Of a stretch of 64,000 nucleotides of DNA, positions 1 through 64,000 are shown in pieces; the first letter of the stretch is position 1; the number at the start of each line of letters is the position of its first letter. The position numbers and the translations under genes were made by a program. This stretch comes from Candidatus Bathyarchaeota archaeon (GTDB lineage Archaea > Thermoproteota > Bathyarchaeia > Bathyarchaeales > Bathycorpusculaceae). The notes below the pieces were generated by a model. It did no database searches. It saw only the letters and a list, made by a program, of their open reading frames with translations, and was not told the origin of the DNA. The stretch covers positions 352,001 through 416,000 of the forward strand of contig CAWHVC010000003.1 of NCBI GenBank assembly GCA_963832745.1. Direction: 5' to 3'.

Positions 1-452
1 AGCAGTAGTGTTATAACGTTTGGGTAACCACCCCAAAGCAGCATTTCGATATCAAACCGTGAAATAGCCACAAGGAAGGCCACCACTATAGCTGCGGATT
101 CCCTCCAAACGGCTCGTGTTATGAGATAGGAAGCAAGGACGATTACGGATGAAAAGAGTGAAACAACCACTGAATGCACTAAGTATTCAGGCATCCCTGT
201 TAGCACCATTATTTGGGCAACAAAAATGTGATAACCCGGAAAAGTAAGGGATAACCCGCCGCCCATCTGGTAAAAGTTGTAAAGAAAATTAACGTTGCCG
301 CCTTGATTGATTGAGTAAATTACACTGTTATGTAAACCTATATCGGCACCTGAAGGATAGGTTCCGTGAGTCATCAATAGAAAACGGTATAGAAAAGCAA
401 AAACAAAGATTGCGAAGAGCAGTATCAGATGCTTGTTTGTATCTTTAACCAT
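1..452 (-). CDS. Polytopic membrane protein, probable GT-C fold glycosyltransferase (5' part; runs off the window)
   Basis: Manual translation from ATG 452: MVKDTNKHLILLFAIFVFAFLYRFLLMTHGTYPSGADIGLH...FPGYH...WGGYPN. An N-terminal TM helix, a D-x-x-x-H loop and several further TM helices. Confidence 0.6.
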   Translation of the reverse strand, partial: MVKDTNKHLILLFAIFVFAFLYRFLLMTHGTYPSGADIGLHNSVIYSINQGGNVNFLYNFYQMGGGLSLTFPGYHIFVAQIMVLTGMPEYLVHSVVVSLFSSVIVLASYLITRAVWRESAAIVVAFLVAISRFDIEMLLWGGYPNVITLL

Positions 453-575
453 ATGTTGGCCCCTGTTAAACGTGCCTTTCCTTTTAAGCGTGTACTAAGA
501 TGGTAGAGTTAAAGTTTAAATATGAATCTCGAGTATAAAAGCCCAGAGCATAAAACGGAAAAACAGGTGTTTATA

Positions 576-1001
576 ATGTCCTGGCTTAAATCTATGATGG
601 AAAAAGAACCTCCAGAACCAGAAAATCCACTAGGCACAGTAGTAATCGGAAACATTGAACCAGACATGCACGATACAGCAAAAGAAGCAGTCCGCCGATC
701 ATTAAAACGCGCAGGATTCAAAACAATCGACGTTGGAAAAAGCGTTGCACCACAAGTTTTTGTTGACAAAGCAAAAGAAAATAATGCAGACATCATTGCA
801 CTCTCAATTAACACTGTACCAGCAAAGAACAACTTAGCAAAACTTGACGAAGCACTCAAAGCAGCAGGCCTCAAAGACAAAGTCGGCATAATCATGGGCG
901 GCGCAGCAGTCAAGAAAGAAGATGCAGATGCATTTGGTGCACTCTTCGGCAAAAACAAGGAAGAAGCCCCAGAGTTAGCCAAGAAAGCACTCAAAAAATA
1001 A
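576..1001 (+). CDS. Cobalamin-binding corrinoid protein of a methyltransferase system
   Basis: Motifs EPDMHDTAK (variant of DxHxxG), ADIIALS and IMGGAAV. ATG 576 follows AGGTG and is preferred over 522. Confidence 0.85.
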   Translation: MSWLKSMMEKEPPEPENPLGTVVIGNIEPDMHDTAKEAVRRSLKRAGFKTIDVGKSVAPQVFVDKAKENNADIIALSINTVPAKNNLAKLDEALKAAGLKDKVGIIMGGAAVKKEDADAFGALFGKNKEEAPELAKKALKK

Positions 1002-1021
1002 TCTCTGGCTGATGAGGCAAC

Positions 1022-1930
1022 ATGCAGAAATTCAATACCCCCCAAAATATCTATGAAATTGGAAGAGTAAAAGTAGGTGGCCAGCCCGGAGAGCTACCAA
1101 CATTCCTAATTGGCTCAATTTTCTGGCTTGGTCAAAAGATGGTTTCTGATGCAAACAAAGGCATTTTTGATCCTAAAGCTGCAGAAGACATAATCAACAG
1201 ATGCCAAACACAAAGCGACATCAGCGGCGTACCATTCGGTCTCGACATTGTCGGAACAACCGAGACTGCATTCGAGAAATACTTTGACTTCGTTTCCACA
1301 CACAGTGACGTACCACTCATGCTAGATGCAATGAGTCCAAAGACCCGTATGGCTGCAGCAAACATTGCAAAAAGAATGGGCCTTGAAAAAAGATGCTTCT
1401 ACAACTCAGTATACAAAGGAGTAACCGATGCTGAGTTAGCAAACTTGAAAGAAAGCGGCATCACAATGTCAATCGTCCTTGCAGACGACCCACACGACAC
1501 AACACTTGAAGGCAAAATGAAAGTCATCGAGGAAGCCTTAGCACTTGCAGCTAAAGGTGGAATCACACAACCACTCATCGACACGGCCATTCCAGCCTTT
1601 GAACCAGACATGGGAACCTCAGTAAGAGCCATTCCAATCATGAAAGAGAAGTATGGTCATCCTGTAGGCTTAGGCAGCGGCAACGTTGTCACAACCATGG
1701 GTTGGGTAAAAGCAAACATTGAGAAAACATACCGCAAAGGCACAGTCACGGCAACAAATGCAATCTTGCAAACAATGGGTGCAAACTGGTTAATGATCGG
1801 TCCAGCTGAACAGGCTGAGTGGGTCTTCCCAGCAGTTGCAGTCGTTGACGCATATATTGCATCAGCAGGCGCAGATCTTGGTACACGTCCATTAGAAGAT
1901 ACACATCCAATATTCAAGATGTTCATGTAA
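1022..1930 (+). CDS. MtrH/MtgA-family methylcorrinoid:pterin methyltransferase
   Basis: N-terminal motif GGQPGELPTFLIGSIF, YNS motif and C-terminal HPIFKMF are typical of the MtrH family. Confidence 0.85.
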   Translation: MQKFNTPQNIYEIGRVKVGGQPGELPTFLIGSIFWLGQKMVSDANKGIFDPKAAEDIINRCQTQSDISGVPFGLDIVGTTETAFEKYFDFVSTHSDVPLMLDAMSPKTRMAAANIAKRMGLEKRCFYNSVYKGVTDAELANLKESGITMSIVLADDPHDTTLEGKMKVIEEALALAAKGGITQPLIDTAIPAFEPDMGTSVRAIPIMKEKYGHPVGLGSGNVVTTMGWVKANIEKTYRKGTVTATNAILQTMGANWLMIGPAEQAEWVFPAVAVVDAYIASAGADLGTRPLEDTHPIFKMFM

Positions 1931-1993
1931 CATCTCTTCCTTTTTATTTTTATATTTTTTAAATTAATTTTTATTTAAGTAAGTGTATTTAAT

Positions 1994-2413
1994 GTGTTTA
2001 TGAAACCCATCCGCTGGCTAGAAATAATCCTTCTGATAACAGCAGTTACCATGCTTTGCGTGTACCTTATTCCAGCAGATTCACCAGCAGTTTTCATCCG
2101 TTACGCATTAGGCATCTTTTTCGTGATTGTAATCCCAGGAAACTGCTTAGTCAACATATTGTTTAGAAAAAGAAACAAGCTAGACCTTATAGAAGAAGCG
2201 GTTCTAAGTGTAGCATTAAGCTTTGGATTAGTAGGCATTGCAGGATTATTCCTTGGACTATCACCAATAGGAATGAACGACACCTCAATCGTCGTGTCCT
2301 TAAGCGGCATAACGTTGATCTTAGCAGCAGTGGCTTACCTGTTAAAAGCTAAAGATGCAAGCCATCCAGAGCAACAAGCAACGTTGCTAAAGCAGCAAAC
2401 TAACAATTTTTAA
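1994..2413 (+). CDS. DUF1616-like membrane protein
   Basis: Four TM segments with the pattern IPG...LF...LDLIEEAVLSVALS. Confidence 0.6.
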   Translation: MFMKPIRWLEIILLITAVTMLCVYLIPADSPAVFIRYALGIFFVIVIPGNCLVNILFRKRNKLDLIEEAVLSVALSFGLVGIAGLFLGLSPIGMNDTSIVVSLSGITLILAAVAYLLKAKDASHPEQQATLLKQQTNNF

Positions 2414-3459
2414 AGTAAAGACTTTTGAAGCAATGCCATTACAGCCTGCTTAGTGAAAGGGGGCAAATTAACCTCTGCAAAACCTTGACAAGATTCTTTT
2501 GCAGGTTTTCTATTAGAAAGCAAGTCTCCAAACCCGGCACTTAACTTGTCAACGTCTCCGAGTTCATTTGGAAGTAAATCTTTTTTGTAGTCATCATCCA
2601 ACTTAGCAGCTGCCAGCAGAAACGCTGCAGAAACTGAATTCTCCATCAAAACCTGCTTCAACTTGGAAGCAACAGTTTTTTGGTCGCCGAAAACTTGGGC
2701 TTTTGAAAGCTCATCAGCTAAATGTTCTATTGATAGGTGTCGCTCTTCAAGCCTTCGCGTGAGCGTTCGTCCTTTATGTTGTCCTTCCTGCTTGTCTGCG
2801 GCTTCCTTAACTGCTTGTCGAACAGCGCTGCCGACAAGTTGCCCGATTGTTGAGGCAGGTCCGCCTAACTCTATTTTTTCACCTTGCCCTGTAACAGCTA
2901 CAGATAGACTGTCCGTTATGGTTCCGGTTGCAGCGTCACCTGTGTATCGACTGCGTATGTCATAATCGTTCATTGCAGCGGTTTTAGCTTCGGTTGCTGT
3001 TAAGAAAAGGCTGACTAGGCAACTGTCTGTTGGGTTACCGTTTAGGAAAACAATTATGTTTATTGTTCCATGCGTGTAGTGGCTGTTTTCTATGTCTTCG
3101 CCTGAGGATTCGCCATGTCTCCATCCAGCAGTGGCTACCACGGTTATTGTTATGTCACCGATTTGCCGGGTGGTTATGGAGAGGTTTTGGATTTTTGCGG
3201 CTGTAAGCATTGCTACAAAGTCGCTTGTTATTTTGAGGTTTTTCTGTGCGTCATAGATTAGGTTGATTGGGTCGTCGTGGAGGTGTTTGTCGTTGTAGCC
3301 GTCTGGTACAGAAACGTTTAGGACAGCGTTTACTTTTTTGAAGCCTCCATTGTAGATGCCTGAGCTTATGGTCGCTAGGGGTGTGTCACTGATTACTGCT
3401 ACTATGTTGTCTTTTGTCACTATTTTGGCGGATGTGTTGGGTAATGGGTATTGTTTCAT
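2410..3459 (-). CDS. cbiZ: Adenosylcobinamide amidohydrolase (corrinoid salvage)
   Basis: Motifs MLTAA, GTINII, TATEAK and ATGTITDS. Confidence 0.85.
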   Translation of the reverse strand: MKQYPLPNTSAKIVTKDNIVAVISDTPLATISSGIYNGGFKKVNAVLNVSVPDGYNDKHLHDDPINLIYDAQKNLKITSDFVAMLTAAKIQNLSITTRQIGDITITVVATAGWRHGESSGEDIENSHYTHGTINIIVFLNGNPTDSCLVSLFLTATEAKTAAMNDYDIRSRYTGDAATGTITDSLSVAVTGQGEKIELGGPASTIGQLVGSAVRQAVKEAADKQEGQHKGRTLTRRLEERHLSIEHLADELSKAQVFGDQKTVASKLKQVLMENSVSAAFLLAAAKLDDDYKKDLLPNELGDVDKLSAGFGDLLSNRKPAKESCQGFAEVNLPPFTKQAVMALLQKSLL

Positions 3460-3678
3460 GTTGCCACGCTTGTTGCTGTGTTAGGTTTGTAGGATTTAAA
3501 ATGTTTTGTGTTGCAGATTTAATGTTAAAAACCCGTTTTTTGGATGATTGCTTGCCAATATGTCCAATTTTTTAGGTTTTTTTCTTACAGGTGTTTACAT
3601 TTTTTTTGTTTTAGTAATCATACGGATAAACTTAAATAGTTGACAGGGGAGAGAAAGGGGTAATGTGAGGGAACAAGA

Positions 3679-4668
3679 ATGACACTTGACCCAAAAGAAT
3701 ACACTCACCTTATCCCAGAAACCAAAACAATAGTCAACAAAGTCGTCAAAAATAACCTTGGCGACGGCATATTATTCTCCGCTGGAACAGACACTTCAAT
3801 AATCGCCTACGAAGCAGTAAAATACAAACCCGACCTCCCAGCCTTAACCATCGCGTTTAAACAAGGCAGCCCAAAAGACACCCAGTACGTTAAAAAAATG
3901 GTTGAATTCCTAAAACTCAAAGACCACCAAACCCACGTCTTCGACGTAGAAGAAGCCTTAGAAAACGTACCAAAAGTAGTTAAAGCACTAAAAACTTTTG
4001 ACCCCATGGACGTAAGAAACAGCATGCCTGTTTACATCGGCTTAACACTCTTAAAAGAGAAAGGCTTATCAAAAATTTTGACCGGTGACGGGTTAGACGA
4101 ACTTTTTGGTTACCCATGGCAGTTCCATCTCTCTGAAGAGGAACTTTATAAGAAACAGCTTGATATGTGGGCAGAAATGGGTTTTAGCAGCATTCCACTT
4201 TCGAAATCTTTGGGAATGGAAGTAAAACAGCCGTATCTTGACCCCCTGTTTATGGATTGGGCAAAAAAGCTGCCGATAAAAGTTAAAATTAACATGCATG
4301 ACGGCGAAAAATACAGCAAATGGTTACTACGCAAAGCCTATGAAGACGTTATCCCCAAAGAAGTCATTTGGAGGCCTAAAGCACCGCTTGAAGCAGGCAC
4401 AGGAGCAGCTGCATTAAACACTGTTCTACAAGAGCAATTTACAGACGCCGAATTTGCAGAGAAGAAAAAGGCTATTCTTGAAGCGGATAATGTGCAAATC
4501 CGCGATAAAGAACAACTGCTCTATTATGAGGCATTCAGGAAAATCTTTGGCAAACCATCTGAAGTTTTCCCAAATCCAGGCGACGGCGCAAAGCAGTGTC
4601 CGCAATGCAAAGGCTTCGTTAAGACGAGAATTCAGTTCTGCAGAATCTGCGGAGCGTACCCTATCTAA
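3679..4668 (+). CDS. Asparagine-synthase C-terminal (ATP pyrophosphatase) domain protein with a C-terminal Zn ribbon
   Basis: PP-loop variant SAGTDTS, TGDGLDELFGY, PYLD, KWLLRKA and CPQC...CRIC. No glutaminase domain. Confidence 0.75.
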   Translation: MTLDPKEYTHLIPETKTIVNKVVKNNLGDGILFSAGTDTSIIAYEAVKYKPDLPALTIAFKQGSPKDTQYVKKMVEFLKLKDHQTHVFDVEEALENVPKVVKALKTFDPMDVRNSMPVYIGLTLLKEKGLSKILTGDGLDELFGYPWQFHLSEEELYKKQLDMWAEMGFSSIPLSKSLGMEVKQPYLDPLFMDWAKKLPIKVKINMHDGEKYSKWLLRKAYEDVIPKEVIWRPKAPLEAGTGAAALNTVLQEQFTDAEFAEKKKAILEADNVQIRDKEQLLYYEAFRKIFGKPSEVFPNPGDGAKQCPQCKGFVKTRIQFCRICGAYPI

Positions 4669-4800
4669 ATATTTTCCATTCTTTTCTTATTTGAAAAACA
4701 TAACACAAAGTATTTGAATAAATTTTGCTAATAAAATGATTTTTTAACCAAATTTGGCACAATTAAAACTTAAATATGTGAAGATTTAATACTTGACACT

Positions 4801-4810
4801 CGATATATCG
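4801..4810. promoter_or_regulatory. Perfect palindrome CGATATATCG, candidate operator
   Basis: Lies between a TATA-like AAACTTAAATA (about 4767) and a small ORF at 4839. Confidence 0.4.
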
Positions 4811-4838
4811 GAGTTTTTCAGGAAGAGGTTGAGGGGCA

Positions 4839-4946
4839 ATGGAACCAAATAAAAAAGGTATGCTTATCAAACTTGCAGCTGAACTTGAAACTTACGGATT
4901 TAAAGTCGAGATAGACTACAAAAAAGAAAAAATCAAAATAATCTAA
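4839..4946 (+). CDS. Small 35-aa protein (absent from the ORF track)
   Basis: MEPNKKGMLIKLAAELETYGFKVEIDYKKEKIKII, preceded by an SD-like GAGGGG. Confidence 0.45.
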   Translation: MEPNKKGMLIKLAAELETYGFKVEIDYKKEKIKII

Positions 4947-5048
4947 AAACCCAGACAAATTTCAATCAGGCTTGTTGTGTTAAATTTTGGGAAAGACTTA
5001 ATTCTTCAATCAGTGGTTTGTGAAACAACACAACGGAGGAAAAAACAC

Positions 5049-6095
5049 GTGGCAAATCTGTCACAGCTAAAGTTTGCAATGGCAACAGCAATCTTTCTTT
5101 CAGCATTCATATTTGGAATTTTCATATTCGCAATAGTCTACTTTCTGCAGCTTGACGCGGTAACAGGACTCATAGTAGCGCTTGGCGGTTCAGCCCTGTT
5201 TATCCTGTTCCAGTACGCAATCGGCCCAGCAATTGTAGCCATGACAACAAGACTACAATACGTTAAACCTGGCGAGTCACCATGGCTTGAAAAAACCGTT
5301 AAAGAACTCGCAGACAAAACCGGGCTGCCCATGCCTAAACTGGCGATTGTACCAAACAACACGCCTAACGCTTTTACGTTTGGCAGAAGCACAAGCGGCG
5401 CCACCTTAGCTGTGCACGAAGGCTTACTGCGGCAGCTTAACGAAGGTGAAGTCCGCGGCGTAATAGCCCACGAGCTTGGCCACATCAAACACAAAGACTA
5501 CATTGTTATGACTGTACTCTCCGCTTTACCCTTGATAGCTTACATGATTGCGCAGGTTACTTTACGTGCAGGCATGTTTTCAGGCGGTGGAAGAAGAGGC
5601 AAAGACAATAATGGAGGGGCAATCCTGCTTGCTATAGGTGCATTGTCATTTATTGTTTACATCATAACCTTTCTAATCGTGATGAGGCTTAGCAGGTTAC
5701 GTGAGCATTTTGCGGATGCTTTCTCGGCTTACTTGACGGGTTCACCCCGAGATTTAGAAAGCGCCTTAGCCAAAATCACTTATGGCTTATCTATTTCGCC
5801 AAAGCCTCCTGAAGGTGCAAGAGCATTCTATATTGAAGACCCAGCTACCGCAAAAGAAGAAGTTAAACGCATAATGGAAAACAAGAACAAGTACGACCTT
5901 GACCACGACGGCATTCTTGATGAGCGTGAACTGCAGTTGGCGATGGAGAAAGAAGCACACAGTACATGGACTCAACTAAACAGTCTCTTTGCGACACACC
6001 CGCCAACGTTCAAACGCATACTGCTGCTTAAAGAAATCGAAAACGAAATGGACACGGGCAAGTACGCTAACAACAAAATGTACACCCACGTCTAA
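5049..6095 (+). CDS. htpX: Zinc metalloprotease HtpX (M48)
   Basis: Motifs PNAF, HELGH, SRLREHFADA and THPP. GTG 5049 after GGAGG is the likely start. Confidence 0.92.
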   Translation: MANLSQLKFAMATAIFLSAFIFGIFIFAIVYFLQLDAVTGLIVALGGSALFILFQYAIGPAIVAMTTRLQYVKPGESPWLEKTVKELADKTGLPMPKLAIVPNNTPNAFTFGRSTSGATLAVHEGLLRQLNEGEVRGVIAHELGHIKHKDYIVMTVLSALPLIAYMIAQVTLRAGMFSGGGRRGKDNNGGAILLAIGALSFIVYIITFLIVMRLSRLREHFADAFSAYLTGSPRDLESALAKITYGLSISPKPPEGARAFYIEDPATAKEEVKRIMENKNKYDLDHDGILDERELQLAMEKEAHSTWTQLNSLFATHPPTFKRILLLKEIENEMDTGKYANNKMYTHV

Positions 6096-6109
6096 ACCCT
6101 CCCCAACTT

Positions 6110-8647
6110 TTAGAAGTAGTTTGAAAGATTATCAACCCTGTAACCATTAACAGCTTCACACACCGTTTTCGGAGTGTAACCTGCAAAATTTAACAAGTCA
6201 GCTGCTGAAGCATAAAGAAGCATCAAATACTTTTGTGTATCTGCGTTCAAGTTTTTGCCCACAAGCTGCTCTGCAACCACTCGCCTGTTATGCCGTCGGT
6301 TTTCCGAGTTGGTGAAAACAAAACGTATGCTGTTGCCAGCTTGCACATCCACGCCTTGTTCAAGCAACTGTTTTGCCGCGATTAATTGGCTTACACGTTG
6401 TCTGTACTGCCTAGGGTTTTTTGACAAGTGACGGGTAACCAGCAGGTCAGCTAATGGGATTTCTCGGTCGATTAATTTTTGCCGGTAATTTCTGAGTACG
6501 GCTATTGCGTCGGGAACCGTTTGTAGGAGTTCCTCTACGTTATCGGCATGTGCTAGAGCGTTTATCATTTCAGTTTGAGCATCATAAATAAAACGTGGAG
6601 TATCTCTTCGGCGAATTTCTAAGCCACGGATTTTGGTTTTGCCGTTTTCCAACACGCCAAAGTAACGGTTCAAAACGCTAACCCTCGGATGCAGTCGGGA
6701 TGGCAGAAAGGTTATCCATTTGTATTGCCCTTCAAAATTAATGGGGACTCCGACTTCTCGGCTGATAAGTTGACAGAGGTCGCTGTATTCGTCTTTGGTG
6801 GCGTTTGGTTTTTTTAGCCATAACGAGTCGACGATGCCGTGGAGAACCTCAAAACCGCAGTCTTCAGCGAGATGTGAAGCCTTAAGAAAAGCGTCCCTTG
6901 CATATGCACATACGCCGATGTGCCCATCAACTGTGCCGAACTTGGAGTTGCTAAAGCCTAAATAGCCGAAACAGGTGACCAAAATCCATTTCAAAGCGAC
7001 CTGGCGCCCCTCATACAGCTGCTTTAGACGCGGGTTTTGAGTTTGGTCTCTTAGGCGTTTATAGCTCAAACGTTTGGTTAATGCTAAATCGACTGTTTTA
7101 GGCACCATTCCAACACGTTTAGTGCAGATGTGATAGCCAAGTTCGGGAATGCGGACGGGCGAGTCGGGGCAGCATTTGCAGAGCACGGTTTCCGCGGAAA
7201 TGTTATACTTGCGCATCAGTGAGGGGTACATTGAGGAAAAATCTAGTTCTCCAACCTTGTCATGCAGCCCTAAGCGTGGCTCATAAACGAAGCCGCCGCG
7301 GTCACCGATGAGCAGGTCAAGGGCGGACTTGAAGGTTTCAGGAATCTTTTTGTTTCGAGGCAGCAGGATGTCGTCTTTTATTGCTTGGTAAGCCTGTATC
7401 GAGGACATACTGGAGCCGATGGAGAAACGAGCGGCAGTGTGTAGGGGTACCCGGCAGGTGCGGGCGATTTCGATTAAGCCGTCAAGCCCAGACTCTTTAA
7501 CTATGAACGTGTTGCTTTCGTCAACATGTATTCTGCCGTACAACCGCATTGTGCCAGCACGGTAAAATGTGTGTCCATAAGACCAGTAAGTATGCCCCCC
7601 TGAGTTTTTGCGGCTGAATCCAATGTTGTCCCTGCCTAAAATTAAGGCGTCAAGCACTTGGTTTTGGGCTGCACGGTGGATAAGATAGGGAAAAAGATAG
7701 GAGTCGCCAGAGCGGGTTATGATAATGTCCGGATCAAACTCCCGTACCGCATAGGTCATTTGGAGAATTTTGGTTGCTTCATCCCCATAATCAATTGCAA
7801 CCTCTTCTTTGCCAGGCTCCTTTAGGCGTATGCAGCCGATTTCGTCCTCAAAACTGTTAACCAAACCCCTTTTGGCTGCGTCAACGTCAAGCCGTATAAC
7901 CCGCAGGTCAGGGACAGCGTAATCGGTGCTTTCAACAGAATCCATCAGTCGATAGGTTAAGCCGTCCTGGGAAACTTTGATGTCTACAAACGCTAACGGG
8001 AATACGTCGCGGCTGAAAAAGTAGGAGCGGTCGTTTTGGATGTCACAGTTGTGCAGTTCATACCGCAAATAGTCGCCCATGCGCAGGATTTCGAGGGTGA
8101 GTTGGGGGATGCTTCGGCAGTCCCTAAGGGTTAACTGGAGTACACGAGATTTTTCGGCGTCGGTTACCTGTGCGTATTTGTAGACAAGGTCGAGACGGCT
8201 GATTTTTGGGTTGTCTTGTAACCGTCTGACTAAATCGTCAAGGTCACTCTGCTGTGCTGTTGATACGTAGAGGTATGGCTTAAACTTGTCAGTCAACCGG
8301 ACGCGGTCGCCGTTTTCAGCTATAACCCAAACCGCAACTTCTCCAGAACCTGCGGGGTAAGCGTCAAGTAACCACCCTCTAACTTGTCGTGATGACTGCT
8401 TAACTGCATCCAAAGCCTTCTCTAGGCGCATAATGGTTTTCTGTTGCGAAACCAAAATCGAAATCACCATAGGCTCAAACAGGATTGGCTGCACAGCGTT
8501 GCTTCCAGCTGAAGCGTAACTGCGGCAAGCATCCATCACCGCTTCAAAAGCATCCCGATCCTCGGTGCGCAGCGCTTTAGCAAAACCGTTCCACCTTCGA
8601 ATCTCGTTTTCTACGGCAATACGGTAGGATTCAACAGTTTTACCCAC
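6110..8647 (-). CDS. polB2: Family B DNA polymerase of the PolB2 group, with the small PolB2-associated protein fused at the N-terminus
   Basis: DFSSMYPS, KWILVTCFGYLG, HGIVDSLW (DTD replaced by IVD, as in PolB2) and RGLEIRRRD. The N-terminal MGKTVESYR...FEPM helical domain resembles the PolB2 partner protein. Confidence 0.85.
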   Translation of the reverse strand: MGKTVESYRIAVENEIRRWNGFAKALRTEDRDAFEAVMDACRSYASAGSNAVQPILFEPMVISILVSQQKTIMRLEKALDAVKQSSRQVRGWLLDAYPAGSGEVAVWVIAENGDRVRLTDKFKPYLYVSTAQQSDLDDLVRRLQDNPKISRLDLVYKYAQVTDAEKSRVLQLTLRDCRSIPQLTLEILRMGDYLRYELHNCDIQNDRSYFFSRDVFPLAFVDIKVSQDGLTYRLMDSVESTDYAVPDLRVIRLDVDAAKRGLVNSFEDEIGCIRLKEPGKEEVAIDYGDEATKILQMTYAVREFDPDIIITRSGDSYLFPYLIHRAAQNQVLDALILGRDNIGFSRKNSGGHTYWSYGHTFYRAGTMRLYGRIHVDESNTFIVKESGLDGLIEIARTCRVPLHTAARFSIGSSMSSIQAYQAIKDDILLPRNKKIPETFKSALDLLIGDRGGFVYEPRLGLHDKVGELDFSSMYPSLMRKYNISAETVLCKCCPDSPVRIPELGYHICTKRVGMVPKTVDLALTKRLSYKRLRDQTQNPRLKQLYEGRQVALKWILVTCFGYLGFSNSKFGTVDGHIGVCAYARDAFLKASHLAEDCGFEVLHGIVDSLWLKKPNATKDEYSDLCQLISREVGVPINFEGQYKWITFLPSRLHPRVSVLNRYFGVLENGKTKIRGLEIRRRDTPRFIYDAQTEMINALAHADNVEELLQTVPDAIAVLRNYRQKLIDREIPLADLLVTRHLSKNPRQYRQRVSQLIAAKQLLEQGVDVQAGNSIRFVFTNSENRRHNRRVVAEQLVGKNLNADTQKYLMLLYASAADLLNFAGYTPKTVCEAVNGYRVDNLSNYF

Positions 8648-8799
8648 CCACCTTGCCCCCTGTCGATGTTTTTTGCACTTTATTTTTTGCTCTCCATTTG
8701 AGGGACAGCAAAACCGTGCTCGCCGATTTAAACCGTCACTTCAAACTACCCCGCGGCAGAGTGGAGTCTGCAGTTAAAGTGAGCTAACACACCAAACGA

Positions 8800-8963
8800 C
8801 AACCTATTTGGAACCTAATAGAAACTCATTGCAGAAACCTATAGGGGGTAGCATAAAACTAAACGGCGACGGAGACTTTACCGCAACCGTTTCCAGCGGT
8901 AAACTGCAAATCACTAAGGGGGTAGGTGCTATTGGTTGAAAAACGAGGCATTAGTATGTTGAA
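8800..8963 (+). repeat. Dispersed non-coding repeat, copy 1 (long form)
   Basis: CAACCTATTTGGAACCTAATAG...CCTATAGGGGGTAG...CACTAAGGGGGTAGGTGCTATTGG...ATGTTGAA. Matches 30770-30863 and the reverse complement of 36436-36573. Confidence 0.85.
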
Positions 8964-8995
8964 AAAAAGTAGTTTGGGTAAGTTTTTTCTGCGTG

Positions 8996-9376
8996 TTACA
9001 TTGGTATTGTTTCGAAAAGTCCGAACACGTTTCCTTCAGGGTCTTTTGCTACTGCAAACCAACCCATTTGTGGAATCTCTGTTTTGGGAATAAGAACTTG
9101 TCCACCTAAATCTGTTAGTTTTTTGCTATATTCGTCTACTGATTCTACGTAGACATAGTTTAGGGCTTGTTGTTGAGGTTGTTCTCGTTTGTATAAGCCG
9201 CCGTTTACCCCCGGGCCCTTTAGGTTGCCTTTTTCATCCATGGGCACGGTTTCTATGCTGTAGTATTCCATGCCGGGAAGTTTGGTTATTTTCCAGCCGA
9301 ACAGGTCAACGTAGAATTGTTTGATTTTTTCTACGTCACTAGCTGGGATTTCAAAGTGAATTATTGTGTGATCCAT
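8996..9376 (-). CDS. VOC/glyoxalase family protein
   Basis: Motifs HFEIPA, FYVDLFGW, GVNGG and DPEGNVFGL. Confidence 0.9.
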   Translation of the reverse strand: MDHTIIHFEIPASDVEKIKQFYVDLFGWKITKLPGMEYYSIETVPMDEKGNLKGPGVNGGLYKREQPQQQALNYVYVESVDEYSKKLTDLGGQVLIPKTEIPQMGWFAVAKDPEGNVFGLFETIPM

Positions 9377-9456
9377 TAAAAATCGCCAAATAAAATAGAA
9401 GCGCTAAGAGTATAAGAAAATTGTTAACAAGAAAAAATCAAGAATTAGTCAAAAAC

Positions 9457-9942
9457 TTACGGATGCAACGGCAAAGTTTTACACCAATCAGCAATTTTCT
9501 TTTGGGTCTCTTCCTTATTAGCTAACGGAGAAATTAACCATAAAGTGCTAACTACAGTGGCGTCCTGTAGTAATTCTTTGGTTTTCTGGTCAGCCTGCTT
9601 AATATCACCATCAGAAGTATAAAACAACGCTACCCTCTTGCCTGACAAACTGTTTTGTTTAATGTAAGTTCTGACGGCGGGTGTTGGACTCCAAGCCCAA
9701 ATCGGTGTGCCGATAACAATTAGGTCGTAGTCTTTAGAAAGTTTTGTCGCTGAAGAAATTTCGGTTAAGCTTTTTCTGGATGCGTCCTTACCAGCCATTA
9801 TCCAACCAAGTTTGCCAGCGCGTTTCTTTTGGTCAACTATTTCTTCAATGTCAGCATTTAATTGAGTTGCAATATTTTCCGCAACAAACCTTGTTTTGCC
9901 TGTCCTTGAATAGTAAACAACTAAGCACTTCATCATAGTCAA
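9457..9942 (-). CDS. Flavodoxin family protein
   Basis: Motifs YYSRTGKT and GTPIWAW. Confidence 0.88.
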   Translation of the reverse strand: MTMMKCLVVYYSRTGKTRFVAENIATQLNADIEEIVDQKKRAGKLGWIMAGKDASRKSLTEISSATKLSKDYDLIVIGTPIWAWSPTPAVRTYIKQNSLSGKRVALFYTSDGDIKQADQKTKELLQDATVVSTLWLISPLANKEETQKKIADWCKTLPLHP

Positions 9943-10046
9943 ACTGGATTAATTTGAAGCTGTATAAGAAATTTGCTGTATAGAAGCGATTTCAAAATTT
10001 GAAAACAAGAACTAAAAAAGAAATTAAAAAGAAAAGATGAGATGGC

Positions 10047-11480
10047 TTATGGTTGCCATTTGTCAACGAGATATTTGGCTATCTCGCTGCTATCTCTTGG
10101 ACCGACCAGTGCTTTCCAGCCGCTGAGTTCTTCGATTTCGCCGCTGATGCGTGATGCTTTGCCTGGGATGATGATTTTGCGGTGTTTAACTTTGCTTTCG
10201 ATGCCTGTTGACTTGATTGCTTCTGCAACTTTGTCCGCGGTTAGTTTGCGTCCTGCGACACCACTGTCAATTGCTGAGCCCTCTGCGTCGACTACGATTA
10301 GGTAAGCGTTGGTTTTGTTGCTTTCAAGGTCTGCTGCTACTGTGTAGTAGGTTAAGGCGAAGTTTGAGGTGAAGAACACTGGCGAGTTCTCGTTTGGTGT
10401 GCCGAAGACTTTGAGGCCTGGTGCGACAGCGACTGGTTTGCGTGGGTCTGTGTAGATATTTTGGCGTAGGAATACTTCTGGCAGTTGTGCCCATCCGTCA
10501 GTGTTGTGAAGTATGATAATGTCTGCAAATCGAACAATTAGCATGCCGGCTGTGTAGGCTTCACGCCATTTGATTAGGTCATCTGCCATTTCGCCTTTGT
10601 TTGCCCAAGCTGTTAATGGTAAACCAAGCAGTGGGAAACCGGCTAAGTCGTTACCTTCTCTTGCGGCTGACCTGCGGAGCATTGTAAAGTTGTTAAGTGT
10701 ATCTGCTAAGCCGTCGTTGAAGAAGGTTCCTGGATCAAGAACTAAGTCTTTAACGCCATAGTTCTGCAGTGTTTTGCTTAAAGTCATCAAGCCGTTAAGA
10801 TCATTTGGTGCAGAAGCGACTAGTGGACAGTTGTACATTAAAGCTAATTCTGCCATGTCTTTCCAGTTTGTCATTGTTGCAGCGTAAAGCAGTGGACGTG
10901 CTTTTGGAATTGCCATAACACCTGCTTCAAGAACTGAAGGGTTCAAAGCACACAGGATTAATGGCAGTTTGGTGGTTTCTGAAACTTTTTTGACGCAGTT
11001 CTTAAATTTGTCAGCATCACCCGATGTTGAACGGACTGCAATCATGTCAAGCTTTAGATTGTTACCGATGTATTCGTAGCTAAAACCTTCTGTGCTTTTT
11101 ATGCGGCTAACTACTTCGCTTTCAGCCATTTCGTCTGTAACGTCAACTGCGATTGCGGTTGGATTAAAGTACGTGAATTCATGGCGGTACATGACAAGTT
11201 TGCCGCCGATTTTACGGGCACTTTCACCAGCACCAATCACGACTTCTTTAACTGGAGGTTTAAGCATTTCTTTTAGCTTATTGTAGTTCTTTGCGTTTTC
11301 TGGTTTTTGCAATGGCTTGCATTGGTCAATGTTTGCTTCGCGGGCAACAACTTTAGTGGCAAAAGCCATACAGTTTTCTTGTCCGCATTCTTTGCAGTTA
11401 GTTTTTGGAAGCAGTTTGTAAATGTCTATTGGGCTTAATTCTTTCTTTGCAGCTTTTTCACTCATTCTCTTTTCCTCCAA
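10047..11480 (-). CDS. cdhE: ACDS gamma subunit (large corrinoid Fe-S protein)
   Basis: LPKTNCKECGQENCMAFA, RQNIYTDP, TSNFALTY and operon context. Confidence 0.95.
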   Translation of the reverse strand: MEEKRMSEKAAKKELSPIDIYKLLPKTNCKECGQENCMAFATKVVAREANIDQCKPLQKPENAKNYNKLKEMLKPPVKEVVIGAGESARKIGGKLVMYRHEFTYFNPTAIAVDVTDEMAESEVVSRIKSTEGFSYEYIGNNLKLDMIAVRSTSGDADKFKNCVKKVSETTKLPLILCALNPSVLEAGVMAIPKARPLLYAATMTNWKDMAELALMYNCPLVASAPNDLNGLMTLSKTLQNYGVKDLVLDPGTFFNDGLADTLNNFTMLRRSAAREGNDLAGFPLLGLPLTAWANKGEMADDLIKWREAYTAGMLIVRFADIIILHNTDGWAQLPEVFLRQNIYTDPRKPVAVAPGLKVFGTPNENSPVFFTSNFALTYYTVAADLESNKTNAYLIVVDAEGSAIDSGVAGRKLTADKVAEAIKSTGIESKVKHRKIIIPGKASRISGEIEELSGWKALVGPRDSSEIAKYLVDKWQP

Positions 11481-11482
11481 GT

Positions 11483-12688
11483 TTACATTTTGGCTGAAAC
11501 CCAGTCTAAGAATTTGCTGGGATCAGCTTTTTTGCCGCTGGATAGGTTGTTGATGACGTCTTTGAGGGTTTTTACTGCTGCTGGGTGAATCATCATGAAC
11601 ATGTCTACGCCTGCAAGCAGTAAGGTTAAGGCTGTGGTTACTTCCCAAAGTGGACCTCTAAGTTCGCGTGGTTCCCATTTGTCTTCCATCTTTAGCCAAG
11701 CTTCGCGTGCTGCCCAAGCGTTGGTTGTTCCGGAGGACATTGGGTGTGCGAGTTCGCCGTCGCCAAGTAGACCGCCTAGTCTTGCGCGTTCCATGTTGGT
11801 GAAAGCGTAGTCTAAACCGTAACCTAAAGCGGCAGTTGATAAGTCCATAACGATGTCTTCTTTGCCAAGGTAATCGTAGAGTTTGCGGTTGAGTTCTCTT
11901 GCCATGTTCAAGTCCATTGGAGTAAATGATAGGACTGCGTGGTTGTTTTTCTTTGCAAGTTTTGCAATATTTTCAATGTTCATGTCACGTGTGAATGAAC
12001 TGAGTAGGAATCTTTCACCTGGGAAAGCTTGTGTTACTTCTTCGAATAAGGCTGTGTCTTTTACTGGGTCACCGCATCCACCGATTACGAGTGGAACGTC
12101 AACTGCTTGCATCACGTTTTCGATGGTTTTTAGCGTTGATTTTGGAGTAGCATCTTTGAGTAAGGGGTCAATGCTGATTAAGTGGATTGTAACCATGTCT
12201 GCACCGAATTTTTCGACTGCAAGTTTTGCCCAAGCTGCTGGGTCACCCAAAACTTCTTTCACGTGCATTTTGACAGCTTTTGACAATGGAACTTCCATGT
12301 CGAAAACGTCTAAGGTGACAACTGGCTTGTGTATAACCGGGCTTTCGAAAGTGTAAAAGGCAGGTGATTTTTCACCACCGATGGTTAAGCTTCTTCCACG
12401 GGTGCCACCTTCACTTTTAGTTGCGCCAAGTTTTACTTCAGCAATGCTGCCTGAGTATTTTTCGATTGGTGGATTGAATGTTTGTTGCAGTAAAGCAGCG
12501 GGTTTTGTCGGAATAGCTGATGGAAGTTTAAGCTGAGGTATACTTGCAACGCCAGCGTCAATTCTTAATTCTAGATTTTTAGCTTCAAGCTGGAAATCGT
12601 GGAGTTCGAGGTTTTGGAACTTAGCTAAAAGTTCCATTAACTCGGTCACGTCTACTCCGGCGTTTTTATCGTCTTTTTTATCTGCCAA
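11483..12688 (-). CDS. cdhD: ACDS delta subunit (small corrinoid Fe-S protein)
   Basis: EVKLGATKSEGGTR, ALGYGLDY and NAWAAREAW. Confidence 0.95.
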   Translation of the reverse strand: MADKKDDKNAGVDVTELMELLAKFQNLELHDFQLEAKNLELRIDAGVASIPQLKLPSAIPTKPAALLQQTFNPPIEKYSGSIAEVKLGATKSEGGTRGRSLTIGGEKSPAFYTFESPVIHKPVVTLDVFDMEVPLSKAVKMHVKEVLGDPAAWAKLAVEKFGADMVTIHLISIDPLLKDATPKSTLKTIENVMQAVDVPLVIGGCGDPVKDTALFEEVTQAFPGERFLLSSFTRDMNIENIAKLAKKNNHAVLSFTPMDLNMARELNRKLYDYLGKEDIVMDLSTAALGYGLDYAFTNMERARLGGLLGDGELAHPMSSGTTNAWAAREAWLKMEDKWEPRELRGPLWEVTTALTLLLAGVDMFMMIHPAAVKTLKDVINNLSSGKKADPSKFLDWVSAKM

Positions 12689-12694
12689 GGCTAC

Positions 12695-14092
12695 TCACCG
12701 TTTCTCTGCTTTTTCGTCTTTCTTTATTACAACTTTGGAAGCATAGATTTTTGCGTCAGTTAGAATTATTCTAAAGCCGCCAGCAGATATTGGCAAGGTT
12801 GATGCAGTCATGACAGGCATTGCGCCTTCGGCTGCTGCCTCAGGGGCTGCTTCAGCTGCAGGTGCTTCTTCTGCGACCCATCTTGCAACTACGGGGTGAT
12901 TCTTTGCCTTAAGGAATGCTTGAAGTTCCTCAACATTCTTTGCATCGTCTTCTGTTGCAATCTTGTCAACCACGTCTGCAGGGATGAATTCTTTGACTTT
13001 TTCTTTGACTTCCTTAGGTAGCCAAACTATGCGGTTCCATCCACCGTCTGCTGCGAAGAATTTGCTGCTACGCATGTATTCAAGTGACATACCGTGGAAT
13101 CCGTCGATTTGGCGTCCGCCGGCTGTTGAGTCTGCTAAAGTGCTGAAGGGCAAACCGTTGACTGTTGCACCTTTAAAGCCTCTGTGAACTACTCCTAAGC
13201 CGTCAACTTCTGGAATGTAAAATGCAACTGCTTCGAAGCATCCACATGAAGTATGTGGGTGATCAAATGCTGTGTAAAGCCAGACTTTGGTAACTTCGCC
13301 CATGCTACGTTTCTTTGCTGCTTCGTTGACGCCGCTGAATTCGCCTTTTTCTTCGTTAATAATTTCGCCTCTTGGAATTGCGAAGATTGGACCTTTTGGA
13401 TCAATACTTGCTGAGGCTTTGCCGTCAAACCAGCTGATGGCGCCACAGTTACTGTATCTTTGTGGTGTGATAACACAAACGTGGCTTGGAGCGAATGATT
13501 GACAAAGGACACAACCGTAGAATGTATCTACTTCGCTGTCTTTGAGGCCTCTGGCTTTTGCGTCGCGAGCTTCATATGATGACATTGCTTGCGGATACAT
13601 TTCAGAGATTTTTGCTGTGTCAGTTATGAAGGTTATTTGCAGTTTTTCAATAATTGGCAGTTCGCTCTTGAATAAGCGGTAGAGAACTTTGCCCATTAGA
13701 TCAAAGCTGTTAAAGCCTTTCTGGAATGATTTTTTGCCTAAACGCATCCAGATGTCATAGCGTTGGTTTAAGTGCATAAAGCCTTCAATGTAGTTTAGGT
13801 AGCCGTGAAGACGCCTTTCAATGACACCTTCAAGTCCCGGATCTAATTGTGCGCCTGCTGCTTCGATAAGAATGCCTAAGGGGTATGCGCCGCCTTCTTT
13901 GAGGTCTTTTAGGTCTGGACCGATAATGGTAACTTTGCCATCTTCGATTTGATCCATTGGTTTTACTTTTGCGATTTCAAACTTTTCTTTGACTGTTGGA
14001 CCGCCGAGTTCGACTTGCATGTCGTTACGTCGGATACGTTCGCCTTCGTATATTACTCCAACTTCTACTGGTATATCTTTAAACATTGACAT
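12695..14092 (-). CDS. cdhC: ACDS beta subunit (acetyl-CoA synthase)
   Basis: A-cluster ligand motifs FYGCVLCQSFAPSHVC, CGAISW and HTSCGCFE. Confidence 0.96.
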   Translation of the reverse strand: MSMFKDIPVEVGVIYEGERIRRNDMQVELGGPTVKEKFEIAKVKPMDQIEDGKVTIIGPDLKDLKEGGAYPLGILIEAAGAQLDPGLEGVIERRLHGYLNYIEGFMHLNQRYDIWMRLGKKSFQKGFNSFDLMGKVLYRLFKSELPIIEKLQITFITDTAKISEMYPQAMSSYEARDAKARGLKDSEVDTFYGCVLCQSFAPSHVCVITPQRYSNCGAISWFDGKASASIDPKGPIFAIPRGEIINEEKGEFSGVNEAAKKRSMGEVTKVWLYTAFDHPHTSCGCFEAVAFYIPEVDGLGVVHRGFKGATVNGLPFSTLADSTAGGRQIDGFHGMSLEYMRSSKFFAADGGWNRIVWLPKEVKEKVKEFIPADVVDKIATEDDAKNVEELQAFLKAKNHPVVARWVAEEAPAAEAAPEAAAEGAMPVMTASTLPISAGGFRIILTDAKIYASKVVIKKDEKAEKR

Positions 14093-14097
14093 TTTGT

Positions 14098-14640
14098 TTA
14101 ATTTCCTCCATTAAATTGGGTGGTCATTACTTTGAGATTGGTTGCCCATGCCTCTTCACTGCCATTTGGAAATGACCAGCTTGCATGGACATGATAGGTA
14201 TTGTCAAGAGTCATAGTTTTTAGGTCTGGTGCAAAGTGTTTGAGTCCTGAAAGGATCAAAGCTTCCATATAGTAGGGTAAACCAACGTACATGACAAGGT
14301 CTGGGTGGCCTTTGCCATCAAGTCCTTGCCAGGTTGGATCGACTACTCTGTTGCTTATGTCTATTGCATTCATGAAAGCTGCTGGTTGGTAACCTCTTTT
14401 TACGAATTCACCAACTATGTGAGCTGTTGCAACTACTGGAACGTTGGATGCTTTTGCAAGGTCAATTATGAAGTCTATTACCGGTTTGCCTTCTAGCTGC
14501 CTTGTGACAACGTTGCTCCCCACAATAAGAAGTGGGCGAACTGCTTTTTTGATCATTGCCACTGCGATCTCGGGTTTTTGGATTGGGTTTGCTTTTTTAG
14601 TTGCAGCTATTTCTGCACATTGCCATGGTTCACACGACAT
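14098..14640 (-). CDS. cdhB: ACDS epsilon subunit
   Basis: RPLLIVG, WQGLDGKG and HASWSFPN; lies between the alpha and beta genes. Confidence 0.93.
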   Translation of the reverse strand: MSCEPWQCAEIAATKKANPIQKPEIAVAMIKKAVRPLLIVGSNVVTRQLEGKPVIDFIIDLAKASNVPVVATAHIVGEFVKRGYQPAAFMNAIDISNRVVDPTWQGLDGKGHPDLVMYVGLPYYMEALILSGLKHFAPDLKTMTLDNTYHVHASWSFPNGSEEAWATNLKVMTTQFNGGN

Positions 14641-14646
14641 TCATGA

Positions 14647-16995
14647 TCACTCCTTAGCCTTCCTGATCATTCTTGGAAGCATTGTCGGGTCAGGAATTAT
14701 TGATTCCTTCCAGCCTTTTGCTTTCAGAATTTCAGTGATTTCATCTTTCATTGTAATGGGTATGTCTGCTGGTGTTCGAATAAACCTGTCGATGTCTTGG
14801 GGCATTACGCCGTAGTGACGTTTGTGTAGGTCGATGTAGTGGGTCAGTTTTCCTGAACGTCCTTTCCATGTGTCGTTTGGTCTAATGCATAGTTTTGCAA
14901 TTGTGACCATTGCCTCTTGTGGCGTTTCGACTGTTTGGAAGAGGTGTTCTGGTGCTGGACCAACGTTTACTGTCTCGCCTGTGCGTGCATCGTAGACTTC
15001 CCAGTTTTCTGGTTTGTCTGATCTGCCTAAGAGCATACGACGGTATTTTGTTCCGTGAGGACCAACTAGGACTGGAACACCTAAGCTCCAGAAGCCAGCT
15101 GCGATTGAGGCTGCTTTCTGTGAATATGCACCCCAAGCTAAACCGACTGCGCCTACACGGTTGTGTATGTAGTCAGCGATTTCCTCATAGTTTCCTCTGA
15201 GGTTGCGTTTTGCAAAGATGTTTGCTACTTTGATTGCTGCGCCTGCGATGTGTGGGTTGGAAACACATGAACCAACGTTGAGAACTCCTCCAGCTTCGAA
15301 TCCGCCTGGGAATTCTTCGTAGAGGGTCTTGCCTTCTTCGTTCTTGTAGGAACCAGCGGACATTGCTGAGCAACCGGATGTTACTACAATGTATCTTCTG
15401 CTTGCGAATTCTCGGGCGATGTCGTAGACGTCTTTACCGCCGTTTGGATAGTTAGCGCAACCTACTAAGGCGACAATTCCTGGAATTTCACCTAAGACGA
15501 TTGGACCACCGACGCTGCGGATTTCCACGTCTGAGACTGCACCTCTGCCTGAACGACAATAGTTAGTTTCTGCGAGCATCTTCTTTTCGCCAACTTTGAG
15601 TATGTAGCTGTGGATTTCTAGTTTAACAGGACATGCTTCTTCACATCTTCCGCAACCTATGCATGCTTCATATAAATCTGCAAGTTTTGAGTAGTCTCCT
15701 TCAGCTGCAGCGCGGATGGCTGGTTCAATTTTGAGGTCTTGTGGGCAACTTCTTTGGCACATGTTGCAGTGGCGGCATTTCTTTGCGAGTTCTTTGATTT
15801 GATCTAATTCTGGAAGTGACTTCATCTTCTTGCGTAATGGCGCAACTTTTTGAGCCACTCTGACTGCGACTTCGCCGACTTTTTCTGGGTCAAGAAGCAG
15901 TACACCTGGAACTTTGCGGGTAACGAGGTCTTCAACAATTTGGTCTACTGGATCGTTTGTGCGGTCCTTGTAGCCTATGCAGTTTTTCTCAGATGCTGCA
16001 ATAACTGGTGCTTGAACACGTTCAGCTTCAAGTGAAGCATCTGTGCGGACACATTGCTCATCTAAGACGACTACGTCTGCAAATCCACCGCGTATGAATC
16101 TAAGTTCCCATGAAATCGGTCCAACGATTTTAGCACGGTCGTAATATCTTGTGTTGTCAATGGCAGTGCAGCATAAGCCGACTACTTCCATTTTATCGTC
16201 AAGTTTTTGTTCTTTCATGAAATCGATGATTCCGACTGAAGGAATAACGTTGTGACCAATGCACATGATGACTGGTTTTGTTGTGTCAACTGTTCCGATA
16301 CCCATCTTGATCAATGGAGCTTCTGGTTCTGCTTTCGGGAAGCCTAATGTTGAAATCTGAGCAATATCTGCGATTTCCATGCCTACTTGGTCCATTCTGC
16401 CTGCATGGAATGCTTTTGACTCAAAATCTAAATTGTTTGATTCTTGACCAGTGTGGGCAGCAGAAAGAAGGTGAGTGATTTGTGATTCAGTGTATGCTAA
16501 AATATCATCCAAGTCGCCGAGAGTGTCAGGTTTTACGCCTGTGATAAGTCTTGTAACCGGCGCTTCAACCTTAACGTTTAACCCGCCTACGTCAAGCGGG
16601 AATTTTCGGCCGTATACTTCAATTAAGTGGTCAACAACATGTCGAGCGTGCGCATTGTGAGTTGCAGCACCAATACAACAGGCAATTAGAACAATACGAG
16701 AAGACTGGTCTGCAATGTTGAGTCCACATGCACCGCGTTTTCCAGCTGTCAAGTCACATTTACCGTATGTACAAAGACAGCATAAATCACAATCAGGCAT
16801 GTAGAATGGCTTGTATTTATTAAGTAACTTCAAGTCCCAATCGCGAAGTGTGCTAATGTGGGGCATGGGGGTTGGACCCATGGGTTCATCCCAATTGTCA
16901 GTAACAACTTTGCCGATGGATAACTCAAGGTTTTTCACAAGGCCACTACTAGTTTTCATTTCGTCAATTTTTACACGAACGTTTTTGGTGGTCAA
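14647..16995 (-). CDS. cdhA: ACDS alpha subunit (CO dehydrogenase)
   Basis: EPMGPTPMP, CDLCCLCTYGKC, GHN, two ferredoxin motifs and GSCVSNPH. Confidence 0.97.
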   Translation of the reverse strand: MTTKNVRVKIDEMKTSSGLVKNLELSIGKVVTDNWDEPMGPTPMPHISTLRDWDLKLLNKYKPFYMPDCDLCCLCTYGKCDLTAGKRGACGLNIADQSSRIVLIACCIGAATHNAHARHVVDHLIEVYGRKFPLDVGGLNVKVEAPVTRLITGVKPDTLGDLDDILAYTESQITHLLSAAHTGQESNNLDFESKAFHAGRMDQVGMEIADIAQISTLGFPKAEPEAPLIKMGIGTVDTTKPVIMCIGHNVIPSVGIIDFMKEQKLDDKMEVVGLCCTAIDNTRYYDRAKIVGPISWELRFIRGGFADVVVLDEQCVRTDASLEAERVQAPVIAASEKNCIGYKDRTNDPVDQIVEDLVTRKVPGVLLLDPEKVGEVAVRVAQKVAPLRKKMKSLPELDQIKELAKKCRHCNMCQRSCPQDLKIEPAIRAAAEGDYSKLADLYEACIGCGRCEEACPVKLEIHSYILKVGEKKMLAETNYCRSGRGAVSDVEIRSVGGPIVLGEIPGIVALVGCANYPNGGKDVYDIAREFASRRYIVVTSGCSAMSAGSYKNEEGKTLYEEFPGGFEAGGVLNVGSCVSNPHIAGAAIKVANIFAKRNLRGNYEEIADYIHNRVGAVGLAWGAYSQKAASIAAGFWSLGVPVLVGPHGTKYRRMLLGRSDKPENWEVYDARTGETVNVGPAPEHLFQTVETPQEAMVTIAKLCIRPNDTWKGRSGKLTHYIDLHKRHYGVMPQDIDRFIRTPADIPITMKDEITEILKAKGWKESIIPDPTMLPRMIRKAKE

Positions 16996-17128
16996 ATTCT
17001 AACCTCTGTAAAGGTTTGGATAACTACCCAGCGTACAATGTTTTTAAACTTTTGGGGATTCTTTGTATAAAAGTCACGTGAGATAATAAGAAATAAAAAA
17101 AATAAAAAAATAGTATAAAAGAAATTTA

Positions 17129-17893
17129 CTAAAGATAATTAAGGCTTTCTAACATCTTTTTAACTGAAAGATACGCCGAGTTATCGTTTGGCAAATCAAT
17201 CAAAGACTTACCGTTAAGCACATAATCATCTAACTGTGGATCTTGAGCAATTTTGCCTAGATACTTGAACTTTAAATCAGCTTCAGCCTGTTTACCTAAA
17301 TCATCAGGGAAACGATAGCCGCCGATGAGGTAGAAGTTCTGGTATTGCATATCAACTTCAGTCATAATTCGCACAGCTCTACGCACGTGGTCTTGTGACT
17401 TCTTTGAATGGTCTAAAATGTCAAAAATGTCATCAACTTTTGAGGTGATACGCCTGTTTAGGTTTTCAAGACCAGCCGGAGAATCAATAAGTACATATTC
17501 ATAATTTTTTGTTAAAGATTCCAAGGCGCCTTTGAGTGCAGTATTTGGCATGCAGTAGCAGCCTTCAATCCACTTCGTTCCAATACCTAGAAAATCAAAA
17601 TGTTGACCTTCATAAAGCCCGTTTTCCCAGATACGGCTTTCAATGCGTTGCGCAGGGGGAACGCCAACTGTAGTGCCGCCACCTTGAATGAAAGTACTAA
17701 CAACTAGGTCTGCAATTGTTGATTTTCCTGCTTCTTTTAGGTCGATTCCCACCATTTCGGCAAGGTTTTGGTCGGGGTCAGCGTCAACAAGTAGTATAGG
17801 TGATTTACCTGCTTCTATAAAGCATTTAGTCATTAAGCCGGTAAAGCTGGATTTTCCTGTCCCGCCTCGCCCAACTGTGACAAGAGTTTTCAT
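17129..17893 (-). CDS. cooC: CooC/AcsF nickel-insertion ATPase
   Basis: GRGGTGKS, DADPDQNL, GCYC and DSPAGLE. Confidence 0.88.
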   Translation of the reverse strand: MKTLVTVGRGGTGKSSFTGLMTKCFIEAGKSPILLVDADPDQNLAEMVGIDLKEAGKSTIADLVVSTFIQGGGTTVGVPPAQRIESRIWENGLYEGQHFDFLGIGTKWIEGCYCMPNTALKGALESLTKNYEYVLIDSPAGLENLNRRITSKVDDIFDILDHSKKSQDHVRRAVRIMTEVDMQYQNFYLIGGYRFPDDLGKQAEADLKFKYLGKIAQDPQLDDYVLNGKSLIDLPNDNSAYLSVKKMLESLNYL

Positions 17894-17909
17894 TTTTAAA
17901 ACGGTCTCC

Positions 17910-18698
17910 TTAAACTGATTGTTCTGTTTTTTTAAGCAAAAGCTCGCATATATTATCGATGGCTTTCACTGAAGAAATTTCCTTGTTTAATAGTGGAGTT
18001 TTTCCAAGCATATCAGATTCAGTTACTTTAGTATCAAATGGAATAAAGTCAAGCACTTGCAAACCATTTTTATCAGCAAAACTTTGGATAGCTGCTTTTT
18101 GCTCGTCGTTCATTACTCGGTTGCCGACAAGGTAAAGTTTCTGCATTCCAGCTTCTGCAGCCATATCATGAATGTGTTTTGCAATTTCTAAGGATTTAAG
18201 GTTAGAATCTGCAACAATAAGTAGTACATCTACCTGTCTTGCTGTGCCTCTGCCGATGTGTTCCACGCCGGCTTCAAGATCTAAAACTACTGCTTCATCT
18301 GTTTCGACCACTAGGTATCGAAGCAAGGCGCGAATGACTGCTGTTGGAGCACACATACACCCGGCACCCATTGAATGCACTGTTCCCATAACAATCAAGT
18401 TTACACCTAACGGGGTAGAGACAGAATACTCTTTAACGATGTCGTCAACCCTAAAATTTAAGTTATAAATGCCGTTGTAGCCTGAATCAGTTTTTGATTC
18501 TACCAACTGTTTGTTTTCAGAAATTGGCTTGATTTTTCGTGCTTCTTCAGCTGTTAAACCTAAAGTCAAAGCTAAATTTGGAGACGAATCAGCGTCGATT
18601 GCTATTGTTTTGTATTTTCTTTCAGCAAACCCCAAGGCTAATCCGCCAGCAATTAGGGTTTTGCCTACGCCACCTTTACCAGAAACTGCTATTTTCAT
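17910..18698 (-). CDS. cooC: CooC/AcsF nickel-insertion ATPase (second paralogue)
   Basis: MKIAVSGKGGVGKT, GCMC and DLEAGVEHIGRGT. Confidence 0.9.
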   Translation of the reverse strand: MKIAVSGKGGVGKTLIAGGLALGFAERKYKTIAIDADSSPNLALTLGLTAEEARKIKPISENKQLVESKTDSGYNGIYNLNFRVDDIVKEYSVSTPLGVNLIVMGTVHSMGAGCMCAPTAVIRALLRYLVVETDEAVVLDLEAGVEHIGRGTARQVDVLLIVADSNLKSLEIAKHIHDMAAEAGMQKLYLVGNRVMNDEQKAAIQSFADKNGLQVLDFIPFDTKVTESDMLGKTPLLNKEISSVKAIDNICELLLKKTEQSV

Positions 18699-19247
18699 AA
18701 TAAAGTCACTGACCAATGAATTGCTCGTGGCGAATTAATTTACGTTTCCTTGAAAAATGCAACTATTGGATGTTTAACAAAGAAGAAAAGCAGTATCCCA
18801 TCATTACAACTGTATCTTGAAGCAGTTGTAGTATTATCTGGATTACTAAAATTTCCTGCAAGAACGACTGAAGGTTGAAACCAGCAGATTTTGACCACCA
18901 GAAATGTTGGTTTCTTGGAGGAAATCCCATTCAGCCGTTTTGCAAGATTAAAAAGGGTATGGGGTTTTCACTTTGCAGCCTTGGTTAGTATTGAACTGCG
19001 GGAGGGTGTGTATTGTGGAGAGCCTAAACATGGGGATGACTGAGGATAGTTTGATGTTTAGGGGTGCTGCAGGTGGCTGTTTTGTGTGTATACCCATTTC
19101 AGTAACACCTTTTTATAAAAAAGTAATACTATAAGCAGGTATTTAAGCATTCTCAAAACAAGCAAACAAAACCACCATAAAGCACAAAAACCAAAACCAA
19201 CCACAAACAACTTAAAGACTCAAACAATGACAAATAAATGAAACAAA

Positions 19248-19535
19248 ATGCTATCCAAAACTCCAAACACAACAGACAAACTATCCAAAGAAACCTTAGA
19301 TAAAGAAATCCTAAGAGCAGGCATAATCGCCGAGTTAGACGCCATCAACCTCTATGAACAAATGGCAGTTCTATCAAGCAATCCACTTATCAAAAAAATG
19401 CTCCTTGACATAGCCAAAGAAGAAAAAACCCACGTAGGCGAATTCCAAACATTGCTCTTAGCTTTTGATGCCGAACAAGCTAAAGAGTTAGAAGAAGGCA
19501 AAAAAGAAGTTGAAGAACTAAAAGACGAAGCCTAA
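19248..19535 (+). CDS. Short ferritin/rubrerythrin-like protein (Flp/EncFtn-like)
   Basis: Di-iron motifs AELDAINLYEQ and EEKTHVGEF. Confidence 0.85.
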   Translation: MLSKTPNTTDKLSKETLDKEILRAGIIAELDAINLYEQMAVLSSNPLIKKMLLDIAKEEKTHVGEFQTLLLAFDAEQAKELEEGKKEVEELKDEA

Positions 19536-19565
19536 ACCATACACTTTTCATTTTTATTTTAGGAC

Positions 19566-20057
19566 TCAGCAGTCTTTTATTTGTTTAAGCAACGTTTTTC
19601 TTGGATAAAACCCGTAACGACTGTAAAACCCAAACGCTTGTTCGTTACCTACAGCTACTTCAACGATTTTTGTGGTGACACCTTTCTTATCCATCCAAGC
19701 CAACGCTTTCTTCATTAACGCGTCACCGACCCCAAACCCACGGTAAGAAGGCGCGACAAAAACGGAGTCTATTTCACCAGTTTTTTCTTTATTTATGGTA
19801 CAAACGAGGTAGCCAACATTCTGAGTTGTGGATTTATCGGTGGCAAGATCAATGCGAATTTGAGTTTGACTTGCTTTTTTCTGTAAGTCAGCTTTTCGTT
19901 CATCAAAAGTGAAAATTTGATAATGCTGTTTAAAATATGGGGACAGAAGCAAATGGTGCTCGTTTAGCCCTTCCCATAACGTTTTTATCTCGTCAAGAAT
20001 CGTTTCGTTTCCATGCGCATATTTGATTTTTGGCTTATTTGCCGAAGTATCCTGCAT
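19566..20057 (-). CDS. GNAT family N-acetyltransferase
   Basis: VFVAPSYRGFGVGDALM and NEQAFGFYSRYGF. Start codon uncertain. Confidence 0.85.
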   Translation of the reverse strand: MQDTSANKPKIKYAHGNETILDEIKTLWEGLNEHHLLLSPYFKQHYQIFTFDERKADLQKKASQTQIRIDLATDKSTTQNVGYLVCTINKEKTGEIDSVFVAPSYRGFGVGDALMKKALAWMDKKGVTTKIVEVAVGNEQAFGFYSRYGFYPRKTLLKQIKDC

Positions 20058-20189
20058 GCTACCTACAACCGTGCAAGCAACAGTTAAACAAGGCACCTTT
20101 AGGCTTTTAGGTGTTTGGATAATCCGCGACTAAGCAAAAAGAGTCTTAAACTTTTTAGAGCAAGAACAACATAAAATAGCTGGATTAAA

Positions 20190-21026
20190 ATGGTAGAAAA
20201 TGGGGCTCAAGATGAAAAACCGTTTGAGCAGCAATCCTTGAAGGATTCACAGGATCAGGGCCTTGGGTTTTACAGCAGCATTTTTTCTGCAAAAACACCG
20301 ATTGAAGGTCAAGACGGCGGAGTAGCCACGTCACTTTTGATTAAAGGACTTAATGAAGACAGGTTCGACGCAGTCATAGTTGTGAAACGTACTCAAGGAT
20401 ATAACGCTCAAGCCATAGCTACCGAGAATCTTGGTGAAGTTCTTGCGGCGAAAGGAACAAAGTATCTTAAAATCAACGTTTTGCCCCAACTTCGAGAGCT
20501 TGCAGCGCAAGGTAAAAAAAGAATTGCTCTCACCTGTACGCCTTGCCAAGCCAGAGCAGCCAGAAAAGTCATGCAAAGTCTAAAGCAACAGTTTCCAGAC
20601 TTGGAAATTACCGTTATTGGGCTTTTTTGTTTTGAAGCTTTCAACACTGCCAAGTTAAAGGAGATAGTTAAACGGGTTTTAAACGTTGATTTGGATAGGG
20701 CTGAACGGACACAAATCCGTAAAGGCAAATTTTACGTGCATGTTGATGGACAAGAGTTTAGCTGTAAAATCCGTGAGCTTGACCAAGCGGTTGAGAAGGG
20801 ATGTCGTTTTTGTGGAGATTTTACGGCAATGTTTGCTGACATTTCTGTTGGTTCGATTGGCAGTCCACAGGGTTTTTCAACCGTTATTGTGCGGACGGTT
20901 AATGGTGAGGAGTTGCTCAAAGGATTGGATGCAGTTAGGACCAGTGCAGATAGCAGTGAAATCGTAAAACTTTCAAAATTTAAGGCTGAAAGAGCCCAAA
21001 AAAGCTGTTTGGAATTGAAAAGTTAA
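20190..21026 (+). CDS. FrhB/FdhB-family F420-binding subunit
   Basis: QDGGVAT, AAKGTKY, TPCQ, IGLFCFE and CRFCGDFTAMFADISVG. Confidence 0.88.
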   Translation: MVENGAQDEKPFEQQSLKDSQDQGLGFYSSIFSAKTPIEGQDGGVATSLLIKGLNEDRFDAVIVVKRTQGYNAQAIATENLGEVLAAKGTKYLKINVLPQLRELAAQGKKRIALTCTPCQARAARKVMQSLKQQFPDLEITVIGLFCFEAFNTAKLKEIVKRVLNVDLDRAERTQIRKGKFYVHVDGQEFSCKIRELDQAVEKGCRFCGDFTAMFADISVGSIGSPQGFSTVIVRTVNGEELLKGLDAVRTSADSSEIVKLSKFKAERAQKSCLELKS

Positions 21027-21144
21027 AAATAACAACCGTTAACTTTGCAGTTTTTTATAAAAAGCGTCAAATCTCGGTAGGGAGCGGCTAACACAAAAGT
21101 TTTTTAACCCTAACTTCTCCCTCTCTTACCAAAGAGGAATCTCC

Positions 21145-21873
21145 ATGAAAATACTAAATGAGTTTGTTCCCACACGCAAATTCCTAAAGCTTGCTGATGA
21201 ACTAAAAGATTTAGTTGATGGATGGAACGTTACCGACAGCGCGGCTGGTTTTCCGGCTCCAAGCGGTGTTGTTGTAAGCTGCCTCCTCAAAAACAAGTAC
21301 CCTGAAAAATATGTCTGTCCAATCTTCATTCTACACTATAAAGGACCAGTAGAAGTAGGTGGATTAGCCTTAGCTTCAGATGTTATTGGTCTTGACGGTT
21401 TAGCAGTAACCATGGGTGACAAGCCACACTATGGTGAACCCATAAAGATGCTTCCCTCATCAGAAGCAGCAAGAGACTTCATACGAAACGACGTTAAAAC
21501 AAAGAAACTACCACTCGGCTGTCTTTTAACTGCAAGACGCTCAATTGAAGAAACACTTCAACGCGTACGTGAACCATGGGACTTCGTATACTTCATGAGG
21601 CTAAACGATGATTCACTTGAAGCACTCAAAGCAGTATCAGCAGAATGCAAGAAACTCAACAAGCCACTGTTCGCATACTTCTTAGTAGGCACAGAAAAGA
21701 ACAAAGAAATCGTCAAAATAATCGGTTGGCCAGTAACAGCCACAATGGAACAAGTTGAAGAGAAAGCAGCAAAACTCGTCGGTCTTGTTGACGGCATCAT
21801 CGCAACATGCGCTGGTGACGCTGAGGGCGACAAATTAATGCTCCAGAAACTTCAAAAGTTCCGCACACAATAA
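21145..21873 (+). CDS. Short MetF-like (methylene-tetrahydrofolate reductase-like) TIM-barrel protein
   Basis: NVTDSAAG-x-P and TMGDKP resemble the short archaeal MTHFR-like proteins. Confidence 0.55.
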   Translation: MKILNEFVPTRKFLKLADELKDLVDGWNVTDSAAGFPAPSGVVVSCLLKNKYPEKYVCPIFILHYKGPVEVGGLALASDVIGLDGLAVTMGDKPHYGEPIKMLPSSEAARDFIRNDVKTKKLPLGCLLTARRSIEETLQRVREPWDFVYFMRLNDDSLEALKAVSAECKKLNKPLFAYFLVGTEKNKEIVKIIGWPVTATMEQVEEKAAKLVGLVDGIIATCAGDAEGDKLMLQKLQKFRTQ

Positions 21874-21882
21874 ACCCGTTTT

Positions 21883-21910
21883 GAGACGTATTTCGTCTCC
21901 TTTTCTTTTC
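21883..21910 (+). terminator. Hairpin plus T-tract terminator
   Basis: GAGACG-TATTT-CGTCTC followed by CTTTTCTTTT, just after the stop at 21873. Confidence 0.5.
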
Positions 21911-22014
21911 TGAATCAAGACATTTTTTATAGTTCGTGTTTTCTTATGCGTGACGAGATAGACTTAAGTTGTTGTTATAATTTAGCAAGGTAAACAACTT
22001 AGGTAAGTTTACTG

Positions 22015-22776
22015 ATGAACACTGTCCAAGTTATTTCTGTAGAAGGCTTGCCTTTAAGCAAAAAAGGCGACAACATCGGACAATTAATTGTTGAGGCAGC
22101 AAAAAAGCAGGGCACACCGCTTCAAGAAAGAGACGTCATAGTTGTTACTCACGTGTTTGTTTCTAAAGCTGAAGGAAACATTGTCAACCTTGACACTGTA
22201 AAGCCTTCGGATAGGGCGCTTGAAATCGCAAGAAAAACAAACAAGGACCCCGCCTTAGTGGAAGTTATACTTCAAGAAACAAAAGAAATCGTTAGATTAG
22301 GCCCCAACAGCATAATTGCGGAAACCAGAAGCGGAACCATAAGCGCCAACGCGGGAGTTGACCGTTCAAACGTTTTAGGAGAAAGAAACGTTGTTCCATT
22401 ACCTAAAGACCCTAACCTGTCAGCTAGAAACATCCGGGCAGAGATTAAACGTTTAACAGGGGTCGAAGTAGCAGTTATTGTTTCAGACACACATGGTAGA
22501 CCATTTAGGATGGGCGAAATTAATGTGGCAATTGGCGTTGCAGGAATAAAACCTATCCGAGACAGACGCGGAGAAAAAGACCTTTTTGGCTACACTTTAC
22601 GGATTAAACAAACAGCCATTGCTGACGAGCTAGCTTCAGCAGCGGAACTTGTAATTGGGCAAGCCAACGAAGGCATCCCAGCGGCAATCATTCGTGGCTA
22701 CACGGTATATCAAGTCGCTGAAGACGTGTCAGCAATCGAGTTAACAAGACCTAAAGAGAAAGACATGTTTCGGTAA
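22015..22776 (+). CDS. cofE: Coenzyme F420-0:L-glutamate ligase
   Basis: VSKAEG, ANAGVDRSN, DTHGRPFR and ADELASAA. Confidence 0.93.
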   Translation: MNTVQVISVEGLPLSKKGDNIGQLIVEAAKKQGTPLQERDVIVVTHVFVSKAEGNIVNLDTVKPSDRALEIARKTNKDPALVEVILQETKEIVRLGPNSIIAETRSGTISANAGVDRSNVLGERNVVPLPKDPNLSARNIRAEIKRLTGVEVAVIVSDTHGRPFRMGEINVAIGVAGIKPIRDRRGEKDLFGYTLRIKQTAIADELASAAELVIGQANEGIPAAIIRGYTVYQVAEDVSAIELTRPKEKDMFR

Positions 22777-22837
22777 AAATACAATACATTCAAAAACAGT
22801 AAACAGAGAGATATTCAAGTTATTGAGGAAACAAATT

Positions 22838-23167
22838 ATGGAGTCGAAAACACCCCAAGAGTTTTTTGAAACCGCATTACCAGCCCGATTTAACCCAGAA
22901 AAAGCCAAAGGCATAGACGTTATAGTACAAATAAACTTGACAGGCAACACTCCCAGCGATTGGGTGATAACTATTAAGGACCAAAAAATCCAGTCACGTC
23001 AAGGAACAATTCAGGAGCCGACATTGACTTTAAGAACGTCCAATAATGATTTTCTGGATTTAGTAAACGGCAAAATGAGCGCAGAAAAAGCGTTTTTTAG
23101 CGGCAAAGTCAACTTTAAAGGTGACATTACCACCGCCTTAAAATTAAAAGATGCAGGCTTCCTTTAA
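22838..23167 (+). CDS. SCP2 sterol/lipid-binding domain protein
   Basis: C-terminal SCP2 motif AFFSGKVNFKGDITTALKL. Confidence 0.85.
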   Translation: MESKTPQEFFETALPARFNPEKAKGIDVIVQINLTGNTPSDWVITIKDQKIQSRQGTIQEPTLTLRTSNNDFLDLVNGKMSAEKAFFSGKVNFKGDITTALKLKDAGFL

Positions 23168-23179
23168 AAACAGGGAAGT

Positions 23180-23725
23180 TTAATTCAAACCCAACTTTTT
23201 AATTACTGAAGCCGAAAGCTGTTCTTCACAGATTTTAAACGTTTCCGGTTCAGGAATCTTTACTATAACTTGCAGTTCATCAGCTGATAAATCTTCGACA
23301 AGACGCCTTATTTCAACCTTGGCTGCATCTAAATGTTCAGCAAGCATTTCAGGGGTTTTGTACAAAACGCCGGCTAAAGGACAAATCTTTTCAAGTTTAA
23401 GGTAATATTCAAGTTTTTTAGTGTTAAAGTTGATGTCCCAAGTTACTGGTCCAGCGCGGCAAGTTTCAGGTTTAACCGGATGTACTGAGCAACGCCTTGT
23501 TTCCTTGTTAAAGAGTTTGCACAGCAAATTTTCATCAACCGCTGGGTAAGAGTACGCTTCACACATAAACGGCTCTTCAACAGGAATTTTTTCTTTTTCA
23601 ATAAAGTCTCTTACGATTTTTTTGCGGTTTTCAGATAGAGGCGGCTTTGCATCTTGGCAACAAATAAACTTACATGTACCGCACACGTCAAAACTGTATG
23701 TTTTTCCATTATTGTCTTCTGTCAA
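23180..23725 (-). CDS. YkgJ/CxxCxxCC family Cys-cluster protein
   Basis: CGTCKFICC and CSVHPVKPETCRAGP. Confidence 0.85.
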   Translation of the reverse strand: MTEDNNGKTYSFDVCGTCKFICCQDAKPPLSENRKKIVRDFIEKEKIPVEEPFMCEAYSYPAVDENLLCKLFNKETRRCSVHPVKPETCRAGPVTWDINFNTKKLEYYLKLEKICPLAGVLYKTPEMLAEHLDAAKVEIRRLVEDLSADELQVIVKIPEPETFKICEEQLSASVIKKLGLN

Positions 23726-23746
23726 ACTTGTTTCGCCTGACCTTTT

Positions 23747-24943
23747 TTAGAAGTAGGGTTCATTAGTGCTTAAGCACTTAATAAGCCTTGAATACACGGT
23801 GCAGATTGCTTGATGGAAACCTGACTTTTCTGACTCTAGGTGCACGTTTTTGCGTATGACTTCTGAGAGGCTACCTTCCTCGATGCGGCGTTTAACCAGC
23901 CACAGATACTTTTGTTCATCGGGGGTGGCATATTTTTCTGCCAACCGCATGTAGCCCTGACAAGTCTGCCGAGCAGTTTTACCGTTTGAAACATTTGCAT
24001 TTAACCCATCACGAATAACAGCATCAAGGTCGTTTAGTAACATCTCGCGTGGCAACAATTCCATGTTAGAATCAAGCAGTCCTCTTAGGGCGGCTCGGAC
24101 AAAGCATGCCAGTGCCACGTCAGATTTGATACATTCTTGCTCATCCATCACGCGAACTTCAAGGGCGGAACGGTCAAAACGGAAGATAACGCCACGCGAG
24201 TTAACCCATTCACGGTGCAACAGGGTTTTTGAAGCACCAGCAGCAGCCAAATCTTGTGAGTACCTTTCAATGACGTCATGTTTGTATTGGCTAAGTGTTG
24301 AAACATATTCGGGGATGACTCCGCCAGTTACCGTTGGAACTTCACGTTGATTAACCTTATAAAATTGTAAACGGTTATCGATGTCTGGGCCTTCTTTGCC
24401 TTCAAAAATCGGCGACGACGCTGCAACAGCAGGCAAATACGCGCACATATTTACGAGAAGGTTATGCATTTTCACAGCGTCGGCTTCTTTTTGATAGGGC
24501 AAGTTTAGGTGAAAGCTTTGAATGTTTAGCCAACCGTGTTGTTTAAGGTTGAAGATTTTTCCGTATTCCTGGTAGATTTTGCGGTGATAATGTGGCCAGA
24601 TGGCTGTATCTTCTAGGTTAAGTAGGGGATGCATTCCTGTGCCCAGCAAGCATGCATTATGACTGGATAGTATACCGTTGAGGACTGTTACGGCGTTTTG
24701 CATGGTTTCTTCAAAATGAAGGGGCGATTGGAAGGGCGTGTTGGCTTTAATTTCCATAACATGCAGCTGCATTTCTTTGCCAAAAGTGAATTGTGGCATT
24801 TCGATAAAGTTGATTATTTTTCCGCAGTACTGTTTTATGATTTTGTCGCTGATTGGCAGGGCTTGCAGGTTATGGTTTACTATTGAGTATTCATGTTCAG
24901 GTCCAAGGACTTCAAGGGGTTTGTACGTGAATTTTCCTCTCAA
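23747..24943 (-). CDS. Glutamate-cysteine ligase family 2 (GCS2) protein
   Basis: GPEHEY, HVMEIK, GTGMHP, SFHLN, ASSP and EVRVMD. Confidence 0.85.
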   Translation of the reverse strand: MRGKFTYKPLEVLGPEHEYSIVNHNLQALPISDKIIKQYCGKIINFIEMPQFTFGKEMQLHVMEIKANTPFQSPLHFEETMQNAVTVLNGILSSHNACLLGTGMHPLLNLEDTAIWPHYHRKIYQEYGKIFNLKQHGWLNIQSFHLNLPYQKEADAVKMHNLLVNMCAYLPAVAASSPIFEGKEGPDIDNRLQFYKVNQREVPTVTGGVIPEYVSTLSQYKHDVIERYSQDLAAAGASKTLLHREWVNSRGVIFRFDRSALEVRVMDEQECIKSDVALACFVRAALRGLLDSNMELLPREMLLNDLDAVIRDGLNANVSNGKTARQTCQGYMRLAEKYATPDEQKYLWLVKRRIEEGSLSEVIRKNVHLESEKSGFHQAICTVYSRLIKCLSTNEPYF

Positions 24944-25086
24944 GGATGCTTTGTTATAGTGTGGTGTGTGAAGGCTTTTTTAAACTTGTCTTGGATGGCA
25001 AAATATTATTTTGTTCATTAAAAATATTCAATTTTTATATGGAGATAATCTACATTCCCCAAACGGTGGATAGGTAATCTTAAATA

Positions 25087-25824
25087 TTGCTACAATACGC
25101 CTTCTCTGTATATACTGGTGTCCTATGGGTGTTGGTCGTCTCTAGCATCAACCTAACAGACGGGTTGAAAACAGTGAGGCCCTCAGAGTTCCTTGATTCC
25201 TCCTCTAAAGGTTTCACCGTCAACATCAACAACGAATATCGCTACTTAAAAACGGGATATTATGTTTCTTTGCACGCGGAAGTTTTAGGAAATCAAGTTA
25301 TTCCGTCAAGCAAAAACATTATTGACACAAGCAGAACCCCAATCCTGCTACTCAGAGCAGCACGAGCAGGCATACCTACATTACCGTTTGTTGTAACGGA
25401 TTGCGTGAAAAAAATTATTTCTGAAGTTGGATTGCCAACGGTTATTTTTGCCGTTAACCCGTTTATTTATGAAGGTTTTGAAGTGGCAAAAAACAAAAGC
25501 GGCTTGTATCGTGCAATGAAAAGTTTAGGCATGAATTACAAGTTTGACGTTTGCGCTATGCCGCTTAAAGGCCAAATGGTTTCAGTGAAATCGTTCTTCG
25601 GAAAATGTCTAGACGATGACTCTGAAGTCTGTAGTATCGCAGAAAAAGTGTACACGTTTTTCAAAATTCCCATATGTAAACTGCACATTCAAAAAGTGGA
25701 TGGCAAAGCGTACCTTAATGGTTTACAACCAGTAAAACAAAAAGAGTTAGCCTCAAATGATTTAGAAATGATCTCAAAAGAGATTATGCTGTTTTCACAG
25801 CAAGGTGAACACGTCAGTGTCTAG
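25087..25824 (+). CDS. RimK-like ATP-grasp N-terminal (RLAN) domain protein
   Basis: RLAN motif YRYLKTGYYVSLHAEVLG. Start codon uncertain. Confidence 0.75.
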   Translation: MLQYAFSVYTGVLWVLVVSSINLTDGLKTVRPSEFLDSSSKGFTVNINNEYRYLKTGYYVSLHAEVLGNQVIPSSKNIIDTSRTPILLLRAARAGIPTLPFVVTDCVKKIISEVGLPTVIFAVNPFIYEGFEVAKNKSGLYRAMKSLGMNYKFDVCAMPLKGQMVSVKSFFGKCLDDDSEVCSIAEKVYTFFKIPICKLHIQKVDGKAYLNGLQPVKQKELASNDLEMISKEIMLFSQQGEHVSV

Positions 25825-26695
25825 GATCGCATGCTTTGTAGAAAAATATAATTTCTCTGACCCAAGAGAACAAGGAGCCCTTCAAAACTTTAAAACCGCT
25901 GCAGAACAAACAGGAAACCAATTCAGTTTCCTTTTCCGGGAAGACATAGCTGAAATCCCAAAATACAACGCCATTTTCATCCGAGCAACAACAGACCCCC
26001 TATTTACCTCCTACATCGTCTCAAAAACCGCCCAAGAACTGGGCTTAAAAGTCATCGACGACCCGGACTCAATCCAGATTTGCGCAAACAAAATTCATCA
26101 ATACGAACTCTTCGAAAAATACGATGTACCACGCATCCCAACAATGTTCCTAAACAAAGACGAGTTGCACCACAAACGCATAACCGAAATCTTTGACACC
26201 TTAGGCAAACCCGTCGTTATCAAAGCGCCTTACACAAGCTTTTCAAAATACGTCGAAAAAGTTGCGTGCGAAACAAGCTTCCGTGATGTCGCAAAACGGT
26301 TCTTCAAAAAATCTGACGTGTTAGCGATTCAAAAGTTTACGCCTACATCGTTTGACTGGAGAGTCGGCGTTTTGGGCGATGAAGTTTTGTATGTTTGCAA
26401 GTACATGATTCCGAAAGGTAAATGGAAACATGGCGCAAAACTGCGTGGTAAACCAACGGTGGTTTGGGGTAGAACTGAAGCGTTAGATAGGCAGACTGCT
26501 CCCCCGCGGTTGCTTGAAGTTGCTTTGAAAGCCTGTAGTGTCGTCGGTAAAGGTCTTTACGGTGTAGACTTGAAGGAGGTTAACGGTGACTACGTGGTTG
26601 TAGAGGTTAATGATAATCCAAGCATTTACGCGGGCTACGAAGACTCGGTTGACAAAGACATTTACAAAAAAATTATCAGCTACTTAGCACAGTAG
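25805..26695 (+). CDS. RimK-family ATP-grasp peptide ligase
   Basis: FIRATT, PVVIKAP, FDWRVGVL, GLYGVDLK and EVNDNP. Confidence 0.9.
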   Translation: MNTSVSRIACFVEKYNFSDPREQGALQNFKTAAEQTGNQFSFLFREDIAEIPKYNAIFIRATTDPLFTSYIVSKTAQELGLKVIDDPDSIQICANKIHQYELFEKYDVPRIPTMFLNKDELHHKRITEIFDTLGKPVVIKAPYTSFSKYVEKVACETSFRDVAKRFFKKSDVLAIQKFTPTSFDWRVGVLGDEVLYVCKYMIPKGKWKHGAKLRGKPTVVWGRTEALDRQTAPPRLLEVALKACSVVGKGLYGVDLKEVNGDYVVVEVNDNPSIYAGYEDSVDKDIYKKIISYLAQ

Positions 26696-26764
26696 CCCCA
26701 ACTTTCTTTCGCTACCTATTTATTCTGATTTTGTTCTAGCATGCAGTGTTAGGAGACGATATAT

Positions 26765-27727
26765 GTGCCTAAAGTTGATCACAAGATTCCAGTGAAAGAT
26801 TACGATTTTAACAAAGACTTAACAGTTGACGAACTCGTGGGGCAAATGGATGCTGCGTGGGGTTTCACGGCAGGCAAACTTGCAACAGGCGTCAACATAA
26901 TGGAAGACATGATAAACAGCAAGGGCTGTGTCAAGTTTCTCTCGTTCCCAGCAGATATTTGCGCAACGGGTACCCGCGGGGTCATAAAAGAAATGGTAAA
27001 ACGTAAAATGTGCGACATCATAATCACCACCTGCGGTACACTCGACCATGACGTTGCTCGATGCTACAAAGACTACTACAAGGGCAGTTTTATAATGAAT
27101 GACACTAAACTCCATCAAGAGGGAGTTAACCGTTTAGGCAACGTGCTAGTACCAAACGACAGTTACGGCACAGTTATCGAAAAACAAATCATAGGCATGC
27201 TCGAAACCCTCTATAAAGAAGGCAAAAAAGAATTCAGCACAACAGAACTTTGCCGCGAAATTGGCCTGCGCTGCTGCAACGAAAGCTCAATTCTTTATTG
27301 GGCAGCCAAAAACAACATTCCCGTATTTGTACCCGGCATAACTGATGGTTCTGTGGGTTACCAGCTTTGGTTCTTTAGCCAGGACCACAAAGACTTCCGC
27401 ATCAACCTGCTAAAAGATGAAGATGACCTAAACAACATCGTATTTGATGCCAAAAAATCCGGCGCGCTTATCGTTGGCGGAGGCATCAGCAAGCACCACA
27501 CGATTTGGTGGAACCAATTCAAAGACGGCTTAGACTACGTAGTTTACATCAGCACAGCAGATGAGTGGGATGGAAGCTTAAGCGGCGCACGACCACGCGA
27601 AGCTGTTTCATGGGGGAAAATCAGTGAAAAAGCTGAACGTATCATGATTGAAGGCGACGCCACATTGGTAATGCCCATAATGATGAGCTCACTGGTGACA
27701 AGGCTAAACAAGAAAACAAAAGCCTAA
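26765..27727 (+). CDS. dys: Deoxyhypusine synthase (canonical archaeal type)
   Basis: NRLGNV, GGGISKH and DGSLSGARPREAVSWGK. Confidence 0.92.
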   Translation: MPKVDHKIPVKDYDFNKDLTVDELVGQMDAAWGFTAGKLATGVNIMEDMINSKGCVKFLSFPADICATGTRGVIKEMVKRKMCDIIITTCGTLDHDVARCYKDYYKGSFIMNDTKLHQEGVNRLGNVLVPNDSYGTVIEKQIIGMLETLYKEGKKEFSTTELCREIGLRCCNESSILYWAAKNNIPVFVPGITDGSVGYQLWFFSQDHKDFRINLLKDEDDLNNIVFDAKKSGALIVGGGISKHHTIWWNQFKDGLDYVVYISTADEWDGSLSGARPREAVSWGKISEKAERIMIEGDATLVMPIMMSSLVTRLNKKTKA

Positions 27728-27817
27728 ACTCATCAGCTTTTCTCTTTTTAATAATTAATCAAGCAGAAAATTATAATTTTAAAAAAATCCAAAAATAAAA
27801 CAAAAGGAAAAAGCCGT

Positions 27818-28903
27818 TTAGGCTTTTGGCATGTCTTTGAAGATCCAGCTCATGTCTGGGCCGTTGCGTTTTTCTGGAACACGTTCGGATAATGCGTGGC
27901 AAATCAGTGGCAATGCGATGGTTGCGTCACAGTAACAGACTGCGCGTGTACCGGTTTGGCTGTTGATTTTGCCCCAGCTGATTGCTTCCTCTAAGGTGCA
28001 GCCGCTTAAGCCGCCCCATTGTGGAGAGTCAGTTGTGATTTGAATCGCGTACTTGTGTGGGTAATAGTATTCTTGTAAGCTCTTGCGTAAGCCGCCTTGT
28101 CTGCCTTGGACACCCTTGTCCTCAGTCATTGGGCTGACACTGATGGCGATGAGTTGTGTTAAATCTTTGGGGACGCCGCCGCCGATGTATACTACTCCGA
28201 CATCTTTGGTTCTAGTGCCAATCTGGACGAATTGGTCAAACTCTTTAACAGAGTCAATATGGACGTTGTGGCCTTGGTTCTTGGCGAGCAGGAAGGTTTC
28301 GCCGTAGGCGCTGTCAACCATAGCTGGGCTAAAGATTGGCACGCCGTGTTTTGCTGCAACAGCGCTGATTGCTGGAATGTTTTTGTTTCCAAGATAGTTA
28401 CCTAAGCCGTGGAGGAATTCTGCTGAAGTATAATAATAGTCTTCTTTGCAGGTCATGACATAGTCGGTTACGACTTCTTCCATTTTACGATAATCAGTTT
28501 CTTTGCCGTAAACGTCATAATACCTGTTAACGTCGTCTTTTAGGAGTTGTTCGTCGTTTGCCATGTGGCTGCCTTGATAGTAGCCAAAACCCATAGCATC
28601 AACGATGTCTTCGCTGACGTTTGCGCCGGTGGAGACAAGGACGTCGATGAATCGGTTTTCGATAAGCCAGTTAATTATTGTCCATTGACCTGCTGTGCTC
28701 ATTGAGCCTGCAAAGCCCATTGCAATTACTGTGTCTTTTTCTTTTATCATGTTTTCCCATACATCAACGGCTTCGCCGAGTTTGCGGCCTTGATAAGCGG
28801 TTCTACCCATTTCTTTTAGAAGCTGTGAAATTGGCTTTTGTTTTGTGACTTTGATTGGTTCAAGTTTCTTTTGGAAGTATGAATCACTCATTAACTTTTG
28901 CAC
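27818..28903 (-). CDS. Deoxyhypusine synthase-like paralogue (possible homospermidine synthase)
   Basis: STGAN, GGGVPKD, WGGLSGCTLEEAISWGK and DATIALP. Confidence 0.85.
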   Translation of the reverse strand: MQKLMSDSYFQKKLEPIKVTKQKPISQLLKEMGRTAYQGRKLGEAVDVWENMIKEKDTVIAMGFAGSMSTAGQWTIINWLIENRFIDVLVSTGANVSEDIVDAMGFGYYQGSHMANDEQLLKDDVNRYYDVYGKETDYRKMEEVVTDYVMTCKEDYYYTSAEFLHGLGNYLGNKNIPAISAVAAKHGVPIFSPAMVDSAYGETFLLAKNQGHNVHIDSVKEFDQFVQIGTRTKDVGVVYIGGGVPKDLTQLIAISVSPMTEDKGVQGRQGGLRKSLQEYYYPHKYAIQITTDSPQWGGLSGCTLEEAISWGKINSQTGTRAVCYCDATIALPLICHALSERVPEKRNGPDMSWIFKDMPKA

Positions 28904-29139
28904 CGATGTTTTACATTATACGCCTAATATTTGAAATTTGTCTTTTAGAAAAACAAGCCATTACGTGAAAGCTAACCACTAAAAAGCTTAGACGAGGGCA
29001 AACCTAAGTGAAAGCGCTTAAAGCATATGCCTAAACACGGAAAGAGGTTAAATTAACCGTTTTCTGCGGGCTTTTAGTGACAAAATGCTTGCGGCGGTAA
29101 AGGAAGGAAATAGAAAAATCAACAAAATATCTGGTCCAA

Positions 29140-30122
29140 ATTCAGGTATTGCCCCATATAGTTGGGTCAGGCGTGCCGTAACCTAATGGTGTATATTCCT
29201 GGTTTGCACGGAAGGTGGTGTGAAAATTGCCGCTGGGGCGCCTGCAAATACATAGATTTTATCTTTTACAACAGCAGCGGTTGCGCCTAGCCGAGGGGTA
29301 GGCATTGGTGCACCTATCGTCCAATTATTTGTCAATTGGATCATAAACAGAAACCGTGTCAAAACTTCGAAAAACCATTAATGATTCCACCTATTACATA
29401 AATTCGTTTAGGCGCCATCACACCAGTTGTCGCAGCACACGCAGAAATAGAGATTTGTGAGGGTGAAGGCGCGCCTAAAGTCCAAGTGTCATGTTTTAGG
29501 ATTATATATTTGGGTTTGAGTATGGGGAAACTGGCCAGACGCCATTACCGCCTATAATGTATATTTTATCATTAAAAGTAGCTGAGGCATAGCCCTGTTA
29601 CTGGGTAAGGGAGGGGTGATTTAGTTGTCCACAGTTTGAATCTATATCGTATAGCTTAGTTCACGTTATCACTGAACAAAAAGATTTTGCCGTCGACAGC
29701 ATTGGCATTTATACTCCAGCTTAAATGCCAGTGGAAGAAAGGATTTTAGAGTTTGCCAAGTATCGGTTAAGGGTCATAAACTTGGTTTTCCGCTTGCTCG
29801 CATGACCGTCAACTGCCCCACCCAAAACATATATCTTGCTTTGGTAGGCAGCCATTGCAAAGGATATTCTTGGAGTTGGCATAGGTGTTTTATTTGTGTC
29901 CAACTGTCGTGGCTGGATTGTATTCAAAGTTACTTGAGTTCCCCATGAGGTAGATTTTATCATTTACAGCGATAGCTCTATTAGGCCGAATTCAGTATGA
30001 GGAATTTTTGCTTTTGTTGTCCAAGTGTTTTCGGTTTCAAAGGCAGAAACAGTTACCACTGATGAAAAAGAGATGGTTATAACCAGTAGAGCAATAACCC
30101 AAATCTTGTGCAGAGTTTGCAT
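29140..30122 (-). pseudogene. Degraded secreted Kelch-repeat protein
   Basis: ATG 30122 gives a signal peptide plus ENTWTTKAK. Fragments TPMPTPR...KIYVLGG and GAPMPTPRLG...KIYVFAG lie in different frames, with many stops. Confidence 0.7.
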
Positions 30123-30396
30123 TCAATCCCTTAGTCTTTGGTTTTAGGCAGCATAAATTAGGGTTTCCGTCAAGAAACTTTGACTAAAAATAAAGCCAAG
30201 TCAAACTTTTTTAGCTGGAATCGGCGATGACTTACCTGTCCCTAAATTTTATTTTTCACCTGATTTTGCTTCAATAAACAGGGCAAATTCTAAAATACCA
30301 CGTTTAGCAACCCAACTTTCAGAGAGAGGGTGAAAGGTTACGTTAAGTCATGTTAAAGTTGAAGTTAAACCAGTCCACAGTTTTGTCCGTTACTTT

Positions 30397-30783
30397 GTGG
30401 CTCCTTTCTTAGCAGTTTTCGCGTTATCGTTTGCTGTAATTTCGGTTCCAATCGCTGGAGAATTCAGTTTAGCCACTTCGCTACTTTTCAGTTTAGGCTA
30501 CGCATGGTGCTTCTCCGCGCCACTGCTGCTTACTGGAACACGCAACCTTAGGCATCAGCAACTGCAAACAGTCAAAGCTTCAAACGGCAAAAAGATTGGC
30601 TTGGCAGTTTCCGCAGTTGCATTGACAGCACTTTCTGTCTGGGGTATCCAGTCAGTGTTTTCTCAAGTTAATGGTGTTGCGTCGGCCTACTTGTCGATTG
30701 TGTCAGTGCTCTTTGTCAGCGTCTTTGCAGCAACCGTTTATTTTCAAAAAAGCCGTAACACCGGTTTTTCACCAACCTATTAG
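30397..30783 (+). CDS. Small membrane protein (about 4 TM)
   Basis: Hydrophobic ORF; the frame stays open upstream to 30334. Confidence 0.6.
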   Translation: MAPFLAVFALSFAVISVPIAGEFSLATSLLFSLGYAWCFSAPLLLTGTRNLRHQQLQTVKASNGKKIGLAVSAVALTALSVWGIQSVFSQVNGVASAYLSIVSVLFVSVFAATVYFQKSRNTGFSPTY

Positions 30784-30863
30784 GATCCAAATAGAGGTTC
30801 TATATTGAAACCTATAGGGGGTAGGTCGCTATTGATACTTTTTCAAGCCATTAATATGTTGAA
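30770..30863 (+). repeat. Dispersed non-coding repeat, copy 2 (short form with internal deletion)
   Basis: CACCAACCTATTAGGATCCAAATAG...CCTATAGGGGGTAGGTCGCTATTG...CATTAATATGTTGAA. Supplies the TAG stop of the upstream ORF. Confidence 0.8.
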
Positions 30864-30923
30864 AAACACATTTCTAGAAAAATTAATCCGTCATAGCGCG
30901 AACTAGCCTTTTGGTGATGATGC

Positions 30924-31118
30924 ATGCCTTTTGTACAGGTTTCTGTGTGGGCGGGAATAAGCCCTGAAAACAAGAAAAAAGTTGTTGAAGGAATAACAAA
31001 AACCTTTGAAAGCATAGGTATTCCAAGCCAAGCAATCCATGTTGCTATTTTGGAGATTCCACAGCAAAATTGGGCAACTGGCGGTAAGTTGCATTCAGAA
31101 ACGCCTCCCCCTGTGTAG
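30924..31118 (+). CDS. 4-oxalocrotonate tautomerase family protein
   Basis: Catalytic Pro1 (MPFVQV), EIPQQNWATGG, 64 aa. Confidence 0.9.
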   Translation: MPFVQVSVWAGISPENKKKVVEGITKTFESIGIPSQAIHVAILEIPQQNWATGGKLHSETPPPV

Positions 31119-31245
31119 TATTGAAAGCAAAATTTTTTGCTTCCTCATTTTTGTCGCTTATCTTGTTAAGAATTTTTTGGTATTTTGTTCTTTACCTTAT
31201 TTGGGATAGCAGGCTGCGTTTTATGGTTTAATTGGTGATTAGGCA

Positions 31246-31857
31246 TTGTCAAAACGCTTAGAAGAACGTGAGACAACACGTCTCGAAACGTTCAGCGACG
31301 GCATTTTTGCTTTTGCAATGACCCTCTTAGTGCTTGGACTATACGACCCTATCACACGCGGCTACTCGAACCTGCTTCAAGGTTTAATAAATGAGTGGCC
31401 CAGTTTTCTTGCACTATCAACCAGTTTCTTGACAATTCTTGTAATGTGGATGAACCACCATAACATGTTTCTCTATGTTAAAAAAATTAATCGCCGCTTC
31501 ATGTTCCTAAACGGGCTGCTGCTTCTGTTCATTACCTTGACACCGTTTACCACTTTGCTGGTTTCTGAGCATCTGTTGACTTCAAACGCTATGACGGCAG
31601 CTGCATTGTATGCTGGAACTTTTTTTATGCTTTCTGTTGTTTGGAACGTTTTATGGCATCATGCAGCTGACCATTACCGGTTGTTGGGTAAAGGTATTTC
31701 TGAAGCATACGTTACCCGTATAAAACATCAATACTCTGTTGGACCCTTCTTGTATGGTGTTGCGTTTTTGGTTGCTTTTGTAAGTGGGGTTGCAACTTTG
31801 ATTCTTGTGATTTTGGTTGCCGCTTATTATGGAGTAACCGCTACAATAACAGATTAA
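31246..31857 (+). CDS. TMEM175-family potassium channel
   Basis: RLETFSDGIFAFAMTLLVL and WMNHH. Confidence 0.88.
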   Translation: MSKRLEERETTRLETFSDGIFAFAMTLLVLGLYDPITRGYSNLLQGLINEWPSFLALSTSFLTILVMWMNHHNMFLYVKKINRRFMFLNGLLLLFITLTPFTTLLVSEHLLTSNAMTAAALYAGTFFMLSVVWNVLWHHAADHYRLLGKGISEAYVTRIKHQYSVGPFLYGVAFLVAFVSGVATLILVILVAAYYGVTATITD

Positions 31858-31859
31858 AG

Positions 31860-32120
31860 CTAAACTTCGTTTTTGTTCTTTTTGTTTAATTCACGCCTAA
31901 CCAGAAGTGTTGCCCCTACAACTAGAAGCGAAACTACGGCAGCTAAGCCCAACCATTGAAGAGACCAAACCAGTTGGCTTGTTTGATTAGCCTGCGGCAA
32001 AGGCAACGGCATTGATGATTCTTCCGAAGGAAAAAGCGTGAATGTTGCTTCGGCCAGTAGCAGGGCTAACAGTACCGCTAAAATTGTTGCCATTAACATT
32101 TTTGTTTTTAAGCCGACCAA
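31860..32120 (-). CDS. Small two-TM membrane protein
   Basis: Two hydrophobic helices and a basic tail; divergent from the HTH gene. Confidence 0.5.
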   Translation of the reverse strand: MVGLKTKMLMATILAVLLALLLAEATFTLFPSEESSMPLPLPQANQTSQLVWSLQWLGLAAVVSLLVVGATLLVRRELNKKNKNEV

Positions 32121-32368
32121 CTTGTTGCTTCTCTCAATTTGCCTGTAGTGGTTCCTGCAGTATTTAACAGTATTTTAGTAAGTGACTGTACTATTTTTTA
32201 TACACTTTTTTTCCAGCAGCTAAACGTCTGGTTCTTTAATGGTAACAGGTAAAAAGGGTAGTTCTTAAATTGTTGATTTAATCTAATTCTTTCTGCGAGG
32301 GGGTAAAGAAGTTAACTGAAGGTTCAGCTGATATTTTAAAGGGAACAACTCTTGATATTTACCGGTTA

Positions 32369-32731
32369 ATGCTAAAATCAAACAAGCCTCTGGGCATACG
32401 GGAAGTCCAGCGTGCACTAAACTTAAGCAGTCCCTCAGTCGCACAGTATCACCTATCAAAACTTGAGCAAGCAGGACTCGTAAAAAGAGACGTTGGAAAC
32501 TATGTTGTAAACCGTGTCCTACTGGAAAGTTTTGTTAAAATCAACCGTTTCCTTATCCCGCGTTACCTGTTTTACTCAGTCTTCTCACTGGTCATTCTTG
32601 TTTTGGAACTTACAATTCTTAAACCAACAGTTTTTAGCTCTTACTATTTCTTTTATGCAACAGCAACCTTAGTGTTCTTCCTAATCTTTTGTTACGAAAC
32701 CGTTAGAGTATGGCTTAAAGGCAACCTATAA
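32369..32731 (+). CDS. Winged-HTH regulator with C-terminal TM helices
   Basis: GIREVQRALNLSSPSVAQYHLSKL plus two TM helices. The true start is probably upstream (see findings). Confidence 0.8.
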   Translation: MLKSNKPLGIREVQRALNLSSPSVAQYHLSKLEQAGLVKRDVGNYVVNRVLLESFVKINRFLIPRYLFYSVFSLVILVLELTILKPTVFSSYYFFYATATLVFFLIFCYETVRVWLKGNL

Positions 32732-32862
32732 CAAGCCAACTTTAAACAAACTAAAATTTTTGTTAACAATTTTATCATGCTTTTTTTGGTTTCTTTAGGT
32801 AAGGGTTAAATGTCAAGGTCGCACATGCATACTTTAATAATCCGTAAAGGTTTGGTTAAAGA

Positions 32863-33478
32863 AATGCAATCCGCTAAATCAGGAAGGGCATTCGTTTCAG
32901 TTGACCCAAGCAAATGCATCGGATGTGGACTTTGCGAGTTTGCTTGCACCTTAGAGAAAGGCGAGCAGGTTTGGAACCCAATCCGTTCAAGAATCCGTGT
33001 AGTCCGCATGGCACCCATGTTCAATTTTGCTTTATCATGCCGCGGATGCGATGACGCAAGATGCGTAAAATCATGCCCCGAAAAAGCAATCACCCAATCA
33101 GAAACTAACCACCTGCTAATTATTGACGAAAAGAAATGCAAAGGCTGCGACTGGTGCGTTCAAGCTTGCCCACGCGGTGGAATCACCATTCACACTGGCA
33201 CAGGGAAAGCTATAGCATGCAACCTCTGCGAAGGCGAACCTAAATGTGTTGAAATATGCCCTGAAGATGCACTAGAAATTGTTAGTTCTGACGAAGAAGC
33301 AGATAAACGCTTTAACGATGCATTGGAAAATCTGCCTGCAGTAACAGAAAAACTGGCGACACAAATAAAGAATCGTGAATGGAAGCCACTGCTTGCTACT
33401 TCAGAGCAACGTACACAAAAAATTACTGAGAAGCTTCAATCCTTAAACAAGAAAGCACTCGAGAAACAACACAAATAA
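32863..33478 (+). CDS. 4Fe-4S dicluster ferredoxin-like protein (DmsB/HycB type)
   Basis: CIGCGLCEFAC, CRGC...C...CP, CKGCDWCVQACP and CNLC...C...CP. Confidence 0.88.
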
Positions 33479-33503
33479 TCCTCTCTTTTAACCGGTTTCT
33501 TTT

Positions 33504-34370
33504 TTATTTACTGTTTACAAGTGGCTTTTCCCCTTCAAAACCTCTTAAGAGGTTATCAATGTCTGCCCCGTTTTTTTCGCCCATATAGCCGCCTTCAAAC
33601 ACAAAAAACGTTGATTTGCCTAATTTTGCAATCCGTTGTCCAATCTGGTAAAAACTTTTTTCAGTAAGTGCCAACGAGGCTAAATCGCCCAAGTGCGTGT
33701 CACAGCCGACTGAAACTGCCAACACTTCAAACTCGCCCAAATCAACCATGCCCAAAGCTTCATCCAAAGTACTAAGATAAACGTCTTCTCCACAATCGCT
33801 TGGCAGTCCATAATTAATGCAGTTGCCTTCGGTTAATGCGCCCGTTCCAGGGTAATTAGGTGACTGATGCACTGAAACATAAGAGACTTTGGGGTCGCCT
33901 TGAAAAACTTCTTGTGTGCCATTGCCATGGTGCCCATCAATATCTAAAATCAACGTAGGTTTATTGAGTTCTTTTACGGCAATTGCAATGTTGTTTAGAT
34001 AACAGAATCCTCGTGTGTAAACTCCAAGCGCAGCTCCGTACCTGCCAACATGATGTCCCGGAGGCCGCGTTAATGAGAAACCGTTGATTTTTGACGCTAA
34101 AATTGCTCCGCCGACTGAAAGTCTTGCGTACTCAAAAATTTTGTCATACGCGGGCGTATCGGTGTCTTCAACTAAGCCTTTTTTTAGGTTCCAAAGGTAC
34201 TCGGGGTCATGAACCGACATTATCTGGTCTTCTGTTGCAGGTTTTGGTTCAACGAATTCGTAGCCGCGGTCAAAAAGAATGTCTTTTGCAACTTTAACTC
34301 GTTGGGGTCCTTCAACATGCCAGGTGCCGTAGCCTAAGCATTTGTCTGAGTAGACAATCCTTGTTTTCAT
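33504..34370 (-). CDS. Histone deacetylase family (AcuC/HDAC) protein
   Basis: RPPGHH, GFCYLNN, DIDGHHGNGTQ and EGGY. Confidence 0.92.
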   Translation of the reverse strand: MKTRIVYSDKCLGYGTWHVEGPQRVKVAKDILFDRGYEFVEPKPATEDQIMSVHDPEYLWNLKKGLVEDTDTPAYDKIFEYARLSVGGAILASKINGFSLTRPPGHHVGRYGAALGVYTRGFCYLNNIAIAVKELNKPTLILDIDGHHGNGTQEVFQGDPKVSYVSVHQSPNYPGTGALTEGNCINYGLPSDCGEDVYLSTLDEALGMVDLGEFEVLAVSVGCDTHLGDLASLALTEKSFYQIGQRIAKLGKSTFFVFEGGYMGEKNGADIDNLLRGFEGEKPLVNSK

Positions 34371-34466
34371 GTCTCTCTGCCATTAGACAGATAAGCATCG
34401 GTTTCACATTTAAAATATAACCATAAAACAGTGATAAACGCCTGCTAACATGGAGAAAAAAAGACT

Positions 34467-36419
34467 TTGACAAATGAAAACCCGTTTGATTTGTTCCGCC
34501 AAGAATGCCGCGCCGCATTAGCGCAAGCCATAGAAAAGACCTTTCCAGACGCTGCCCTGCCAACTATCAACTTAAACAAAACTCCAAACATCGAGTTAGG
34601 CCAACTTGCTTCTTCACTGAGTTTTGAGTTGGCAAAAAAACTAAGCATGAAACCCCTCGCGGTCGCTGAGCAGCTTGTCAAAGCTATTGATAAGTCACGG
34701 TTTGATTTAATTGAAAAAATCGAAACCGCAGGTGCAGGCTACATAAATTTTTACATTAATTTCCTAAAGTTTTCCCAGTTAACATTAGAATCAATTAAAG
34801 CTCAAAGCAAAAGTTACGGTTACATAAAAACGGGAGCACCAACAAAAATCATAGTCGAACACACCAGCGTCAACCCCTTGCATCCAATTCATATCGGGCA
34901 AGCACGAAACCCCATGATAGGCGACACCCTTGCACGCATCCTAAAGCTGCGTGGTCACGACGTTTCAACCCACTACTATATTGATGATGTGGGTCGTCAA
35001 TCCAGCGTGGTCGCTTACGGTTATGAGAAGCTGGGCAGACCTAAACCAACCGAAAAACCGGACCTTTATGTAGGCAAAATCTACACAGTCACTTGTTGCA
35101 TCGTCGAAATCAGTCGGCTTAAAAAAGCAAAAGAAGCTGCAGTGGCGGCCAAATCATCAGATGATTTTGTCAAGGTAAACAAGGAACTTGATGAATGGAC
35201 ATCAATCGCGGCTGAACTAACAGAAAAATACCCTGTCCTCTTTGAAGCTTTACTAACAAAAATTAATGAAGATGAAAATCCAGAAGAAGAAATCAACCGC
35301 TTAAACCGCAAATACGAAGATGGCGAACCCAATGCTAAACAGCTTATTCGGGAAGTCAGCGATTTGTGCCTTGATGGTTTCCGCCAAACTCAAAGCCGCG
35401 TGTCGGTGCATTATGATTCTTGGGATTGGGAAAGCGATTTTGTTTGGAGCGGTCAAGTTAACGAAGTCATGGCTAAACTGAAAGCTTCGCCGTTTCTTTA
35501 CTTTGAAAACGGTGTATGGGAGTTTGACGCAAACAAAGTCGCAGACGTTATGCAGCTTAAACCGAAATTGAGCATGAAAGAAAACCATGAAATCCCACCC
35601 TTAACTTTGATGCGTGCTGACGGAACCACTCTTTACACGACCCGTGATGTTGCTTACAGTGTTTGGAAGTTCCAGCGTGCAGATAAAGTCATTAATGTTA
35701 TTGGTATGGAGCAGTCTTTGGCGCAGTTACAACTTAAAGTGGCGCTTTACGCTTTAGGCTACACCAAAGAAGCAGAAAACTTTGTCCATTTTGCATATAA
35801 CTTGGTGTCGTTGCCTGGTTACAAGATGAGTAGCCGTCGTGGACATTACATCACTTTTGACCAAGTCCTCGACGATGCAGTTGAACGTGCTTATCAGGAA
35901 GTTTGCAAACGTTCACCCATGTTTACTGAAGAAGAGAAACGCAGCATCGCCAACTTTGTCGGCATCGGCGCCGTCCGCTACGCCTTAGTTGATGTGGACC
36001 CGGGCAAACAAGTTGTTTTCACTTGGGACCGCGTGCTTAACTTTGAAACCAACAGCGCCCCCTACGTGCAGTACACTCATGCAAGAGCCTGTAGCATCCT
36101 GCGAAAAGCCGCCGTCGACAACACAACTGCCCCAGCTTTTGAAAAGTTAACTGAAAAACTTGAACGAGAACTAATCCTGCAACTCGCTGGGTTCCCAGAC
36201 ATGTTCATAGAAGCCACAGAATACCTTAAACCAAGCATGATAGCTGACTACGCAAACGCGCTTGCAGACAAATTCAACACTTTCTACAATGCGTTACCAG
36301 TCATTAAGGCTGAAACTTCCGAGCTTAGTAGTGCACGTTTAGCTTTGACTGATGCCATCCGAACAGTGCTAAGCAATGCTTTGGCGTTGATTGGGGTTAT
36401 TGCACCCGAACGCATGTAA
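34467..36419 (+). CDS. argS: Arginine--tRNA ligase
   Basis: EHTSVNPLHPIHIGQARN, KMSSRRG and YVQYTHAR. Confidence 0.97.
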   Translation: MTNENPFDLFRQECRAALAQAIEKTFPDAALPTINLNKTPNIELGQLASSLSFELAKKLSMKPLAVAEQLVKAIDKSRFDLIEKIETAGAGYINFYINFLKFSQLTLESIKAQSKSYGYIKTGAPTKIIVEHTSVNPLHPIHIGQARNPMIGDTLARILKLRGHDVSTHYYIDDVGRQSSVVAYGYEKLGRPKPTEKPDLYVGKIYTVTCCIVEISRLKKAKEAAVAAKSSDDFVKVNKELDEWTSIAAELTEKYPVLFEALLTKINEDENPEEEINRLNRKYEDGEPNAKQLIREVSDLCLDGFRQTQSRVSVHYDSWDWESDFVWSGQVNEVMAKLKASPFLYFENGVWEFDANKVADVMQLKPKLSMKENHEIPPLTLMRADGTTLYTTRDVAYSVWKFQRADKVINVIGMEQSLAQLQLKVALYALGYTKEAENFVHFAYNLVSLPGYKMSSRRGHYITFDQVLDDAVERAYQEVCKRSPMFTEEEKRSIANFVGIGAVRYALVDVDPGKQVVFTWDRVLNFETNSAPYVQYTHARACSILRKAAVDNTTAPAFEKLTEKLERELILQLAGFPDMFIEATEYLKPSMIADYANALADKFNTFYNALPVIKAETSELSSARLALTDAIRTVLSNALALIGVIAPERM

Positions 36420-36435
36420 CTTTCCTCTTCTACAA

Positions 36436-36573
36436 TTCAACATGTTAATGGCGCGTTTTTTAGCCAATAGCACCTACCCCCCTTAGTGATTGCTGTTTTC
36501 ACAAGTTTTTTGAGTTTCTACCTACCCTATAGGTTCTGCATATTATTTCTAATAGGATCCAAATAGGTTGGTG
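36436..36573 (-). repeat. Dispersed non-coding repeat, copy 3
   Basis: Reverse complement reads CACCAACCTATTTGGATCCTATTAG...CCTATAGGGTAG...CACTAAGGGGGGTAGGTGCTATTGG...CATTAACATGTTGAA. Confidence 0.85.
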
Positions 36574-36582
36574 GAGAAGTGT

Positions 36583-36637
36583 TTGGTGCGGAGGGTGGGA
36601 TTTGAACCCACGAACCCCTGCGGGATAGGAGCCTCAG
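36583..36637 (-). repeat. Outer att site: 3' part of tRNA-Leu from the anticodon loop to CCA
   Basis: Identical to 52742-52796; on the minus strand it starts exactly at the 7-nt anticodon loop CTGAGGC. Confidence 0.95.
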
Positions 36638-36691
36638 GGCGCTTTGCGCCAGTCTCTTTGATGATGCCATACGGGTGCAACGTTTACCCGT

Positions 36692-37039
36692 TTGAATTAT
36701 GACGAGTTTAAGGCGGTCTTTATAGGCAATAGCAAAAAAGTATTCATCAGCTATATCCCATCTGAAATAGGTGAAAGAATTGCAAAGGGCAATACTGTCA
36801 ATTACGATCGGGTGCAGAAGCTAGCGGAGTGTCATTTGAAAAGACTCTGTTACGCTGATTTGCGTGAACTTTTCGCTTCGTTATCGGTCAAAAATTTGAA
36901 GCAACCTGAAATCGATTTCTTGCAAGGAAGAATAGCTGCTATCGTTTTTCTTAGAAATTACTTTAACCCTCAGTTCATAAATGATCTACAAAAAAGAGCA
37001 TTACAAAACGCTCGTGAAATGCTACCTTACAACTGGTGA
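36692..37039 (+). CDS. Hypothetical protein (115 aa)
   Basis: First ORF of a co-oriented four-gene cassette; no motif recognised. Confidence 0.5.
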   Translation: MNYDEFKAVFIGNSKKVFISYIPSEIGERIAKGNTVNYDRVQKLAECHLKRLCYADLRELFASLSVKNLKQPEIDFLQGRIAAIVFLRNYFNPQFINDLQKRALQNAREMLPYNW

Positions 37040-37088
37040 TATAGTAGACCTACGAAGACATTATATTACCCACAACTAAATACAAAAG

Positions 37089-38183
37089 GTGGAAAAAATG
37101 GTTACCAGTGAAGAACTCGATGCATTAGACGATATATGTTTCGTAACAATTGACCAGTTTCTTAGGAATCATAACTTATCCGTTTTGGACAACAGATTGC
37201 TTGCAAATTACAAGGGTGAATTGGATGCTATTGCTGTAATGAGAGATATTTGGCTTAAAGAAATGCAAGCATCTCCTGAAAAACTAATAGATGTCTATGA
37301 ACAAACAAACGACCGCAAAAAAGTCATACATTATGAGAATCTTGTTGATGCTACACTAATCAATTTTGCAGCAGAACTTTTTGCCTCCATTCTTGGCGGG
37401 ATTATAAGCGGCATTATTGTGGCAGAATACTCAGAAAATCGAAAAAAGATCTACACAGGGATTAAGAAACTTTACAGAAAACCAATAGACAAGTTAAATG
37501 AAGCGGCGGGTAAAGTTTATGAAAAGTACGAAAAAGCCTTGAGGTATATCTTCCGTGCTTTGATACTGAAGAGTTATACTGAAAAACGCCAACTTCCATT
37601 TGACCAATATTTGCATGTTAGAGAAAGCATACGCCAAGAAGTTTATGGGTCTTCAAAGGCAAACTTGTCAAACGAGTTTGAGCAGTTCGAGAGATGTTTC
37701 CTATTTAATCACGGCTTACTAGATATGAAAGATTCGTTTGCCCAAAAGATTGCATTTGAACTAATCAAAAATTCAATTGATACAGACATTCCCAGTAGGA
37801 GTAAAACGCTTATCTCACAGACATCAGAGATTAGTCCAAAAGATTTTGATTCATACGAAGTAATTTTAACTGGTCTTGGGTGCGGAAAAAAAGGCATCGC
37901 CGCTGGCGAGGTTGCACTTGTTCTCTCTTACGATGATTGTCAAAACGTAAAATTAGGGGACGTCATGGTTTTTCATGAAATGAACCCAGACTATGTAGAG
38001 GCAGCAAGACGTTCGTCAGCTTTAATTGCAGAGGTGGGAGGTTTAACGTCTCACACCTCAATAATTGGTAGAGAACTAATGAAACCTGTAATCGTTAGCG
38101 CTGAAAATGCCACAACAATACTAAGAAACAGAGAAAAAATAATTGTTGATTCGACCAAAGGTGTTGCCTTTGCCCAAACATAA
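37089..38183 (+). CDS. Protein with a C-terminal PEP-utilising-enzyme mobile (phosphohistidine) domain and an unknown N-terminus
   Basis: GDVMVFHEMNPDY...GGLTSHTSIIGRELMKPVIV...VDSTKG. N-terminal hydrophobic helix FAAELFASILGGIISGIIVA. Confidence 0.8.
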   Translation: MEKMVTSEELDALDDICFVTIDQFLRNHNLSVLDNRLLANYKGELDAIAVMRDIWLKEMQASPEKLIDVYEQTNDRKKVIHYENLVDATLINFAAELFASILGGIISGIIVAEYSENRKKIYTGIKKLYRKPIDKLNEAAGKVYEKYEKALRYIFRALILKSYTEKRQLPFDQYLHVRESIRQEVYGSSKANLSNEFEQFERCFLFNHGLLDMKDSFAQKIAFELIKNSIDTDIPSRSKTLISQTSEISPKDFDSYEVILTGLGCGKKGIAAGEVALVLSYDDCQNVKLGDVMVFHEMNPDYVEAARRSSALIAEVGGLTSHTSIIGRELMKPVIVSAENATTILRNREKIIVDSTKGVAFAQT

Positions 38184-38246
38184 TGATGAAAAATTCGCAA
38201 GTATTTTATACAAATTAAACACAATAAGCTGTCCAAGAGAAAAAAA

Positions 38247-39344
38247 ATGAAAACATTTGAAATAGATTCGCTTCCTTTCGCTCTAGAGCTAATGCTTAAT
38301 GAATTTACCAAATTATCGTTAAAGAAAAAGTGGGGATCGATAAAGGTCATAACGCTTTTCTCTGAAACCTCCTTTGAAAATTTAGTTAAGAGAATAAACT
38401 CTTCAGACATGGAAGTTAAAAGCGATAAAGTAAATGATACCGATGGAACCACTTTATTTTCTTGCACTGCACTAAGAGTATTTAGAAGAAATGGTGAAGA
38501 AACAAAAATAACAGGCAACTTCTATGCAATCCAGAAAAAGCCTTTCTTGTATTTAATTACTGGAGAAAGAAATCCCTTTTTACCGAAAATACTTGCGCCT
38601 ATTGCAAAGAATTTTTACCCCGATGCTATCAGGACATTTATTACCTCTGAGGATTTACTCCAATTATTATCGGATTTTTCAACAACAAAAGGGATTGAAC
38701 TTCGATATACTGAATTTGTTTACAAAAGCATGTTTGAAAAAGCATTCACCGATAGAAGAAATGAAAAAAGAGGTGCCTTTGCTGAATATTCCCCTTATTT
38801 TATGGCGTTTAAGAAAGCTAGAGAACAAGGAGGACGCGTTGACCGAATCAAGGTTTTTGGAGGAGGCAATTCATTTAGTATCTCACGAAGCGGGATTATC
38901 AAAATATATTCAGGAGTTTTCACCAATTTTTATCAATTCTTTATGGCAAGAATCGGCACAATTTCAGTTGAGCGATGGAAAGTTTTCGAAAAGAGAGCTA
39001 GATCAGAAACCCCCAATAAAATACCTAGACCTGTTTTAGTAAATTTTGATACGAACGTTTTTGATGATATCGCCGAGAGAAAGCTACTAATCAAAATTTT
39101 AGCAGAGTACAGTAATTGTGAATATTCAATCATACATGGCGGAAACCCACATGTTTACGTTGCCATCCTTGACAAAACGGATAACTCCTCTTTTACGGTT
39201 AGAACCTACGAAAATAATTCACTCTTGCTTACACCACAAATTAGAACAACAAAATCTTCGCTAGTTAGATTTTCCAAGTTCCTGTTGGATCGGTTCCAAG
39301 AAGGAATACCCGCGGAGTTCCAAATTGAGGGTGCTGTAACTTGA
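38247..39344 (+). CDS. Hypothetical protein (365 aa), coupled to the downstream nuclease gene
   Basis: Long ORF whose TGA stop overlaps the TTG start of the next gene by 4 nt. Confidence 0.75.
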   Translation: MKTFEIDSLPFALELMLNEFTKLSLKKKWGSIKVITLFSETSFENLVKRINSSDMEVKSDKVNDTDGTTLFSCTALRVFRRNGEETKITGNFYAIQKKPFLYLITGERNPFLPKILAPIAKNFYPDAIRTFITSEDLLQLLSDFSTTKGIELRYTEFVYKSMFEKAFTDRRNEKRGAFAEYSPYFMAFKKAREQGGRVDRIKVFGGGNSFSISRSGIIKIYSGVFTNFYQFFMARIGTISVERWKVFEKRARSETPNKIPRPVLVNFDTNVFDDIAERKLLIKILAEYSNCEYSIIHGGNPHVYVAILDKTDNSSFTVRTYENNSLLLTPQIRTTKSSLVRFSKFLLDRFQEGIPAEFQIEGAVT

Positions 39345-40405
39345 TTGACGCTAAAGTTGCAGCCTTCGAAGCAGTAGAACGACAAAAGAAGCTTCAGAAG
39401 CTAAAAGATGAACGTTTGGTGGAATATGACCGATATTACCAAACAGTTCTACTTACTCTAGGATTAAAAAACTATTTAGAAACGCATGCAAGAGATTGTC
39501 GATTTATATCCGCTGAACCTTGTTTCTCAAATTCTCAGGGCTCGGAGATTAGACCCGATATAGTGCTACAACATAACGGAAAGAAAGGTATTCTATGTGA
39601 AGTTAAAACGTCAATGCCCCAAAAAGACGAGCATTTGCTTGCGACATTGAAACAATTAGAGCGATATTCTCAAGAAGTTTTTGGTTGGGAAACGATAGAT
39701 AGAACGGTAGATTTTCACGAAACGTTGCTTTTATGTCATGCCTTTGATTATGACAGAGTTTCTGAAAAGCTGTCCCAATGGTCAAAGGAAGGTTTGCTGA
39801 AGATTTCTAACGTGGTCTTGTGTGAGTGGATAATGGCACCTAACCCAAAAACCGCGAAAGAAGAATTAATGATACGGTTAAGGGAGGGCAGAACTAGCTG
39901 CGAAGAACTAAACTTGCTTTTGAAGAAGAACATAAACGTAGATATCAAGCAATTAATTGTCGAAGTTGAAGAGTGCAAATTTACTCGAAAAGAACCGCCT
40001 GTGGAATATACAATGGCTCAATTATGGATGCACGTTTTTTCAGAAATCAACCGAGACCCAATTGATTTCGAAGTCCCCATAAACAAGCTACTGGAAATTG
40101 TTTATGATTATTACATTTCATGGTCTAATATAGAAGGAGAATTTTCACAAGTCAGGGAGAGATGGATAAAAAAGGCTATGCAGGCATTTTGTAACATTGG
40201 AATGGCAACTCCAGTTACGGAAAAACCAAATACTTACAAAATCTTGACTTCAAAATCAATTCCGAAAAATGTTCAAGAATATGTAATTGAACGCCTTTGT
40301 GAAAAGGCATTGGATGAAAAGATTCCTAAAAAAAGCATTGTTCTGAGACCAGAGGAAAATAAGCAAATTACTGATTTCTTAGGTGGCAAAAAACCAAACG
40401 GATAG
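39341..40405 (+). CDS. PD-(D/E)xK nuclease domain protein
   Basis: IRPDIVLQ...ILCEVKTS...QLERY matches the restriction-endonuclease-fold signature PD...ExK...QxxxY. Confidence 0.72.
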   Translation: MIDAKVAAFEAVERQKKLQKLKDERLVEYDRYYQTVLLTLGLKNYLETHARDCRFISAEPCFSNSQGSEIRPDIVLQHNGKKGILCEVKTSMPQKDEHLLATLKQLERYSQEVFGWETIDRTVDFHETLLLCHAFDYDRVSEKLSQWSKEGLLKISNVVLCEWIMAPNPKTAKEELMIRLREGRTSCEELNLLLKKNINVDIKQLIVEVEECKFTRKEPPVEYTMAQLWMHVFSEINRDPIDFEVPINKLLEIVYDYYISWSNIEGEFSQVRERWIKKAMQAFCNIGMATPVTEKPNTYKILTSKSIPKNVQEYVIERLCEKALDEKIPKKSIVLRPEENKQITDFLGGKKPNG

Positions 40406-40893
40406 CTTACAAGCAAGTTTTCTGTGATTTTAAAATTGGGTTATCCGTTTTTTGCTCTATGAGTTATGTTTGCCCGCATAATGCGGTAAGAAGTTGGCGG
40501 GGGCTAGCGTCATTTTGGGTTAATGAATAATTGCATTTAGCAAAGAGAAATTATCTACCCAAATTTTCTGCACCTGCTGGAAACTGGCTAAGGTAATAAG
40601 CTATAGGTTATTAATACGGCTAAAACTAAATTCTTAGTAATTAGCAAATTATTAATTATTAAGAAAACAAGTGGATACCTTAGGTAGTGCCATGTCCGAT
40701 GCTTTTTAGCTCTTTTGCAAAATATCCTGTTTGACCTTTGCTATCGCTCGTTTACACGCACTATAGCGGTTGCAAAGGAAAAACTAGAGCCAATGTGTGG
40801 CATACAATTCCCCGCAAATCTATGGTAAACAATTTGTTGGTAAAATGGTAAACATGGAAAAAGCCGATTCCGTGTTCCTTTATCAAAAGGAAC

Positions 40894-40918
40894 TGGTGCG
40901 GAGGGTGGGATTTGAACC
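40894..40918 (-). repeat. Inner att site: last 25 nt of tRNA-Leu (T-loop to CCA)
   Basis: TGGTGCGGAGGGTGGGATTTGAACC is identical to 52743-52767 and 36584-36608. Confidence 0.92.
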
Positions 40919-40992
40919 AATGGATTTTCTTTCCCGAAAGAAACCCCAGCTAAAGAAAGGGCGTCCTTGTTATTGGTTGATTGTGTTTCCAT
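40894..40992 (-). CDS. Integrase N-terminal fragment int(N)
   Basis: METQSTNNKDALSLAGVSFGKENPL-VQIPPSAP reads through att in the same frame as int(C). A GGAG lies upstream of the ATG. Confidence 0.75.
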
Positions 40993-41007
40993 ATGCTTGT
41001 TTTCTCC

Positions 41008-41077
41008 GTAACAGATTATGTTACAATAAATTAGTTAGCGATAGACAGATATAAACGTAACGTAATATGTTACGTTT
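41008..41077. promoter_or_regulatory. Two GTAAC-N7-GTTAC palindromic operators in a divergent promoter
   Basis: At 41008-41024 and 41057-41073. The second extends to the perfect inverted repeat AAACGTAAC/GTTACGTTT (41053-41077). Confidence 0.65.
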
Positions 41078-41088
41078 GAGGTGTTACG

Positions 41089-41256
41089 GTGCATAAGGAA
41101 TTACTCAGCGACAAAGAACGGCTAATACTAAAGCACTTTTTGGAGTCAGGAGAAAAGCAAGAAGGCTTTAGAATGCTCAAAATGCGTATACTTCGCAACT
41201 ATTCCCTGATAAGTGAAGATTTCAAATTAATTACAGAGTTAAAACAAAAGCTATAG
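41089..41256 (+). CDS. Small 55-aa basic helical protein, candidate repressor or directionality factor (absent from the ORF track)
   Basis: MHKELLSDKERLILKHFLESGEKQEGFRMLKMRILRNYSLISEDFKLITELKQKL, with a GAGGTG SD before the GTG start. Confidence 0.65.
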   Translation: MHKELLSDKERLILKHFLESGEKQEGFRMLKMRILRNYSLISEDFKLITELKQKL

Positions 41257-41338
41257 TAGCCTTATCAAGAGGCATTATAAACCAAATGCAAGTAAAGGCT
41301 ATTAGACAAATTAAGAATTCAACACTATCGGTCAGGTT

Positions 41339-42121
41339 TTAGGGGCTTTTTGATTCAAACAATGGGTTTTTCTTCATAATTTCATTCCATTCAACAATCT
41401 CTTGCTTAAAAATCGCACATACCGACTTGTAGAACTCTTGGTAGTACTTTGTATAAAGGTCAAGGTATTTTTCAACATGTAGGTCAATTTGAGCATCATA
41501 CTTGAAATTAAAATTATTAATTATATTCAACGATTCCTTTGACCAGCCCTTACCTGTATATCTTCCAGAAGGGCACCAACTTAATAATTGGTCTTTATCT
41601 AACGTGAGGCTGATATTGTAATTCCGATTTTTTAGTGGTGGTATAACATACCAATAACTAGCAAAACATAGCGAATAATGGTCATAATACCGTCTGATAT
41701 CATTAAGGAATTTGACGCTTCCATTATTGCAGAAATTATTTTTTGCTATCTCAAAATCATCAATGGATTTAAGCTTCTCTGAAATCTTTTCATCAATCTC
41801 AATATTTCTCATATGTTGAAGTGCAGAGTATGCATCTGAACAAAAATGCTTGATATGACGATTTAACGCAAGAACTTTCAAGTAATTATCATCATACTCA
41901 TCTTGTGCTTTCTCCATCTCTATTTCCATTAGCTTTTGAAGTTCTTTTAACAAATCCTCTTTATCCAATTGGAGCAAATAACAATCTTCATCCAGTCTAT
42001 CCAGATTGCGTATAATTCTTCCACCAACAGATTGCTCCTTTAATTTTTGCCAATCCAAGTATTTTATTTTACCCACTCTCAGTTTTAGCAATGGTCTAGT
42101 TATTGGCTTAAAGTTTTTCAT
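41339..42121 (-). CDS. Hypothetical protein with a HEPN-like Rx4H motif
   Basis: FLNDIRRYYDHY in a helical protein. Confidence 0.55.
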   Translation of the reverse strand: MKNFKPITRPLLKLRVGKIKYLDWQKLKEQSVGGRIIRNLDRLDEDCYLLQLDKEDLLKELQKLMEIEMEKAQDEYDDNYLKVLALNRHIKHFCSDAYSALQHMRNIEIDEKISEKLKSIDDFEIAKNNFCNNGSVKFLNDIRRYYDHYSLCFASYWYVIPPLKNRNYNISLTLDKDQLLSWCPSGRYTGKGWSKESLNIINNFNFKYDAQIDLHVEKYLDLYTKYYQEFYKSVCAIFKQEIVEWNEIMKKNPLFESKSP

Positions 42122-42174
42122 AATTTAGATTCTACGGATAATTTTTTTAAGCAATTTAGCAGTATATTGCGTTT

Positions 42175-42897
42175 ATGTCTAATGCTCTCAAAGGTCTATG
42201 TGTAGCTGTACTTATTGTTGGCATAGTGCTATCGGCTACAATGTTTATAGTCAAATTTCCAGTAGCCACTCAAGTTCCCTACCAAGTACAAGTACCGTAT
42301 GAAGCAACAGAAACAAAGACTCAAAACTTAGACCACCGAGAGAGCTACCAAATACAAAGCGGACATCTTGCTTACTCGAACTTTGACCTTGAAGCTGGAA
42401 AAAGTTTAGTGGTCACTTGGCAGGTTGATAATACAGTATCTGTGTATATAACAACCCCTTCACAATTTGACTCAGCAAAACTATTGGGTATCCCTACCTC
42501 TTCTTTGTCAAGAGAGCAAATGACAGGTTCAGGCACGTTATCTTATCAGATACCTAGTGCTGGAACATACTATGTTATAATCAGCCCCTATATGAGTGAT
42601 GTAAACGTGGCTTCTTACAAATCTGACCTACAATGGCAAGAGCAAGTAACTAAGTATAGAAGTGAAACAAGATACCAATATGAAACAATTTACACATCAA
42701 GCACTTTTGGAATCAATTTAGGTGTAAGCATTCTAGTCTTAGGCTGTATCTTAACACCGCTAAGCTTTGTGAATATTAAGCCGATGATTAAGAAAACAAA
42801 AAATTTTAACAAAGTAACTTGTGATTACTGCAATACAACCTATGACAAACATATAGACAAGTGTCCTCATTGTGGAGCAAGAAATAAAGTCCTTTAG
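42175..42897 (+). CDS. Membrane-anchored beta-sandwich protein with a C-terminal Zn ribbon
   Basis: TM helices at both ends, PSAGTYYVII and CDYC...CPHCG. Confidence 0.7.
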   Translation: MSNALKGLCVAVLIVGIVLSATMFIVKFPVATQVPYQVQVPYEATETKTQNLDHRESYQIQSGHLAYSNFDLEAGKSLVVTWQVDNTVSVYITTPSQFDSAKLLGIPTSSLSREQMTGSGTLSYQIPSAGTYYVIISPYMSDVNVASYKSDLQWQEQVTKYRSETRYQYETIYTSSTFGINLGVSILVLGCILTPLSFVNIKPMIKKTKNFNKVTCDYCNTTYDKHIDKCPHCGARNKVL

Positions 42898-42953
42898 GTT
42901 TGTTTCTTTTTTGCTAAGTCTTTTATGTTACAACCTAACAAACAAAGCACGAC

Positions 42954-43691
42954 ATGACAGCAGATTCAAGTGAAGACATCTTTCGGATTCAATTAGGGCA
43001 AAATAGCATTAAATTGCTTCAATTCAGAAAAAATAAGTCATCTGGTGATATTTACGGGTGGTTTGGTATTCCAGACGTGGGTTTGCATATTTCGGGGCAT
43101 ATGCCAAAACCACCGCTCCACCCATATGCACATTTACACCTAAAGAGCGATATTTTGGGAATTCATGAAGATATTGCTGATTTTGACCCTACTGATGTAG
43201 CGGATTATTATCGAGATTTTGCAGAGGATTTTATTAATGACTTCTATGAACCAGAACCAGATGAATCTATAACGATGCTTCCCATGACAGCACATACTTT
43301 TACATCTGGAAGCTTTAATGTGCCACGTCTGTTCCAAGCGATGACAGGAACATATTACCGCACAAATGGCAATAGGCTCTCTAGACTTTTGACTAATAAC
43401 CCATCTCTTTTAGATACCATTGGAATTTCAGACAATGGGATAGTATTACCTATTGATACAAATGTCATCTTTGAAATTCCATTCAAGTCACGCTTCAATT
43501 ACTTCAATAAATTACTTTTAGGTAAACCGCTAAGTTCATTTGCCGACCCGATAACAAAAGCATTAGAAATTGTTCAACGTAATAGCCCAAACTCTTTAAC
43601 TAAATGGATTCCACCTTCAACTGTTGGAAGCTTCATTCAAGAAACCCAAGCTATTATCAAAAAAGCAAAACCGCAAATAATCGATTACTAA
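42954..43691 (+). CDS. Hypothetical protein (245 aa)
   Basis: ORF with the His-rich segment HISGH...HPYAHLHL; no family recognised. Confidence 0.6.
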   Translation: MTADSSEDIFRIQLGQNSIKLLQFRKNKSSGDIYGWFGIPDVGLHISGHMPKPPLHPYAHLHLKSDILGIHEDIADFDPTDVADYYRDFAEDFINDFYEPEPDESITMLPMTAHTFTSGSFNVPRLFQAMTGTYYRTNGNRLSRLLTNNPSLLDTIGISDNGIVLPIDTNVIFEIPFKSRFNYFNKLLLGKPLSSFADPITKALEIVQRNSPNSLTKWIPPSTVGSFIQETQAIIKKAKPQIIDY

Positions 43692-43750
43692 AAACTCAAA
43701 AGAACAACTTGCAATTAAATGCTTAAACAAAAAGGAAAAGAAAGGAATAT

Positions 43751-44479
43751 TCAAGATACTGGTTGAATGCTGTAGCTTTTTGCACTGTAGGGTGCTTCTT
43801 TACCGCATTCGGGACAGAATTTACTATTGTTTACAACCGTTCCACAGTGCAAACAAATCTTTGTTATTGGCTGACTTTGGTTATTGAGTGCATCTGGTTT
43901 AAATGATACTGCCAGTATCCCACCAATTAACCCAAATATTGTTCCAAGCCCCATTATCGAGGAAATAATGATTGTGTTACCCCATTTTGTATGTTCTGCG
44001 GGATTAGCCATCATCTTTCTAGCTGAATGTATTATAATTACTGCTGAAAGCAAACACAACAAACCTATCCCCAAATATATTCCGAAATAGGCAAAATAGG
44101 GGTCTGTAACATAAGTTCCTGTTCCATAAGGAGTAGTAACCCACCAACGTCTTACTCCACCCATTCCAGTATTTGATGGAATAGAATAAAACAAATTAGC
44201 ACAATATACGCCAAATGCAATAAGAACTAAAGAAATGAAAGTCCCTATGGAGCCGCCAACCATTGAAAAATTGTAGGCACTTGTTGGTTTGCTCATAATC
44301 ATTTGATTACGTAGATTTTCTTCAGTGGTTGATTTATTCGCTTGAGTAGTTGGGATAGAAATAACCGCCTTCCTACAGGCTTTACAAAGATATTTCCCGT
44401 TAAATTCTGGATGCTCTGTTTGAGACATCCATTTAGTACCATCAAAGGTTCTTTTTTCGCATCTTGTACACTTAGGCAT
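43751..44479 (-). CDS. Membrane protein with N- and C-terminal Zn ribbons
   Basis: CTRC/CKAC, three TM helices and CLHCG...FCPECG. Confidence 0.7.
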   Translation of the reverse strand: MPKCTRCEKRTFDGTKWMSQTEHPEFNGKYLCKACRKAVISIPTTQANKSTTEENLRNQMIMSKPTSAYNFSMVGGSIGTFISLVLIAFGVYCANLFYSIPSNTGMGGVRRWWVTTPYGTGTYVTDPYFAYFGIYLGIGLLCLLSAVIIIHSARKMMANPAEHTKWGNTIIISSIMGLGTIFGLIGGILAVSFKPDALNNQSQPITKICLHCGTVVNNSKFCPECGKEAPYSAKSYSIQPVS

Positions 44480-44544
44480 TGAAACCATTCCTTTTTATTC
44501 AAAACGTATTATCGATAAGTAGACAGCTTATTCTTTAAAAGTTT

Positions 44545-44608
44545 GTGCTACCAATGGGTGCTACTCCATTGGTGCTCGAAAAAACACTTGTTCAACATAA
44601 GGTGCTAC
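44545..44608. promoter_or_regulatory. Four (G)GTGCT(AC) direct repeats plus a CCAATGG/CCATTGG inverted repeat
   Basis: GTGCT at 44545, 44558, 44572 and 44602, upstream of the AbrB-like gene. Confidence 0.55.
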
Positions 44609-44625
44609 CAAATTAGGGACACAAC

Positions 44626-44814
44626 ATGATTGAAGGCGAAGGTAAAATGATAAATCGCCCAACACAAACCGGCGGAAAAACCTACGACAAATACTTCATT
44701 TACATACCAATCGAAGTCGCCAGAGATACTGCATTCCCATTTAAACCTCAAGAAAAATTAAAAATAAAAATTGACATAAACAACAGAATGCTAACAGTAA
44801 AAAAAATTGAATGA
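44626..44814 (+). CDS. AbrB/SpoVT-like small DNA-binding protein
   Basis: Swapped-hairpin pattern YFIYIPIEVARDTAFPFKPQEKLKIKID. Confidence 0.7.
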   Translation: MIEGEGKMINRPTQTGGKTYDKYFIYIPIEVARDTAFPFKPQEKLKIKIDINNRMLTVKKIE

Positions 44815-44895
44815 CAGCTACTCCATAATTTTCAATTGAACGAGCAAATATGTTTTGAGTGCTTTTAAGTTAGCCACAGTAAGCGTCCATCTACA

Positions 44896-45351
44896 GTGAA
44901 AAAGATGTCTGTTAATTATACTTCGAAAAGTGCCCTATTAAAAGAAGTCTTAACAAGAGCCAACAAAAAAGAAAAACAAGAATACGAAAACATACTCAAA
45001 AAACAAATTGTTTTAGGCGAAAGATTTGACACCATTTTGAAGGAATGGCAAACCATCAGAGACAAACAAAACCACAAATATGGCCCACAAGAACCAAAGA
45101 AAAGCCAGAAATCCACAGAAGAAATGTCTACAGATGAATTCATGCGAGAAATGAAAGAGCATAACAAGTATTTTCATGACTCCCTTGAATGGAACACTGA
45201 GCAAATTGCAACCAACAATAGGCAGATAGAAAAAATCAGTCAATTAATAGAGTTAACAACTGAGTTCATATCCCTTGAAAGTGAAGTAAAATGGCTTTTA
45301 CTTTCTATAGCTCTCAGAACGCAACCAAATTTGCTGAGATATATAAAATAA
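44896..45351 (+). CDS. Hypothetical coiled-coil protein
   Basis: Charged helical ORF. Confidence 0.55.
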   Translation: MKKMSVNYTSKSALLKEVLTRANKKEKQEYENILKKQIVLGERFDTILKEWQTIRDKQNHKYGPQEPKKSQKSTEEMSTDEFMREMKEHNKYFHDSLEWNTEQIATNNRQIEKISQLIELTTEFISLESEVKWLLLSIALRTQPNLLRYIK

Positions 45352-45778
45352 CGATAAGAAATATACTATGTGACATATTAAATGTCTAACATCCATAATG
45401 CAGTCGCTGACTAAACAAATACCCCGTATATTATGCAAATACCCCCGCAATTGTAAAGAGCCAGAGGGGTTTTATTTTACATATATAAAAACTTCCTTTT
45501 AAATAGCCAGACAATTGAAGAATTGACTCCACAGTTGACCGTATGAGCCACTGATTGTCCATGTTAGGAACTGATTTCAAACAACCGGTTCCAGAATCAG
45601 TGTCATGGAAAAGCATGGACTATTCGGTTTCAGGAACTGAATAACCAATAGAAATGATACAACCATATAAGGGTAAAATTAGAAGTTAATTAATAAATAA
45701 TAACATTATGTCAATTTAGTTACTTTTATAGGGGCATTTTTGCCCAAAATCGGTGAATCAGTTCCAGCAAGTATTGGC

Positions 45779-46162
45779 TTAAAACTCATAATAACTGCCT
45801 AGTTCTTTTGCTACTTGTTGCCAAATCTGCTTATTGCTAACTTTCCGTTTAACACCTTTTTCTGCTCTTTCACTTTCCAAACGACCTCTTGTATGATTAA
45901 AGAGTATTTTTGTAGATGAAGTGAATAGAGACCGCCCTGTTAGCTCAAGTTCAAATTTAAGGTCTGTTTTTTCCAGAATAAGTGGTAAATCGGTGATGAT
46001 GGCAACTATAGCTTTCTGTTTGATTATGTTCTTCATTTGTCTGTGTTTCTTTATTTTGTCATTCTGTAATCTTTCTCTTTCGATATCTGTTAGTATTCCT
46101 CTGTAGGGCTTTCTTGAGTGCTTATCGTTTTCTATGGAAATTGTCACGTTGAGGCACGACAT
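45779..46162 (-). CDS. Small basic protein divergent from the replication genes, putative regulator
   Basis: RGILTDIERERL resembles KELLSDKERLIL in the ORF at 41089. Confidence 0.55.
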   Translation of the reverse strand: MSCLNVTISIENDKHSRKPYRGILTDIERERLQNDKIKKHRQMKNIIKQKAIVAIITDLPLILEKTDLKFELELTGRSLFTSSTKILFNHTRGRLESERAEKGVKRKVSNKQIWQQVAKELGSYYEF

Positions 46163-46203
46163 AAGTTGTAAGCAGTTTGATGCTATATATAATATACTAA
46201 AAT

Positions 46204-47785
46204 ATGGTGGAAATATTGACAGAAGAATTAGAAGATAGCGGTTCTATTCCGCTAATAAGTACCGATGGATTGACTCCATCAAATAATAATCAAGTAAAAG
46301 ATAAAAAAGAAAAGCCTAAGATAGTTTCAAAGTCACTTTTATTCATTGGCGATGATATTGAAAACTATAGTAAACGTGGACTTTATGAAGCTGTCTTTTT
46401 TAATAGTCAACCCTATTTCTTGCGATGCTTTAACGCTGACCGAACAGGTAATAGTCCTAAACTGTTTGCCCTTCAAAAATCAATTTCAACTTATGAGGAA
46501 TCGACAAGCGGTAATCCTCAAAAAGTTATGTTTGCTCCCAAAGTTACTTCACTTGAACTGTTACCATTCGATTTTGGAGAAACAGAATTAGAATCTGTCT
46601 TTGAGGGTAACAAATACGCAATCCCAACAACTCAGGAACTGTTTGACCGCATTTATGCCATGATTAAACTGTATGCAGACATCTCTTCTGATTGGTTAAA
46701 TGTGAGCTCATTGATGGTTTTGATGAGTTACGAACAGCACAAGTTTAACTGGCTTCCATATCTGGGCATATTTGGCGATACTGGAAGTGGAAAGAGTGTC
46801 CTTACTGAGATTCTAAGTTATTTGTGTTACCGGTGTGGTTATTTCTTTGAAACAAATAGTGCTGACATCTATCAATATCTGAGCGAATATGAGGATACAA
46901 TCCCTTGTTTGGCTGAAGATGAAACTCAGGGACTAGAAAAAGATAGTGAAAAAATTAAAATTTACAAATCAGGTAGTTCAAAAAGTGGTAAGGTAATACG
47001 AATCCTACAAACCCCAAACGGTCGAAAGTTATTATCCTATCCAACATATTGCTTCAAAATCATAACAGGCGAACAAACTCCAACAGTTAAGGGGCTGAAT
47101 GAACGTATACTATGCATTCCTTCCTCCAAAGGCAAACCCTCAAAACATTGGTACGATAGAACCGATAAAGATACCAACGAAATTAAACGGTTAAAATGGG
47201 ATTTACTCAAGTGGCGCATGGCCAATTATTGTAATAGCTATCAGAATGAAATCAACTCTACGAGTAGGATAGAAGATAACCTAAAGCCCCTAGAAGTGTT
47301 GGCGAAAGGATTATCGATATCATCAGACCTTGAAAAATGGGCAAAAGAAACAATACAAAAAAGCGAAAGCGAAAAGAAATCGACCCTTGAAGGCTGTACC
47401 GTTGAAGCCGTGTATACAATAATAAACAGAGGACTATTTGCAAAGGAAACTGTACTTCAAGGTCAATTAGCTTCAAAACTCTTCATTAGCTTTGATACTA
47501 TTTGGGAACAAATTAAAACAATCACTCTAGGCAACAATGGATAATGAAAAATTGCAGACCGTTGAGTTTGGTGAGATTACTAAGAACAAGATTGGTAGAA
47601 TTCTAAGCAATATTTTTGCTAGTAAATCAGTTTCAAAAGCGGATGCCACGAATAATAAAGTTAGGTGCCGTTCATTCGAAATAGAGATGTTACTAAGGGT
47701 TATAAGCAATTATTTTGATGAACCTGAAACTGAACGATTGAACCTAAAAATTCAGCAAAGTAACGGCGAAGAAGCAGAACTCTAA
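46204..47785 (+). pseudogene. P-loop ATPase/helicase of the replication module, apparently split by a frameshift near 47535
   Basis: Walker A GDTGSGKS, Walker B CLAEDE, NER motif. The ORF at 47537-47785 continues a wHTH-like C-terminus (EFGEITKNKIGRIL). Confidence 0.65.
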
Positions 47786-47798
47786 AGGCGCGTTAAAT

Positions 47799-48818
47799 AT
47801 GTCAGAGAATCACATAACAAAAGAAGAGCTATGGGAAGAGTTTTTTGGAAATTTTGGAAGAGACTTCGGAAATCCGCAAAGGTGGTTCTCAAACAATCCC
47901 TCAGATATTTACTGGTTCATCGATGAATGCACAAAAAATAAACTACCCGCATTTATGAGTGTTCAACCAAAGAATTATAAAAATACAATCAAGGGCCTTG
48001 AGAAACTGTTTTTTGATTTTGATTACTCAGCAACAACTCAAGCCACAGCTATAGATGAAATAAATAAATTACGAAAAGAAATGGAGAAAGAAGTTACATT
48101 CTTTCTAAAACACTTGGATGAATTAAACATAAAACCTCTTGTGGTACAAACGTACAAAGGCTTTCATGTCTATGTTTACCTAGATTATGTCTACAGTTTA
48201 AAAGGGCAAGATAAACTATTGAAAGAAGTGTATAAGCAGTTACAGCTAGCACTCTTACAAGGTTATGAATACAGATTTATTGATTGGCACGTTATTGGCG
48301 ATATTAATCGCCTTTCTCGAATTCCATTATCAATTCACCAGAAGACAAGCGCAGAATGCATAATAGTTGACAATCAACTTAGACCCGATAAGATAAGAAG
48401 TTTAGAGTTTTTCAAGTTATATGGCTTAAAAGAAGCTGATATAAACGCAATCATAAAAAAGATAGTTAAAAACAAGAAGCCGATAGATAGCACTCCAAAA
48501 GACTATCCTATTAACTCAACCAACAACTTCAAAGATATTCGACCATGCTTCAAAAAAGCAATGGTTGCTAGAGAAATGTGCCATGAACAAAGACTTGCCT
48601 TGTTGCTAGAGATATATTCTCTTGGCAACCATGACATAGATAGTATAGTTCAATATTTTACGTGTTTCAATGACTTTAACGAAGATGAAACAAGTAAGCA
48701 AGTGCAATGGTTCCTACAGAATGAGATAGAGAGAGGATTCACTAAACCATACCGATGTAAAACAATAGCTGATAAAGGTTGGTGTATAGGTGAACAATGC
48801 CCTCTTAAAATTAATTGA
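47799..48818 (+). CDS. Archaeo-eukaryotic primase: PriS catalytic domain fused to a PriL-like Cys-rich domain
   Basis: LFFDFD, TYKGFHVY and DINRLSRIP, then IRPCF...HEQRL...YRC...WC...CP. Confidence 0.82.
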   Translation: MSENHITKEELWEEFFGNFGRDFGNPQRWFSNNPSDIYWFIDECTKNKLPAFMSVQPKNYKNTIKGLEKLFFDFDYSATTQATAIDEINKLRKEMEKEVTFFLKHLDELNIKPLVVQTYKGFHVYVYLDYVYSLKGQDKLLKEVYKQLQLALLQGYEYRFIDWHVIGDINRLSRIPLSIHQKTSAECIIVDNQLRPDKIRSLEFFKLYGLKEADINAIIKKIVKNKKPIDSTPKDYPINSTNNFKDIRPCFKKAMVAREMCHEQRLALLLEIYSLGNHDIDSIVQYFTCFNDFNEDETSKQVQWFLQNEIERGFTKPYRCKTIADKGWCIGEQCPLKIN

Positions 48819-49454
48819 ACCACGTTTTAGGATGCCTAAAAAGCCCCATTTCCAAAGATAGCTTTTCTGACTCGTTTTCTGCTATTTCCGAATAGACCAG
48901 AAAACCTAGAATGTAAGGCAACTTTAAACGAATTTTTACTAAACTAATCAACCTGTTACCTTGTTGTACCGTTACTCGCATTTTCTCGATATTCGGGGTC
49001 AATTTTCCAGTTGTCAGATATGTTGTATATACTGCAATCCCTCTTCGAATGCTCTTAGGCGAAGACCCCATCTTAATTTTCCAGTTAGAGACCAATAAAA
49101 GAAGCTAAAAAATTCTAATGGATAAAACTTCTTGATGTAGGGATTTTTGGAGTGTTGAATATAGTGTGCAAGTTCATGGTCAAGTATAACAAATTGCTTC
49201 TCTTTGCTCTCAAAGATTTTTGAACAGCTAACGTATACAGTGTTGTTTCGGTAAGATGATACTTCAGAAGATGTTATCTTAAGTTTGGGTTTGGTTACCC
49301 CTTCAACTTTAAGCGTATCTGTAACAATAGAAAATCTTTCTTCAAGCATTTGGTTAAGCTTCAATTCCTCTGTTCTTTTTTTCTTATAAAATAAGAATGG
49401 AAAACGCTTGAAAGTTGAATCAGAGATATTCATGGAAAACCTCAGTGAATTCAC
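48811..49454 (-). pseudogene. Zincin metallopeptidase-like gene, frameshifted near 49040
   Basis: HELAH and EEG in the 49014-49454 frame continue as IAVYTTYL in the 48811-49095 frame. Confidence 0.6.
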
Positions 49455-49534
49455 GTTACCTTTGCGATAAAGTTAGCGTTAAATCTTTAAATAAAACTTT
49501 TTACCGTTGAACCTAAACTTGGAGAGACAATAGT

Positions 49535-49720
49535 ATGGTTAAATGTATAAACTGTCAAAATCTTCTACAAGGTCATATGATACTTAGACCTGTTAATGGT
49601 GAAATAAAAGAATCCTGTATGTTATCTAAAGAAGTTATAGCTATGTCAGAAATTTCACGTATAGTAAATAATGATTTCGAATGTCAACAGGATGACGGAG
49701 AAACAGTTAAACCCCAATGA
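49535..49720 (+). CDS. Small CxxC protein
   Basis: MVKCINC..., with GGAGAG upstream. Confidence 0.45.
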   Translation: MVKCINCQNLLQGHMILRPVNGEIKESCMLSKEVIAMSEISRIVNNDFECQQDDGETVKPQ

Positions 49721-50464
49721 AGAAAGAGAATGGCCTAAATTCAAGAAAGTAAAATAAAACTTTGACTTTTTCCTTTTTTAATTTATATAAAAATGTTAAA
49801 AGTGTAAAATTTTTAATTGGTTAATCCTGATGTTTGCCCAAACAATTTTTAACCGTAGAATGTCACGTTTTTGTTAGGTTTTGTCACCTTTTGTTAGCTT
49901 AAATTTAACCACATAGGTAATACGTTTGTTTTAGGTAATCATAATTTAACATGCATGTTATAGAGGAACAAACAAGATAGAACTTGAGGTTGTGAGCCTC
50001 GAGCATGTCTTGTCCTCTATTGCTTCATATTCCCAGAATCTTAGTTTTTGGATGTTGGTTCCTTGAAGACGGAGCACTGGTCGTAGTGGTTCGAAGTTGC
50101 CTTAAGTGGTTGGGAAGTGTTTGTTTGTGGGTTAATTTTTTATTTTTTGCTGATTTTTTGAGACTTTTAAATTTAATTACTATTTTAAAGAATAAATGAG
50201 ATACCCTTAGTAAATTACAAGTCACTTGATATAATTAGTAAAAGGCGAATCGTTGCCACCACTGCACGACCTAAAAGCTATGGCAGACAAAAAAGAAGCC
50301 TAATTTACGTATGCGATAACTTCCCTTCCAATTTTAATGCAGATGACTCAACCGCTCGGTAGTTGGAGATACTTTTTTGACCTTTTCACGGGGTTGGTGT
50401 ATCTACCTAAGTTATGACTTCAAGGTAACAAAAAAACTAAAAGCTTAAACATATAGTAATTAGC

Positions 50465-51547
50465 ATGGCTCAAACGGTCGGTAGCACCAAACAAGCAGGC
50501 AATAAGCAACAAAACGATTGGCACTCAAGTAATCTTCATAACCTGTGGGATAATTCCAAGCAACGAATAATCCTTTTGATAGTTGACCTAGCGGTCATAT
50601 TCGGATTTTTGTTAGTTCTAAGTATCATATCGCCATTTTTCAATGGCATAAATGTGTTAATTACACTCACCATTTCCTTCCCGTTAATAATATTAGGCAT
50701 AGTGTACTTTTACAGGAGTTCATCGCAACTTTTAGCAGAGGTATATCTCAGCAAACATCTATCTTGGGTCAAAATGGACATTGCGAATTTAATACAGCTC
50801 AGCAAAATTGAGGATGAAGAGCGAAATGAAGATTGGGATAACCAAATTGAAAAAAACAGGCATTTTCTCCAACAAGACATCAGTAAAGCAAGGGTAATTC
50901 TTAAGGAATATATTGATTATTCAGAGATAGTTTTACCACCAATTTATAATTATGAGCTAGATAGGCTTCAAAAAAGCATTGACGTTTTTTTCAATTGTAG
51001 CAGTGAGGTATTATTTCCCTGTGCCCATACCTTTTCGGATTCAGAGACTTTTGAGAAAATGCAGGCTGAATACTGGGATTCATCAGAAATTCCTTTTCTG
51101 CATCCGATATCAATGCAAGAGGTTAAGGAGATTGAGGCTGAGGTAATTGAGGAAAACAAGAAAAAGGATTTTCCTGACCCTAGAATAGCAAGAATATGTG
51201 AGTATAACATTCAAGCTTTCGATGAGTTTATAGAATATTTGGGTAGAGTACTCTATGCAAGGGTGCGACCACATGCGATATTAAGGTATAGGCATCCGAT
51301 TAATCTACTAGAACTTTCGAGATTTTTTACATATTGGAATGTTGTTTTGGCTTCATGTAGGAATACCGAAGAAATTTACCCTAAGGTAAAGAAAGATGTT
51401 ATTGAGTACTATAAAACCATGAGCAGTAATGAGAGGCTACAAAAAAAGAGAATAACTAGCCTTAAGGACAGCATTTTATTGCTCATAGTTGGCGGTATTA
51501 TATCAGCGTTTATAACTTATGTTATGGGTTCCGTTGGTATCGTTTAG
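50465..51547 (+). CDS. Hypothetical membrane protein (two N-terminal TM, one C-terminal TM)
   Basis: Hydropathy pattern with a large soluble helical middle region. Confidence 0.65.
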   Translation: MAQTVGSTKQAGNKQQNDWHSSNLHNLWDNSKQRIILLIVDLAVIFGFLLVLSIISPFFNGINVLITLTISFPLIILGIVYFYRSSSQLLAEVYLSKHLSWVKMDIANLIQLSKIEDEERNEDWDNQIEKNRHFLQQDISKARVILKEYIDYSEIVLPPIYNYELDRLQKSIDVFFNCSSEVLFPCAHTFSDSETFEKMQAEYWDSSEIPFLHPISMQEVKEIEAEVIEENKKKDFPDPRIARICEYNIQAFDEFIEYLGRVLYARVRPHAILRYRHPINLLELSRFFTYWNVVLASCRNTEEIYPKVKKDVIEYYKTMSSNERLQKKRITSLKDSILLLIVGGIISAFITYVMGSVGIV

Positions 51548-51842
51548 TCTATTGTAAACCTTTTGATGTGACAGTGACATGCATTTCTCAGGAAAAGGTC
51601 TATGTTAGCCCTCTTCTATTTTTTCAGGGAATAATGGGTCATCAAAAAGAACTAAGCCATCGCCTTGACTGTCGGTCGAGTTTTCGTTAGTTTGTTTATC
51701 CTCCTGACTCCCACTAACTTTAGGGATTTTTAACTTACAGAGTTTATATAGGAAAACCAAAGCAAAAAGAGCTAAAAAAAAAATAAGATAAAATTTAGAA
51801 CAAAGCCCATGGTTAAGGCTAACAAATCAATCATTAAATCAC

Positions 51843-52767
51843 CTAATAGAGTGTTTTTGGCTTGTTTAAGCAGTAGCCCCAATCAGTTTTTGTTACCAAG
51901 TTAAAGCCTTCTGAGAGATAACTAGTTAGTTCTTCTTTACTTTCTGCATAAACAACGTCATATTCGTTAGACTTTATCCACGATTTGACTATGTGAACAT
52001 ACCGCAAAGTATTGTTGATGTCGCAGTGTCTAGCAAATCGTTGAGTGTCCACAATGTCCTTAGTCTTAAAGTAATGCCATGAAATAGCATAGTGCCGAAA
52101 TGTATGAAAATGAATCTTATGAAAGTCTTGATTGCCTGTTTCTTTAGCTAATCTTTGCCTATAATCAACGATGGAATCGTTAATTCCAGTGGGTTTATTG
52201 ATGTTTGAGAATATTCGCTTTTCATTTCTTGGCAATTGGATAAGCAAACCAATTAGTTCATCAGATAAGCTATAGGTTTTAGTTCTGTGCCCTTTGTTTC
52301 CTGTTATCTTTACAGATTTTGTTATCAGGTTTAGGTCACTCCAATTCAAAATCCAAGCTTCACCACTGGAGCAACCAGTTTCCACGGACAATAAAATCAT
52401 AGACCTGACATGAATAGACCTAATTCGATACACAAACTGTTTAACCATCTCAGGATTAGGCACAAACATCTCTTCATTGTCACACGCTCTAAAATTCGGT
52501 CTATTGTAAGGTATTTTCTTAAACTCTGCATACTGAGTAATCGCATCAAGACAATTTGACTTAGACTTATCACACCAAGAAGAACTTAACACTTGAGCGG
52601 TCATGTCATTTGGTGAACCTGATAGTTTAGCAAAAAACCGAAGCTTCCTACTGATACTTGAATCACGATTACCTTTAGTGAACTTTAGCCATAAACCAAA
52701 ATTCAAAAGGTCAGATTCTTTGGACTTCCACAGGTTCTTTGTTGGTGCGGAGGGTGGGATTTGAACC
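51843..52767 (-). CDS. Tyrosine integrase C-terminal fragment int(C), SSV/pTN3-type split gene
   Basis: ETGCSSGE, KGH, HTFRH, ARH and TLRY. The reading frame runs out of the tRNA 3' end, with an in-frame ATG at 52814 inside the tRNA. Confidence 0.9.
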
Positions 52768-52830
52768 CACGAACCCCTGCGGGATAGGAGCCTCAGTCCT
52801 ACGCCTTTGGCCATGCTGGGCGACCTCCGC
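52743..52830 (-). tRNA. tRNA-Leu(GAG), 88 nt, encoded CCA
   Basis: Acceptor stem GCGGAGG/CCTCCGC+ACCA, anticodon arm TAGGA-CTGAGGC-TCCTA, long variable arm, T-arm GGTTCAAATCC. Confidence 0.97.
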
Positions 52831-53028
52831 TCTGTTGTGATGCTGTCTTGAGGCTTTTCGGAAATATAAATTAGTTGTTACATTTAAAGGCTTTACTTTG
52901 CGTGTGGAGGTTTTTGGGTAGGATTTGTTTATTACTGGGGCAGGGTTGATTGTTTTAGGGGATATACAGAAGGTTTATTTCCCGCACAGTTTATAACAGT
53001 GTTATAAAATTTGTGGTTGGCAAACAAG

Positions 53029-53955
53029 ATGACAAAAATATACAACAACGTCCTTGAAACAATCGGCAAAACACCCCTAATAAAAATTAACAATTTAACA
53101 CAAGGCCTAAACGTCACAGTAGCAGGCAAATTTGAAGCCAGAAACCCAGGCGGAAGCGTAAAAGACCGCATCTGCAACGCCATGATTGAAGAAGCAGAAA
53201 AACAAGGCCTACTCAAACCCGGCGCAACCATAATAGAACCAACAAGCGGAAACACCGGCATCGGCTTAGCCATGGTAGCCGCAGTAAAAGGCTACAAACT
53301 TATTCTAACAATGCCAGAAACCATGAGCATCGAACGCCGAAACCTACTCAAAGCATACGGTGCACAACTCGTCCTAACCCCGGGAACAGACGGGATGGCT
53401 GGCGCAATAAAAAAAGCAGAAGAACTCCTTGCAAACACACCCGGTTCGTTTATGCCGCAGCAATTCAAAAATTTAGCTAACCCAAAGGTTCACCGTGAAA
53501 CTACAGGGCCAGAAATTTGGGCTGACACAGACGGCAAAGTAGACATTGTCGTTGCAGGCGTCGGTACAGGCGGAACCATAACGGGCATTGCAGAGTACAT
53601 CAAACCGCTTAAAGCTGATTTTAAAGCAGTCGCTGTTGAGCCAGCAGGTTCACCAGTACTAAGTGGAGGCAAAAAAGGTCCACACAAAATACAAGGCATT
53701 GGCGCAGGTTTTGTTCCAGATGTACTTAAACTGGATTTGGTTGACGAAATCTTCAAAGTAGCAGATGATGACGCTCTTAAAACGGCTAGGCAGCTTGCTC
53801 AAAAAGAAGGCTTACTAGTAGGCATTTCTGCTGGTGCAGCCGTGTTTGCAGCCATCGAAATCGCTAAACGCCCTGAAAATAATGGCAAATTGATTGTTGC
53901 AATTTTGCCAGATACCGGAGAAAGATACCTAAGCACCCCATTATTCCAAGAATAA
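53029..53955 (+). CDS. cysK: Cysteine synthase A
   Basis: [24 protein letters not shown] and DTGERYLST. Confidence 0.96.
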
Positions 53956-54044
53956 CCAAAAAAGCCTCAACATATTTTGTGTTGTTTACGCTTTTTTTAT
54001 ATTTACCTTTAATCTACTAGTAGAAAAAATGGGAAGCAGAAAAC

Positions 54045-55100
54045 ATGGAACCCAAAGCTAACCAGCCCAGCTCTAAAAACTGTGAAGAATGCAAACAAAG
54101 AAGAAGCGGCGAATATGATTGCTGGAACCCAGACAAAATGATTGAAGCACTTATGAAAAATCACGATCAGGGTGAGGAGCATTGGGTTGAAAACGGCTTA
54201 CCCAATCTTGTAGACAAGATAGTGACAAACTATCACACTTTTGGCGGGATGGACCATCTAGAAGGCAGAGATTTGCCATCCAAAAAAGTCGTCATCGAAG
54301 TTTTAGATGACATCTTCACAGTTCTGTTTCCAGGCTATTTTGGCGATTCCGAAATCAGCAAAGCCAACATAAAATATCATTTAGGAACTAAATTAACATC
54401 CATATACACACGTTTAACCATCGAGATAGAAAAAAGCCTCAAATACATATGCAGAAAAATCAGCGAATGCCCACAAGACATATGCCAAAAACGTGCACAC
54501 GTGGTCGTTAAAGAACTTCTTGAAGCATTACCTGAAATCCGTTCAACACTTAGCAGCGATATAGAAGCAGCATACAACGGTGACCCAGCCGCGGTAAGCA
54601 CAGACGAAGTTATCCTAAGTTACCCGTGTGTAATGGCAATCACAACTTACCGGTTAGCACATGAACTTTACATCCGCTGTGTACCGTTAATTCCAAGAAT
54701 AATGAGTGAACACATGCATTCCCTAACAGGCATCGATATTCATCCAGGCGCAAAAATTGGCAAAAGCTTCTTTATCGACCATGGCACGGGGGTTGTTATC
54801 GGTGAAACCGCAGAAATCGGCGAGAACGTGAAACTTTATCAAGGCGTAACCTTGGGTGCATTGAGCTTTCCTAAAGATGAAAAGGGCAACATCATCAAAG
54901 GCCGTAAACGACACCCCACAATCGGCAATAACGTTGTCATTTATAGCGGTGCAACTTTGCTGGGAGGAGACACAGTCATTGGGGATAACGTGGTGATTGG
55001 TGGAAACACTTGGATAACCACTTCAGTGGAAGCAGGCACCAAAATTACTAGGGGACCTGAAGAGTCCACTTACAAGAAAGAAAAGAATCATGACCATTAA
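54045..55100 (+). CDS. cysE: Serine O-acetyltransferase (long type)
   Basis: GDPAA, TGIDIHPGA, DHGTGVVIGET, QGVTLG and KRHPT. Confidence 0.93.
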   Translation: MEPKANQPSSKNCEECKQRRSGEYDCWNPDKMIEALMKNHDQGEEHWVENGLPNLVDKIVTNYHTFGGMDHLEGRDLPSKKVVIEVLDDIFTVLFPGYFGDSEISKANIKYHLGTKLTSIYTRLTIEIEKSLKYICRKISECPQDICQKRAHVVVKELLEALPEIRSTLSSDIEAAYNGDPAAVSTDEVILSYPCVMAITTYRLAHELYIRCVPLIPRIMSEHMHSLTGIDIHPGAKIGKSFFIDHGTGVVIGETAEIGENVKLYQGVTLGALSFPKDEKGNIIKGRKRHPTIGNNVVIYSGATLLGGDTVIGDNVVIGGNTWITTSVEAGTKITRGPEESTYKKEKNHDH

Positions 55101-55122
55101 AAAACGAAAGTTAATTGCTTTA

Positions 55123-55599
55123 TTATAGCAATCTAAAGTTTTCTTTTACAGTCGTTAAAACTACATGGGTGTTAGTTCGCTCAATGTAGGGTAACGCTAG
55201 CAAACGTTTTGTGAAGGCACCAAGGTCTTCTCTGCTTTTGAATTTGGCTATGATAACAGCGTCAGTTGAACCAGTAACGTCATAGACTCCGCAGACACTT
55301 GGAATTTTTGCTATTTCCATTTCCATCTCAAGCAACCTTCCTTTGGATACAGTAATTTCTGTTACAACAGTCAATTGGTAACCAAGTTTTTCATGGTCCA
55401 AAGTAACAGAGTAACCTTTGATGAGGCCATCGTCTTCCATTTTTTTGATTCTAGACAAAACTGTGCCAACAGATACCCCAACGTTTTTGGCTATTTGTCT
55501 GCTTGAGAACCTTGCGTCCTCTAAGAGGCTTTTGAGAATTTTAACATCTGTTTCATTTAGCTCCAAATCCAAGACTTCCCTGTACGTTCTTCCAGCCAA
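55123..55599 (-). CDS. Lrp/AsnC family transcriptional regulator
   Basis: DVKILKSLLEDARFS HTH and YDVTGSTD. Start codon uncertain. Confidence 0.92.
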   Translation of the reverse strand: MAGRTYREVLDLELNETDVKILKSLLEDARFSSRQIAKNVGVSVGTVLSRIKKMEDDGLIKGYSVTLDHEKLGYQLTVVTEITVSKGRLLEMEMEIAKIPSVCGVYDVTGSTDAVIIAKFKSREDLGAFTKRLLALPYIERTNTHVVLTTVKENFRLL

Positions 55600-55772
55600 A
55601 TTAATGTTTTCGAAACATACTTCTTGATATTCACGTGGTTATATTTATAAAAGTTTAGTTTTAGAGTATGAAATAGAACGGTGAAATTATGGTACACGGC
55701 ATTTGGCTGTGTTAAGTAAATTCATAGTAACGTTAAATTAGCAGGGTTAGTCCCAATAGTGAGATTGAGAAA

Positions 55773-57323
55773 ATGCAAACCAAAGTTGACACTATACTAG
55801 TACTTGACTTCGGAGGGCAATACTGCCACTTAATCGGCAGAAGAATCAGAGAACAAAGCGTTTACTCCGAAATTGTTCCCCATGACATTTCGCCTGAAGA
55901 AGTCAAAGCCTTAAACGAAAAATTCAATGTTAAAGGCTTAATTTTATCCGGTGGACCCTCAAGCGTTTATGGACCAAACGCGCCAAAACTACACCCAAGA
56001 ATTTTGGAGGTCAACCTGCCAATTTTGGGTTTATGCTATGGACACCAGATTTTGGCTCAGTTAACCAAAGGAAAAGTTGAACCTGCAACCTGCAAAGAAT
56101 ACGGCATAGCCTATGTAAGCATAGACAAAGCCGAAGGCGTTCTTGAAGGCTTAAGCAGCAAAGAGAAAGTTTGGATGAGCCACGGCGACACCGTCTGCAG
56201 TTTGCCAGACGATTTCGAATCTTTAGCCCACACCAATAACTGCCCCGTTGCAGCTTTTAGGCATAAACAGAAACCCATCTACGGCATTCAATGGCACCCA
56301 GAAGTAATACACACTGAGAACGGCGCCCGCATGCTACACAATTTCATCTTTAACGTTTGCAAATGTGAACCTAACTGGCAAATGGAAGATTTAATCGAAA
56401 AGATGGTTCAAGAACTAAAAACCGAAGTAGACAACGGAAGCGCCATTATTGGTTTAAGTGGCGGAATCGACTCAAGCGTAGCCACAGCCCTTGCGGCTAA
56501 AGCATTAAACGAGAAATTAACCGCAGTCTACGTTGACCATGGGTTTATGCGGGAAGGCGAAACTGAAGCCATACGAGAAACCTTTAGCAAATTCAAAATT
56601 AACTTCATCGTAGCAGACGCCCATGAAAGATTCATCAAAAAACTCCAAGGCGTAACTGACCCTGAACGCAAACGAAAAATCATCGGTGAAGAATTCATCC
56701 GTGTGTTTGAAGAATACGCCGTCAAATCCGGCGCCCAATACCTAATTCAAGGAACTATTTATCCTGACCGCATAGAATCTGGCTTCCGCAAAAATAGCGA
56801 CGTAATAAAAAGTCACCATAACGTAGCCGGTTTGCCTGAAAAAATTGAGTTCAAAAAAATCCTTGAACCCTTACGGGACTTATACAAAGATGAAGTACGC
56901 AAAGTTGCAAAAATGTTGGGGTTACCAAATGAGCTTGTAAACCGGCAGCCGTTTCCAGGTCCAGGCTTAGCAGTTAGAATTATTGGTCCTTTGACTGAGG
57001 AAAAGGTTAGAGTTGTTAAGCATTCTGATAAGATTGTTCGGGATGAAATCGAGGCGGCTGGTTTAGCGGAGAGTCTTTGGCAGTATTTTGCAGTGGTTAC
57101 TGATACTAAAGCTACAGGCGTTAAGGGTGATGCAAGAGCTTACGGTTACGTGGTTGCGGTACGAGTTATGGAAAGTCGTGAAGCCATGACTGCAAGCTTT
57201 GCTAAACTTCCCTATGAGGTGCTGGAAAAGATTTCGACGCGAATAACTAACGAGGTGCCAGAGGTTACTCACGTAGTTTATGATATAACTCACAAGCCGC
57301 CAGCAACAATCGAATGGGAATAA
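55773..57323 (+). CDS. guaA: GMP synthase (glutaminase and synthetase fused)
   Basis: DFGGQY, GLCYGHQ, HPEV, SGGIDS and KPPATIEWE. Confidence 0.97.
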   Translation: MQTKVDTILVLDFGGQYCHLIGRRIREQSVYSEIVPHDISPEEVKALNEKFNVKGLILSGGPSSVYGPNAPKLHPRILEVNLPILGLCYGHQILAQLTKGKVEPATCKEYGIAYVSIDKAEGVLEGLSSKEKVWMSHGDTVCSLPDDFESLAHTNNCPVAAFRHKQKPIYGIQWHPEVIHTENGARMLHNFIFNVCKCEPNWQMEDLIEKMVQELKTEVDNGSAIIGLSGGIDSSVATALAAKALNEKLTAVYVDHGFMREGETEAIRETFSKFKINFIVADAHERFIKKLQGVTDPERKRKIIGEEFIRVFEEYAVKSGAQYLIQGTIYPDRIESGFRKNSDVIKSHHNVAGLPEKIEFKKILEPLRDLYKDEVRKVAKMLGLPNELVNRQPFPGPGLAVRIIGPLTEEKVRVVKHSDKIVRDEIEAAGLAESLWQYFAVVTDTKATGVKGDARAYGYVVAVRVMESREAMTASFAKLPYEVLEKISTRITNEVPEVTHVVYDITHKPPATIEWE

Positions 57324-57334
57324 ACTTCCCAATT

Positions 57335-57380
57335 TTTAATATTTTTACGCTTAAAAAGTCAATAGCACCTGTTCTCTTAG
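57335..57380 (-). repeat. Possible degenerate fourth copy of the dispersed repeat
   Basis: GCTTAAAAAGTCAATAGCACCT...CTTAG resembles CAATAGCACCTACCCCCCTTAG of copy 3 and the reverse complement of copy 2. Confidence 0.4.
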
Positions 57381-57474
57381 AAAAAAATTTTGCTTAAGCC
57401 CTTTAGCCTTTGACCTATTAGCGTTTCTCCATACCAGTTTATATAAAAACTTAGCATAGTGTAATTTATCTAAG

Positions 57475-58572
57475 GTGAATTATCTGAAGGCAGTGATTTT
57501 AGCAGGCGGATTTGCAACACGACTAAGGCCATTAAGCTGTAGCAGACCAAAAACGCTTTTTCCAATAGTTAACAAGCCGTTGCTACAATGGATTTTTGAA
57601 GGACTCGCTGCCAACGAAATAAATGAAGCGGTCTTAGCGGTTAACGCGTTAACTCAGTTTCACATAAAACAACAAAAAACGCCTAAATGCGGCTTAAAAA
57701 TCAAGTATGCAATTGATCCACCCAAGACGCCGCTGGGAACCGCTGGACCAATAAAGAACGCGGAAAAAATAGTCGGCCATGATGAACCGTTTGTTGTTTT
57801 GAATGGAGATATATTTGCTGACATTAATTATAAGCAGTTGCTTGATGTGCATACAAAAACCGGCGCGTTAGCAACTATTGCTTTGTGCAAAGTTGACGAC
57901 CCCTGCAGGTATGGTGTTGCAGAACTTGAAAACGGAAACTGTATCAAAAACTTTATTGAAAAGCCAGCCAAAGGGCAAGAACCAACCAATTTAATCAATG
58001 CGGGAGTTTATGTTTTAAGCCCAAAAGTTTTCGATTACATTCCTAAATGTAAACAATGCTCGATGGAGCGTGAAGTTTTTCCGGCGCTGGCAAAAGAACA
58101 CAAACTTTTCGGGTACATGATAGATGGGTTATGGATGGATATAGGTAAACCAGAAGAGTACCTGTTAACCAACAAGATAATCTTAGACAACAAAGCAATG
58201 GCTAACCAGCTAAAGGTGCCTAAAAAATTTCAAGTTAAAATGCCGGTAGCAATAGATAGAAATGTAGCTATAGGCGAAAAATCAGTTATCGGCCCCTACG
58301 CAGTTTTAGGCAAAAACGTCATTGTTGGCAATAATGTACAGATTTGTAATTCTGTAATTTTCCCAGACGCAAAAATCAGTGACAATGCAATAGTTGACGG
58401 CGCAATAGTGGGTGAGGGCGCAGTAATCGGTAAAAATGCTCAAATTAACAATGGTTGTATTGTTGCTGACCAGGTTAAAATCAGAGACAACATCAGTTTA
58501 ACCAGGGATTCAGCGGTTTGCCCTGCTAAGGAGATATCTGAAACTATTTTAAAAAGAAACATCATCTGTTAA
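57475..58572 (+). CDS. NDP-sugar pyrophosphorylase (mannose-1-phosphate guanylyltransferase-like)
   Basis: LAGGFATRLRPLS, LGTAG, NGD, WMDIG and a hexapeptide-repeat tail. Confidence 0.9.
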   Translation: MNYLKAVILAGGFATRLRPLSCSRPKTLFPIVNKPLLQWIFEGLAANEINEAVLAVNALTQFHIKQQKTPKCGLKIKYAIDPPKTPLGTAGPIKNAEKIVGHDEPFVVLNGDIFADINYKQLLDVHTKTGALATIALCKVDDPCRYGVAELENGNCIKNFIEKPAKGQEPTNLINAGVYVLSPKVFDYIPKCKQCSMEREVFPALAKEHKLFGYMIDGLWMDIGKPEEYLLTNKIILDNKAMANQLKVPKKFQVKMPVAIDRNVAIGEKSVIGPYAVLGKNVIVGNNVQICNSVIFPDAKISDNAIVDGAIVGEGAVIGKNAQINNGCIVADQVKIRDNISLTRDSAVCPAKEISETILKRNIIC

Positions 58573-58592
58573 AACGTGCAAGGTCGATTTAG

Positions 58593-59960
58593 ATGAGTAC
58601 AAGAAAACTTTTTGGAACAAACGGCGTGCGAGGACTCGCCAACGTTGAATTAACTCCTGACATGGCTGTTAAAGTTGGTTTAGCTATTGGAACCTTCTTT
58701 GGAAAGAAAAACCTTCTTCTTGGGTATGACGCAAGAACTAGCGGTCCAATGCTGGCTAGAGCAGTAATTTCAGGTTTAACTTCAACCGGCTGCAACGTGT
58801 ATTTTGTCGGAATGGGGCCCACGCCTTCACTTCAATTTGCCGTTAAAAATCATAAAATGGACGGTGGAGTCATCATTACTGCTTCACATAATCCTGCTCA
58901 ATACAATGGCATTAAAGTCATTTGGAGCGACGGCATAGAAACCTCACACGAGCAGGAAGAAGAAATAGAAAAAATCTATTTTGAAAACAAAATCAGTTTT
59001 GCTCCCTGGGACAAGCTGGGAGAACTACGCGAACTTCCTGGCATAAACGATGAATACATCGCCGCCATCAAAACCCATGTTAACCCAGAAAAAATCGCCC
59101 AAAAACACTACCATGTAGTAATTGACGCAGCAAACAGCGTCGGAGGATTAACCGCGCCACCCCTAATGCGTGATTTGGGCTGCAAAGTAACCAGTCTAAA
59201 TGCAAACATTGATGGTACGTTCCCTGGTAGACAGCCTGAGCCGCGCCCGGAAAGCCTTGGCGAGTTAGCTGCAATCGTAAAAGCTATCGGTGCAGACATG
59301 GGAGTAGCCTTTGACGGCGACGCTGACAGGTCAATCTTTGTTGGTGAAAACGGCGAAATCTACATGGGCGACAAAACCTTTGCAATCGTGTTAAAACAGT
59401 ATCTTCTGAAAAACAAGGGCGCCACAATTGTTACCCCAGTTAGCTCATCGACTCTAATTAAAGACACTGCAGACGCTTACGACGGCAAAATAGAGTGGAC
59501 AAAAGTAGGCAGTGTAACAGTTTCACAACGAATGAAAGAAGTAAACGCAAAATTGGGCGGTGAAGAAAACGGCGGAATATTTTATGGGCCACACCAAGCG
59601 GTAAGAGACGGCGCCATGACAACTTCGCTGATTCTGGAAATCATGGCTGAAACAGGCAAAAAGCTCTCCGAACTCGTCGCTGAGCAACCGCAGTACTTTA
59701 TTGAGAAAGGCAAAATCGAATGTCCTGATGAAAAGAAAGCTGCCCTGCAAACAAAGATTTACGAGCAAGTTAAAAACGAGAATGTCAGCACAATTGACGG
59801 CGTAAAGATTTGGTTTAGTGATAAAAGCGCAATTTTGATTAGACCAAGCGGTACGGAACCAGTGTTTAGGCTGTATGCTGAAGCAAAGGATAAAGAAAAA
59901 GCATTAAAGCTAGTTGAAGAGTACAGTTCAAGGCTTAAAGAACTACTCCAAACTATTTAA
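58593..59960 (+). CDS. glmM: Phosphoglucosamine mutase / phosphomannomutase
   Basis: LFGTNGVRG, TASHNP, FDGDADR and RPSGTEP. Confidence 0.88.
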   Translation: MSTRKLFGTNGVRGLANVELTPDMAVKVGLAIGTFFGKKNLLLGYDARTSGPMLARAVISGLTSTGCNVYFVGMGPTPSLQFAVKNHKMDGGVIITASHNPAQYNGIKVIWSDGIETSHEQEEEIEKIYFENKISFAPWDKLGELRELPGINDEYIAAIKTHVNPEKIAQKHYHVVIDAANSVGGLTAPPLMRDLGCKVTSLNANIDGTFPGRQPEPRPESLGELAAIVKAIGADMGVAFDGDADRSIFVGENGEIYMGDKTFAIVLKQYLLKNKGATIVTPVSSSTLIKDTADAYDGKIEWTKVGSVTVSQRMKEVNAKLGGEENGGIFYGPHQAVRDGAMTTSLILEIMAETGKKLSELVAEQPQYFIEKGKIECPDEKKAALQTKIYEQVKNENVSTIDGVKIWFSDKSAILIRPSGTEPVFRLYAEAKDKEKALKLVEEYSSRLKELLQTI

Positions 59961-59996
59961 CATCCTTTTTTAGGCCACAAAACAATAGGGGGGTAA

Positions 59997-61352
59997 ATGC
60001 CCAACATGCCTTCAGTGTTAAACCTACAACCGCAAGATTTAGATTCAAAAGAGAAACGTTCCAAGTACGCAGTCAGCATTATCGGGTGTGGGCAAATTGG
60101 GATACTTTACGCAGAAGCTTTCGCAGAAGCAGGCTACAAAGTTACATGCAGCGACGAAAACCAAAGCCTGCTAAAACGGTTAACGAAAGCCAAAAACTGC
60201 TGCGCAAACCCCGAAGTCGAAACACAACTAAAAAAACACATTAACCAAGGCAACTTGACCACTTCAAATGTGCGAAAAAACACTGTTTCCCAGAGCGACA
60301 TCATAGTTTTAGCCATTAATGTTCGGATGGATAACAAGAAAAATTCTGACACAAACGAACTGGAAATGGCGTGTAAACAGATTGGCGCCGCTTTAAAGAA
60401 GGGTTCACTGCTGATTTATGTAGGCATCGGCGGCTTTGGCTCAACGGAAACCTTGCTAAAAGAAACCCTTGAAAACACTTCAGGATTAAAAGAAGGCAAA
60501 GACTTCCTTTTAGCTTATAATCCGCTGCATTTTTCCAAAACGCATTTAATCAAATCTCTTGAAAATATAGAGTTAATTATTGCCTCAGCAGACCAGCAGA
60601 GTTTAGATGCGGCAGCAATCGTTCTAAAAACGTTAACGCCTAAAGTTAAACAGACAAGCCAAGTTAAACTTGCAGAACTTGCCGTGCTCTTCAAAGTAGC
60701 GCAACATGACGCATGTATGGCTTTGGCTAATGAGTTGGCGGTTTTCTGCGAAAATGCTGGAATGGACTACTTTAACGTTCAAGAACTAGTCAGCAATGAA
60801 GATTCAAGTTTTTGCCCTACGATTGCTGAAGAGGAAAACAGGAAAGAAACATATCTGCTGATCGAAAGCGCAGAAAACCTAAACGTTAAACTGCGTTTGC
60901 CGCTGCTAAGCAGACAAATTAATGAGGATATGGTTAAGCATGCAATCAATCTTACCCAAGAAGCCCTAAGGAGTTGCGACAAAAGCTTAAGAAGAGCAAG
61001 AGTTGCCGTGCTTGGAACAGCCAACCAGAACACTGCAACATCAGAATACATCAAATCGGCAACTACTAAAGGCGCTAAAATCACGCTTTATGATCCGCTT
61101 CTGGCTAAAAATGAAACGCTGGAGCCCACGCCAATTTTAAAGAGGAGTTTAAGTGAAACCGTTGAGGGTGCAGACTGCCTTGTAATTTTAACGGGACAGG
61201 AACAGTTTAAACGGTTAAACCTCAAAAAACTTAGGACAGTTATGAAGAGCCCTGCTGTACTTGTAGATTTAATAGGAATAACTAACCCGAAAAAGGTGCA
61301 GGCAGAAGGCTTCATATATTGTGGAATAGGAAGAGGAATGGATAAACCTTGA
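59997..61352 (+). CDS. UDP-sugar dehydrogenase family protein with degenerate catalytic motifs
   Basis: Rossmann GCGQIG, LENTSGL, ALANELAVFCE and YDP are present; the GGHC motif is absent. Confidence 0.8.
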   Translation: MPNMPSVLNLQPQDLDSKEKRSKYAVSIIGCGQIGILYAEAFAEAGYKVTCSDENQSLLKRLTKAKNCCANPEVETQLKKHINQGNLTTSNVRKNTVSQSDIIVLAINVRMDNKKNSDTNELEMACKQIGAALKKGSLLIYVGIGGFGSTETLLKETLENTSGLKEGKDFLLAYNPLHFSKTHLIKSLENIELIIASADQQSLDAAAIVLKTLTPKVKQTSQVKLAELAVLFKVAQHDACMALANELAVFCENAGMDYFNVQELVSNEDSSFCPTIAEEENRKETYLLIESAENLNVKLRLPLLSRQINEDMVKHAINLTQEALRSCDKSLRRARVAVLGTANQNTATSEYIKSATTKGAKITLYDPLLAKNETLEPTPILKRSLSETVEGADCLVILTGQEQFKRLNLKKLRTVMKSPAVLVDLIGITNPKKVQAEGFIYCGIGRGMDKP

Positions 61353-62299
61353 ACAAGCTTGGAGTAGCAGTAATCGGAACAGGGTTCTGGGGAAAAAACC
61401 ACGCCCGAAACTACAAAGAACTTGAAAACACAAACTTAGTTGCAATTTGTGATGTTAGCCCTGAACGTGCCAAAACCATTGCAGACCAGTACGGCGCAAA
61501 AGCTTACACTGACAGCGCAGCCATGCTTAAAGACCCTGAAATTCAAGCCGTCAGCGTCTGCACATGGTCAACAAAACTCGCCGAAGAAGCTCTCAAATGC
61601 TTAAATGCAGGCAAACATGTGCTTGTTGAAAAACCCATGGCTACTGACACAAATCAAGCCCAAACACTACTAGACACAGCCAAAGCAAACGGCCTACATT
61701 TAACCGTTGGTTTTTTGATGCGTTTCATTCCGGGTTTGCAGCAGATTCGGCAAGCTGTAGAGTCTAAAAAAATCGGTGAACTGGTGTCTGCAACTGCTAA
61801 AAGGGTTACACAGTGGCCCGAAAGAATTGGAGACGTCGGCGTCGTAAAAGACACTGCAATTCATGATATTGATGTTATGCGTTTTATTTCCGGAGAGGAC
61901 CCAGTGAGCGTTTATGCTAAAATGGGCAATATGCGGCACCGCCAATTTGAGGATTACGCGCAAATCATGCTTACTTATGAGAGCGGCAAAACCGCCTTTA
62001 TCGAATCCAACTGGTTAACCCCATACAAGATTCGCTCGTTAAACGTAACGGGCAGCGAAGCCATCATGCGGCTGGATTATAACAGCCAAGAATTGTGGAT
62101 TGAAAACGCTAAAGAATCAGTGCAGCCAAGAATCCCCTTTGAGGAACCACTAAAAGCTGAGCTTAAACATTTTGCTGAATGCATCACTGAAAAGAAGAAA
62201 CCAATGATTACCGGCGAAGACGGATACAAAGCGTTAGAAATCGCGTTAGCAGCTATGGAGTCTTCAACTAAAAACACAATTATAAAACTTAACAAATAA
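61349..62299 (+). CDS. Gfo/Idh/MocA oxidoreductase (UDP-GlcNAc 3-dehydrogenase-like)
   Basis: GTGFWG, HVLVEKP and DTAIHDID. Confidence 0.9.
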   Translation: MNKLGVAVIGTGFWGKNHARNYKELENTNLVAICDVSPERAKTIADQYGAKAYTDSAAMLKDPEIQAVSVCTWSTKLAEEALKCLNAGKHVLVEKPMATDTNQAQTLLDTAKANGLHLTVGFLMRFIPGLQQIRQAVESKKIGELVSATAKRVTQWPERIGDVGVVKDTAIHDIDVMRFISGEDPVSVYAKMGNMRHRQFEDYAQIMLTYESGKTAFIESNWLTPYKIRSLNVTGSEAIMRLDYNSQELWIENAKESVQPRIPFEEPLKAELKHFAECITEKKKPMITGEDGYKALEIALAAMESSTKNTIIKLNK

Positions 62300-62321
62300 T
62301 TGAAAAGTTGAAAAAAGCAGG

Positions 62322-62594
62322 TTAACCCTTTAGGTTAAAGGGTTTGCCTTCTTTAACTATATTTTCAGGAACCTGTTCTTTCCACTTCTTTAAGAACGGC
62401 AAGTCATCGGCTTCCTTGCGTAACTCGTCAGGAAGCATTTCAGGTATTTCGTCACGTATGGGGTACCACCGGTGACATTCTGGGCAAACGATTAAACCTT
62501 CGACGATTTCGTCTTTTTCCTCAAACACCAGCAAGTCAAGCGGGTGATGCTTGTCAATTGGGCAAGCGAGAATCTCCATTAATTTACGTTTCAT
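62322..62594 (-). CDS. Trm112-like methyltransferase activator
   Basis: MKRKLMEILACPIDK...CPEC.RWYPI.DEIPEMLP; ATG at 62594. Confidence 0.9.
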   Translation of the reverse strand: MKRKLMEILACPIDKHHPLDLLVFEEKDEIVEGLIVCPECHRWYPIRDEIPEMLPDELRKEADDLPFLKKWKEQVPENIVKEGKPFNLKG

Positions 62595-62628
62595 GTTAGC
62601 GTCACATTGTATAGTTAAAACTTGTTTA

Positions 62629-63486
62629 CTATAAAAACTTGCTTGGCAAACCCGACACGCAAATATCAAGCACCGTTTGATACCAATAAGGACCAGTACT
62701 ACGAACAACACGAGAAAAACCAAAACTGTAGCTTACACCTAAAGCATCCAGGCATACAGCAACTTTTTGGCAGGTCCTCTCGATTGGGTCTTCCCCCTTA
62801 GCGGCATGCTGAAAATCGAAATAGTGAATCCACCCTCCAGACGGTTTTAAAGCCATTAAAGCGTACGGCAGATACTCAAGCGCTAACTCTGGCAACGGCA
62901 TCAAAACACGGTCAGCCATGCCCTGTAGTTGCAAGGAAATGATTTCTTTTGCGTCACCCAACACGGGAACTACTTGGTTAACTACTCGGTTGAGCCGAAC
63001 GTTTTCCTGCATGCAAGCATAAGCGGTTGGGTTAACGTCGATAGAGTAAACTTTAGAGCCAGAAGCTTTGGCGATTAATATTGAGAAGCAGCCGACACCT
63101 GAAAACATGTTTACCACTACTTCGCCCCGCGTTACAAGGCTTGGTATTCTTTGGTGTTCAAGCAGTAGCCGTGGTGAAATGTAGCATTTCTCAACATCCA
63201 CTCGAAAAAGACAGCCGTGCTCCTTATGAACCGTAACCGTACGGTTTTCGCCCGCCAAAAACTTTAGCTGCCTAACCCTAAAATCGCCTTGAACAGCGCT
63301 GGTTTGCATGAAAACCGCTTTGATTTTGCGGGGGTAAAGCTTCATTATCGCTTCTGCTGCTTTCTTTGCGTTTTCAGCATCGTCATTTGGAGCTTTGATT
63401 ACTGCTATGTCGCCTACGATATCATAAGAATTGTAAACTTTAGTCGAGTCCAAGGTGTTAACTCTTGCTTTTAGCCTTTGACGCAT
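62629..63486 (-). CDS. Trm5/Taw2 (Met-10+) family tRNA methyltransferase
   Basis: DIVGDIAVI, HKEHG, NMFSGVG and ADRVLMPLP. Confidence 0.88.
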   Translation of the reverse strand: MRQRLKARVNTLDSTKVYNSYDIVGDIAVIKAPNDDAENAKKAAEAIMKLYPRKIKAVFMQTSAVQGDFRVRQLKFLAGENRTVTVHKEHGCLFRVDVEKCYISPRLLLEHQRIPSLVTRGEVVVNMFSGVGCFSILIAKASGSKVYSIDVNPTAYACMQENVRLNRVVNQVVPVLGDAKEIISLQLQGMADRVLMPLPELALEYLPYALMALKPSGGWIHYFDFQHAAKGEDPIERTCQKVAVCLDALGVSYSFGFSRVVRSTGPYWYQTVLDICVSGLPSKFL

Positions 63487-63555
63487 TTTAATCTCTTTGT
63501 TTATTGGAAATGTTTAAAAGTAAAATGCTTTTCTTTGTAGGAAGAGGCGTTTCCA

Positions 63556-63717
63556 ATGGAAAAATCAGGAATTGTTTATGAATGTATGCGTTGCGGTGCA
63601 AAAGTACCATCTGAAGAGTTAGAACTCCGCGGTGGAGAAACAAAATGCATCATCTGCGGTTACCGCATTTTAAAGAAAGTAAAACCGCCAGTAGTTAAAA
63701 GAGTTCAATCAAGATAA
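63556..63717 (+). CDS. rpoP: RNA polymerase subunit Rpo12 (absent from the ORF track)
   Basis: MEKSGIVYECMRCG...KCIICGYRILKKVKPPVVKRV. Confidence 0.9.
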   Translation: MEKSGIVYECMRCGAKVPSEELELRGGETKCIICGYRILKKVKPPVVKRVQSR

Positions 63718-63770
63718 AAACATGGAAACTCGCTCAAGCGGCGAGCAAACCAATTTTTTAAATAAAAATT

Positions 63771-64000
63771 TTAATAAAAATCATCGTCTTCGTCGCGACG
63801 GCTGAGTTTGCGCAATGCCTTTCCTTTAAGATGGACATTCGTTGGTTTTGGGTCATCTACGAGTAAATCGTCAGGTTCACGTTCGACGGTTTTTCTTTTT
63901 ACTGTTTCGCCACATATTCCTTCGGGTAGCAAACGTCGCTTAAAGCACATTGCATAGGTACATTTTGCAACGTTACAGTATTCGTCACCGTCTTTGCACC
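63771..64000 (-). CDS. Cys-rich archaeal hypothetical protein (3' part; runs off the window)
   Basis: CKDGDEYCNVAKCTYAMCFKRRLLPEGIC...FY stop. Confidence 0.6.
   Translation of the reverse strand, partial: CKDGDEYCNVAKCTYAMCFKRRLLPEGICGETVKRKTVEREPDDLLVDDPKPTNVHLKGKALRKLSRRDEDDDFY

Follow-up and report, generated by a model that had tools for sequence, protein, structure and literature searches.

Strictly paired genes for a putative nuclease and its partner on an archaeal tRNA-integrated element: a candidate clamp-docking module for defence or genetic conflict

In the window analysed here (a 64,000-nucleotide stretch of a Candidatus Bathyarchaeota archaeon contig), two overlapping genes, ORF3 and ORF4, form a strict pair that is separate from the two genes preceding them, ORF1 and ORF2 (Table 1). 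On balance, we favour the view that the pair encodes a nuclease module, not described before, that docks on the sliding clamp and acts in defence or genetic conflict; as part of the same explanation, the region carrying it would be an SSV-type integrative element that has decayed and become immobilised at a tRNA-Leu(GAG) hotspot.

Table 1. Features of the 4.3-kb unit (element B) and its surroundings, in window coordinates.
Feature	Position	Strand	Remark
Outer att copy, distal end of element B	36583..36637	-	54 nt + 1 nt identical with 52742-52796
ORF1 (115 aa), putative remnant (C-terminal part) of a tyrosine integrase of the archaeal SSV type	36692..37039	+	
ORF2	37089..38183	+	orphan N-domain; C-terminal PEP-utilizer phospho-His swivel domain
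ORF3, partner protein (365 aa)	38247..39344	+	
ORF4, predicted PD-ExK nuclease with winged helix	39341..40405	+	overlaps ORF3 stop by 4 nt
ORF4 PD-ExK catalytic motif P72 D73 ... E87 x K89	39554..39607	+	50 homologues
PIP-box-like motif NKQITDFL, ORF4 residues 340-347	40358..40381	+	proposed PCNA docking peptide
Short ORF into inner att copy (40894-40918)	40797..40918	+	ORF 40797-41054 runs through att
Element A, second integrated element	40919..52742	.	context, outside the ORF3-ORF4 pair
Element A P-loop protein	46204-47544		
Element A primase-polymerase	47799-48818		
Element A integrase	51843-52814	-	reads out of tRNA
Intact tRNA-Leu(GAG), integration target	52743..52830	-	ARAGORN; Rfam tRNA 50.1 bits

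A same-strand ORF4 homologue directly follows the ORF3 homologue at 62 of 68 foreign loci, which is every locus with room for one (62/62), the remaining six ending 0–271 nt past ORF3. The two genes are closely spaced (median gap 5 nt, with 61 of 63 gaps between −35 and +21 nt), pairwise identity in one family tracks that in the other (r = 0.98, 44 loci), and the families are equally conserved, with mean column identities of 40% for ORF3 and 41% for ORF4. A search with ORF3 found three plasmids and a tblastn search of plasmids with ORF4 gave no match; on a Halosegnis plasmid, the gene downstream of the ORF3 relative matched the ORF4 profile (hhalign probability 98.9, E = 2.7e-17). Among longer proteins, no fused ORF3–ORF4 form was found at E ≤ 0.001, which is in itself weak evidence. 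DNA homology with the closest relative, locus L007, begins 4 nt upstream of ORF3 and breaks off within ORF4.

The original prediction had treated all four genes as one sensor/effector system in which the phosphohistidine protein ORF2 would gate the nuclease. Four co-oriented, closely spaced ORFs do lie between the att copies (36638–40893), as that prediction said, and ORF2 keeps the phospho-acceptor TSH; however, comparison largely refutes the model, which we consider very improbable. ORF2 was detected by tblastn at none of the 68 foreign pair loci, and the homology with L007 is confined to ORF3 and ORF4, the slot filled here by ORF2 being occupied there by an ApeA HEPN gene; these two observations leave gating by histidine phosphorylation with no comparative support. 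In addition, ORF1 appears to be an integrase stub, ORF3 has a TATA-like box of its own (38203–38210, identified by eye), and ORF2 has neither an ATP-grasp nor a PEP-binding domain able to load the histidine. The fallback suggestion of two independent two-gene modules came closer, although the actual division is into a putative integrase stub, a solo ORF2, and the ORF3–ORF4 pair; the proposed check of co-occurrence bore out ORF3 with ORF4 and failed for ORF2.

The start of ORF2 is probably the ATG at 37098, and its N-terminal domain (approximately residues 1–235) contains one hydrophobic helix. Residues 290–358 match PF00391 at 66.9 bits (E = 1.2e-18), above the 23.1-bit cut-off, and the GGLTSH motif aligns to PEP synthase (8a8e), which upholds the call of a phosphohistidine domain; the protein resembles the central domain of PEP synthase, with TSH conserved. 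No ATP-grasp nucleotide domain or PEP/pyruvate domain was found in ORF2 with Pfam or NCBIfam, and scores for whole-protein enzymes fall far under their cut-offs (e.g., 85 versus 598 bits). A search of 5.8 billion proteins returned one homologue, at 49% identity; save for one weak match, the N-terminal domain was found in none of 400 other sampled genomes of the phylum, and a pattern scan of IMG/VR viral contigs confirmed no relatives. As far as gene tables and sizes show, ORF2 is also absent from two plasmid pair loci. Judging from these sequence comparisons, ORF2 is evidently independent cargo in a variable slot, outside the ORF3–ORF4 pair.

The att-bounded unit itself proved real. The 25-nt repeat TGGTGCGGAGGGTGGGATTTGAACC is present in exactly three copies (36584–36608, 40894–40918, and 52743–52767; none expected by chance in 100 shuffles), lies at both ends of the unit, and is the reverse complement of the 3′ end of tRNA-Leu(GAG), in agreement with the earlier view that a tRNA-integrated island at a hotspot carries the unit as cargo. 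The outer copy comprises the 3′ 54 nt of this tRNA, from the anticodon loop to the CCA, plus 1 nt, the match to the tRNA region being 55 nt for this copy (36583–36637) and 25 nt for the copy at 40894. With ARAGORN and Rfam, the only tRNA found is the intact one at 52743–52830, the att copies being fragments. The 4.3-kb unit (element B) is half of a tandem array at tRNA-Leu(GAG), the inner of its two elements, with element A lying between it and the tRNA, an arrangement that the original prediction had not mentioned. No public sequencing runs, RNA runs included, are listed for positions 36400–41100.

Previously called an orphan, ORF1 is, by its sequence, probably the stub that remains of the C-terminal part of an SSV-type integrase from archaea. 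It matches PF16795 (E = 5e-4; 20.4 bits, below the 27-bit cut-off) and the integrase family phrog_5127 (7e-5), and it is 40% identical to residues 108–211 of the att-adjacent integrase part at locus L018. The gene adjoins the outer att copy, 55 nt apart, with stop codons in all frames between the two; its catalytic domain is incomplete (positions 69–150 of the 161 in PF16795 are covered), and, compared with the integrated C-terminal part retained by the L018 relative, it is short of approximately the first 107 residues. The element A integrase was considered as the source of ORF1 and rejected, the two having no similarity. At the opposite end of the unit, the short ORF at 40797 is probably the N-terminal stub of the split integrase gene of element B, by analogy with L018 and with element A.

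ORF4 is, by its sequence and structural model, a PD-(D/E)xK endonuclease with a winged-helix DNA-binding domain, for which DNA cleavage is predicted. Across 50 homologues (20–69% identity), P72, D73, and K89 are invariant, while E87 and the upstream E59 occur in at least 90%; the best fold matches of the model are restriction-type nucleases and winged helices, with a restriction-endonuclease-like α/β fold, and the earlier nuclease call therefore stands. The model consists of a long N-terminal helix (residues 2–49), the nuclease core (approximately 50–200), the winged helix (approximately 216–305), and a disordered tail. When the ORF4 profile was searched against solved structures by sequence, the best match was ribosomal L11 (E = 0.02), which was judged spurious. 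As also predicted, the unit contains no methyltransferase, helicase, or NTPase detectable in Pfam, NCBIfam, PHROGs, or PADLOC.

For ORF3, modelling indicates a CENP-L/Iml3/RdgC-like two-domain DNA-binding scaffold (residues 1–245) followed by a TBP/KA1-like domain (approximately 250–360). The modelled scaffold, made up of two α+β domains, superposes on the RdgC/CENP-L/Iml3 fold group over most of its length, and the TBP/KA1-like domain carries the conserved polar residues S294, H297, N300, P301, D309, D312, and S314 (all invariant except H297 and D312, which at least 90% of members share). By sequence, the RdgC family PF04381 matched neither ORF3 nor 50 family members at E ≤ 0.1, and the ORF3 profile found nothing among solved structures (best E = 1.3). 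According to one report, RdgC, Iml3/Chl4, and lambda RexA constitute a single DNA-binding fold group (PMC11077077); RexA itself is absent from the ORF3 fold-match lists. Relative to RdgC, RexA, and Iml3-Chl4, ORF3 has an extra conserved domain, predicted to be TBP-like, at its C-terminus. Furthermore, whereas RexA is partnered by the membrane protein RexB, the partner of ORF3 is the soluble predicted nuclease ORF4, and no conserved membrane partner was found across the pair loci.

The C-terminal tail of ORF4 suggests how the nuclease might be recruited. In the model, residues 330–341 have a pLDDT below 50 and precede a short helix, and the PIP-box-like motif found here lies 7 residues from the end, with N rather than Q at position 1; a PIP consensus peptide is given in PMC4929162. 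The core pattern [ILM]xx[FYW] is present within the last 15 residues of 48 of the 50 ORF4-family members, compared with 61 of the 316 other ORFs at these loci and, after shuffling of the family tails, with an average of 4.8 in 50, and the canonical Qxx[ILM]xx[FYW] in 16 of 50 versus 2 of 316, counts that do not represent independent events because the family members share descent. The only members devoid of the motif are L002 and L003; in both, a PCNA gene overlaps the stop codon of ORF4, and in each genome this gene is a second, lower-scoring PCNA copy (37.7 versus 59 bits and 41.5 versus 55 bits). The tail of an Arthrobacter plasmid relative ends in QPSLFDEF, which we take to resemble the bacterial beta-clamp motif. 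Given a PIP-like peptide on a flexible C-terminal tail, it is most likely that ORF4 docks on PCNA, the sliding clamp.

Nucleases of replication and repair, NucS, Fen1, and XPF among them, typically bear a PIP motif at the C-terminus, and the motif would therefore fit a repair role equally well. The pair could be a replication or repair accessory: coupled to PCNA, a structure-specific nuclease and its DNA-binding partner would serve DNA repair, or the replication or recombination of the mobile elements bearing the pair. The dedicated PCNA paralogue in two operons and the position of several pair loci among housekeeping genes are consistent with this, as is the modulation of recombination by RdgC described in PMC11077077. 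The distribution of the family, in contrast, makes such a role unlikely. Of 401 genomes sampled from the phylum, the family profile picked up one, the window's own, and none of the 10 genomes of the same genus in that sample, which is too patchy for core repair. A pattern scan of 2.9 million IMG/VR viral contigs confirmed no ORF3 relatives, and the pair therefore does not belong to the usual replication genes of viruses. In the window and at L018 alike, att-bounded elements carry it as cargo, and in the minimal element at L003 an integrase is the only other recognisable gene.

The neighbourhoods of the pair also argue against a repair accessory, since restriction-modification genes and the genes for Cas1, ApeA, Hma, and Tiamat are often found beside it. 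Integrases are frequent neighbours too. Among genes no more than two positions away from the pair, 12 of 148 matched PADLOC at E ≤ 1e-30, versus 0 of 91 at a distance of five genes or more (Fisher p = 0.004). This enrichment depends on a threshold chosen after seeing the data; at E ≤ 1e-8, the counts were 20 of 148 versus 6 of 91 (p = 0.13). The proximity to defence genes that the original prediction proposed to examine was found to be frequent among relatives of the pair, with any PADLOC neighbour within two genes at only 13 of 47 non-redundant loci. Many loci lie among housekeeping genes, for example those for topoisomerase VI and IF-2 (L006), TFIIB (L012), a KaiC-family ATPase and a thiamine transporter (L040), and ribosomal S9 (L062).

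Carriage on plasmids and integrative elements, together with strict two-gene coupling and a putative neutraliser encoded upstream, would also suit an addiction (toxin-antitoxin-like) module, in which ORF3 would neutralise a toxic ORF4 nuclease and thereby stabilise the elements bearing the two genes. We consider this rather improbable: both proteins are approximately 360 aa long, multidomain, and equally conserved, unlike a small labile antitoxin, and it is hard to see what a clamp-docking tail would do in plain addiction. The addiction and defence readings are mutually compatible.

No named system matches the pair, as originally proposed: PADLOC-DB 2.0.0 gave no family for ORF2–ORF4 at E ≤ 0.1, none of 50 ORF3-family members matched, and 4 of 50 ORF4-family members gave weak matches (best E = 0.0015). 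Shedu, Upx, and type IV restriction are methylase-less nuclease defences, with no significant PADLOC match to the pair, and we know of none with a clamp-docking tail or an RdgC-like partner. NucS/EndoMS is a PD-ExK endonuclease of archaea and actinobacteria that carries a clamp-binding motif at its C-terminus. ORF4 differs from it in having no Pfam or NCBIfam NucS match at E ≤ 0.1 and no NucS N-terminal domain, in that only the generic nuclease domain superposes in the model, and in its additional long N-terminal helix and winged helix; moreover, it needs a separately encoded 365-aa partner and is rare, mobile, and island-borne, whereas NucS is a chromosomal repair gene. In full-text literature searches, "RdgC-like" returned nothing on the ORF3–ORF4 pair, and none of the matches listed for a PIP/PCNA nuclease mentioned a defence island.

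Pfam 38.1 contains three families named after uncharacterised archaeal ORFs, PF25924 (MJECL33), PF27341 (AF_0896_M), and PF27326 (MJECL32), with no function attached to these names; in the literature searched in full text, MJECL33 is absent and AF_0896 has an unrelated mention only. PF25924 occurs in 42–79% of members of ESM Atlas clusters resembling ORF3, and PF27326 in 30% of members of one cluster resembling ORF4, the link to the pair being made through these cluster labels only. On a Methanocaldococcus jannaschii plasmid, two genes that, by their numbering, are presumably MJECL33 and MJECL32 are adjacent and overlapping. Direct homology was considered and set aside in favour of a distant lead only, the hhalign results with the M. 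jannaschii proteins being weak (probability 6.6% for ORF3, and 55.7% for ORF4 over the PD-ExK motif only).

From the anatomy, strict pairing, motifs, predicted folds, patchy distribution, and neighbourhoods described above, we infer a clamp-docking module in which ORF3 would be the obligate partner of ORF4, and the complex of the two would travel on PCNA, or be brought in by it, at replicating DNA. ORF3 might recognise a DNA state or restrain the nuclease, and ORF4 would cut, the outcome being a clamp-guided module for defence or inter-element conflict that operates without methylation-based self-marking. It is also conceivable, though we advance this only tentatively, that the pair, whose ORF3 family comprises at least 721 clusters at 50% identity and spans archaea and possibly actinobacteria, stands for a widespread class of immunity or conflict systems, as yet unnamed, guided by the host sliding clamp and sensing replication state. 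The nuclease would then dock on PCNA, the bacterial beta clamp, or an operon-encoded PCNA paralogue while its RdgC/CENP-L-like partner encircles DNA, such that DNA undergoing replication in the wrong manner or location (for example, that of an incoming virus or plasmid or of a competing element) would be destroyed, with non-self being recognised by replication state rather than by sequence or methylation.

The unit further illustrates that att-bounded cassettes can mislead, as decay products and independent passengers can mimic one system. Archaeal defence is far less charted than its bacterial counterpart, and the small size of the pair (2.2 kb) together with its haloarchaeal plasmid relatives should make it testable in Haloferax-type genetics. 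If true, the proposed role would provide a function for hundreds of protein clusters named only after uncharacterised archaeal ORFs. If the role is in defence, an effector nuclease would be recruited via the replication clamp, a principle absent from the defence literature searched, and immunity would be coupled to the state of DNA replication.

A word-indexed search returned 25 relatives of ORF3 at 42–74% identity, and an exhaustive profile search extended the family to 721 clusters at E ≤ 0.001 (602 at ≤ 1e-10). Pattern scans yielded 68 foreign loci holding an ORF3 homologue, comprising 63 metagenome loci and five genome loci labelled as Methanosarcinales, Bathyarchaeia and, in one case, a MAG termed 'bacterium'. 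At 62 of these 68 loci an ORF4 homologue directly follows on the same strand, and at the remaining six the contig stops 0–271 nt past ORF3. The gap between the two genes has a median of 5 nt (the window genes overlap by 4 nt), the pairwise identities within the two families are tightly correlated (r = 0.98, 44 loci), and no third gene was found to be conserved across the pair loci. Given this strict pairing, the comparative data fix ORF3–ORF4 as the functional unit, and the two proteins likely form a complex. The pair is also carried by a Halosegnis marinus plasmid, where it adjoins a DUF1156 methylase gene (downstream gene against the ORF4 profile, hhalign probability 98.9), and probably by an Arthrobacter plasmid, beside a methyltransferase and a helicase (probability 63%). 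On the M. jannaschii plasmid pDSM2661_1 (L074), two overlapping hypothetical genes of 405 and 438 aa share an island with VapBC, OLD-type nuclease and type I restriction-modification genes. In relative position, the PD-ExK motif of the downstream gene coincides with that of ORF4, and the two genes could be a very remote analogue of ORF3–ORF4. The sole database names found were Pfam 38.1 families called after the uncharacterised ORFs MJECL33 and MJECL32, a naming that is a lead from Atlas cluster labels.

ORF1, described in the original prediction as a 115-aa orphan, appears instead to be an integrase stub: it matches PF16795 (archaeal phage integrase) at profile positions 69–150 of 161 (E = 5e-4, under the curated cut-off), a PHROG integrase family (7e-5) and, at 40% identity, residues 108–211 of a 221-aa protein of locus L018. 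The latter adjoins a 51-nt copy of a tRNA-Thr 3' half, and this copy and a second one enclose a 7.2-kb element that has the ORF3–ORF4 pair inside too. Since the att copy and ORF1 lie only 55 nt apart, with stops in every frame between them, the N-terminal part of the integrase catalytic domain seems to be gone, a loss by which element B (the att-bounded unit with ORF1–ORF4) would have been immobilised. The integrase of element A, the second, tRNA-proximal element, was compared with ORF1 and is unrelated to it.

The phosphohistidine domain claimed for ORF2 was recovered: the C-terminus (290–358) is a PEP-utilizer mobile domain (66.9 bits) in which GGLTSH lines up with the phospho-His loop of PEP synthase. 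An ATP-grasp or PEP-binding domain is absent from the protein, and no match was found for its N-terminal 235 residues (one hydrophobic helix within), apart from one weak match to the N-domain among 400 further genomes sampled from the phylum. A search of 5.8 billion proteins gave a single ORF2 homologue (49% identity). In the closest relative, L007, DNA homology is restricted to 38243–40281, that is, ORF3 and most of ORF4, and the gene order is an ORF1-like remnant, an ApeA (HEPN) gene in ORF2's place, and then the pair. Because ApeA stands there in L007 and tblastn detected ORF2 in 0/68 foreign loci holding ORF3, ORF2 seems to occupy a variable slot as a lone passenger, possibly a solo defence or metabolic gene. 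Together with the integrase origin proposed for ORF1, these results argue against all four genes forming one sensor/effector system, and a four-gene model in which His-phosphorylation gates the nuclease is not supported and highly improbable.

The sole intact tRNA of the window is tRNA-Leu(GAG), and the reverse complement of its 3' end is present as three exact copies, starting at 36584, 40894 and 52743 (0 expected from 100 shuffles of the sequence). As this repeat lies at three places, the order downstream from the tRNA is tRNA-Leu, element A, att, element B, att and flank. The G+C content changes from about 0.43–0.46 in the flank to 0.35–0.39 within the elements. Element A also encodes several zinc-ribbon membrane proteins, and a 24-residue N-terminal stub of its integrase remains next to the inner att copy.

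Coordinates of features in the window and at compared loci
Feature	Location	Strand	Remark
Ferredoxin/deacetylase/ArgRS block	32810–36419		
Arginyl-tRNA synthetase gene	34467–36419		flank beyond outer att
Dispersed repeat	36436–36573		spacer, arginyl-tRNA synthetase gene to att copy
Outer att copy	36583–36637		55 identical bases, anticodon loop to CCA plus one base
Element B	36638–40893		between inner and outer att copies
ORF1	36692–37039	+	
ORF2	37089–38183	+	
ORF3	38247–39344	+	
ORF4	39341–40405	+	
Inner att copy	40894–40918		25 bases identical to tRNA-Leu 3' end
Element A	40919–52742		between tRNA-Leu and inner att
Integrase stub, element A	40919–40992	−	
P-loop protein, element A	46204–47544		
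Primase-polymerase, element A	47799–48818		PriS/PriL-like
Tyrosine integrase, element A	51843–52814	−	323 aa; frame starts within tRNA-Leu, runs through att
tRNA-Leu(GAG)	52743–52830	−	
PCNA homologue	L002:3219–3992		adjoins pair
PCNA homologue	L003:7695–8441		adjoins pair
PCNA homologue	L030:537–1250		adjoins pair
Cas1 gene	L019:3308–4342		intact
Cas1 gene	L013:1595–2710		split
HmaC match	L060:3249–6272		1e-147
Tiamat TmtA match	L060:9810–13250		2e-108
Two overlapping hypothetical genes	L074:13826–16340	−	

The tRNA-Leu(GAG) site is an integration hotspot. In the same-genus genome G403, the same tRNA-Leu lies beside cysK, but the insert that comes after it (~7.6 kb) is a different one; it terminates in an additional att copy bearing a single mismatch, and none of the window's island proteins was found in it. 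The orientation of the ferredoxin/deacetylase/ArgRS block relative to the tRNA-Leu–cysK site is reversed compared to G403 (L092), and in G407 (L095) the block lies ~28 kb away from that site, so rearrangements have occurred at the hotspot. The dispersed repeat (about 135 nt) resembles a MITE or a REP-like element, with 24 matches listed for genome G000 and 25 for G407, the closest same-genus genome (the full-length locus counted in each).

AlphaFold models of ORF3 and ORF4 are confident (pLDDT 89.7 and 89.9, respectively). Nearly all conserved residues of ORF3 fall in its TBP/KA1-like C-terminal domain (residues about 250–360), with S294, N300, P301, D309 and S314 invariant and H297 and D312 present in at least 90% of members. 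ORF3's N-terminal part is a CENP-L/Iml3/RdgC-like scaffold; PMC11077077 places RdgC, Iml3/Chl4 and lambda RexA in one DNA-binding fold group, and another RdgC-like protein is encoded, according to PMC11390915, alongside a histone and a membrane protein in a conserved operon. In ORF4, an N-terminal helix of 48 residues precedes a PD-ExK core, a winged helix (about 216–305) and a disordered tail, and the assignment of ORF4 as a PD-(D/E)xK nuclease is borne out by family-wide conservation (D73 and K89 never vary, and at least 90% of the family share E87).

Within the last 15 residues, 48 of 50 aligned ORF4-family members have [ILM]xx[FYW] (e.g., MKRLDDFF, QKKLSEFI and QATLSDFF; NKQITDFL in the window), against 61/316 other ORFs from these loci and a mean of 4.8/50 for shuffled tails; the canonical Q form is seen in 16/50 members versus 2/316 other ORFs. 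At the sequence level, this motif resembles the PIP consensus peptide KTTQSTLDSFFK as quoted in PMC4929162. It is missing only from the members of L002 and L003, and only at these two loci does a divergent PCNA gene overlap the stop of ORF4; this operon PCNA is an extra paralogue, since a better-scoring PCNA is present elsewhere in both genomes. At L030, PCNA adjoins ORF3. The Arthrobacter relative of ORF4 ends in QPSLFDEF, which we take to resemble the bacterial beta-clamp motif. Many distant relatives (e.g., L039, L040, L047 and L056) have an arginine-rich, AT-hook-like RGRPR stretch just ahead of the PIP-like motif, which the window's ORF4 does not have.

Pfam was used to survey the 202 ORFs that lie up to three genes from the pair at 59 loci, leaving out ten that are the window's own or near-duplicates (L001, L008, L011, L015, L016, L033, L037, L038, L041 and L069). 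The neighbours include ApeA, SNF2/PLD helicases with Eco57I-type methylases, type I restriction-modification subunits, an NB-ARC/TPR protein, Schlafen-AlbA_2, NOV_C, GIY-YIG and DUF499 domains, integrases and a terminase. At L060, where HmaC and TmtA matches flank the pair, the surroundings form a dense defence island. A same-strand Cas1 gene lies directly 5' of the pair in L019 and L013, and the pair there could be casposon cargo or mark a CRISPR-locus edge; Cas1 takes the place that an integrase has at other loci. With PADLOC at E ≤ 1e-8, 20/148 ORFs within two genes of the pair matched (13/47 loci), against 6/91 ORFs at least five genes away (p = 0.13). With a cut-off of E ≤ 1e-30, which was chosen afterwards, the counts were 12/148 and 0/91 (p = 0.004). 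At many loci the neighbours are instead plain housekeeping genes. A repair function for the element or its host is an unlikely alternative role, and that the pair is a plain addiction module seems more doubtful still. ORF3–ORF4 itself matched no PADLOC model, in keeping with the original view that no named system fits. Across the phylum, the ORF3 profile found the family in one of 401 sampled genomes, the window's own, and in 0/10 same-genus genomes of that sample. Owing to this patchiness, the presence of the pair on integrative elements and plasmids, and the restriction and other defence gene neighbours, a role in defence or inter-element conflict is slightly favoured, and the nuclease motif, DNA-binding folds and clamp-type tail point to a pair that would act on DNA at replication forks or behind them.
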